From Zootoca vivipara (lineage: Eukaryota), in assembly GCF_963506605.1 (NCBI RefSeq), contig NC_083277.1, forward strand, positions 62,682,001 to 62,746,000: a DNA stretch of 64,000 nt, written 5' to 3'. Positions 1 to 64,000 of this stretch are shown here, in pieces. A program made the position numbers and the translations under genes. Numbering within the stretch: the stretch's first letter is position 1; each line of letters opens with the position of its first letter. Below the pieces are notes generated by a model. That model was not told the origin of the DNA and did no database searches. It worked only from the letters and a program-made list of their open reading frames with translations.

Positions 1-1175
1 CCATGGGTGCATTTCAATAAATATGTAGCACATATTCAGATTGCCAACTTTTGAAGAGTTGTCTCTGTCAGAAGGTGGAGTACTACAGAAGCTCTGTGAG
101 AAGCAAGTACAGGCTTGGAGCCCTTTAGCAGTTTTTCTTGGGTCTGGAGCGGAGGTTGGATATATCCCAGCACACAGCATAAGATGCACCTCACCCTTTT
201 TTCTCTTTGCCTTTACACCAAATAACTCCAAAGAAAGCAGAGGGGACTCAGACAGACTGTTTCCCGCTCACCACCACCCTTTTCCCATTCTGGCCAGCTG
301 GCATTCTTAGTCTAAACTTACATTACCAGCTCTTGGCTGCTGCCTGAGAGAATCTGCTCCATTTTGCAGGCTAGCTTCTACAAACAGCAGCTCTTTCAGA
401 TGAGCTATATTCAGCTTGCTCCAAGATTCATTATTGGCAAGAGTCAATGCAAAAGAGAATTTGTATTGGACAGCATCTCTGAGATGACACCTTCATGAGT
501 GGTCTCTGTTTTTTGATTCCCCAATAACTCTCCACCTAACACATGCACACCTAACTGTTTGGGTTGCAGTTCAGTGTTGTGCATGCAGAAAGTCCTCGCA
601 ACTCCACTTTCTGAAACTGGGCTGAACCACTCCCAGTCAGTGTAGACAGCACCAAGTTAGATGGACCAGTGGTCTGACTCAATGTAAGGCAGCTTCTGTA
701 AGGTTACATCCAACTTTGCATGATGGGTCTTCTCCTCACGCAACAGGACTTCCCTCTCCTCTCCCTCCATGCTCCAAAAGGGTCCCCCAATGTACACTCA
801 AAATCTGGAGCAGATTTTGAGGGTACACAGGGGCCCCGAGGGGAAGCAGGGCAGGTTCCATTGAGCAAGCAGAAGTCTGTTGCCTGAATGTGACAGCAGC
901 ATTGGATGCAACCCTTAACCCTCAATGTAGGCAAACCACACATTGTAACACTTCAACCACTCCCAGAAGACTTTGTCAGATAGGAGATCCTCCAGATGTT
1001 GCTGGACTACAACTCTCATCATCCCAGAGCATTGGTTATGCTTACAGGCATCATGCAACATCTGGAGGACCTTGGGTCTTCTCCTCTGCCATAGCAGGGA
1101 AACATCTGGGTTTCATGAGCATTAACTGTTTTTTTGAGGCTTCAGATCTGATACTCTGTTGGCTTTTCCTTCTAG

Positions 1176-1487
1176 GTCTCTGTTTCAGACAATGGGGATC
1201 CAACTCTGAAATCCACCAGTAGAGTGGTAATCCACATCACAGATGTCAATGATAATCCTCCCACATTTTCCCAGAAGTTCTTCATGGTTAATCTACCACA
1301 GAAAACAGGATCTGAGACTCCTTTGCCAGTCTACAGGATGATTGCCACAGATCGGGATGAGGGACTGAACTGCCAAGTCACTTACAGCCTTGAAGAAAAC
1401 AGTGATGGAGTCTTCAGCATCCACCCAGTGACAGGCATGGTCTTCTCCAAAAAGGCTTTTCCTGTCCAGGAGTACAACATATTGACG
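1176..1487 (+). CDS. FAT2: FAT2 coding exon (first in window), cadherin repeats
   Basis: ttctag|GTC acceptor, ACG|gtgagt donor; encodes VSVSDNGDPTLKSTSRVVIHITDVNDNPPTF...YNILT with cadherin DxNDNxP and DRDE motifs; 312 bp, phase 0-0. Confidence 0.93.
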
Positions 1488-2247
1488 GTGAGTGAGATAT
1501 AGGAAGTTAAGGAGGATGGAGGGAGACAGTAGTTTTTTTTCTTGAGTATTTAAGGGCTTTGTAGTCAAAGAGGGTGTCCAGGTTGTTGTTGTTTAGTTGG
1601 TATACTGCCCTTCATCCATAGATCTCAGGGCAACATAATTACATCAAGAACCTGTGAAACCTATTTAGCCCAAACCTGCCATAAAACAACAGCAACACAT
1701 ACATTGCAGAAGACAAAATACTCCATCACCTTCTTCAGTTTGCATGGGTAGTCCAAGAGCAGTTTGGTGGGTTATCACTGGAAGCCAGTTACTGGGCAGC
1801 AGTAGCAAGAGAGGGTTGCTATTTTCAAGCCCTCCTTATGAACTTCCTGGAGGCATCTTAGCTGACCACTGCGGGCAGCAGGACACTTGACTAGATGGTC
1901 AGGTCCAGCAGGGGTCTTCTTATTTTCCTCTGTATGTTGAGCAACAAGCTCTGCAGGGTACAGAGTCAGACCAGAGTAGGCAGCTTTACATATGCCAAAG
2001 AAATCCTATAGAACTCTTGTATTGCACGAACCCTGCTAAGTTAACAGGGGCAAGCAAATGGATGCCATTCAGGTGTACACTTTATCTACCAGCTGAAGGA
2101 AGGCAAAGGCAACTGCAGGCTGCCCACTTTGTGGTGCTTCTGGCAATAGAACCACGAAAGGTCCGATTGTCCTATTAGGTTCACTCGGAACATTGGCAAG
2201 AGCGACTTTGGTTTCCACTGCATGTAAGCTGGTGTCTCTCTTGGCAG

Positions 2248-2458
2248 CTCAAGGCTACTGATGGCGGCAGCCCACCACTCTCTTCCAGCGTGAGGCTGCA
2301 TGTCAACTGGATCCCTAAGCCCCTCCCGTCCTCAGAGCCTCTGACTTTTGATGAGCCTCATTTCAACTTTGCTGTCATGGAAACAGACCCAGTGAACCAC
2401 ATGGTGGGAGTGATCAGCGTGGAGGCTGGGCTCGGCCAACTCTGGTTTAATATCACAG
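2248..2458 (+). CDS. FAT2: FAT2 coding exon
   Basis: ggcag|CTC...ACAG|gtgagt; [21 protein letters not shown]...WFNIT; 211 bp. Confidence 0.93.
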
Positions 2459-4159
2459 GTGAGTGGCATGCGGCTGGGAAATGAGCTCTGAGGGTGACTC
2501 TGGGCTGACAAAATGCTGCCTCGGTTCCCCAGATATTTGGCACACACATGCCCCGAGCGAACAAAGGCTGTTTATTTTAGATGGCAGGCACATTAGAGTC
2601 AAGGCCTTGGCGCTGGCAAGGAGCAGCATTGAGGCTGACTCAAGCAGTTGTCCCACAAAAAGCATTGTGCAGGTTTTGCATTACCTACCCATCGCACTTT
2701 GCGAAATGGCATTTCTGGCACTCTCCCAACCTTAAATGAAAATTCTTGTGTTGCAAACGGGCAAAAACACATCTTTGCAGCTCACAGGAAATATGTGGTA
2801 ATCATAACTATTCCCCACAGCAATAAAAACAAACCAACAGGAGAGAGAGAGGGAGAAACCACAAGGGGTTTTGAAAGTCCTTAAATGTTAAGTTGGTAGG
2901 GAGCTGCTATGAATGCCCTTGATAAAAAATCTATTATGTTTATTTCTATTATTCTCTAATTCCCCCCATTAGTTGGACATGTCCTATGCTTTCATTGTGT
3001 ATAAGGATGTCTAAAGATACAAATCTCATCTGTATATTTTTGCAAGAGTTAAGAGAGACTCATTCTAGTTAGATATTCCAGTGTAATGATCAATGCATTT
3101 TTGTTGTTGTTGTTGGAGATATGGACCTCTCTGGGATTAATAATTGGGACACTGGTGGGTGTCCACTGTGGTCCTATTTCCATCTTCAAGAACTCATAGT
3201 TCTGAAGGGGGTTTACCTTTTTTATAGTATATTGCAACATCTGTAAGATGTTCCCCAGGTTCATGTAGGTTTTCATGCACATTTAATGGTAGAATTTCAG
3301 GAATGCATAGATTTTTGAAATAATTATTAGGTGCTAAGATCATTTCATTTCATTTCATTTGGATCCTGTGCATCTGACTGATCTTTGATGTATCTTTCAG
3401 CTGTATTGATCTGTGGGTGCGCAATTCCTATTTCCTGGCGTTACATTGCAGAGTTAAGGTTTACTTTGGGGCTTGGGGGTTTTGTTTGTTGGTTTGTTTT
3501 TGTTTTGAGTGAAGCCATTCCTGAAGGCTGATAGTTTGCAGACCTGCAAGAATTGTCCTTCTCAGGGCACCTCCAAGGAATGCTTCTGTGCCTGGTGCAG
3601 TTGGGCATGGATAATGGAGTACAAATACAATGAAGGCAGGACAAGAATCAACACAGTACAGAATTGACAATGCTTGAGGAAAGTTTACTTTTCTGTGGGA
3701 CAGTCTGCCCGCATTGTGTCCCTTTGCAGGTATTTTCTTTGGAATTTAATCTCAGTATTTATCTATTCTCCTAAATCAGACACTGTTTACAATATGGGAT
3801 ATCAACCTCCTGCACAAAGTGACTCCGGCCAATCCTTTGCCCTGAATCATTACCCTGGTTGGCTAGCATACTCAAGCTAGCATTGGCGGAGGTTTTTTTT
3901 GTTGTTCTTTTTTAATCCTTTTCTATTTTACAAATTGTGTTTTACACCCCTCCATTCTTCCAAGGAGCTCAGATTGGGATGATATGCATGATATGTGGCT
4001 CTTTTTATCTACACAAGAAGGAAGCAGAATGCAGCCTTCTGCTTTAGACAGTGGGAAAAAGTGGTATATGGGGCTCCTCTGTAGGGATGGGGAATCAACA
4101 GCATCTGGAGGACCATTAGATCCCTAGCCCTGGTCTGTTTCTGCAACTGTTCAATTAGC

Positions 4160-4293
4160 ATTATAGAATTGTAGAGCTGGAAGGGACCACAGGATTCGTC
4201 TAGTCCAACCCCTTGCAATGCAGGAACTTTTTGCCCAGCGTGGGGCTCAAACCCATGACCCTGTGTCTCATGAGCTCCCAACTGAGCTATCCC
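4160..4293 (-). mobile_element. tRNA-Lys/CR1 SINE
   Basis: Reverse-complement copy with a small deletion in the anticodon arm. Confidence 0.78.
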
Positions 4294-5230
4294 AGGATGA
4301 TTAGGCTTCCCCAGAAAGTGTGGACTTTCCCTAGTGTCACAGCAGAGGACATTGTGAGTTCACACATAGAGCTGCCCTTGAGTTCCAAGCCAAAAGTTTC
4401 TCTTGGCGCTATAATGCCCTTCCCTTCCAAGTGATTTATAATGCAAGTCAGACAATGTCCGCACCTGTCTGCTCAAATAGTTCTACATGTTCATTTTCTT
4501 CCAGACATCATCTGGCCCCATCCCTTTTCTTTTTGCTCCTTTTCTATAAAGACACTGTTTCTTTAAAATTTTGGTGCCTCCCATTCACTCTCATTTTCAT
4601 TCCTGGCTCTTCCTAAATCACTTCAGTAGAGTCAAACACATTTTCCCTTAGGGACATATTTTTCTGAGTACTCAGACCAAAGATTCTTTCCCAGACCCCC
4701 CATTAATGGTTGTTGGAACTGCTATTGTGGGATAGGCTTTTGTGAGTGTAACAGGCCCTAACTGGCCATTACCCATGAGATCGCTGATGACCACCAGTGC
4801 CTCACCACCTCTGTCTTTCTCTGCCATTTTCTCTACTCGTCTCATTTTATTTGAAACATAGTTTTTTTAATAAAAAAAATTGGAGGCTTACTACTTTCTC
4901 CAATACCACCCAAGCCAAGAGTGCTCACGTATCAAGTCAGGTGGCTTTTACGAGCAGGGCTACACTATGTACTCTATATAGTTTTGCTCCACCATTTCAG
5001 GAACTCATACAACAGCATCTTAGTTTCCCCTTGTTATCTGTGAAACTGTTTCTGTTATCACAGAAACCACAGCTTCTTGAAAATGGCCATAGTTCCTATC
5101 TCACCTGCATCAAGGCTGCCCTCTATCCATGACACAATAGATCCATGGCGACCCTCCATCATAGCCTCCCAGTTCCTGCTGTTCTGCTTCAAGGAACTCT
5201 ACTTCCAGATCTCTGGAACACAAATAGGGC

Positions 5231-5422
5231 CATAGGAAGTTTCCCTGTAATGTGTCAGGCTATTGGTCCAGCTAGCTCAGCATTGCCTATATTGACTCGC
5301 AGCATCTCTCTGGGCTTTCAGGCAGGGGATCTCTCCAAGCCCTACCTGGAGATGTCAGGGATTGAACCTGGGGCTTTCTGCATGCAAAGCAGATGCTCTA
5401 CCACTGAGCTGTGGCCCTTCCC
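5231..5422 (-). mobile_element. Squam3-like tRNA-derived SINE
   Basis: gggattgaacctggggctttctgcatgcaaagcagatgctctaccactgagct; further copies at ~565-700(+), 7947-8107(+), 8400-8525(+), 9743-9920(-), 31505-31643(+), 33825-34025(-). Confidence 0.75.
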
Positions 5423-5471
5423 CAATGCCATTTTTGTAGCTAGGTGTGTGGTTTCCCTTTACCCAGTTACA

Positions 5472-5725
5472 AATCATAGGATCATAGATTTGGAAAGGAC
5501 CCCAAGGGTCATCTAGTCCAAGCCACTGAAATGGAGGAATCTCAACTAAAGCACCCTCCACAGCAGGAGAAAACAAGCTTGTTCCCTCTTCCACGTGACA
5601 GTCCTTGAGATACTTGAAGATGGCTATCATATCTGCTCTCAGTCTCCTCTTTTCCAGGCTAAACATGCCCAGCTCCCTCAACCGTTCCTCATTAGGCTTG
5701 GTTTACAGACCTTGATCATCTTGGT
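5472..5725 (-). mobile_element. CR1 LINE 3' fragment, internally deleted
   Basis: [26 protein letters not shown] on the minus strand plus CR1 ATTCTATG-type tail. Confidence 0.85.
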
Positions 5726-6220
5726 TGGAAGGGATATTTGTCAAGACTGCAGTATGGACTATCACTGCCATTCCGATCATGATCCCCCTCCCACCTCAAC
5801 ATATGCCTGCAATTTTTGGGGGGGGGGTAGCTGTAGAGGAAATGCTATTTGGAAATGGAAGGATTAACACAACAGAGTTGATTCCCAGAGAAGAGAGGTG
5901 GACTATGGTGGACAAGATAGAGCAGTCTATACAGGCCTTATGTGGCAGGAAAAGCTGTGAAATAGTGGTGGGGAGATTGTGCAGCTATCCCATTGTGTTG
6001 AAAAGTTATATTTTCTAAGCTCTGGGGAGGGGGGGAGGCAAAGAAAGGAGAAAAAGGGGAGGGTGTTTCACTCATGATGTCATGCAGATGTCAGGGAACA
6101 CAGCATCACTATTCCACAAGATGATGCCTAGTGTGGGAGCAGGATACATTCTCTAATTCACACAAAGAGCTCTCTCTAAGAAACCTTGCTTGGAGAATAA
6201 CCCATAACTATAGTATAAAA

Positions 6221-6356
6221 CAGTGTTTCTCAACCTTGGGTCCCCAGCTTTTGCTGGACTACAATTCCCATAATTCCTAGCTAGCAGGACCAGTGGTTAG
6301 GGATGATAGGAGTTGTAGTCCAACAACAGCTGGGGACCCAAGGTTGAGAAACATTG
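6221..6356. mobile_element. 136-bp palindromic hAT MITE
   Basis: TIR CAGTGTTTCTCAACCTTGGGTCCCCAG; degenerate 8-bp TSD gtataaaa/gtatatag. Confidence 0.8.
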
Positions 6357-7256
6357 GTATATAGGCACCCTTACACAACTTGTGACTCTCCAAGCTGAAA
6401 GCAGCCCACCAAATGGGTATTGTGGCCTGTCAGGTAACCTCACAATTTTGCAGCCTCTGCTTGGTCACTATTGTTGGTGGTGAGCTGTATTTCATTTGGT
6501 AGGCCGCAGTTTGCTCAAGCCAGAATCACTGGCTTCTGACTACCTTTCATCATCTATGCAGCCTGCTCTTTAGCTTTATGGACTATTGGAGAATAAAGCT
6601 GCGGGTTTTTCTGCCTTATTTCAGTCTTCAGGTGCTAAATGTGCATTATTTAAGTCCTTGTCCAATTGTAACTAATGGTGGGGAAATGAATAAGAACTCT
6701 GCAGTGGCTTCCGAAACATGTTCTTGTGGAGTTGCTTGCTCCACTGCAAATCTTACAGATGTTTGTCCTTGCCCAGGACTCATCCATGAATCGGAGCAAG
6801 TCTCAACAGAGAGAGGGGAACTGGTTTAAGCATCACACCTTGAAGCAAAGCCAGCAAATGTCCTCTCCCCTGCCAATTTCTCCAGATATCCCTTCTTTTC
6901 AACAGAACATGCCCTTCTGTGTCCCACTGGTTAATTTCAGCTCCCTTCACCTTGTATAGCATTTCAACAACAAACTAGGCATTATTGTGCACTTAAGCCT
7001 ATGCAAAACTAAAGGAAAATAAACAAAGATGCAATGAGGACAATAGAAGCCTTTCAGAGAGGTTTTCCACCCACCTTTTTTACTATTCTGCTGCCTGCCT
7101 CTGGATATATTTTATTTGTTGCAAATGCTACCAGCTGCAAGGATACTTTCCCCCTCTTGGACCCCTGCCTGCCTGGGTAGATGCTGTTACTCAGACACCT
7201 GGCCTCCTCCGTCATAACTCCTACCCTATCTACTTAAGTTATCTCTTCCCTCTAAG

Positions 7257-7396
7257 GTGGTGATGATGACATGGATTTTGACATCGAGAAGAGCACTGGC
7301 AGCATTGTTATTGCGAGAACCCTGGATGCAAAGAAAAGATCAAACTACAACCTCACAGTGGAGGTCACTGATGGATCGAGCCTCATCAAGACACAG
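7257..7396 (+). CDS. FAT2: FAT2 coding exon
   Basis: tctaag|GT...CAG|gtgagc; [40 protein letters not shown]; 140 bp, phase fits neighbours. Confidence 0.92.
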
Positions 7397-10300
7397 GTGA
7401 GCATCTGCAAAGCCCTGTCCAAACCCTTCTGCATTCTCAGGGAGAGTTTGGATAAGAACTTAGGATAAGAACATACACAGATAGAGTTCTCTCAAAAAAT
7501 TATTTTGCCAAAATGCTAGAAATTCATGATTCAGTTGAATTTGCATAAGACTGGGGGATAAGGGGCTCCCAATTTGGCCTGTGTAGATTAGCTGCAGGAA
7601 AATGGCATCGTCTTTCATGCGAGCTCACTTGGGGAACACCCTAAACTCAATGCTCAAATTCTTCTCAATGGCCTATTTAGGGTAGCACAGCGAAAAAATA
7701 AAGATAAGAACACTTACGAAAGGTGTCACTTTTTCTTAAATTCCTTCCTCTGCAGATCCTGGCCAACTGTGGTACTTGGAGACTCAGGGGCCCAGTTTGC
7801 ATGCAAAGCTAAGCCTAACCACTGCTTAATGTAAATGAGCAAACATGCAGTCTGTCAGAGAGGAGATTACGGTCCCTTTCCTCTTACCTGGTCATTGTGC
7901 TGCTGTGTTGAGCTGTACTAAGCCATCTCCAGAAGCTTCCACAGAAGCTTTGCATGCAGAAGGTCCCAGGTTCAATCCCTGATATTTCTGGATAGGGCTG
8001 GGATAGACCGCTGCCTGAAGCCCTGGAGAGCTGCTGCCTGTCAATGTAGACAGTACTGAGCTAGATGGGCCAATGGTTTCACTCAGCATAAGGTAGCTTC
8101 CTATGTTAAAAGGGTGAGCTGATGACAGTCTCCTGCACCACATCAGTTTTGACCCAAAACAATGAAGGGCTTATTCATTCACACAGATCAACCGCATCGT
8201 CCATGACACTATATTTCAGCACATCTCCACTTGAAAGACACAGATATGTATTGAGATAATTATGGCAGGCATTTGAGATTGATGAGTATTCTTCCCTGTG
8301 TGGCCAGGATGAGAGGAACTGAATCCTGAATCTGAATCATGGTGAAGCGGAAGCCCTGAGGCTTCCTAAGTTCGTTAAATTGGCAAGTTCATTACCAATC
8401 CCTGGCAACTCCAGGGAGGCCTGGGAGAGAACGCTCCCAGAGAGCTGCTGTCGGTCTATGTAGCCAATACTGAGTTAGCTGGACCAATTGTCTGACAGCT
8501 AACTCTGTCAGGCAGATTTCTATGTTTCAGGGTGTGAGCAGTCAGAATAATTCTGCATTTAATGCAATTGCCTGTTGCACATAAGTGACAGCATTTGCAA
8601 GACCTATATTAGCAAGTCCAAGAGAAAGGTGAGGACCAAAAGTGGTTCCACCAATTCCCCTCTTTCCTTTGCACATGTCAATGCAAGATCTGAAGGCGTG
8701 TCTAAACTGTTTTGATACTGGTTTAGCTGTCAGTGTCTCTTTGAAGCAATCTGGGAATTGTAACTTTTGTCAAGATACTGGGAATTATTTGCTCTAGATC
8801 TGTGATCTCTGTTGTTCAGGGGATCTTTGGCTAGTAGCCATGACAGCTAATGAGTTCAAAAGTGACCTGATATTAAAAGTGTAGACATGCATTTTGTCTC
8901 CCAACAGGTAGGTAGCCAACAAGCGCATATATAGAGGTTTGCCTGGGAAAACTAGGTTTTTAGCAGGGAATTAATCTGATAATTGTTTTCCTGGTAGCCA
9001 CTAAAGTTATGTGAAACCTAGGAGATGGTGGGAAGCAGATGCTGAGGGTGCTATTTCAGTGTGACTCAGTAGTAGATTGATGGTGTTTTCAATGTCTTTA
9101 TAACATTGTTCTGCTGCCACTAAGAGTCATCTTCTGACACCTTGGCTGACATGCAATCCCGGCCTCCAGGAACTTTTTTTCTGTTTACTTTGGCACTGAC
9201 AATCACTGCTGGGTATGTTGGTGAACCTGCTCTTGCAAAATCGTGGCAAGTTGGATTTCATTGAAGAAAGCAGGCGATTGAATCAGGTCATCTCCTTCCA
9301 AGATGCGGTTTGCGATGAAAAACAATTGGCTCTAATAGACAGAGATTGCCAAATTCTCTTTGCAACATTTGACAGCGGGCTTAGGGGTGGGTTTATTTTT
9401 TCCTGTTACAAATACGTTTCCAGGCTCTTGCAAATACGTTTCCAGGCTGCTTCTAATATATTGTACACTTTCCCCACCATGTCATTCCTGTCCTTATTCT
9501 GTTAGTTTCCTGGAATGAAATAAGCAAAACGGCAACTACGCCAAATAAGTTTATAATTCCAGTGCTTGTTTCAAAACAGTATGTACATCCAGTGCTGCTA
9601 AACTGATTCTCGCCAAACATTAATGGTGTCTGAGTTTTTCGGTCCCCCTTGCTGTTGCTTATCCTTATCCTTCACCTTCATAATCCTCAGCCTCATTTGC
9701 CTACACTTCAATTTGATTGGCTGGGATTTCCCATGCCATTTTAGGAGCATCAGAAGCTACCTTATGCAGTGTCCATCTATTTCAGTATTGTCTACACTGA
9801 TAGGCAACAGCTCTCCAAGGTTTCAGATGGGACATTCCCAGTCCTGGAGATGGCAGGAATCGAACCTGGGAAATTCTGCATGCAAGGCAGATGCTCTAGC
9901 ACTGAGCTGCAGTCCTTTCTCTATGAATTCATCACTTCAGATATAGTGTCATCTCGTTCAAGCTGGGCACCCTGGTAGAGCCCACTACTGACACCTGCCC
10001 TGTGCCCCCGTGATGTTCTATTCCAGATAGGCACCACAAGCAGCATATGTATCAGCTGGGTCTCACTGCAATTTTAATTCCTCTCCATGCCCCTGAAGTA
10101 CTGTCACTCTGGGACATGGTGGGGAATGAAAACAGTGACCCTATCCACCCTGTCACCTGGTGCCACTGCCATGTAAGCCCACATAAGAACATGGGAAGAA
10201 CCTGCTGGATCAGGCCAATGGCTCATCTCATCCAGCATCCTGTTCTCACAGTGGCCAACCAGATGCCTTTGGGAAACCAGCAGGGAGGGCATGTCCAGAA

Positions 10301-10596
10301 CAGAAGTTATCCACCAAAGACCTCAAGCCTAGAACTGGACTCACATCAAGTCATTGACAAAAATCGCATAAAAGCTCTCTGGAACACATGCTTTGGATAT
10401 GCATTTATGCACATAGCAGGGAGCACACGTCCAAAGCCTGCTAATTCTGGCATGCTGAATACACTTCCAAAGCTACAAAAAATAACTGCGATAGAGTTTT
10501 CTGTCAAAATTGTTGTGCTTGTCTAAGAATTAATCTCATCATTCCAGCCCCTACCCTGCCTTCTTTCTTATATATGTTCTCCCCACACTCTTGCAG

Positions 10597-10872
10597 GCCT
10601 ATATCCGTGTGATTGACATTAACCAGCATTCCCCCAAGTTCTTGGAGTATCAATATGAGGCTCACATTCCAGAAGACACGCCTCCCGGGACAGAAATCGC
10701 CTGGGTCCGTGCAACAGACCAGGACCATGGGAAAGGACTGCTCTACACCCTTCAGAGCAGCGTGGATCCCAGAAGCATGAAGCTTTTTCAGATGGACCCA
10801 AGCAGTGGCACACTCATGATGGCGGCAGCACTTGATTTGCAATCCATGTCACTGCACACCTTGACAGTCATG
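10597..10872 (+). CDS. FAT2: FAT2 coding exon
   Basis: ttgcag|GCC...ATG|gtatgg; AYIRVIDINQHSPKF...HTLTVM; 276 bp. Confidence 0.93.
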
Positions 10873-10983
10873 GTATGGGAATCACAGGAAAGCAACTTGT
10901 ATACTTATTTAATTTATATCCAACTCTATCTCATGGGCTTGGAGTGCCTTACAGCAGTTTTTCTCAGTTTCACTCAACATGTA

Positions 10984-11776
10984 CCATATTTTTCGTGCCA
11001 TAGGATGCACCTGACCATAGGACGCACCTAGTTTTTTTTAAGAGTAGGAAAACAAAGAAAAAAATATTTTGCTTTCTTGAATTGTCCTAGGCATAGCAGC
11101 CAACTCCTAGAGGCCTAGGTGCCTTTGCCCCCCTCCCCCATTAAATATTTGAGGAAGCTTTTTTGCAAAGGGGGAAAGCTCCATTTTTTGAGGATCAGCT
11201 CAAAGATGTGCAGGGTTTTTTTGCAAATGGGAAAAGCCCCGTTTGGGGGGGGGTCAGCTCACAGTTGTGCATCTTTTTTGCAAAGGGGGAGAGCTCCATT
11301 TTTTAGGATCAGCTTAAAGTTGTTGAGCTTACCTTGCAAAGCGAAAAATCCTGTTTTTATGGGGTTCAACTCACAGTTCTGCAGCTTCTCTAGGAAAGGA
11401 AAGGGGCCCATTTCTACAGTTTCCAGACAAATAATCTAATCAGCCAGTCACATGTAGCTGGGAAAACAAGCAGCCTCTCTCTGCAGACAACAATTGAGGC
11501 CTGGGCAAGGGGCCTGGGCGGGCCGGGAAGGGAGCTAGCTGCCTTATCTCCCTCCCTGATCTCTTGCAATCAGCTGCTGAGCGGGTCTTTTCAACACGCT
11601 CTTCTCCTCTTGTTAGCCTTTAGCTCTTTCTTTTTTTTAAAAAAAAAAGGCACGATCTGCCTTTTGCCCTGGGCAATTTGGCTCCAGGGACCATGCATTC
11701 ACTCCATAAGACGCACAGACATTCCCTCTTACTTTTTAGGAGGAAAAAAGTGTGTCTTGTGGAGTGAAAAATGTGG
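10984..11776. mobile_element. Tc1/mariner-superfamily (Tc2/pogo-like) non-autonomous DNA transposon
   Basis: TA-flanked; imperfect TIRs CCATATTTTTCGTGCCATAGGATGCAC / GTGTGTCTTGTGGAGTGAAAAATGTGG; internal ~60-bp degenerate tandem repeats at ~11158-11420. Confidence 0.65.
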
Positions 11777-12763
11777 TACTTGTTGCCGTGCACAGCTAGA
11801 TGTCGTGCCAGGGTTCAATGACCGAAACACAAAGATAGTATTATGGGTTAAGCAAGGCCATTACTTTATTGGTTGCAGTCAATATATTGGAGTGGGGTGG
11901 GGTAAGTATCTGTCTGCAGGGAAGAACAGCCCACCACCACCCTGCCCAACTGCTGAAGCCACCATGCAGGAGATGCCACCGAGATGGCAACCTGGGGTAT
12001 GTGCCAATATATGGCAGTTGGTCATGGCCCCCCAAGCTAGGTTGAAGACCTTTAAGCACCACGCCCAATACCCCTTATGGTAGCCCCCCATAAGTTATGG
12101 ATCCCCCCAATGCCCTTCTCTGCCAAAAATGTGACAGTAAGGAATCATACACAAACATATACTCTTGCTATGGGAAAGGCAATAAGCCATGGGCCAATTG
12201 TGACCTTTTCAACCAGTGACCAAAGAACATCCTGAAACTGTGGGAGGGAGGGTGGGGATGTTGGGGATGACACTGAGTGCTGAAGCCACAGCCCAGGCCT
12301 CCTATTTATATCCACCTCCAACAAGGCTTCCCTCTGTTCCACACTCAAGCCCTGCCCACCCCCCACCCCGAAGTAAAATGGAGGCTCTTATTGGCTCCTG
12401 AGGTTGAGCTCTAATTGGGACATGGTGCAACAGCACCAACCAACCAGATGGCTGTGGTCGCCCCTGTCTTCCACCATGTAAGTGCAAATAGAACAGAACA
12501 GCAGTGAACTGGGAGTTGATGCACTTGCAGGGCAGGAGCCTTTTTCTGTTGCTGTTGCATGCAGTTACTCCTTGGAATCAGGGGATTGAGATGTGCCTCA
12601 CGGCTTCATCCAAATGAATGAGAGTGGTTGCAAAGCCAAGTCCATACTGGCCCTTTCCCCCCAGGTCCATTTGGCATTCTGCAGCTGGGAAGTGTCATAT
12701 TGCAACGAATGCCTTCTTTTCTCTAAGATTGTCCTTCGTGTGTCCACCTGTTCTGCCACTTAG

Positions 12764-12974
12764 GTGCGAGACCAGGAAGTCCCGGTCAAGCGAGACTTTG
12801 CCAGAATTGTCATCCATGTAGAGGACTGCAACAGCCACCCTCCCCAGTTCTCCAGCCTCCATTACAAGGCAGAAGTTCTGGATGCAGCCCCAATAGGCAC
12901 AGAGGTTGTGCAAGTCCGAGCCCTGGATCAAGACCGAGGGGTTAATGCTGAAATCCACTACTGCCTTGAGGCAG
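12764..12974 (+). CDS. FAT2: FAT2 coding exon
   Basis: cttag|GTG...GCAG|gtaagg; [29 protein letters not shown]; 211 bp. Confidence 0.93.
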
Positions 12975-14460
12975 GTAAGGGACTCAAGCAATTTATAGCT
13001 GCCTATGAATGCAAGTGTTTCCCTGAATACTGAGTGTAATGGCATGTGCTAGCTAAATATGGTTTCCCCCCCAGTTTACTACAAATGCAAGACTAATAGG
13101 AGCAAGACAATTACATGAACTGGAGTGGACTGGCATATGAATGTGCTGGTTGACCTCTGTGAGAACAAGATGCTAGTCTAGATGGACCTGATTCTGCAGG
13201 ATTTGTGTCCTTTCTCAGCTCCTATCCTTTCACTTTCCATCTTGTGAGCTGAGGACAGTGCCTCTGGTTTCCCCAAGTCTAACCACAGGCTCCAAATTCA
13301 TTGACCACATTTCCCTTGTATTAGTAGGCAGGACCATCATCAAGTCAAGAGTCAGATGGTTGTGCATCTGCCAAAGGCACACACCACAGGTGGAAGCCCA
13401 CCAGCAAGACCTGCTCTTTCTTGTCACCATTGCAAACCTGCTTGTTTACCTGCCTCTCATTCAGGCCTAAACTACAGGAATTGTAAGAAAGAGGAGCAGT
13501 AGCTGCCACTGCTTACTTGCTCCTTGGCTCTCTGCCTGGTAAAGCAAAAAAGCACAAAAAGGCTGAGTTAAAAATTCAGTTTATATGACTAATAGTGTAT
13601 TCAGCATCAAATGCTAATGAGCAATAAAAAGGCGTTTCCAAATATATCCTTCATCAGTGTATATACATATTGCTGTAAAGCCAAACACACAAAACAATAA
13701 TTCATATTGGTTCAATATACCATCTATAAACATTTTAAAACCATAAGGCTATACTGCTTTAAATAACCAATTCCATTAATACAATAAATGTTATATCAAA
13801 AATACTCAAAAAGCTACTATAGCCCTAATTTAATCACTTGAGATAACAAGGCACATAAATAATTGTTGCTTACCAATCTTATGAGGCTTGTATGGTTTGG
13901 AAATTTTTCTTAGCACTCGTTTGCTCAGCTGTGCCAGCCAGCAAAGCACTATAGTTTGTTTATTCATTCATTCATTCATTTTCCTGTTGCCCCCACCACG
14001 TGAACATGTCATAAAATGTTCAGCAGGTCAGTATCACTCTGCTCATTCTGGACAGAAGCGGCATCTGAAAAATAAAAATGGGCCACCATTTTAGCCAACG
14101 TGTTGAACAAATCTGAGTTGCGATTCTTCTTCTATGAGCATTTTTCTTCTTTGAGTCTGCAGTGCTCCCTATCAGTTTTCACGGCCTTGCATCTCCAAGC
14201 CAGCAGCTCCTAAGTGTAGCATGAAAGTCTGTTTAACTTTTTGAATTGATGCACGGCTAATACCGTTTCACATTTCTAAATCTCTTTAAACAAAGTGTAG
14301 CCTGCCAGGGAAGGCATTGTTTCCCATTATGCTCTGTTGAGTAGGGCTATTTGTCCCTAAAGCTGCAGTCCTTTTCCAGAAATAAGTGCCACTGAAAAAG
14401 CAATGGCTTACTTCCAAATAAAGTAGATCAGAACTAGCTATCAAGCCTTTCATTTTAACT

Positions 14461-14594
14461 NNNNNNNNNNNNNNNNNNNNNNNNNNNNNNNNNNNNNNNN
14501 NNNNNNNNNNNNNNNNNNNNNNNNNNNNNNNNNNNNNNNNNNNNNNNNNNNNNNNNNNNNNNNNNNNNNNNNNNNNNNNNNNNNNNNNNNNNNN
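14461..14594. other. Assembly gap (134 N)
   Basis: Run of n. Confidence 1.
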
Positions 14595-14781
14595 AGTTAC
14601 AGGGGGAAATAATTAGGGGGCGGGTCCCATCAACAAGTGTTTTTAAGAGCAATTATCTCCCAATAAATGAAATGGGTACATTTTAGGTGGGTGATCAGAT
14701 GGGTGACGACAACCAATAAACACAACAGCAATTTCAAGGTGGTTTTTCATTCTTCATGTGAGCCTTTCTTTCTTTTTTCAG

Positions 14782-17700
14782 GGAACAATGGGGACTTCTT
14801 TGCTATAGACAAGTTCTCCGGAATTATTACAGTGTCTCAGAAGCTGGATCAGACCAAGCAAGAGAGATTTGTTCTCACTGTAAAGGCAGAAGATCAAGGG
14901 TTTCCACAACTGAAGGACTCTGCTACTGTGACCATTTTTATGAAGCCCTCTGATGGCACACCTCCACAGTTTTCAGAGGAGGAGTACGTTATAGAGATCA
15001 GTGAATCTGCTGTTATTGGCTCTCCTGTCATCCTTGTTTCAGCCACGAGCCTTTCGTCTGTTACCTATGAAGTAAAAGAAGGAGATAAAGATGGCTTATT
15101 TTCCATCAACTATCAATCTGGCCTTATTTCAACACAAAGGACTCTAGATTTTGAGCGGGCTTCATTTTATCAGCTGAAAATCCGTGGTACCAATATGGCA
15201 GGAGCATTTATGGATGTTCTGGTGTTTGTTTATGTCATAGATGAGAATGACAATGTGCCTATCTTTTCTAAGCCTTCCTTTGTTGGCCGGATCAATGAGA
15301 ACGTTCCATTGGGAAGTATGATTATGGATGAAAACAATGAGCCACTTGTGATTCATGCGTCAGATGCTGACCGAGATTCTAATGCCTTGTTGGTGTATGA
15401 AATTTTGCAGCCAGAGGCACTGGATTTTTTCAAAATTGATCCAAGCATGGGCACTCTTACTACTTGTGCAGAAATTGATTACGAGCGTGTCCCAGTTCAT
15501 CACTTCAATGTCCATGTGCGTGACAGTGGGAAACCCAATTTATTTGCTTCCAAACCCACTGAGGTCACCATTTATATCAAGGATGTTAATGATTGTCCTC
15601 CTGTGTTTACAAAAAATATTTATGAACTTTCTGTAGGGCTTCCTGTCCATCACGGGATGGAGCTTAATACCGTACATGCAGAAGATGTGGACTCAGAGAT
15701 AGCCTACAGTATAGTAGAAGGGAATCCTGATCACATTTTTTACATTCATCCAACTACTGGCCTCATCTCTGTGCTGAATGCTACCACCTTAGAACGCTAT
15801 CATGAACTCACAGTTAGAGCTGGAGATGGTTTATATACAGCTAGTGCAATGGTTAGGATTAATTTTATTGAACCACAAGACAGCAACTTAAAATTTGATC
15901 ATGATTTATATACAGCAATAGTGAAGGAAAACACCACAGATATCCAAACTCTGGTTGCTCTTGGTGTCATTGGGAATCAACTGAATGAACCCCTCTTCTA
16001 CTCCATCATGAATGGCACAGAGAAGTTCAGGGTGATCCAGTCTTCAGGAGTGCTACAGACCAAGGGCGTAGAATTTGATCGTGAAACTCAAGACACTTAT
16101 GATATTGCAGTGGAAGTAAAGGACATTAGAAATCCACCAAGGGTGTCTCAAGCAATGCTCAAAATCTATGTGGACGACATTAATGACAATGCACCCCATT
16201 TTGAAAATGTGCCATATTATATAGCTATGCAGGATGGCACTGAGCCAGGTGATGTCATCTTTCAGGTATCTGCAACTGACTGGGATCTGGGGAATAATGG
16301 AGTCATTTTTTATTCCTTTGCAGAAGATTACAAGTATTTCCGGATTGACCCATATTTAGGGGACATCTCACTCAAGAAACCCCTTGATTTTCAAACTCTA
16401 AATAAATACATACTAAAAGTGATTGCCAGAGATGCCGGTGAGCCTCCCTTGTATGCTGAAGAAGAGGTTCTGATCATGGTGAGGGACAAATCCAACCCTC
16501 TCTTCCAAAGCCTCTTCTATACTGTGAAAGTGCCTGAAAACATTCCACTCTACACGTCTGTTCTCCACATCCAGGCTCGGAGCCCTGAAGGCTTGCGTTT
16601 AATATACAACATTGTGGAAGAAGGAGCTCTTAAACATTTCAACATTGACTTCAAGACCGGTGTGCTTATGGTCACCAGCCAACTAGACTATGAATCTGAC
16701 ACAAAACATGCCTTTACAGTCAGAGCTACAGACACAGCAATGGGTGCCTTTTCAGAAGCAATGGTAGAAGTAGAGGTTGAGGACATCAATGACAATCCTC
16801 CTGAATTCTCTCAGGTGGTTTATACTGCGTCAGTCACCGAAGGCCTGCCAGCTCAGACCCCCGTCGTACAGCTGCTTGCTACTGACAGAGATTCAGGGAG
16901 GAACAAAGTGGTTTCATATCAGATCTTGGAAGACCGTTCAGACACATCAAAGTTATTTAATGTTGATGCCAGCACAGGTGAAATAACAACAACTCAGGTT
17001 CTAGATTATGAAGCCAACCATGAATTTCGCATTAGAGTGAGAGCCACAGACCATGGAATGCCTCCTCTCAGCACTGAAGCCCTTGTGGTGATCAGTGTGT
17101 TAGACATCAATGACAACCCACCCAAGTTCAGTCAGCTTCACTATGAAGCCAATGTGAGCGAAATGGTCCCCTGTGGCCATGTTGTGATAAAAGTCCAGGC
17201 TTTTGACCCTGATAGCAGGGACACCCGTAAGTTGGAATATCTGATCCTTTCAGGGAATGAGAAAAGGCATTTCACCATTGACAGCACTTCTGGAATCATT
17301 TCCACACTGAATCGTTGCAAAAGGGACCTGGAGTCTTTCTACAACCTCAGAGTCTCTGCATCAGATGGTGTGTTTAAAACCTCAGTGCCAGTATACATCA
17401 ATACTACAAATGTAAATAAATACAGTCCGTCATTTCAGCAGGATGTATATGAAGCAGTATTGGCTGAAAATGCCAAGGTTGGAACCAAAGTGATTGAATT
17501 GCTTGCCACTGACCCAGATGATGGTCCGTATGGCACCATAGATTACACCATCATAAACAAGCTTGGCCAAGAGAAATTTGCAATCGATGACAAGGGACGC
17601 ATTGAAACGCTGCAGAAGTTGGACAGAGAAAATTCCACAGAGAGAGTTGTTGCTATTAAAATCATGGCCAAGGACGGAGGAGGAAAGGTGGCATTCTGTA

Positions 17701-18837
17701 CTGTCAAAATCATACTCACAGATGAAAATGACAACCCACCACAGTTCAAAGCTTCTGAATACGTCTTGTCTATCCAGTCCAATGTGAGCAGAGGGTCACC
17801 AGTCATTCAAGTACTAGCTTATGACGCTGATGAAGGAGTGAATGCTGATGTCACCTACTCTGTTGATTCAGTGGAGGAGATTATTGCAGAGGATGTGATT
17901 GAGATTAACACTGCAACTGGTGTTGTTCAAGTCAAAGAGAGTCTCCGCAGGCTAGAAAACAGGACAGTGAACTTCAAAGTCAAAGCTGAAGATGCAGGAC
18001 CTCCCAATTGGAATTCTGTTGTTCCAGTGAATCTTCAAGTTGTTCCAAAGGAGGTGTCCTTGCCAAGGTTTTCTGAGCCGCTATACACCTTCTCAGCATC
18101 TGAAGACCTGCCGGAGGGATCCGAAATAGGATCAGTTAGAGCTGTGGCAGAGGACCCTGTCATCTATAGTTTGGTAAAAGGTACCACTGCCGAAAGCAAT
18201 AAAGAGGGGATATTTGCTTTGGATAAACGAACAGGCACCTTGACTATTGAGAAGGCAATGGATCATGAGAAGATGAAATGGTACCAGATTGATGTTTTGG
18301 CTCACTGCTCACACCAGGATACTGACTTGGTCTCTTTGGTGTCCATCAACATCCATGTAAAAGATGTCAATGACAACAAGCCTGTTTTTGAGGCTGATCC
18401 TTACAGGGCCTTTGTAATGGAGAACATGCCACCAGGAACTACCGTGATTCAGGTCACTGCCAATGATCAAGATACTGGAAGTGATGGGCAAGTGAGCTAT
18501 AGCTTAGGATCAGAACCAAGCAACATCAGAGAGCTCTTCACCATTGACAGTGAAAGTGGTTGGATCATGACTCTTAAAGAGCTAGATTGTGAGGTTCAAG
18601 AAACCTACCAGTTTTTTGTTGTGGCGTCAGACCATGGTAGGAAACACCAGCTTTCTTCTCAAGCCCTTGTGGTGGTCACCATAACTGATGAAAATGACAA
18701 TGCTCCTCAGTTCACCTCTGAAATCTACAAAGGGTCCGTGGTTGAGAATGCTGAGCCTGGGCAAACGATCACCACTCTTAGAACTGTAGACAGTGATATT
18801 TCAGAGCAGAACAGACAAGTCACATGTTACATCACTG
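14782..18837 (+). CDS. FAT2: FAT2 giant internal exon (about 13 cadherin repeats)
   Basis: ttttcag|GG...ACTG|gtaaga; 4056 bp inside ORF 14667..18866, with repeated DxNDNxPxF, LDYE/LDFE and ATDxD motifs; a ~4-kb exon is typical of FAT1-3. Confidence 0.96.
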
Positions 18838-18977
18838 GTAAGAACCTATCTCTCTTAACGTTTTGATAAAGTAGAATACAACTTGATTTCTGGTAGGTTT
18901 GCTTGAACTTGAGAAGCACCTTATCCTATAATTACGGTAGTCTTGCTGAAATCTCTGCAGCTGATAATATCAGATGA

Positions 18978-19021
<44 letters not shown>
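18978..19021. repeat. (ATT)n microsatellite
   Basis: Direct reading. Confidence 0.95.
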
Positions 19022-19024
<3 letters not shown>

Positions 19025-19634
19025 AAGGACCACATAATGCAACATGTTTCAAATCAGGTGGCACTGTGGGGTGCAGGCATGAAAACTACATGCCAGCATT
19101 GCCTGGAAGGACAACCCTTTGAAATCGGAGAACTCAAAAGCAATCCCTGGCTCCTTCCTAAGCAACATTATGCTCCCCTTTCTCCTCCTCATGCTGTTCT
19201 GGGGGATTTCCTCAGGGAATGGGAGGCGGTGACTGGAAAGCCCCATCGTAGAAGTGGGCTTCTAGTAGTCGAGCTCATTAGCTAAATCTTGCCCATATAG
19301 ACTTAATACAGTATAGCAGTTTTGGTTCTGCTCAGAGTCAAGTACATAGATGCAGTCAGTGGGGCAGCATGTTCATGGAGCAAACAAATTTTCTTGACGT
19401 CCCACACAGAGGAATGAGACTTAAGAGACACAGGATACAATCCTATACTTTGTTGGAGTAAGTCCCATTCAACTTAATGGGGCTTACTTCTGAGTATGCA
19501 TGCATAGGATGGCAATGCCAGGGTGCTTGTCTCCTTTCTTAACCTCTTCCCCTTAAACTCTTAGGGTTTTTTCTGTTTTTGTGTTTTTTTACCTTGTATT
19601 GTCTTCAATTGTGATGCCTTCTCTGCCTTATCAG

Positions 19635-19831
19635 AAGGAGATGTCTTGGGACAGTTCAGCGTTGCTGAGGTTGATGGAGAATGGAGGGTTTTTTCCAAGA
19701 AGCTTCTGAACAGGGAAGAAAGAGAAAAATATCTGCTCAAAGTCATGGTATCTGATGGAAAGTTTCAAGCAGCAACAGAAGTGGAGATTTCAGTCCTTGA
19801 TGTCAATGATAACAGCCCTGAATGCAAGCAG
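19635..19831 (+). CDS. FAT2: FAT2 coding exon
   Basis: atcag|AA...CAG|gtgatt; EGDVLGQF...[12 protein letters not shown]; 197 bp. Confidence 0.93.
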
Positions 19832-20279
19832 GTGATTGTGTATGTCTATAAAGCTGTGTCTACACACACGCACACACCACTAGCTGTGCGGCAATTTGGA
19901 ACCAAAGCTGACCTGGAGAAGCCACTTTGTAACCTGGGACAATCCCTTGAGCAATTACACGCTGGCAATGTTGAGTCATCCCATTCCTCTTGTTTTAGAA
20001 GTACTATGACATGTGTTGTGATTCTGTTGCCTCCTACCTGATTGGAGGAGGAGGAGGAGGATATATGAAATAGTTCAAGGTGGAGAAGATGGAGAATAGC
20101 AAAACAGAGCAGAATTGCACTCTTTGTACAAACTATGGCCTATTTATATTTTTGATGGTTCTGGATAGCAAAATGGTAGCCGCGCAGTGTAAGAAATCAT
20201 AAATGCATGGAATTGAACTCTCATAGAAAACTTTCCCCAGAGATAAACTATGTTGAAAGTGATCAGATATGATTTAGGT

Positions 20280-20415
20280 CAGACATTCCCAAACTCAGCC
20301 CTCCAGATGTTTTGGGACTACAATTCCCATCATCCCTAGCTAACAGGACCAGTGGTCAGGGATGATGGGAATTGTAGTCCCAAAACATTTGGAGGGCCAA
20401 GTTTGGGGATGCCTG
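20280..20415. mobile_element. 136-bp palindromic hAT MITE
   Basis: Perfect 8-bp TSD ATTTAGGT; long inverted arms. Confidence 0.88.
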
Positions 20416-21172
20416 ATTTAGGTCCTTTATGAATATTAGATGACGAGGATTCACTGGCCTTATTTAACAAACAATTGCAGGAGTGGTCTGTGGGGAGGTG
20501 TGCCATCATTTACCTGGCCTTTCAGCAGCAGTGCCAGTACTACTTACCAGGAGGAAGAGAGGGAAGGGTGACATTGTGGGAGGGTGGCACTGCATGGGTG
20601 CACAAACAGAGCCAATCCAGTGCTCCTTCCACTGCGCCTGCACAGCACATTTCTCCCTGCTGCACTGCCCTCTCGCTCCCAGTAAGTAGCAGTGATACCA
20701 CAACTGGGAGGCTAGGTACTCCTGAGCAGCTATGCGCCTTGGAATTTTGTAACTGTTTCCCTTTTCTTACTCTGCCTAGGTCGCACAATGTGGTAAGGAT
20801 GGCAGAGGCTGATCTTTGGCTCTTTGTATTGATATCCTATATCTGTAGCTCATCATTCTTCTTTTAGAAAGCCTGAAGCATCTTTCATTAGGATTCCAGT
20901 GGTCTTCTTCTCTCTAGGTCCGCATTTCCTTAGCTTCACCATTTGCTATAGCAAAGTCAACCAGGCCGATACATATGCCTGTGGCTGCATGGCCTTGACT
21001 TTAGGCGTCGGGGTTGAACTAGATAGCCCCCCCCCTCCATCCTGGTTCAGCTAATGCAAGAAATATTCTGAATCCCAGCATCTGTTAATGGAGTGGACCA
21101 CTTCAGCAAAGGCATTTCACTTGGAATGAAGTCAGTCTTTTCACTTGAAAACATCCTTTCTTTTCATTCCAG

Positions 21173-21326
21173 ACGCCGTATGAAGAGAGAGTTTCAGAAG
21201 ATGCACCTCAAGGGTTTTCTATTTTGAAAGTGTCAGCCACAGATGTTGATGTCGGTAGCAATGGCCAAATTACCTACAGTCTCCATGGATCTGGTGCTGA
21301 TGAGTTCAGATTAGACCCCCATACAG
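21173..21326 (+). CDS. FAT2: FAT2 coding exon (absent from ORF track)
   Basis: ttccag|ACG...ACAG|gtaaga; [51 protein letters not shown]; 154 bp. Confidence 0.93.
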
Positions 21327-21738
21327 GTAAGATGGGCATCTTCCTCAACCCTCCGGGGTATCCTTGACTCTCATTCCCACTCTTTGCACATACATTAGAG
21401 ATCAGAATATTGTCCCTGTGTGCTAGCCTTCCCCAACATGGTTCCCTTCTGATGTTTTGGACTCCAACTCCCATCAGCCCCAGTCAGCATGTGTTGTGGA
21501 GCAGCATTTTGAATGCAGGAATATCCACCACAGGTGGGTATAGCCTGTCAAGAAAATACAATTGGTATTCATTCACAATTTTGTTGGGAGGCTTTTAAGG
21601 CCACAAACCATGCCTAATTAATTACCTTTTAATGTTGTCTTTATACCGCAATGAATTTAAGTTACATAAGGGCAGTTGATGTTATATAACTAATTGTGTT
21701 AATCTTGTTAGTGAGCAGACAGTGCGATAAACAATGTA

Positions 21739-21828
21739 CATAGCTGCCAAGTTATCCCTTTTTTAAAGGGATTTTCCATTATGCTGAATAGGCTTCCTCG
21801 CGAGAAAAGGGAAAACTTGGCAGCTATG
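21739..21828. mobile_element. 90-bp hAT MITE
   Basis: TIR CATAGCTGCCAAGTT / AACTTGGCAGCTATG; perfect 8-bp TSD ACAATGTA. Confidence 0.88.
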
Positions 21829-22016
21829 ACAATGTAGTATTTGTTGAAAACCTAATTGCAACAGAATAGAAACAGCGCTGATTGTGAAGAATACACGTCA
21901 GAATGGAAATGTTGCCTTCTGACATCCCTGGCCTGGATTTATATTATTTTCAGAATATTCTCACATGGTATGAGCTCTTGAAGAAGGTGTTTTCTCAATA
22001 GTATAATATCTAGTAA

Positions 22017-22329
22017 GGCCCAGGTGGCGCTGTGGTTAAACCACAGAGCCCAGGGCTTGCTGATCAGAAGGTTGGCGGTTCGAATCCCTGTGATGGGGTG
22101 AGCTCCCGTTGCTTGGTCCCAGCTCCTGCCAACCTAGCAGTTCAAAAGCACGTCAAAATGCAAGTAGATAAATAGGAACCGCTACAGCAGGAAGGTAAAC
22201 GGCGTTTCCATGTGCTGCTCTGGTTTGCCAGAAGCAGCTTTGTCATGCTGGCCACATGACCTGGAAGCTATACGCCGGCTCCCTCGGCCAATAATGTGAG
22301 ATGAGCGCGCAACCCTTTACCTTTTACTA
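22017..22329 (+). mobile_element. Sauria SINE (3' internal deletion)
   Basis: Same head and body as the 57076 copy; ends accctttaccttttac. Confidence 0.88.
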
Positions 22330-22558
22330 TTTCTAAAGTGACTGGTACATGCTGTCTGTAATTTTCTGCACCAGTCCAAGAGAGAATAGCAGAGCAGAGA
22401 AGGCTATCAGCTATTAAATATGAGTTCCGAAGCCTGGAGCCATTAAAAAATAATAATGTTTAGGTAAGCATGCATGTTGTATCTATTTAAAAGCCCAGGA
22501 TCTCATGGAACCTACACCATATTTATGTCTTTTTTCATTCTGATCATTCCCACACTAG

Positions 22559-22792
22559 GGGAGCTGACCACTTCTTCATTACTTGACCGGGAGCTGAAGC
22601 CCAAGTACCAGCTTGTTGCCAAGGCAACAGATGGAGGAGGACGTTTTTGCCAGGTGGGCATAACTGTGGACCTAGAGGATACAAACGACAATGCTCCCAG
22701 GTTCTTTCCCAGTCACTGTGCAGTAGCTGTCTTTGATAACACCACAGTAAAGACTCCCGTGGCAGTTGTCTCTGCAAGGGACCCTGACGAAG
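22559..22792 (+). CDS. FAT2: FAT2 coding exon
   Basis: cactag|GG...GAAG|gtgagt; [11 protein letters not shown]...[10 protein letters not shown]...ARDPDE; 234 bp. Confidence 0.93.
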
Positions 22793-23642
22793 GTGAGTCA
22801 AAATGTGGTGTTTATTGCAAGTTTATAGTACAATCCAGATCAATGTTTTTGGCAAATGAAGAAAATATATCATTCATGAGTGACTTAATTTTAAGTATCT
22901 TTGAGTGTTTTCTGTAACCTTGTTAAGATATTTATGTATGTGTTTATTTATTTATTTTGTTAATGAACCACTTCCCATGAAGCATCCCAAAGCAATTTAA
23001 TGATTAAAAAAAAGAGAGGGAGAGAGTTCAGGATATTTAGGAAGACACCTCATAGCCAAGCACCTATTTGACGGCCCATTGACAGATGTGTGCAAATATG
23101 ATGTAAAAATCAAATGCTACTGAAATTTGAGTTTCAAGTTTAGCTATGCCTAGATAGATTAATGGGCAATTCTTTCTACAGTGGAAAATCTTTGGGTGTG
23201 TTTGTGTCATTTTTAGAATGAATCTTTTCACATTATAATGAAGAGCAAAAATTGGTATGCTAATACAAAATGTATGATCCAAACTGTATCATGCATGACA
23301 GTAATATATAAAAGTGTATCGTATGTGATTGTAATATACTAAACAATTCCCAGATCTAGAGTAGCTGTGTTGTATCATAGGTAAATGATGTGAAATAGCC
23401 TATGTATCTAGTTACCACAGACCATTGGCTGTTGGAGACAGCTCTCTTTCATCAATCTGGTAGGCTTGTCATACGTCAGGAAAATTCCTGACATGTCCTG
23501 GTTTTCAGGACATCAGCAAAATGTTAGGGAAAACCCGGTGGGTTTCTAATAAAAGTTCAACATATTACTTTTAGAAATATGGCAACCCTATCAATTTGGT
23601 AACTTTATAATGCCAATGTTATTGTTTCACAGATTCTGTATA

Positions 23643-23890
23643 CAGGTAGATAGCCGTGTTGGTCTGAGTCGAAGCAAAATAAAAAAAAATTCCTTCAGTA
23701 GCACCTTAAAGACCAACTAAGTTTTTATTTTGGTATGAGCTTTTGTGTGCGTGCACACTTCGTCAGATACACTAGAATACAGATACACTGTTTCTAGTGT
23801 ATCTGAAGAAGTGTGCATGCACACGAAAGCTCATACCAAAATAAAAACTTAGTTGGTCTTTAAGGTGCTACTGAAGGAATTTTTTTATTT
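23643..23890. mobile_element. Penelope-like element remnant (inverted pseudo-LTR hairpin)
   Basis: ~100-bp inverted arms (~23677-23777 / 23792-23890) flanked by the 12-bp duplication AGATTCTGTATA (23631-23642, 23891-23902). Confidence 0.8.
23799..23836 (+). ncRNA. Minimal type I hammerhead ribozyme motif
   Basis: GTAT-CTGAAGA-A-GTGTGC(AT)GCACAC-GAAA-GC-TC-ATAC: stem I GTAT/ATAC, CUGANGA box, 6-bp stem II, GAAA box, UH cleavage site. Confidence 0.72.
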
Positions 23891-24682
23891 AGATTCTGTA
23901 TAGTCACTCATTTCTATATAGCCTAACATAATTAATCCTAGTCATAACGAGAGCAACTGAAAATGAACAGAAACTAGACACCTGAAGCCTTCAGCCTCTC
24001 GGATTATAATATATTTCAAGCACGTCTTCTTGAAGTTAATTACTATTTTCCAAAATTTTCTGACTTTTAAATATTCCTACCAGAGACGAAGAAGCTCTCC
24101 CTATTCACCCCACTGCAAAACCAGTTATCTGCTGTTTCCAATCAGCTCATAATACTGCGGCATGGTTTTATACTATTTTTATTTAAAATCTAAACAGATG
24201 GAAACAGAAACACCCATACTGCCTATAGAGTAGTTTGCTGCAGATCATTTTTCTCATTTATTATGGAGGATTTAACCCCCCAGGTGATCCAAAGTTATTA
24301 AAAAATGATATCATCTGGAAGGATTCCACTTCTTTTTGATCATAATTGTTTCTCCCAAAGAAACATGAATCTTCAAATCTGATTTGCCCCGTTTTGTGCC
24401 ATGACAATACGCCTAACCTGCAAGCACTTGCAAAATTAAACACAGTAACCTTCCACTCTTCATCAAATAGCAACAAAACGCAATCTATAGCATCCACGTA
24501 AACCTATAATTTATGTTATTTTCAGCAAGCACCTACTTCAGGTTAAAGCCTGGATCTCTGATTATTAAGGCAAGAAATAAGATGCTAGAGATGCTTGTTT
24601 CCCGTGTATTAAATAATGATGAAAATGAAATGGTCTTTCCTGTAATGTTTCTGTCTCTTGTGGGTCCACCCTCCCCCCCCAG

Positions 24683-25072
24683 GTCTTAATGCAGAAGTTG
24701 TCTATGCTCTCCCTGAGTCAGCTAATGGCCACTTTTCGATAGAGGAGGCAACTGGTGTGATCCGGCTGGAGAAGCCTCTGAAAGGATCGCAGGTGACTGC
24801 GCTGGAGCTCACCGTGTGTGCCACAGACAGGGGTTTTCCACGCTCCCTCTCCTCCTTTGCTACTGTCACCGTCTCAGTAGTGGATCTGAAGGAATACCTG
24901 CCAGTGTTCCTGGATACAGAATACGTGGTTGTGGTACAGGAAGACGTGGCTGTTGGCACAGAGGTTCTGAATCTGTCCTCATTAACGAGGGATAGCGCTC
25001 GGGGCACTGAGATCAAGTATGAAATTATGAGTGGAAATGATCATGGGAAATTCAGGCTCCATTCCAGCACAG
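24683..25072 (+). CDS. FAT2: FAT2 coding exon
   Basis: ccccag|GT...ACAG|gtaagt; LNAEVVYALPESANGHFSIEEATGVIRLEKPL...; 390 bp. Confidence 0.93.
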
Positions 25073-25404
25073 GTAAGTGGGCTATTTACTCAGCAGGCAA
25101 GATAAGCCAACGATACTTTTGTTCTTCTGTAAATTGGCTTCTCCTGTTTATCCCAGGTGCTTCTCTTGCACTCTGCAGTTAATTCCCCCGGTCCCTTTTC
25201 ATACAGATCCGACGACAGATCTATCAACAACGCAGAGCGATGGTTTTCTGGGGCGGGGGGAAAGGAAAAAGTAGCGGTTGTTTTGTTCTCACTCAAAAAT
25301 ACAGCAGTAAATTTTGGTCACTTCTGAATGGAAATGTTGCTTTATCTGAAATAGTTATATTTGCTTGTGAGGTAGCCACCCATCCATTTAGTTTAATAAT
25401 AGTA

Positions 25405-26620
25405 ATTTATTATTTATACCCTGCCCATCTGGCTGGACTTCCCCAGCCACTTTGGGCAGCTTCCAACAAAATATTAAAATACAGTAATCCATCAAACATT
25501 AAAAGCTTCACTAAACAGGGCTGCCTTCAGGTGTCTTCTAAAAGTCTGGTAGTTGTTGTTCTCTTTGACATCTGGTGGGAGGGCGTTCCACAGGGTGGGT
25601 GCCACTAGCGAGAAGGCCCTCTGCCTGGTTCCCTGTAACTTGGCTCCTCGCAGTAAGGGAACCGCCAGAAGGCCCTTGGCACTGGACCTCAGTGTCCAGG
25701 TAGAACGATGGGGGTGGAGATGCTCCTTCAGGTATACTGGACCGAGGCCATTTAGGGCTTTAAAGGTCAGCACCAACACTTTGAATTGTGCTCGGAAACC
25801 TACTGGGAGCCAATGTAGGTCTTTCAAGACTGGTGCTATGTGGTCTTGGCAGCTGCTCCCAGTCACCAGTCTAGCTGCCGCATTCTAGATTGGTTGTAGT
25901 TTCCGGGTCACCTTCAAAGGTAGCCCCACATAGAGTGCATTGCAGTAGTCCAAGTGAGAGATAAGCAGAGCATGCACCACTCTGGCGAGACAGTCCACAG
26001 GCAGGTAGGGTCTCAGCCTGCGTACCAGATGGAGCTGGTAAACAGCTGCCCTGAACACAGACTTGATCTGCGCCTCCATGGACAGCTGTGAGTCCAAAAT
26101 GACTCCCAGGCTGCACACCTGGTCCTTCAGGGGCACAGTTACCTCATTCAGGACCAGGGAGTCCTCCACACCTGCCCGCCTCCTGTCCCCCACGAACAGT
26201 ACTTCTGTCTTGTCAGGATTCAACCTCAATCTGTTAGCCGCCATCCATCCTCCAACCGCCTCCAGGCACTCACACAGGACCTTCACTGCCTTCACTGGTT
26301 CTGATTTGAAAGAGAGGTAGAGCTGGGTATCATCCGCATATTGATGAACACCCAGCCCAAACCCCCTGATGATCTGTCCCAGCAGCTGCATGTAGATTTT
26401 GAAAAGCATGGGGGAGAGGACAGAATCCTGAGGCACCCCACAAGTGAGAGCCCAGGGGTCTGAACACTCATCCCCCACCACTACTTTCTGAACATGGCCC
26501 AGGAAGGAGGAGCGGAACCACTGTATAACAGTGCCCAGCTCCCAGCCCCTCTAGACAGTCCAGAAGGATGTTATGGTCGATGGTGTCAAAAGCTGCTGAG
26601 AGATGCAGCAGAACTAGGAA
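25405..26620 (-). mobile_element. 5'-truncated L2-clade LINE (RT C-terminal part and 3' tail)
   Basis: Minus-strand ORFs with GVPQDSVLSPMLF, HQYADDTQLY, LRLNPDKTE, LDYCNALY and LHWLPV; simple-repeat 3' tail; interrupted by a stop. Confidence 0.9.
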
Positions 26621-26689
26621 ACTAGTTTGTATAGCTAGTATGTTGGTTGTCCTATGTTCAAAACATTTATTGTCCCTATCTATACACAG

Positions 26690-26904
26690 GCATCTTATAT
26701 GTTAATGGAAGCCTGGATTTTGAAGTTAGCCATGAATATTACTTGTCTATCGAGGGGATAAGAAAAGGCTCTGCTTCTCTCAGTGACATCACCATGGTTG
26801 TGATCAATGTCACGGACATAAATGACCACGTGCCAATGTTCAGCCAAGACCCGTACATTGCCGACATCCGAGAAGATGCAGCTGTTGGTGAAATGGTGCT
26901 CACG
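26690..26904 (+). CDS. FAT2: FAT2 coding exon
   Basis: cacag|GC...ACG|gtaaga; [18 protein letters not shown]...DINDHVPMF; 215 bp. Confidence 0.93.
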
Positions 26905-27828
26905 GTAAGAAACAGCGTGGGACTTCCCTACTGCATTTTGGCCACAGCCACTGCCACTATAGTTTTGCATCCTGATGGCCTCTGTGGAGGAAAACGCACT
27001 GGGCAGTGTGCAGGATTATCACTAGAAGATGAGCCTTTTCCTGGTGTAATAACAGATGCAGTAAATGGGAGAAGTGGGAAAAGGCAGTGTGAAAAGAAGC
27101 TGTTAGGCATATGAGCTGATAGCCATCTCCATTCATCATCGTCAGACCAGGCACAATATTGGTACAAAAAGAAAGCATTTAAAAGCAGCCATCACTGGCC
27201 TGGTTTGCACCTAACATCTTTAACAAACCATGAGTGGTTCCCCAGACTATCAAACAAGCCATAGCTTGCTTCTCCAAAGTTGGGGTTGTTTTCCAGCTGC
27301 TCTTGCCTTGTGACTTTGCAGCTTGTCAAGCCTCTGGGTGGCCAAAGAAAACATGGTTAAGGAAGAATGTTGGGTTCATGCATAGTGCCAAGCCATAGTT
27401 AAAATGAACTAAGGTTCATAGACCAACACCAAACCATGGTTTCAGATTGAGGTTTTTCTGGCATTAAACAAACCATAGTTAAGCCAGTGAGCAGGGTTCA
27501 CACATTAAACCATAGCCAGGGCATAGCTTAGGGTTGTGTGAGAATCAGTCCACTGAGTTTGTATTAGTGAACAGCCCAATCTTTGACACCTTTTAAATAG
27601 GCTGGTATGGGCTGTGGCATTATACAGAGGAAATAGCAACACCTCCAAACAGGACTGTCATTTCCTAGGGCTACACACACACAATCTGCCCCATGGCTTT
27701 GATCCATGCCCCCTCCCCAAAACCAGGCCACCCACCCCACCCATTCTGCTTATTTTAGTGAAACCTTCACAAGTTGTCCAAGAGATAGTGCTTATTTCCT
27801 GCAAAAGGTTGCTGGTGGTAATAACTCA

Positions 27829-27917
<89 letters not shown>
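27829..27917. repeat. (CT)n microsatellite forming the splice-acceptor pyrimidine tract
   Basis: Direct reading; abuts CAG at 27918-27920. Confidence 0.95.
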
Positions 27918-27919
<2 letters not shown>

Positions 27920-27920
27920 G

Positions 27921-28058
27921 GTTCTAGCAGATGACAAGGATGGGGTGATGAACAGCCAGATCACATACTCAATTGTGGTAGGGAATCCATTGGGCCACTT
28001 CATCATTGATCCCAAAGGTGGACAAATCCATATTGCCAAGCACCTGGACAGAGAAGAA
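27921..28058 (+). CDS. FAT2: FAT2 coding exon
   Basis: (ct)n-ccag|GTT...GAA|gtgagt; VLADDKDGVMNSQITYSIVVGNPLGHFIIDPKGGQIHIAKHLDREE; 138 bp. Confidence 0.93.
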
Positions 28059-28757
28059 GTGAGTGACAGATTCAGTGGGAGTGAAGCTAAGATGTGTTAG
28101 GGTTTAATACTGAATAATTAAACTACTGGCAACACATCCAGAGGAACTTTTTCCAAAATGGAAGTAATGGTGCCCATCTGCCTAACATGTTCATAATACT
28201 AATAAAATGTGATAGTCAATAAGAAAGGGTAGTTTAACATTCACTGGGCATAGAAATCAATATGAAGGCTACTTTGAATGTGCAGTAAGAGCTGCAGTTT
28301 AAATGGGAAGGCAGGAGCATTCAGTGGTTAGAATACCCATATTTGTGGTTTCTTGATTTGGTGTATAAGCCTAATCTCATCTACATCCTCCACCCTTGCT
28401 TCACCATCTGTGAGTTGTGATCTCTGTTTATAAAATAAGGGTAATGTAGTTATCTTAATTTATTTATTTTTTTAAATTTTATTTACAGACTTTTACAATA
28501 TACAAAATAAAAATAAATCACAATCATTCCTGATTCCCCTTCCCCTCTTTCTGCAGTTCCTTGTTTATATTTTAATTTACTGCATATCCAAATTTACTAC
28601 TGATTGACTGACATGCACTTAGAACTGATCAACCCTGAAAGTCTTAGTAAAGTAGAAGGCACTTATAATATTAGGCCATAAATGATACTTTACTTAATCA
28701 TTATTTAATGTGTATTGGAATAACCAAGCTCCTTGGTACATGCGTTGTATTTTCTAG

Positions 28758-28901
28758 ATATCCAGCTATTCTCTCAAAGTCCGAGCCACTGACAATGGAC
28801 AGGTTTCTTTTTTCAATGACACCACTGTACTCATTCGGGTGTCTGATGTCAATGATAACCCACCCAGGTTCTTTCAGCTGAATTACAGTGTGACTGTTCA
28901 G
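28758..28901 (+). CDS. FAT2: FAT2 coding exon
   Basis: ttctag|ATA...CAG|gtaaag; ISSYSLKVRATDNG...VSDVNDNPPRF; 144 bp. Confidence 0.93.
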
Positions 28902-29395
28902 GTAAAGTATCAATTCCAAAGCATCAGCCTTACCCGATTAGTCTTTTTCAAAGATAATCCTAAGAGTGGCCATGTTCATCACAGGGTTTCCTATAGGCTA
29001 AGAGGCAGCTCAAGATTTACAGTAATAATAATAAATAAATAAACCAATCCGGTGAAATTCCAGGAATATTTCATTCTTTCACAGTTTTCTACATAGCCCT
29101 TGAGTTAACTGGATTTGAAGATATTAACTGTGTTGCAATATCCACATTTGGTCAGAAGATTCTTTACAGCATAATTGCCAAAATATCTATTTAACATTTA
29201 AAGAGGTATACAAAGTGGGGCATTTTATTATGCTCACGTGCTCTGCACATGCATAACCCCCTAGCACTTTTTGTTTCTGTTTTTGTGGTGGCTTTTGACC
29301 AAAGCAAATGAACCTTGAACCTGTAAGCCAACTTGGCCATTCTGCAACTAACTAGACAACTGGTCTTTCTCCAACTTTTCCCCTTAACATTTCAG

Positions 29396-29593
29396 GAGAA
29401 CTCTCCAGTTGGCAGTAGTGTCCTGGAGCTCATCATGAGTGACAGAGACTCCCCAGAGAATGGTCCTCCATATTCTTTCCAGATCACTGAAGGCAATGAT
29501 GGCAAGGCATTCCAGATCAATCAGGATGGAGTGTTGCTGACATCATCCATTCTGAACAGAATAACCAAAGAACAATACCTTCTGCAAGTCCAG
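29396..29593 (+). CDS. FAT2: FAT2 coding exon
   Basis: tttcag|GAG...CAG|gtagat; ENSPVGSSVLELIMSDRDSPENGPPY; 198 bp. Confidence 0.93.
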
Positions 29594-30463
29594 GTAGATC
29601 CATCTTAGGCTCAAGTCACACATTCCGTGGGAGGATTCTGAGTGGCTCTCCCAGAATTTTTTTTATAAATGAAATGGAGCTGGAGAGCTGCCAGTTTCTT
29701 TAGAGCAGCAATGCTGGCTAAGGGGCTGTTTCTCACAACAAAAGTGCACCTATTAGGTAGCCTGCTGTTTGTTCTGTTGAGAGAAAGATACAAGTACCTT
29801 ACAGAGCAAACAGCAGCTTGGAAGTGTGTATTTTGATTGCAAAATCACACTAATGGTTGGGTTAAATAGCCGCTTCCCCAGTGCCACTGCTCCAACAGCA
29901 TTGGTAACCCACGCAGAAAGACCCTTTGGTAACCCACACCTTTAAACAAACATTCCCCACAAAATACTTAGCCCTGAATAAATTACAGGCACTCAGCTTT
30001 GCAAGTAAGTGAATATTTTGCCCACAGAATTTCAGAAGTTACAACATATATGTCTCCATCTGCCGGCAGTAAAATAAAGTTGGAAAAAAAATGGTTCCAA
30101 ACAACTTAAAAATAAAAGCATTTGGTTTCCTTCCTTCCTTCATTGGGTTAGCAAAGATGCTGGTTATAAAATCTCCATTTAGGGAGATTCAGTTCACTTG
30201 CAGGGAGCCATGGCCGCATGGCTCCTTCTTCCAGGAAGCTCAAAGAGAGAGGAAACAAAAGGCTGCCGGGAGCCTGCCAAACTCCACTCCCACTGGCAAC
30301 CTGAACTCAGATTAACCCTTTCATTATGCAAGTGTTTGTTGTTAACTGTATATTACATCATTTCATACCTTGAGTAGGAGACCTGAGTAGGAGAGGGAGG
30401 CATGCTAGCAACACGTTAGTGTTAGTGCAAAGTTGTAAACATCTGCCGAATTTCCCTCAACAG

Positions 30464-31274
30464 GTTACAGACAGTGGTATCCCTCCTCTCTCTTCATCTG
30501 CATTTGTAAACATCCAGGTGACGCAGCAAAGCAGATATCCACCTTCAGCCCTCTCTCTGGAGATTTTCATCAGTACTAATGAAAGAGCATTCCGCGGTGG
30601 GGTTCTTGGCAAAATTCATGCCACAGATCGAGACCCTCATGACACTCTGATGTACACTCTGGAGTCGGAAGTGCCAGAAAAGAGGCACTTCTCCGTGGGG
30701 GCTACAGATGGGAAGATAATTGCAGGCGAAAGTCTCCCGCACGGTCACTATGCCCTGAATGTAACTGTCAGTGATGGGACCTTTGCAGCCACAACCAGCG
30801 TCCACATCCACGTGTGGTCCTTCAGCCAGGAAGCTGTGGATAAGGCGGTGGTGCTGCACTTCCGCCACCTCACCCCTGAGGAGTTTATAGGCGATCACTG
30901 GCGCAACCTGCAAAGGTTTCTGGGAAGCCTCTTCGAAACCAGGCGGCAGAACATCCACATGGCTAGCTTGCAGCCTTCAGGTGCTACCAATGGTGTGGAC
31001 CTTCTGCTGGCCATTGGGGAGCCCCACCATTCGTTCTTTCAGCCCAGCTTCCTTGCTAGCCGGATTTCTGAGTCAGCTGAAGAGATGGACCAGCGAGTAG
31101 GGCTGAAGATGAAGAAGGTGACTCATGTCCCATGCCAGGAGGGGGACTGTACCACTCAGCGTGCTTGCAGAGAGACAATGCAGCTTGACCCGGGCATGGT
31201 GTTCACTTACAGTACCGCTCGACTCAGCGTTCTCACTCCTCGGCACAGTTTGGAACAAATGTGTTCTTGCAATG
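30464..31274 (+). CDS. FAT2: FAT2 coding exon (last cadherin repeat and linker)
   Basis: caacag|GTT...AATG|gtgaga; contains the FAT-family linker LTPEEFIGDHWRNLQRFL and YSTARLSVLTPRH; 811 bp. Confidence 0.94.
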
Positions 31275-31372
31275 GTGAGAAAGTCTTCTGATAAATCACC
31301 TCCTTGAAAGTATTTCAAGGTTTTCTGCTGGTGTCCTTTTTGAACATTGTAGAATGACCTGCATATTTTGTT

Positions 31373-31375
<3 letters not shown>

Positions 31376-31423
<48 letters not shown>
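31376..31423. repeat. (CA)n microsatellite
   Basis: Direct reading. Confidence 0.95.
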
Positions 31424-31427
<4 letters not shown>

Positions 31428-32448
31428 CTTGCATCTTTGTCATTCAGACCAAAAATAATGTCCTTCCAAAAACTCAGAAAATAGCTACTCCACCCCCAAA
31501 CTAACCTGTGGTAGAGCCTACGTCTTGCATGCAGGTGGTCACAGATTCGATCCCTGGCATCCTTAGTTAGGGTTGGAAATGCTTCCTATCCAAAACCCTG
31601 GACATCTGCTGCCAGTCAGCTGAGCTAGATAAACCTGACACCAAATAAATCAGCTTCCTATGTAGTCACTGGGAGCACAACACGGTCCAATCCCCCCCCC
31701 CCGCCCTCCTGTGAAATCCCTGTGAAACCTACCTGCCTGCCTTGCTCTCCCCAGTTTCTATCCCATACACCTGTTTCCTTGCACTGCTGCTCCAGCAGCA
31801 GTGGGCCAGGGAATTTGGTCTTTCCCTGCTCCCTCTCAGATACCTGGCATGCTGCTACACCTAGAATTGCTTCGACTAAGTGTGGTTTTCACAGGGCTTG
31901 CAATAGGCTTTTGGTGGCATCTGTCTGTCTCGAGACGCAATGGAAGACTGCGCCACCAGGGATAAAGTCAAACTGTTTGAGAGTGGCTGTGGCTATAGAG
32001 ATCAATATGGGAAAAAGGTGTTTTATGGCAGCTGGGGCAGATGAAGGCACCTGGAAATTAACTTTTGAGACTGTCATCCAGTAGAAAATGTGAATTTTGA
32101 CGGCTTCACTCCCTGTCTGATGCTCTTTTGTGATGTGGATTGCAAGGGGTGTTCATTTTAACCCCTGTGATGCTGTGCCTTAGGGAAGCAGAGCTGGCGT
32201 AGACTTGCAGCTAAGGAAACTGAATTCTGAATCAGGAGGTCTCTAGTTCAAATCTCACCTCTGCCATGGCTTGCTAGGTAGACTTAGTCAAGCTACTCTC
32301 TCTCTCAGTCCCCCCCACCTGCAATACTGGGGGCAGCAATACTAGCTTCCTTTAGAGGGTTGCTGCATGGATCTGCTCATGCGTGTCCAAATCACACTTA
32401 AAAGTGCCATACAATTGTGAAGTATTATTATTAAGTATCACTATAGAT

Positions 32449-32584
32449 CAGGCATGTCAAACCTGCGGCCCTCCAGATGTTTTGGACTACAATTCCCATC
32501 TTCCCCAACCACTGGTCCTGCTAGCTAGGGATCATGGGAGTTGTAGGCCAAAACATCTGGAGGGCCGCAGGTTTGACATGCCTG
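32449..32584. mobile_element. 136-bp palindromic hAT MITE
   Basis: TIR CAGGCATGTCAAACCTGCGGCCC; perfect 8-bp TSD CTATAGAT. Confidence 0.9.
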
Positions 32585-32682
32585 CTATAGATCATGTTCA
32601 GGATAGAGAATGCATAGAACTAGAAGAGTATGATGTCCTGTTTCTGAAAGCAGCTTTTTTAAAAAAACACTTTCATTTCCAG

Positions 32683-32828
32683 GTACAGCTTTGAAGTTCA
32701 GTGGACACAGCTACATATGGTACCACCACCAAGGTAAAAGGGATTGGCAAATGCAGTTCCACTTGAAAACTCATCAGCTCCATGCCGTCCTGCTCACTAC
32801 CAATGGAACCAATAGTGCAGTTCTGCAG
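32683..32828 (+). CDS. FAT2: FAT2 coding exon (laminin-G N-terminal part)
   Basis: ttccag|GT...CAG|gtagga; TALKFSGHSYIWY...FHLKT; 146 bp. Confidence 0.92.
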
Positions 32829-32930
32829 GTAGGAATTGTGGATCCTTACATCCTCCCACCACCACTACCCTGCAACCCAAGGAAGCAGGCACAATGTCCT
32901 TCCCCATCTCAAATGTAGAGCACCTACATA

Positions 32931-33060
32931 TGTAGCTCAGTTCGTTAGAGTGTGGTGCTAATAACACCAAGGTTACAGCTTTGATCCTTGTAAGGGACAC
33001 CTGCATATTCCTGTATTGCAGGGCATTGGACTAGATGGTTCTCAAGGTCATTTCCAGCTG
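32931..33060 (+). mobile_element. tRNA-Ile(AAT)-headed SINE with the same CR1-derived tail
   Basis: tagctcagttcgttagagtgtggtgctaataacaccaagg matches tRNA-Ile(AAT); followed by atattcctgtattgcagggcattggactagatg. Confidence 0.72.
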
Positions 33061-35205
33061 TATGTTTATATATGTAGAGGTGCACTTTGCAAAAAAAAGG
33101 GAGGGGGAGGCAAAAAAACCCCAACCATTTTGGTTTCTTGAAAAGTCGGTAAGTTTCTGTCTTTATTTAAAGAAGTATTTCTAAACTGTCAACTTATAAA
33201 AGTAATATCATTGTGGTGTACAATAAAATCATTAAAACATAATAGAATTATAAAATCATAATATACAGAACAAATGGTCCAGAACCAGATTAATTCTCCA
33301 ATTACAACCGTCTGTTTTCAGTAGCCAATGAAATGGCCAAAATTGTAGGTGCTCCTCTGGTTTCAGCAGGAACAGCGTACCAGAATCCTGGTGCCACTGT
33401 ACTAAAAGCCTTAGTTCATGCAGAAGCTAAACAAATATGTGATAACTTTGGGACATCAGGCGTTATACAGTTTATACCAGTAGTAGCTTGGTAATGAACT
33501 GGCAATCAATGCAGAGCTTTCAGTATCAGGGTATCCTGCCAATTCAATGAACTTAGGAACTTGGGAGGCCTCGGGGTTTCCATTTCATTATGATTCAGGT
33601 TCATGGTTCAGTTCCTCTCATCCTGGCCACACAGGAAAACAGCAGTCATCAATTCAAGCGGGCTGCCATAAATATTTCAATACATATCTGTGTCTTTCAA
33701 GTGGAGATGTGCTGAAATATAGTGTCATGGGCCATGTGGTTGATCTGGATGAACGAATAAGCTTCTCACATGTGGGGTCAAAACTGATGTGGTGCAGGAG
33801 ACTGTCATCTGCTCACCCTGTTAACATAGGAACATAGAAAGCTACCTTACGCTGAGTGAGACCATTGGTCCATCTACCTCAGTATTGTCTACACTGATTG
33901 GCCACAGATCTCCAGGTGGAGGAGATATGTTTCAGGCAGAGGATATTCCCAGCCCTACCTGGAGATGCTGAGGATTGAACTAGGGGCCTTCTGCATGCAA
34001 AGAAGATGGCCTACCATTGAGCTACTAATGCCCTTTTTCCCTTTTAAAGCAGCCATGTCTACATATCGGGCACCTAATTTAATCCACAGAGCAGTGCTGA
34101 GGGAATGGGAACTTCAACCCTTCCCATCCCACGTGTTCCCGTTCAGCCTGAACCTGCTGTTAACCCCACTGTGGGGGTGAAGGACAGGCATCATCCATGA
34201 AGTCTATGGGGGCTTTTTACCTTCGCCACCCGCTTTCTTAAACAATGCTCATACAATTGCTTAAACTGAATTAGGTTGAGACTAGCTGCTAATCTGCAAG
34301 ACAAAAATTTGCACATTCAGATCGCACAATTATGGTGGACCTGCAGAGGCTGCACAACAAACCTATTCCCCCCCCCCCAAATATCAGACTTCTTGTGATA
34401 AGGAAAGTAATGGAAAAGACACTGGGAGGTGTGAGGAATGCTTGCCTTGATGCAACATCAGCAAACAGGTTGGAATGAATGCTTGTTAAATAGCCAGCAT
34501 TGACTAATTTCCATGCAGGTGGGGGGGGGGGGAGAGAATGACTGCTCAACAAAATGGCTGTCTGGTCTCCTACGCAGCATTCAGTAAAAAAAGAATATGC
34601 TTAACGGGCATAAGGTTAGGGAAATTGAATATCCTTTGATGATTCATAAGGGGAGAAGGCAGTCACAGAATTGCCTCCCACATTTCTAACACTCAAGAGC
34701 CATTGGATAAAGATGAATAGGCAAAGCGCTTAGCTAATTATAGCTATTCAGGTAGTCTGATGACAGTTTATAATAATTACTACACATAATTCATTAGCTT
34801 TTAATGATCTAGCCTGTTTACACAATAAGTCTGAGCTAAAAACACCTCCCGCATCTTGTTGCTGTTTTTCTCGCACATCTAATTGTTTTATCTTTTTGGC
34901 TGAAACACTTTGCTGGCAGAGAGTGTCACTTATTGTGGGACAGAATCCCCCCAGTTCCTTGATCCTTGTCTAGCTCTGGTTTTTCATGCTGAAATCAGTG
35001 GAATTAGAGAGATGCTTAGCACTTTTGGAAATCCAGTTCCACAGGTTTTCCTAGCGCTGGCTATCACAGGCACAGCCTCTAAGCCGAGGTGTCCGTTTAG
35101 TTGTTTCACCACAATTTTAATTAACTTCTTATCTTTGTTTTTATGTGATCCATAGCTTGTGTCTTTATTAGCAATGGTTCAGATTTGACAGATTGATTTT
35201 GTGTG

Positions 35206-35659
35206 TGTAAGAGAGAGGGCTTGCAGAGAGCAGCCCACTCTGCTTACTTCCACCAGATGGGAGAGCAGCAGCAAGTCTGGGAGTTCAAATCAGGAACAGG
35301 AAGGGTTAAGACGGGTCCAGGGCTCTGCAGAGTCCTGGTGGCTCAGCTCCAGGTTGGTAGCAGGGAAGCAGGGGAGGAGCTAGCTTCAGCAGGGGCTGGA
35401 AAGGAGGGAGGAGAGAGAACGGCACCTCAGGAGCCTGGTTTGGGACCACGGAGGACCCATAGTGCAAGGAGGAGGGGCGTTTGGAGTCTTAAAAGGGGGG
35501 TCAGAGCCCACGAGACGCCATTGTGGGCTTCTGCCCCATGCAGAGCAGACATGATTTGAGACATCTCACCACTGTATATAGCATGCACAATAAAACTATG
35601 AAAATCCAGAGGATGTGTGGAGTGCTTACTCGGGACTAGCCAACACCCCATCTGTGACA
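35206..35659 (+). repeat. 5' LTR
   Basis: TG...CA ends; TATA-like TTAAAA at 35489; AATAAA at 35589. Confidence 0.95.
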
Positions 35660-35661
35660 GC

Positions 35662-35672
35662 AAGCCCACAAT
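35662..35672 (+). promoter_or_regulatory. Self-priming primer-binding site
   Basis: AAGCCCACAAT, 2 nt after the 5' LTR, is the exact reverse complement of ATTGTGGGCTT at 35520-35530. Confidence 0.8.
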
Positions 35673-35981
35673 CTTTTGATGGCTACCCCGAGGGAAGAGG
35701 GCTGCAAATGTAGCAGCCGGCATGAAGTTGGCAGCATCTAAAGCAGAAGAGAGAGATGCCGAGGGAGGATTGGCCTGAGTTGCCAGCACCCTGCAACTAT
35801 GGAACGGCTCAAGCACCAGGTAGGCACCCGGGCACAGGGGAAGCCAAGCTTAGTGAACCGAGCAGCTCTGAACACAGCCAAGCCGGGGGAGCGGAGGCTG
35901 GACAAGCAGAGAGGACACTCGGGACGGGCCAGCACTTCGTAGGGCGACCCTCAGCACAAGCTGGCTCTAAGACTGAGAGGC

Positions 35982-38177
35982 ATGGTGGCGTGGAAGTGCA
36001 GGAGGCTGAGAGGCGAGTCCGGGCAGAGGGGACAGACGGAGGGGAAAGGCAGCGGCCACAAGTTCCCATACAGTCCCGGGGAGGCAGCTGCAGCACAGCA
36101 CAGCCCCCTCCAGCCAGATGTGATGCAGAGGGACAAAGCCCGCGCGCGGGTACTTTCAAACGCTGACGCGGGAAAACAGAGGGAAGAGAAAGGCGGGAGA
36201 TGCCTTTACAATGCACCCAGCCACTGGGTGGAACACTGCCCCCAGAGGAAGGAATGGCGAGAGCAGGCAGGCACAGACACAAGCCTGGATGCCAGATCAG
36301 GAGGGGAGGGGCCAGGCAGAGCACCAACAACTGAGCCCTCCCGTAACACCCCACAGCACGACAAAGAGATGGAAGTAAGTCTGCAGCTGCCAAGAGGCCA
36401 GACCCAGGAGACAGTCGGGCTTCTCTGCAGGGGCAGCAGCAATGATTTCCTATCGGTGGACTTTGCTAGGCAGAATCAGATTCCCCTTTTCCCAAGGAAG
36501 CTTCCCATGAGCGTCTCGGCCATAGACGGCAGGGAATTGCAGGAGGGTGAGGTCACGCAACAGACCCCCTCTCGGAAGATGACAGTGAACAAGCACGCAG
36601 AAGTGCTAGCTTTGGACTTAATGGACAATGACCCTGTGGGCAGCCAGCGCCGGGGAGATCTCACCTTTGGAGATGCAGACGGCAAGGAGCACTGCAGGAA
36701 AGAAGGAGAATCCTCAGGATCGCACCACATCAGCTCCCCAGGCGGATGGAACGACGCAGAGGCGGGGATGCAGGAAGAGAAACTGAGCCGACTCACCAAA
36801 GAGGACACTTTTACCCAGAACATACGGAGGGACTTGAGGGAGAAAAAGGGGGCAGGGGAAGGGCTTGCCGAGAAAGAGGGGTTACTCTTTAGCAATGATG
36901 CCCGGTATATGCCCCAGGACTCCCTCAGAGGGAAGATTCTCAGGCAATATCATGACAACCCCACGGAGGGGCATGCAGTACATGTCTTCACGAGGCTCAC
37001 ACCCAGTAAGGCCAGTCTTGGGCGAAACCCCAGAGCCTTCCCAGAGCAGGGGGAGGGGGAGATTGGGGGACCACCTATTGAGGCATGGGGTGAGAGGAGG
37101 GAGACAGTACACCAACAACTGGATGGAGACGTGGCAAGGAGCAATGAGGCTTACAAGGAGGGGGCAGACCATCACGGGGGACTGGAGAAGGTCTTCCACG
37201 GAGGCGACAGGGTCTGGCTGTGGTCAGAAGGCCTTCCCATGGGGGGAAGGGGGAAGAAGCTGGCACCCAGAAGGCTGGGGCCCTTCAAGGTTCTGACACA
37301 GATCAACCCTGTCACCTTCAGGGGGGAAGTACCTACAGCGAGAAAGGTCCATCCCGTGGGTCACAGGTCTTTGCTCTCACACTTTAGGGAAAGCCCAAGG
37401 TTCAGAGGACGTGACACACATCCAACACAAGACGCTGACAGGAGGGAGGGGGAGGAAATCACACAAAAGACACTAGACAGAAGGGTGGAGGGAGAAGGCA
37501 GCCAAGAGGTTCCAGAAAGAAAGGAAGAGGAGGAGGTCTACAGTGCCACAGCGAGCCCGGGCTCCCGGTGGGGGGAGGGGGGGTTAAAATGTCTGATGGC
37601 CAGGCAGGGCACTCCTGCTTCCCAAAACGCGGAGGCAACCACGCACACCATGCAAGGGGAGGACCGCACACTGGAACTGCACGCTCCTTTCTCCCACAGA
37701 CCCAAACCACCACACGTCAGTAGCACAGGGAACACAGAGGGGGAGGGCGATCCCAGGTGGGGAGCAGGGGAGACGCAGACCCAAGGAGCCCTCCGGGAAT
37801 CGGAAGCAATTTTCCAGAGGGAGGAGGAGGATGACAACGGAAGGAACTACACGGACCAGCCACCCAGCACCGACGGGGAACAGGATTTTACACACACTAC
37901 AGAGGAGGAAGACCTGTCAGGCTTCCAGCCCTCTTTACAGACATCAGACCAGGCAAACCAGGCCTCAGAAAGGGGGGGGGAGCCTGGAGGGGGGGTGGAT
38001 GTAAGAGAGAGGGCTTGCAGAGAGCAGCCCACTCTGCTTACTTCCACCAGATGGGAGAGCAGCAGCAAGTCTGGGAGTTCAAATCAGGAACAGGAAGGGT
38101 TAAGACGGGTCCAGGGCTCTGCAGAGTCCTGGTGGCTCAGCTCCAGGTTGGTAGCAGGGAAGCAGGGGAGGAGCTAG
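35982..38177 (+). CDS. 731-aa ORF of the LTR element: degenerate Gag knuckle-protease-integrase mosaic lacking RT/RNase H
   Basis: CLYNAPSHWVEHC (degenerate CCHC); LLCRGSSNDFLS...AIDGRELQEGEVTQQT (protease-like, no catalytic Asp); LRGKILRQYHDNPTEGH (integrase Zn-binding start); GDRVWL...KKLAPRRLGPFKVLTQINPVTF...HPVGHRSLL (GPF/SH3 module); stop lies inside the 3' LTR. Confidence 0.6.
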   Translation: MVAWKCRRLRGESGQRGQTEGKGSGHKFPYSPGEAAAAQHSPLQPDVMQRDKARARVLSNADAGKQREEKGGRCLYNAPSHWVEHCPQRKEWREQAGTDTSLDARSGGEGPGRAPTTEPSRNTPQHDKEMEVSLQLPRGQTQETVGLLCRGSSNDFLSVDFARQNQIPLFPRKLPMSVSAIDGRELQEGEVTQQTPSRKMTVNKHAEVLALDLMDNDPVGSQRRGDLTFGDADGKEHCRKEGESSGSHHISSPGGWNDAEAGMQEEKLSRLTKEDTFTQNIRRDLREKKGAGEGLAEKEGLLFSNDARYMPQDSLRGKILRQYHDNPTEGHAVHVFTRLTPSKASLGRNPRAFPEQGEGEIGGPPIEAWGERRETVHQQLDGDVARSNEAYKEGADHHGGLEKVFHGGDRVWLWSEGLPMGGRGKKLAPRRLGPFKVLTQINPVTFRGEVPTARKVHPVGHRSLLSHFRESPRFRGRDTHPTQDADRREGEEITQKTLDRRVEGEGSQEVPERKEEEEVYSATASPGSRWGEGGLKCLMARQGTPASQNAEATTHTMQGEDRTLELHAPFSHRPKPPHVSSTGNTEGEGDPRWGAGETQTQGALRESEAIFQREEEDDNGRNYTDQPPSTDGEQDFTHTTEEEDLSGFQPSLQTSDQANQASERGGEPGGGVDVRERACREQPTLLTSTRWESSSKSGSSNQEQEGLRRVQGSAESWWLSSRLVAGKQGRS

Positions 38178-38453
38178 CTTCAGCAGGGGCTGGAAAGGAG
38201 GGAGGAGAGAGAACGGCACCTCAGGAGCCTGGTTTGGGACCACGGAGGACCCATAGTGCAAGGAGGAGGGGCGTTTGGAGTCTTAAAAGGGGGGTCAGAG
38301 CCCACGAGACGCCATTGTGGGCTTCTGCCCCATGCAGAGCAGACATGATTTGAGACATCTCACCACTGTATATAGCATGCACAATAAAACTATGAAAATC
38401 CAGAGGATGTGTGGAGTGCTTACTCGGGACTAGCCAACACCCCATCTGTGACA
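38000..38453 (+). repeat. 3' LTR
   Basis: Copy of the 5' LTR; AATAAA at 38383; preceded by G-rich PPT. Confidence 0.95.
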
Positions 38454-38479
38454 GTGTGTTTTAGTGGTTTTAGTGTATC

Positions 38480-39050
38480 TTAGTGGTTTTAGGAGGATCA
38501 CAGGGTCATTTACAGTAGAAAAACACAAAAATACACACTATAACAACAAACAAAACAACACAACACCCTCCCTCTGTTTAAAAGGCTGTGTAGATTGTTT
38601 AATTAGCCAAAAGCCTGGGAGAATAAAAATGTTTCCACCTGGTGCCTAAAGATAAGTACGAAGGCACCAGGCGAGCCTCCCTGGGGAGGGAGTTCTACAA
38701 ATGGGGAGCTACTGCAGAAAAGGCCTGTTCTCATGTTGCCACCCTCCGAACCTATCACGAAGAAGGCACATGAAGAAGGGCCTCAGATTATGATGACAGA
38801 GACCAGGTCGGTTCATATGGGGAGAGGCGATCCTTGAGGTATTGAGGTCCTGAGCTCTTTAAGGCTTTATAGAACATAACCAGCCTTTTGAATTAGGCCC
38901 AGAAACTAATTTGCAGCCAGTGCAATTGGGCCAGGATTGGCATTATATGCTCAAACCGTCTTGCCGCTGACCTCTGCACCAGCTGAAGTTTCCAAACTGT
39001 CTTCAGAGGCAGCCCTACGTATAACTCATTGCAGTAATCTAACCTAGAGG
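38480..39050 (-). mobile_element. Older L2-like LINE fragment
   Basis: Degenerate similarity to the L2 at 25.5-26 kb (aaggcctgttctc, tttaaggctttat, gcagtaatctaacctagag). Confidence 0.55.
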
Positions 39051-39445
39051 TGATGACCCAAGTCTTCATAGACCTATGCTTTAATTGAGGGCAGGCATTT
39101 TTTTCAGGGTCATCCTACATGACTTACTCCTTGATGAACAGCCCATGTGAAAGTTGCCAGATTAGAAAGAGGGAAGAAGAAGAGACTTAGTCAAGCACCA
39201 ACATGTGCTTATATTTCTCTTGATGAGTTTCATCACTCAAGACATCTAGCCAGAAGCAGGAACATTTTAATCTGATATCATTCCCTTTTCTTTCTTTTTT
39301 TGGCTGTACTTTTAGAATCTTTATGGAATTCAAAGGTGTGCTTGCTGCTTCTCCCTTGGCAGCAGAGGAAGAACTTCACCCTCCAGATACAGTTTTCTTT
39401 TTATATGAAGGTCCTTGGTTGAGTTTAATGCACCTTGATACAAAA

Positions 39446-39568
39446 TAAAAAAACTCCTTCAGTAGCACCTTTAAGACCAACTAAGTTTAGTTGGTTTTTA
39501 AGGTGCTACTGAAGGAGTTTTTTTATTTTGCTTCGACTCAGACCAACACGGCTACCTACCTGTAACTA
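39446..39568. mobile_element. Penelope-like short hairpin remnant
   Basis: Same family as 23643-23890 (ccttcagtagcacctt...gaccaactaag inverted; gaccaacacggctacctacctgt); flanked by the 16-bp duplication GCACCTTGATACAAAA. Confidence 0.75.
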
Positions 39569-42256
39569 GCACCTTGATACAAAAAGAGGAGCTTGTAACT
39601 TACTGACTTCAAAATTATTATATATCTTTCCCCATTGCTGCAGCACAGCACTTAGCAGAGAAAACAAATTACTTTAAAATTACCTTTGAATCCATTGCCC
39701 CATTTGTTTAGTTTAAAACACGCACACAACTATTTTACTCATTTTAATACTTCAGTGCACAGTTTGTCCTAAGCACTTTTAAATCCCAATGATTTCAATG
39801 AGAGAATGAAGCAGTCTGCTCGGTTGACATCTTAAAGGGATTAACTTTGGTCAAATTGTATCTTTATGGTTGTTTTATCTTTCACCCCTTGAAATAGATT
39901 TTTTTTTCTTCCTTTCACCCTCCCAACATCTTGCAAACCAACAGCTTTCCTCCACAGCAATTTACATCGCATTCTGTGAGCAAAGCTGTTCAGCGTGGCT
40001 CATAAATGGTATAAAACATATGAAATTAAAATAACGTTATAAAGATCTGTTAAATGGCACAAATGCAAAGCCAGCAATCGAACAGGTATGAAGCCCCTCC
40101 CTAACAAGGAAACAAAAAAAGACAGTAAAGTGTAATTTGCAGAAATTGCAACAGATTTTTCACTTGCGAAACATAGGCTGAGCTTAGACAGGCCTTTTCG
40201 GAGAATAAATTCCATAGGGAAGGGCATTCTGGCAAGCACTCTTCTGCAGCCCTCCATAAACATAAGTGATAGGATGGACATAATAAGAGGGTGGGAACCA
40301 TAACTCAATACCTGAACACATGCCTTGAGTGCAGAAGGTCCCTGCTTCAATTCCTAGCTGGACTAGATGGGTCATTGGACTGATTCGGCAGGCTCATCAT
40401 GTGTTCTGTGAGCTACATATTTGGTGTGGGTATATGTATATCTTACTATTCACTATGATTTATTTGTTATTGGGAATATTGATGGTAGTAATAGCATGTT
40501 TAAGAAGAATAAAATAAATATATTGTTCTAGAAAGGAAGTAAGGTATAGTATTTCCTTGACTGTAATGATTCACTCCAAAGAAAATCACTGTAATCTCAC
40601 CTCATTAAGAATAATGATTTTCTTTAAACAAAATCCAGCAAACTAGCTCCTTATTCATACTATACAATTTCTGTAGAAAGGATATCCTTAGGGAAAGTAG
40701 GTTCCCCCTCCCCTTGAGATCTGTGTGAAGTTGCAATTTCACCACAACCACTCCAATGCTGTATGTCACTATACCACAGCGGTTGTCAAGGCAGATCTTT
40801 GCCACATTTCTTGCCCTGGAATTGACTCTGTGGAGAGTCAGGAAAACTTCTAGAGCAGCACACAGTGGTGGAAAAGGGGGGATAATTCCATCTGGAAAGC
40901 CAAAATGCTTCTGCTGACAGAACTATTGCTGTAGTAGGAGGGACTCAACAGCACACTGTAACTTTAGGTTTTCGCAATTAAAGTGGAACAAAGGGCTCTG
41001 TTACCCCAGCACAGCAGATCCACTTTATAAAACAGTAAGACTTTTTGTGGTTTTGAAAGTGGGGGAAATGTATTGAATGTGGGCATCCCACATTCCTACA
41101 AGCAAATCTGGATGAATGCAGGACCAGTGCTCATGGTTGCGTAAGCAAATCAAAACGGATCATCTAATCTCCACGTTAGCTTTGTGTAAGCAAATCAGGA
41201 TGAATGCTCAGGGTGGAATTCAACATAGCACTACGTGGGGTGGGGGTGCAGGACACCCCCACTCCCCCAAAAAACCCTGTTCTGGGGGTTCCACCAACCT
41301 TCCAGAGCAGATTTAGGAGGCGTTGAGGGGGAGGGGGAGGAAAGTCCCATTGCATGAGCAGACCTTGTTCTGTGCACACAACAACTTAGCTGAATCCTAC
41401 CTCCAGGAGCAGCTGGACTCTGCTTCCATCTTGCAGGGAAGCTGCTAATTATTACAATCGATCTTATTCTCTGCCTCTGTGTCTTCTCTGCCGACTCTCC
41501 CCACCCAGTGCAAAACTGTCAGCTGCCTTCCACTGTTTGGATTCTGCCAACACTCCTCCCTGGCGCCAGCAAAAGAGCAGCTCCAGCTTAGGCAGCAACT
41601 TCTATAGCACTAACAAGAGGGCGAGAACAGAGTTGTTGCACAGCCATTTGGTAGGCAAGTCGTCAGTCAAGTCTTCCTGAGTGCCAGTGTTCTTTCTTTA
41701 CTTCTGAATAATTCGAGGCCCAAATGGCAGGCATGATTACTATGAATTTTGAATGGCTGTAAATTCCATGAAGAATCAATCTTAATTAATGGCAATGCAA
41801 GTTTGGGTTATAATGTATGTACTGGTTTTTTTTTCTGAGCTTCTTTGGATTTACGTTTCCATTTTGTTTGGTTTATCTATATTCTTTTGGTGCGGGAACC
41901 CACAATAAAATATCACTTTTAAAATGTGTTTGATGCTTAGGCTGTGTACACACTGTACCTTTCAACCACATTTGAAGCTCATCCCTGCCCCCACTCAAAG
42001 AATTCTGGGCACTATAGTTAACCCTTTGCAGAGTCACAATTCCCAACATCCTTAGCAAACTGCCGTGCCCTGAATTCATTGAGGAGGGAAATGTGCTAAG
42101 AATGTGCTTAAAGGTATAGTGTGACTGCAGACCCAGACTCTAAAAACAGAACAAGAAAGCAAAATGGGCACTTCTTATTTATTTATTTATGTATTTTTTT
42201 ATGTATTTATGTATTTAAAAAGCAAACACCTCTGCCTGTTTTGGTATGTTTTGCAG

Positions 42257-42698
42257 CTTGTGAATGGAGTGCCTCGCCTTGGGTACAGATGTCGGAGTGG
42301 TTTCAGCGGTAACCTTTCGTCCAGCCAATTTGTGGGTGACAGAAAGTGGCACTCTCTCTTCCTGGAAGTGAAAGGCAATTCCATCCGTTTGCTTGTTGAC
42401 AGCTTGGGAAATGCCTCTCTGCAGCTCCCCGAGGCCTGCAACCCTTCCCATTCCAGAAGAGATCTGCTCATTGGAGGGTTTGTGCAGCACCACCAGGCTC
42501 AGAGGGTCACTGATGGGTTCAGAGGGTGCCTGAATGCCATTACGCTCGATGGAAGAGACCTGGTGGTCTTACCAAAGGAAAAGAGGTCCAGGGCTGTTGT
42601 TGAAGAGGCGGGCGTTCGGCAATGCTGCCCACACACCGGTGCCTGTCGGAGCAACCCGTGCCTCAATGACGGGCTCTGCATTGAGATACAAGGTGGAG
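42257..42698 (+). CDS. FAT2: FAT2 coding exon (laminin-G and start of EGF1)
   Basis: ttgcag|CTT...GGAG|gtaagg; DRKWH, GFRGCLNAI, CRSNPCLNDGLC; 442 bp. Confidence 0.94.
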
Positions 42699-45600
42699 GT
42701 AAGGGCTGTGTTAATAACAGTAATGGGCAATGTACAATTTTTTGGGGAGGGGGGATAGAGCAGCGTCCCCAACTTGACAGCCTCCAGATGTTTTGGTCTT
42801 CAGCTCCCAACATCCCTGACCATTGACCATGCAGGCTGAGGCTGATAGGAGTTGTACTGAAACATCCATAGGGCACAAGGCTAGGGAAGGCTGGCCTAGA
42901 GAAATAACAGCAGGGATTAGTCACATTTAAGGAAAATGGCTTCTGTGAAAATATGAACGATAGTGGAGACATTGGTCTGTTTAGGATGTCATGTTGCCTC
43001 TTCATAAAGCATGGCTTAAGAAGCCAGAAAGGAACATAAAACCTGCACACAGGGCTTTTTTCAGGGGAAACTCACAGAAACTCAGGCCCGGCACCTCTCA
43101 GGTGGGTTCCAGTACCTCTCAGGTGGGCACCATTTCCATTCTAAGAAAATGAGGGAGGTGTTCATGGTGAATTCCAGCACCTCTTTTTCTAGAAAAATAA
43201 CACCGCCTGCACGCACTTCCTTTACATCTGCTCCTGGCTTAATATCCTGCTTGGTTAACCAACATTAAACCAGACTTCTCTGTTTGGGATCTACCAAGGA
43301 ACTCTGGTTTAAACAAGCCAGGATCTTCATGCCAAAGCCAGCACACGAGGGGAGGAGGAAGGCAGAGCCAAGAGACTTGACTGGGGCTTCCTATGCCGTG
43401 GTTTATGGAACTGGCGGTGTTACAGGTGAACTGGGCTTGTGTGACGCTGGCCACTGTAGCCAGGTATTCCCACTAGCTGGCTTTGCGGTCATTGCTGGAA
43501 CTCCTTGAGTTGATAAGGTCAATTAGGAAATTCTAAATGATTTGATCATTGAAGGACCAAACCGCTTCATTGCCTTCATTCAAATGTGCCTGGGGGAAAA
43601 GGCAGCAGAAAGAAAGCTCTTCCTCCAATTTTCTGTTCCCGTCCCTTCTTTCAATAACTTAAGCACTTGGGAGTCTGGTCTTTAGATCCATTTGTGCTGT
43701 CAGACAGGAGTAGAGGTTTATTTGGTTTGTCTGTACCTACCTATCTACCTAACTACCTACCCAATATTTGTATGCTGCCCTTCCTCCAAGGAGCTCAATG
43801 CATTTTCTCCACATAGCATCCCTAAGCTGGGGTTGGGTGGACTAGCCTCAAGTCGTCCAATGAGCTCAATGCAGGGCTGCCAGACAAATGGCAGCTGCTG
43901 AATTCCTACACATCAGCCTCTCCCCCTTTTCGTTTAAATCAACCATGCAAGGGACAAGAATGTGAAAAGTGTGGGATTTTCTCTTTGCCAGCATTTGCTG
44001 CAAAGGGGGAAGGGTGTGGAATGGATGAAGGTTTTAGCCTGTGGCCAGCGAAGAAGATTTGGATAACAAGAATGTTTAGGCTGGCAGGATGGGAGGAGCA
44101 GGGGAACCTGTTTTGGCCTGCGAGTATTTTGGAAGGCAAGCGAGTGGCACTGGGAAAGGGGCTGAAATAATTGGTTTGGGAACTCCAAAGAGAGGCATAT
44201 TCATTATCAAGGCATGCATGTGCTCAGGCCCAAAGTCAGTGAGTAATAATTTCCAATTAGAATGCTGTGGTGGTTATAATGAAGGAGTATTGGGAGGCTA
44301 GACATGGAAAGATAGCACATTAGAAGAGGAAAAGATGAGGGCTTTTAAGGGGTTTGGCACCATACTTAAAGCAAAATCACACATAGCAAAATGTGTGTTG
44401 TTCTGGTGCCTACTGAGCTACCTCTGGTTTGGTGGCCACATGTAAACACTGATCCTTGGACAAATGGCTTTAATGGTGACCCCAGACATTCTCACTACGA
44501 CCGCATTTCAAGCAGCCTCATACCACTTTAAGCAGCCGTCGCTTCCACAAAACAAGTGGTTTGTTAAGGGGCAGGTGCTGAGAGTTGTTAGGAAACCACT
44601 ATTCCCCTCACAGAGCCCAGAGTGGTTTACCATTCAGCCCCTCCTCCCAGGGAACTCTAGGAATTGTAACTGTGGGGGAAATAGGGCTCTCCTAACAACT
44701 CTCAGCACCCTTAACAACCATACTCCCCAGGGTTCTTTGGGGAAAGCCATGACTCTTTAAAGTAGTATAAACATATGCTCCAAGTGGAGCCTTACATTCA
44801 TACGCACAGTCCTTGATTGACTGGTTTTATTTCTATTCAGTAATGTAACCCATCTTCTTCACTTAGGGGAAAAAGACAAATCATAAACTCCAGCTCTAGT
44901 GCACTAGCATAATGTGCAATGAGCTTTAAGCAGAATCATTTTTACACTCTCTGTCACTCTGTCCACATCAGTGGAAAGCTTTCTGTCCTCATGGGACGAA
45001 GCCACAAATTTTATAAGCAAGGAGGGCACCCAGCAAGGAGGGCACCCACCCTTTCCCTATCCTGGGGTGGTGGTGGGACTGATGGGTGCTTGGAGGTGAC
45101 TTGGATAGCCGTGTGTGGTAATGGGAGACACGTACTGAGAAACACTTTGAACCACCTTCTGTAGGCATGTGCACCTTTTGTTATTTCTGCCCGGAGCCTG
45201 CTGTCGAGCTGCATGCCCTGACAGGTGAGCAGTTAGCAAAAGGCGGAGAGCACACGTCCTCCTTTCCTTCAGCTCAGAGCAAAAAGCTTACAATTCTTGT
45301 CTTGTCAGATCAGCAGCTCAGGCACACTTGTCAGACAACAATTTTCAGAGAGACAAGGGTGTATAAGTTCATGTCCTCACAGATTTACATGCACTTCTGC
45401 AGCACATGGTGACAGCATGCTTGGGGACATGCATGACAGTCGCCGTGTGAGGGTGGGAAGATGCCCGTACGAAGTATGCGCCTGAAATAAATGCAGAAGC
45501 CATGGTTGGGGTGTTCTAGAATGCCAACAATAAGCTAGAACAGCACCGGAATTGGTATCTGAGCATCGTCTGGTCATTTTGTAAGTGCATTTCACTTGGG

Positions 45601-46253
45601 CACCTGTGCTGGGAGAAAACAGGAAGGTGCAAAATATGGTAAGTGAAATGGCAATGGAGAGTAATGTCTTTTGTGGCCGTGATTCCACATGCGCTATCCA
45701 ATAGGTGCCCATGACGCCGGTGCAGTTGAGGTCGTGCAGCTGCAGTGCTAATTACTGTAGCAGTTTGAGCAGTGAATGGTTCCAATTTTCACAGCAACTC
45801 ACCATTTGTTTCAGTGCATCGTAAATGTTACAGTATTTCCCGGGAATGGATGGTTGTAACAACGGCGCATTCCACACAGGGATGGCCGTACCATAAGGCA
45901 GAGCGAGGCAATTGCCTCAGGCGGTAGATTGGAGGGCAACAGCCCAGATATTCCTCCTGAGCCCCTGGCCATTCTCCCCTGTTACAGATCTGAGCTATAC
46001 GTGCCATAGAGCTGTCCTGCTCCCTCATTACTACTCTACCGCCCTCAGCACTGGGAAACACTACCATCAAATTGCTGGGCAGCAGGGTGTAGGATTCCAC
46101 TGTCATCCAGCTTCTTTATATTGAATTGGGTGGGAGGGCCTATCTTGTCCTTTGCCTCCGGGCTGGTTCCCTGATTCTGCACAAGAAAAAAAATGTCATT
46201 CTGGTTTCACTTGTTTTTCAAACCTTCTCCATTTTTCTCTCTCCTGTCACTAG

Positions 46254-46407
46254 GTTATTCTTGCATCTGCCCCATACAGTTTTCTGGAGACCACTGCGAA
46301 GTTGCTGATAACCTTTGTGAAGGCAAGCCCTGTTTGAATGGGGGGACTTGTGCCCTCTCCGAGAAAGGCTATACCTGCCATTGCCCAGAGTGGTACTGGG
46401 GAGAAAG
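46254..46407 (+). CDS. FAT2: FAT2 coding exon (EGF1 end and EGF2)
   Basis: cactag|GT...AAAG|gtaggt; [15 protein letters not shown]...[12 protein letters not shown]...CHCP; 154 bp. Confidence 0.94.
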
Positions 46408-47204
46408 GTAGGTTTGGCCCTTAAGCATTACCCTCTCCATGCTTGAATGACACAAGAAGCAGAGAATCATAGCACTGCCAATAGTTTTCACGCCACATCT
46501 GAAATGCAACATCTGTCAGAGGCGTCGGTTTACACATTTCAGGTGCTATTTGGGTTCACACATGCTCGTTCAGAATGGATGCCCTAATTCAATTTTTTTA
46601 AAAAAAAAACACTATGAAATGATAAATGCCTGTAGAGTTTTGCAGTCTCTTACTTAAATATGAAGTCAGGTGAGATCTCGTGGTTAGGTCCAGAACAAAA
46701 AGTTGTTGGCAGGTCTTTGAATTCACTCAGGTGATTAGAGAAAAAGGAAAGGCCAGTTAATATTTAGAATAATCTTGGTTTGATGACAACAATGAAAAAG
46801 GAGAATAACTCTCCTCATCTTGCCTATGTGAGGAAAATGCACAAATCGTCACTAGATGGTGCTGCTGTACAAGCACATCAGGTTATTCTGTAGGTATTTG
46901 GCTACATAACTGATGAGTAATATATTTTTATTATTATTACCTGCCATCAATCTCACTTATTAATTAATTAAACAGGGGAAATTATTTACACACATAATAG
47001 ATACAGTTGTTTGGATTAGGAGCAGGAAGTTTGGGGTTATGGGAACCCAATTATGGATCTCCCTAGGCTATACACACCAGATCCTAGGGGCTGAGACACT
47101 TTTGCATAACTCCCTTTTTTTGAGGCAGCTGGGGCCCCTCAATGTTCAAAGGGCATTCAACTCTACCCCCTAGCTCCTCGTGACATCGCACGTGTGACAT
47201 TAGG

Positions 47205-47570
47205 ACATTGTGTTGAGAAGAGAAGGTTAAGGGGTGATATGATAGCAATGTTCAAATATATAAAAGGATGTCATATAGAGGAGGGAGAAAGGTTGTTTTC
47301 TGCTGCTCAAGAGAAGCGGACATGGAGCAATGGATTCAAACTACAAGAAAGAAGATTCCACCTAAACATTAGGAAGAACTTCCTGACAGTAAGAGCTGTT
47401 CGGCAGTGGAATTTGCTACCAAGGAGTGTGGTGGAGTCTCCTTCTTTGGAGGTCTTTAAGCAGAGGCTTGACAGGCATATGTCAGGAATGCTTTGATGGT
47501 GTTTCCTGCTTGGCAAGGGGTTGGACTGGATGGCCCTTGTGGTCTCTTCCAACTCTATGATTCTATGATC
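47205..47570 (+). mobile_element. CR1 LINE 3' fragment
   Basis: EKRRLRGDMIAMFKY...RKNFLTVRAVRQWNLLPRSVVESPSLEVFKQRLD plus ttccaactctatgattctatga tail. Confidence 0.9.
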
Positions 47571-49103
47571 TTGAGAAATTGGAGCCTCTGCTCAAGGCAC
47601 AGCACCAACAATCGCCCAAGTCAGGCTCTGGCTAAAGCCTCAGGGCTAGGAAGAGCATCTCACCAGCCTGACCAACACTCACCACCAGGCCCAGGTGGCA
47701 ATGTGTAGGCATCACTTCACTTGGGAGTAGAGCTTGCCTCCCATCCAACTAGCTGCTCCCCTTCTTCCTCCATCCACCTGCTTTTGGGGAGCTCTGAGAA
47801 AGGTTCAAGGGTATCCTCAGAGCCGGGTATTGTAGGTGAGTTGGCCAGAAAAATGCCTCTGCCGCTGCTTTCTTTCGCTACTGTGGCTTTTCTAAGCTGA
47901 GTGGGGCTTTTTAAGCTTTAAAAGTTGCAAAAGTACTTTCTAGCAACAGCAAAGCACATTAGCGCCAGAGGGCCTTCTCAGTGACTTTACCCAAAATCCC
48001 TTTGTCTGAAGAAGGGTGTCTTTGGCTCCTTCTCAGAACCCAGGTGGCAGAGAAGTGGTTGTAAAAAAAAAGTAGGAGAGGGGGCTGTGGGGAGCAGGGG
48101 GAAGGATCAAACTGCTGCAGCGAAAATGAGAGTGGAGGCAGGGAAGTGGGGGGGGGACATTGGCTGGATTGTGCCAATGACCTCTGAAGTTTGGCACTTT
48201 TAGAGCTGTTGTTAGGATGACATAGGCCAACAAAAAGCTGGCATTCATAAAGTTTATGGCCTCTCATCCTGTCCACCAGCATTTCCATGCCATTACCATG
48301 AGACTGTCTGGCCTTCTATGAACATTTGTTTTTCCTTTATCTTTGATACCATGTCATACGCAGGTAAAGTATTCTCAAAGTGTGCTCATGCTATAGAATG
48401 ATTATCACTGAAGAACAATGACTTCAAGTTTTGAAATATTATGACCTTTTACAGTATTAAAATGGAAATGGTTTTGTTAGCACACCAGCAATATTTACAG
48501 TATATTAAAAAAACATTTTTAAGGAATTAGGGTGAACATTCTGAACAGAACATTGTTTATTACAAAAATAGCTTTGTTTTTTTAACCTTGGTTTTTTTGC
48601 ATATTGAATCAGTTCTTCTGAGTTAGATCCTGATAGCTGGATTTAGCTACACTGAACTGTAATTCTTCCACTGAAGGCAAAATGAGTTAAGATACCTAAT
48701 TGTTTCTTCAATGGTACTATGGACACAGCAATTTTTAGCTAGGCTGGAATGCAGTTTTTTTGTGATTTATTTATTTCAAAAATAATTTCTTTACAAAACT
48801 CTAAAAGACATTAAAACAAAATGAAAGCACACAGTGATACTTTAAAGGCAGTAAAATCAACAGGAGGAATATAAAGCAACAACAAACAAGCGAAAATAAG
48901 GCAGATCAAATTGAATTAACAGGCCTGATAAAATTAAAAGGTATTGTCCTGGCACTGAAATGATATCAGGATTGGTGCAGGGGTTTGTTTGTTTTTTGTT
49001 CCTCCGGCACTCTAACACCTCCCTCCCATGATCTCACAGATAGAGTCTCTGATACATGTGATCTCACATTGTCTAAAGATGCCTTCCATCATCTCTTCCG
49101 CAG

Positions 49104-49684
49104 ATGTGAAAAAGTTGCTGAGAAATGCCTGGAAAACCCATGTCTGAACTCTGCACGCTGTGTGAATTCCGATGGTTCCATTCACTGCATCTGCACGGGC
49201 GACTTCCAGGGGGCATTCTGCACGCAGAAAATTGTGACTCCAACGATTAGTCCATCCAGCTGGATCTTGGGGCCTGGAGAGATTGCCGAGATTTCTGCTG
49301 GGCTGTTAGGTGTCGTCATCCTGGTGACAGCGTTTATACTCATCCGCAAATTCTACTGCCACAAAGTCAAGGCTCACAAGCCTGTGGCCAAAGAAGACCC
49401 GGACCTGCTCTCCAAAAGCGAATTATCCAAAAGTGTCGGGGTCGGCACTCAAGGTCTTAACCCCATTGAACTAAACATCCTCAGCGACGGCCACCACCAC
49501 CATCTCGATACGCTAGACCCAGGCAAGCCTGCTGTCACATCGGAGTTTGCGACCTTCAACACAAACCATGTTCAGAAACAGCGGGGCGCCATTGTATGCA
49601 GTGTGGCCCCCAATCTCCCAATTGCCACGCCCTCACCTGAAAATGAGCCCGTCATCAAGAGCACCTGGGCTGGAGAAAAGATGG
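49104..49684 (+). CDS. FAT2: FAT2 coding exon (EGF3, transmembrane helix, proximal cytoplasmic tail)
   Basis: ccgcag|A...ATGG|gtttgt; TM ISAGLLGVVILVTAFILI followed by HKPVAKEDPDLL and CSVAPNLP; 581 bp. Confidence 0.92.
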
Positions 49685-51854
49685 GTTTGTTTGACCTTCT
49701 TTCTCTCTCCCCCACCCTCCTTCCCTCTGCTGCATTGGGGTGTTTCCAAATGACGTTCCTTTCCAGCAGTTAGTGTATCGCAGTTGTTATTGTGTGAGAT
49801 GCCTTTGTCTCACAGTAGCCATTTTGTCACGGGGATCTCCATTTCTTGCCATTCAAAACACAATATTTTGTCTCTGGGGAAATGTATTTTCTCCTCTCTC
49901 GGTTGTGCTAGGGTTGATGTATCATGTAACTTTGGCTGTGCTTCTCCTGCCATTTTGTGGTCTTAAAAAAAAAATTGTTTTCAATTTTTGAGAAGCTTTC
50001 CTCTCTGAACCCCTCAAGCACAGGAACTTAATGTTGCCCTTAAAAGAAACAGAAGTGAGCTAGCTAGCCAGGCTACCTCCACATCCTCCTTCAATGCAAC
50101 ACTTGAGGGTTACAACAAAATAATATTTGATTGGTAGGTTTTCCTTATCTCTCACACCAGTGCACAGATTTCCCTCCAGGTAAAAGGATTTGGTGACCGC
50201 TTGTACCGTATGACTATCACACCAAAGCAAGATTGCCACACACACACACACCACACATACAACCATTAGATGGGGAAATGGTGCTGATCTGTGCTTTTGT
50301 ATTATCTGAAAAGAGTGAGTGTGCAGTCAGCAAAACAACAAGAAGCCACTAGCTCAGATAGACAAAAGTAATGTAGGCAAAAGGTTTGCTCCTTCCAGCC
50401 CCATGGTTTTGCTCTTGATCCCTGGAATCTTCATGCTGCCTTGTCAGTGGTATAGCCTGCTGTTGAAATGTGTGGATCCTGATGTTCTGTCAGAAAGGGC
50501 ATTTTCACACACCCAAATCTAGACTGGGTTGCCTACGATCTGTTTCAACACAGCAGTGCTTTTGTCTGGGCCTGCAAAGTTTGATTATACTTGCCTTTTT
50601 ATAAAAAGAGAGCAGCTTGGCAATCAATTTGGGGGGAGGGGAATACTATGGCATTTATCAGCTTGAAGTTCCTTCCCCTGCAAGCTGAAGCTGCATGCAA
50701 ATAAGATGAAATTAACTTTAATCAAATGCCAGTAACAACATATTTCAGTAACAAAGTAATGTGATGGATGGGTGTGCCATATTAAAGGGAAGGTGAATGA
50801 GATAACCAGTCAGAATGGGAGAAAATATCATGGTCCACCTGTTTTGCATTTTGGATAAGGGAGAATGGGATGACCATAGGCTTAGAAATGAAGAATGGTC
50901 ACATTCTTAATAGAAATTTTGCATGTTTGATCCCAGAATTTTCTAATATGTGGGAGGTAATTAATGTTCTGATCACTAGAGGCTAGGTAAAAAAGAGGTG
51001 GGAAGTGTTCCCACCTGTTTTCCATGGTGAAATAACAGAACTGCCCAATAACTCAACATGGGGCTGCTACTAGAAACAGCATCTCCAGGGTAAGTTTGGC
51101 CCCATAACAGGAGGCATCGCTGATCCCAAGGCAGCCCAATGGGGTGCCTGCTAGATGTTGTTGGACTCAAGCTCCCATCAGCCCCAACCAGCACAGCTGA
51201 TGGTCAGGGATGATGGGAACTGAAGTCCAGCAACACCTGCAGGCCACCACATTGGCTACTCCTGACTTATACCATGTTGCAGTGATACCACATTGTTCCC
51301 TTCCCTGCTCCTGCCAGTAGCATCCTTGAGGGGGCTGAGTAGAATGCTGCTGCTGCTGCTGTTAAAGATTTCTTACCCCCTATTCGCCATAAGGGTGGGT
51401 TACAGCAATTTTAAAATACAATACAGTATTAAAATCGGTTAAAGCAACTTACAATCAAATGAATGGGGTTGGTCCTAAAAACATATATCTCAAGTGTCAA
51501 AGGTATAGGACAAAAACTGCATAATGAAGACTCCAGATGCAACTGGGAGCTAATTCCACAGTTTAGTGTCAGAAAATGCCCTCTCCCAGTGTGTTGCCCA
51601 CAAACTTCTGATGATGGTCCAACTAAGAAAAGGACCCCTACTGCTGATATTAACACCCAAGAGGGCCTGCAGGGAAAGAGGTGGTCTTTCATATATTTGG
51701 AGCCTGAGTCATTTAGGGCTTTGAACGTTTAATTTGAGCACCTTGACAGTACCACACATACAAATGGCTATATAAACCAACAGGTGAAGGAGGGGAGAAG
51801 TCTACTGTGTGAGGATCTAAATTCTTCCTCGTCCCTCAAGGACTGTATTCCCCA

Positions 51855-51888
51855 ATTGCTTCTCGGCCTTTTGGCTAATATCAAGTGT
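51855..51888 (+). pseudogene. 3'-truncated U2 snRNA retrocopy
   Basis: ATTGCTTCTCGGCCTTTTGGCTAATATCAAGTGT vs U2 5' end ATCGCTTCTCGGCCTTTTGGCTAAGATCAAGTGT (2 mismatches); flanking direct repeats aaggactgtattccc/aaggattgtgttccc. Confidence 0.85.
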
Positions 51889-52023
51889 GAAGGATTGTGT
51901 TCCCTTGTGTGTTAATATTCTAACTTCTTGTGATTAACTGATTCTAGGCAGAAAGTGCAGAGATGGCTAGAAAAGCCTACACATTCACAGGGAGGTGTTA
52001 ACATGCTTCTGATTTTATTCCAG

Positions 52024-63800: not shown

Positions 63801-63920
63801 TTCAGCTTCCAAAGTTCAACTCTATTTCAGATATAGACAAGAAGCTTAAGGGTACAAGTATGCAAGCACCGGTAGTTTTTAATTAAAAGGGGACATTGCT
63901 AATTATTTATTAACAATGAT

Positions 63921-64000
63921 TCTAGATTCAGGTAGGTAGCCATGTCGGTCTGATGTAGTCAAAATAAATATAATAAAAAATTGTCCAGTAGCACCTTATA
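63921..64000. mobile_element. Penelope-like element end (runs off the window)
   Basis: caggtaggtagccatgtcggtctg...ccagtagcaccttat matches the start of the 23643 element. Confidence 0.65.

What the first reader, a model, noticed from the sequence alone, without database searches (positions are those of the whole stretch)
35206..38453. Very young non-autonomous LTR element with an intact tRNA-independent self-priming signal
Seen: apparently identical 454-bp LTRs, a perfect 5-bp TSD and a PPT, but no TGG-type tRNA PBS. Instead AAGCCCACAAT (35662-35672) is exactly complementary to ATTGTGGGCTT (35520-35530), which begins 31 nt after the start of the TATA-like TTAAAA (35489), where the transcript should start. 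Known: fission-yeast Tf1 primes reverse transcription by annealing the first 11 nt of its own mRNA to the PBS, and vertebrate sushi-group elements show similar structures. Inference: this is a recently mobilised parasite of an active lizard Tf1/sushi chromovirus that kept every cis signal while losing RT, RNase H and the integrase core. An autonomous helper should exist, and the insertion may be polymorphic.
Basis: partly seen in the sequence, partly recalled or inferred. Interest (0 to 1): 0.8.

Follow-up and report, generated by a model that had tools for sequence, protein, structure and literature searches.

The report
Young self-priming parasitic LTR retrotransposon
This is a very recent, still polymorphic insertion of a stripped-down lizard LTR retrotransposon, one of roughly a hundred copies, that has lost its own enzymes but keeps the sequence signals for starting DNA copying from its own RNA end instead of a tRNA, a mechanism already known for its Tf1/sushi relatives.

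Summary
The two 454-nt LTRs are 100% identical. They are flanked by GTGTG and have a polypurine tract. No TGG-type tRNA site follows the 5' LTR. Instead, 35662-35672 is the exact complement of 35520-35530 (chance about 0.001).

The internal part is a Ty3/gypsy remnant. The Gag knuckle and protease active site are dead. RT/RNase H and the integrase core were removed by two in-frame deletions, and only the Tf2-1-type integrase SH3 domain is recognisable.

It is one copy of a family. Four Zootoca vivipara RefSeq 'uncharacterized proteins' are other copies. Contig depths in a DNA run suggest about 100-150 internal copies and many more LTRs. That individual's contig stops exactly where an empty site would, so the insertion looks polymorphic.

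The primer geometry matches relatives fetched from metagenomes, whose primer sequences differ: an 11-nt primer starting with A, 31 nt after a TATA-like box, and a PBS 2 nt after the LTR.

Two things were not shown. The transcription start is unmapped because only contigs were available, and no close autonomous helper was found.

Self-priming in vertebrate Tf1/sushi elements is published, so this is a new member of a known kind. The scan noted similar 11-nt signatures at seven other places in this genome (unchecked). A stable hairpin across the U3/R border that would mask the primer is an extra, unverified lead.

The parts
35201..35205 (+). 5' copy of the target-site duplication GTGTG
   Evidence: Sequence. 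It lies in a (TG)n context. The predicted empty site is ..TTTTGTGTG|TTTTAGTGG.
35206..35659 (+). 5' LTR, 454 nt, TG..CA
   Evidence: 100% identical to 38000-38453. A whole-LTR contig is present in run X3 (record 17).
35489..35494 (+). TATA-like TTAAAA, 31 nt before the primer start
   Evidence: Relatives have TATA-like motifs at -32 to -38 from their primers.
35497..35537 (+). Hairpin across the inferred U3/R border; its 3' arm contains the self-primer
   Evidence: MFE -28 kcal/mol, z -4.69, 0 of 200 shuffles as stable. If it is included in the RNA, primer:PBS pair probability falls from 0.92 to 0.00.
35520..35530 (+). Putative self-primer, the inferred first 11 nt of the transcript (start of R)
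   Evidence: Exact complement of 35662-35672. Duplex -16.3 kcal/mol. No variant listed here in four runs. The start site itself is not mapped.
35589..35594 (+). AATAAA polyadenylation signal, followed by a GT-rich stretch (inferred R/U5 border near 35608-35620)
   Evidence: Its position near the LTR's 3' end fits Sushi-clade LTRs as described in PMC3601003.
35628..35646 (+). U5 arm of a U5-leader duplex that crosses the primer/PBS duplex (pretzel-like)
   Evidence: Pairs with 35676-35693, -21.3 kcal/mol, shuffle P 0.08. The core 9-nt inverted repeat was found.
35662..35672 (+). Primer-binding site, 11 nt, 2 nt after the LTR
35676..35693 (+). Leader arm of the U5-leader duplex
35775..35942 (+). 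Remnant of the upstream (Gag-side) frame, same frame as the long ORF, closed by TAG at 35940
   Evidence: RefSeq models of other copies (P0154, P0155) start here and splice out 35820-36356.
35982..38177 (+). 731-codon open frame made of dead Gag-knuckle, protease and integrase pieces; it runs 178 nt into the 3' LTR
   Evidence: Pfam SH3_Tf2-1 at aa 408-468. Mapped on P0004. DSG is RGS and the CCHC is broken. Family variants are 8 synonymous to 23 non-synonymous, as expected under neutrality.
37969..37999 (+). Polypurine tract abutting the 3' LTR
   Evidence: Length variants occur in its G runs among copies (table 4).
38000..38453 (+). 3' LTR
38454..38458 (+). 3' copy of the target-site duplication GTGTG

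Best explanation
A very young, still segregating insertion of a non-autonomous Ty3/gypsy LTR retrotransposon of the Tf1/sushi (chromovirus) kind. It belongs to a family of roughly 100-150 copies in a lacertid lizard (Zootoca vivipara by its closest proteins). It encodes no working Gag capsid, protease, RT, RNase H or integrase, so it must be copied by the proteins of another element. Its cis signals are intact. U3 carries a TATA-like box. The transcript is inferred to start at A35520. R runs to a poly(A) site shortly after AATAAA (35589). The first 11 nt of the RNA fold back onto the 11-nt PBS 2 nt past the LTR. By analogy with Tf1, the helper's RNase H cuts after nt 11 and the freed 3' OH primes minus-strand DNA. 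The PPT primes the plus strand, and the TG..CA ends are used by the helper's integrase, giving a 5-bp duplication. Because the plus strand copies the primer, the PBS is rewritten from R at every cycle, which explains a perfect 11/11 match in a fresh copy. Shown here: the anatomy, the loss of coding capacity, the multi-copy status, the likely empty allele, the statistical weight of the R/PBS match, and the same geometry in relatives. Inferred: the start site, the RNase H cut, and the helper.
For: LTRs are identical and the TSD and PPT are present. The R/PBS complement is exact, with chance about 0.001. There is no TGG PBS and no tRNA or Rfam match. Domain loss was mapped on P0004. Four Z. vivipara RefSeq proteins on four chromosome-sized contigs are 96%-type copies. 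In DNA run X10, internal contigs have depth 780-1,930 against 11.7 for the flank. The flank contig leaves the stretch exactly at 35206, and no variant is listed inside either arm in four runs of two organisms. Elements found through related Pol proteins show 10-12-nt primers with different sequences. All start with A, lie 32-38 nt after a TATA-like motif, and have the PBS 1-2 nt after the LTR. In the thermodynamic ensemble the primer:PBS pairs have probability 0.82-0.96 when the RNA starts at 35520. A U5-leader duplex crossing the central duplex resembles the published three-duplex 'pretzel' (bioRxiv 10.1101/2022.12.06.519325). The literature states that self-priming is a common feature of Tf1/sushi elements from fungi to vertebrates (PMC6317226; PMC4600332; PMC7175516).
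Against: The transcription start is not mapped: all runs were Logan contigs and their RNA status is a guess. The overall 5' fold is no more stable than shuffles (z -0.48). The third 'pretzel' duplex is weak and the U5-leader duplex is only marginal (P 0.15 and 0.08). There is no covariation within the family because both arms are invariant. No autonomous partner with this LTR was found; the closest autonomous proteins are about 36% identical, and no chromodomain is detectable. Clade placement rests on integrase C-terminal and protease remnants only, since RT is absent. The metagenome relatives are probably fungal and distant. Some showed no clear signature (L007) or only an 8-10-nt partial match (L024, L070).
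Confidence: 0.72

Rival explanations
1. The element is real and non-autonomous, but the 11-nt R/leader complement is a structural long-range pairing (packaging, dimerisation or translation control). Reverse transcription would then be primed by something else, such as a tRNA fragment or another small RNA.
For: A U5-leader stem and a strong U3/R hairpin show that this leader is rich in structure. No experiment here shows priming. Only one tRNA could be compared.
Against: The complement sits 2 nt after the LTR, where a primer must anneal for correct LTR formation. No other candidate PBS is nearby (the first TGG is 21 nt away and has no T-arm-like continuation). The same placement and length recur with unrelated sequences in relatives. 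The clade is documented to self-prime.
Confidence: 0.12
2. The 11-nt match is a coincidence in a GC-rich LTR.
For: Short inverted repeats are common, and 7-8-nt matches occur in 7-25% of shuffles.
Against: Matches of 11 nt or more occur in about 0.1% of controls. In addition, the partner lies 31 nt after a TATA-like box and before the poly(A) signal. Both arms are unchanged in contigs of four runs of two organisms.
Confidence: 0.04
3. The identical LTRs are an assembly collapse, a polishing artefact or a recent gene conversion, and the insertion is old.
For: High-copy repeats are prone to mis-polishing, and no raw long reads were seen.
Against: Both LTRs carry the same non-majority bases, for example at 35463 and 35636, where all or nearly all contigs of four runs read another letter. 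Polishing toward the family would have removed these. Another individual appears to have the empty site.
Confidence: 0.04
4. The 731-codon frame is a domesticated host gene and the LTR structure is incidental.
For: The frame is far longer than chance allows (stop frequency about 3.4% per codon from composition). NCBI annotates four copies as proteins.
Against: Variants among copies are 8 synonymous to 23 non-synonymous, against 77% non-synonymous sites expected without selection. Catalytic motifs are destroyed. There are about 10^2 near-identical dispersed copies with LTRs. The upstream part of the frame is already closed by a stop.
Confidence: 0.03

Closest known systems
Tf1/Tf2 of Schizosaccharomyces pombe (self-primed Ty3/gypsy chromoviruses)
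   Same: There is no tRNA PBS. An 11-nt PBS just after the 5' LTR is complementary to a sequence in the LTR placed where the mRNA should start. A U5-leader duplex flanks the central duplex. The integrase has a C-terminal SH3 domain of the Tf2-1 Pfam family (PMC7175516; bioRxiv 10.1101/2022.12.06.519325).
   Different: The host is a vertebrate. The element has no RT, RNase H, integrase core or detectable chromodomain, so it cannot cut its own primer. The start site and the cut are not shown. A strong hairpin spans the U3/R border; whether Tf1 has one was not checked.
Vertebrate sushi-group elements (sushi-ichi and relatives; Butler et al. 2001, as cited in PMC6317226 and PMC4600332)
   Same: These are vertebrate Ty3/gypsy elements predicted to self-prime. 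AATAAA lies close to the LTR's 3' end, as in the Sushi LTR model (PMC3601003). The closest full-length proteins are lizard 'Gypsy integrase-like' Pol proteins, and more distant ones carry Chromo and DUF4939/Ty3-capsid Gag domains.
   Different: This element is a deletion derivative. Its LTR termini (TGTAAGA.. / ..TGTGACA) each depart by one base from the published Sushi motifs TGTYANR / CNTNACA. Butler et al. could not be read here.
Non-autonomous LTR retrotransposons mobilised in trans (plant LARD/TRIM; mouse ETn with MusD; own knowledge)
   Same: LTRs, PBS, PPT and TSD are intact and the internal region lacks enzymes. Copy number is high and activity is recent.
   Different: Here the retained priming signal is a self-primer. 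The parasite therefore depends on a helper whose RNase H recognises and cuts that RNA structure, not merely on a shared tRNA.

Membership tests
LTR retrotransposon (structural definition) | Two direct LTRs with TG..CA ends, a target-site duplication, a PBS after the 5' LTR and a PPT before the 3' LTR | tested here: met
   The TSD lies in a (TG)n context.
Non-autonomous (trans-mobilised) LTR element | Lacks RT, RNase H and integrase catalytic core | tested here: met
   Pfam finds only SH3_Tf2-1 and a sub-threshold start of the zinc finger. Mapping on P0004 shows two deletions. The protease and knuckle motifs are dead.
Non-autonomous (trans-mobilised) LTR element | Multiple dispersed, near-identical copies and evidence of recent insertion | tested here: met
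   There are four RefSeq copies on different chromosome-sized contigs. The contig depth ratio is about 65-165. The LTRs show 0 of 454 differences. An empty-site-type contig is present in X10.
Non-autonomous (trans-mobilised) LTR element | An autonomous partner sharing LTR ends, PBS and PPT | tested here: inconclusive
   No protein closer than 36-46% identity was found in two large protein searches. Contigs that share only 37257 to the 3' end hint at a related family.
Tf1-type self-priming | No PBS complementary to a tRNA 3' end | tested here: met
   There is no TGG within 20 nt of the LTR. There is at most a 5-nt complement to the window's tRNA-Lys, and no Rfam hit. A full lizard tRNA set was not available.
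Tf1-type self-priming | A PBS of about 11 nt next to the 5' LTR, complementary to a sequence inside the LTR | tested here: met
   The match is 11/11 at offset 2 nt, with chance about 0.001.
Tf1-type self-priming | The complementary sequence is the very 5' end of the mRNA | not testable with these tools
   Only contigs were available. Indirect support: TTAAAA lies at -31, and the sequence around A35520 looks initiator-like (own knowledge). The same TATA-to-primer spacing occurs in relatives.
Tf1-type self-priming | Three-duplex 'pretzel' RNA structure around the primer/PBS duplex | tested here: inconclusive
   The central duplex is present. The U5-leader duplex is -21.3 kcal/mol with P 0.08. 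The third duplex is weak, at -8.9 kcal/mol with P 0.15.
Tf1-type self-priming | RNase H cut between nt 11 and 12 that releases the primer | not testable with these tools
   This needs biochemistry or cDNA end mapping.
Tf1/sushi group of chromoviruses | Placement by RT/integrase phylogeny | tested here: inconclusive
   RT is absent. The integrase C-terminus hits SH3_Tf2-1 (E 7e-10). The best full-length relatives are Ty3/gypsy Pol proteins of lizards, and further relatives have Chromo and sushi-type Gag domains. No labelled Tf1 or sushi references were available for a tree.
Tf1/sushi group of chromoviruses | Chromodomain at the integrase C-terminus | tested here: not met
   No Chromo hit at E up to 1 in this ORF, nor at the thresholds used (E up to 0.001 and 0.01) in the nearest autonomous proteins P0004 and P0157. 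The aligned stretch looks like a decayed remnant.

The most novel reading that the evidence does not exclude
The self-primer may be gated by where the RNA starts. A very stable hairpin (35497-35537) pairs the end of U3 with the primer. The copy of the primer in the 3' R, and any read-through RNA such as the host gene's pre-mRNA running through this sense-oriented intronic copy, would then be masked. Only RNA initiated at the element's own start site could fold onto the PBS. Comparable U3/R hairpins appear in some self-priming lineages fetched here but not all, which would make this a recurrent control device of self-primed retroelements that I did not find described.
Probability: 0.2. Interest if true: 0.55.

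Novelty: new member of a known kind. Interest (0 to 1): 0.35.

Why it matters
It documents ongoing or very recent LTR retrotransposition in a lizard. A parasitic family of about a hundred copies is still producing insertions that differ between individuals, one of them in sense orientation inside an intron of a large FAT-type cadherin gene. It also shows that a stripped-down element can retain the self-priming leader. That ties it to a helper with the matching RNase H activity and gives a simple sequence handle (LTR plus the R/PBS pair) for finding that helper. The family could serve as a population marker. Mechanistically it adds nothing new unless the U3/R masking hairpin proves functional.

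Tried and rejected
R/PBS covariation among close relatives and a helper search in lizard DNA were therefore impossible.
- An exact-pattern scan of metagenome contigs for the R-primer region found nothing.
- Rfam gave only a chance-level lncRNA hit.
- ARAGORN found one tRNA (Lys-CTT, 63358-63431), which has no meaningful complement to the leader.
- Two large protein searches found no autonomous protein closer than 36-46% identity and none from Zootoca.
- The runs labelled 'RNA?' could not be used for expression or start mapping. They are contigs, and one holds a contig bounded exactly by the LTR ends, which looks like DNA.
- Domestication of the ORF was considered and rejected on the synonymous to non-synonymous ratio.
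- The hairpin idea was tested on 13 related elements and is not universal.
- Lin & Levin 1997 and Atwood-Moore 2006 are not held in the library, and Butler et al. 2001 could not be read either. Their content is cited only through papers that were read.
Full report
**Observation**

The stretch 35206-38453 is a complete LTR element.
- The LTRs (35206-35659 and 38000-38453) are each 454 nt, without a single difference. blastn extends the match by one shared G.
- The LTRs start TG and end CA.
- GTGTG flanks both sides (35201-35205 and 38454-38458). It lies inside a short TG run, so it is weaker evidence than a unique pentamer.
- A purine tract (37969-37999) abuts the 3' LTR.
- The 11 nt at 35662-35672, starting 2 nt after the 5' LTR, are the exact reverse complement of 35520-35530.
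- TTAAAA begins at 35489, 31 nt upstream of 35520.
- The first TGG after the LTR is at 35680. The leader has no more than 5 nt of complement to the only tRNA in the window, and Rfam finds nothing.

I tested the R/PBS match against chance. A perfect complement of 11 nt or more, allowing any start 0-8 nt after the LTR and any partner in the LTR, occurs in 0.09% of 20,000 dinucleotide shuffles of the LTR. It occurs in 0.13% of 8,612 mock leaders taken from the rest of the window.

**What the internal part is**

A 731-codon frame (35982-38177) fills most of the interior and runs 178 nt into the 3' LTR. Pfam recognises only a Tf2-1-type integrase SH3 domain (aa 408-468, E 7e-10) and a sub-threshold beginning of the integrase zinc finger.

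I mapped the frame on the nearest autonomous protein, P0004. This is a Podarcis muralis Pol with protease, RT, RNase H, zinc finger, integrase core and SH3. The frame aligns in three blocks:

| ORF residues | P0004 residues | Region |
|---|---|---|
| 151-238 | 14-116 | protease |
| 241-331 | 603-693 | linker and first half of the zinc finger |
| 334-577 | 889-1114 | end of integrase, SH3 and tail |

Two in-frame deletions therefore removed RT/RNase H and the integrase core. In the remaining pieces the protease DSG reads RGS, the flap region is gone, and the Gag CCHC knuckle has lost a cysteine. Upstream, the same frame is closed by a stop at 35940, and no capsid domain is detectable. No chromodomain is detectable either.

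The element cannot make any of the proteins it needs.

**It is a family, and it is recent**

- Four Zootoca vivipara RefSeq 'uncharacterized proteins' (XP_060127682, XP_060125876, XP_060128446, XP_060131580) are near-identical to this frame; P0001 is 96% identical. They lie on four different chromosome-sized contigs. Two of the models splice out 35820-36356.
- In DNA run X10 the single-copy flank contig has depth 11.7. Contigs of the interior have depth 780-1,930, a rough ratio of 65-165. The summed LTR depth is some ten times higher again. The tool warns that depth is no copy number, so this is an order of magnitude only.
- A second organism (X8) holds the element at much lower depth, with long unbranched contigs.
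- The X10 flank contig (1,414 nt) matches 35000-35206 and then continues for 161 nt that do not lie on the LTR. An empty site would read ..TTTTGTGTG followed by TTTT.., which matches the stretch up to 35206 and no further. That individual thus appears to lack the insertion. I could not see the 161 letters, so this is a strong inference, not proof.
- Both LTRs of this copy carry bases that all or nearly all contigs in four runs read differently (35463, 35636). A collapse or polishing to the family sequence would have erased these.
- Zero differences in 454 sites puts K below about 0.0066 at 95%. At an assumed 1e-9 substitutions per site per year that is under about 3 million years, and the polymorphism suggests far less.

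**The open frame is not a gene**

- 31 variant positions among copies fall in the frame. Eight are synonymous and 23 non-synonymous, against 77% non-synonymous sites expected without selection.
- The interior has only 12.9% T, which lowers the stop frequency to about 3.4% per codon. That cannot by itself explain 731 open codons.
- The frame is best read as a not-yet-decayed remnant carried along by rapid amplification.

**How priming most likely works**

Published work states that the first 11 bases of Tf1 RNA pair with the PBS and that RNase H cuts between bases 11 and 12 to make the primer (PMC7175516). Self-priming is a common feature of the Tf1/sushi group from fungi to vertebrates (PMC6317226; PMC4600332; bioRxiv 10.1101/2022.12.06.519325).

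The element here fits that pattern in placement, length and promoter geometry. To see whether the geometry is a rule, I fetched 80 loci encoding related Pol proteins from metagenome contigs and examined those with LTR pairs or 5' ends.
- Several independent lineages show 10-12-nt primers with unrelated sequences, for example in L028, L037, L072, L009, L043 and L063.
- All of these primers begin with A.
- The PBS lies 1-2 nt after the LTR.
- Most have a TATA-like motif 32-38 nt upstream of the primer.
- One copy (L060) keeps the duplex through three G-U pairs.

This is covariation at clade level, and the window's element (A-start, 11 nt, offset 2, TATA-like at -31) conforms.

Further points on the window's own element:
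- In the thermodynamic ensemble the primer:PBS pairs have probability 0.82-0.96 if the RNA begins at 35520.
- A U5-leader duplex (35628-35646 with 35676-35693, -21.3 kcal/mol) crosses the central duplex, as in the published three-duplex 'pretzel'. Its shuffle P is only 0.08, and the third duplex is weak.
- Because the plus strand copies the attached primer, the PBS is rewritten from R at each cycle (established logic of LTR reverse transcription). A perfect match in a fresh copy is therefore expected.

**What is not shown**

- The start site is unmapped. Every run offered was Logan contigs, the 'RNA?' labels are guesses, and one such run has a contig bounded exactly by the LTR ends, which looks like DNA.
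- Neither arm varies in the family, so there is no within-family covariation.
- No helper was found. The best autonomous proteins are 36-46% identical and none is from Zootoca.
- Contigs that match only from 37257 to the 3' end, and read a more canonical integrase motif just upstream, point to a related family that may include the helper.

**An extra lead**

A hairpin spanning 35497-35537 pairs the end of U3 with the primer. Its energy is -28 kcal/mol, z is -4.7, and none of 200 shuffles is as stable. If 20 or more upstream nucleotides are part of the RNA, the primer:PBS pairing probability drops from 0.92 to 0.00.

This would mask the primer copy in the 3' R and in read-through RNA. That is relevant here because the element lies in sense orientation inside an intron of a plus-strand FAT-type cadherin gene. 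Similar hairpins occur in the L037/L019/L030/L060 lineage and in L063, but not in L049, L072, L009, L068 or L028. The feature is recurrent, not universal, and its function is speculative.

**Comparison and verdict**

In mechanism the element most resembles Tf1/Tf2 and the vertebrate sushi group. In lifestyle it resembles trans-mobilised derivatives such as ETn or plant LARDs. Membership of the Tf1/sushi group is only partly testable because RT is missing and no chromodomain is detectable.

Self-priming in vertebrate sushi-type elements has been in the literature since 2001, and non-autonomous LTR elements are common. This is a new member of a known kind: a sound observation with a largely correct reading and moderate interest. 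The scan's own notes list similar 11-nt self-priming signatures at seven other places in this genome (unchecked).

Noticed in passing
window 35497-35537: A very stable hairpin lies across the inferred U3/R border (-28 kcal/mol, z -4.7). Its 3' arm is the self-primer, and its U3 arm repeats the PBS core AGCCCAC. Including it abolishes predicted primer:PBS pairing. Comparable hairpins occur in some related self-priming elements (L037, L019, L030, L060, L063) but not in others.
   Followed up: partly
window 14667-18866, 30419-31291, 42164-42826, 48985-49773 (+ strand): Cadherin, laminin-G and EGF exons of a FAT-type cadherin gene lie on either side of the element. The LTR element is therefore an intronic, sense-oriented insertion that brings two AATAAA signals and usable splice sites, and it appears polymorphic.
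   Followed up: partly
window 35982-38177; proteins P0001, P0153, P0154, P0155: NCBI annotates four copies of this dead Gag/PR/IN frame in Zootoca vivipara as 'uncharacterized proteins'. Two of the models use an intron equivalent to 35820-36356. Variants among copies look neutral (8 synonymous, 23 non-synonymous).
   Followed up: partly
window 35203-35559 and 38015-38353: A second frame stays open for 112-118 codons through U3 into R. In copy P0153 a shift at the G-runs of the PPT puts the long ORF into this frame. Other notes of the scan report LTR-encoded peptides in this genome.
   Followed up: no
window 37254-37257 onward: Several contigs in X10 and X3 match the element only from about 37257 to the 3' end. 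Just upstream they read a more canonical integrase SH3 motif. This points to a related family sharing the 3' part and LTR, and possibly to the helper.
   Followed up: no
window 36396-36561: There is a dense cluster of about 15 differences between two sub-families in the protease remnant. Depth is about 780 for this copy's type and about 1,000-2,000 for the other. This suggests recombination between sub-families rather than even divergence.
   Followed up: no
L028, L037, L045, L072, L009, L043, L049, L063, L019 (metagenome loci): Chromovirus-like elements, probably fungal, have 10-12-nt self-primer/PBS pairs of unrelated sequence. All primers start with A, and the PBS lies 1-2 nt after the LTR.
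   Followed up: partly
window 36617 and 36904 (run X8 contigs): Loose ends reading transposase-adapter-like sequence (CTGTCTCTTATACACAT) are library artefacts in the public contigs, not variants of the element.
   Followed up: no
window 63358-63431: A tRNA-Lys (CTT) gene on the + strand, unrelated to the element's PBS.
   Followed up: partly
window 14461-14594: A run of N (assembly gap or mask) lies just upstream of the large cadherin exon. It was left untouched.
   Followed up: no
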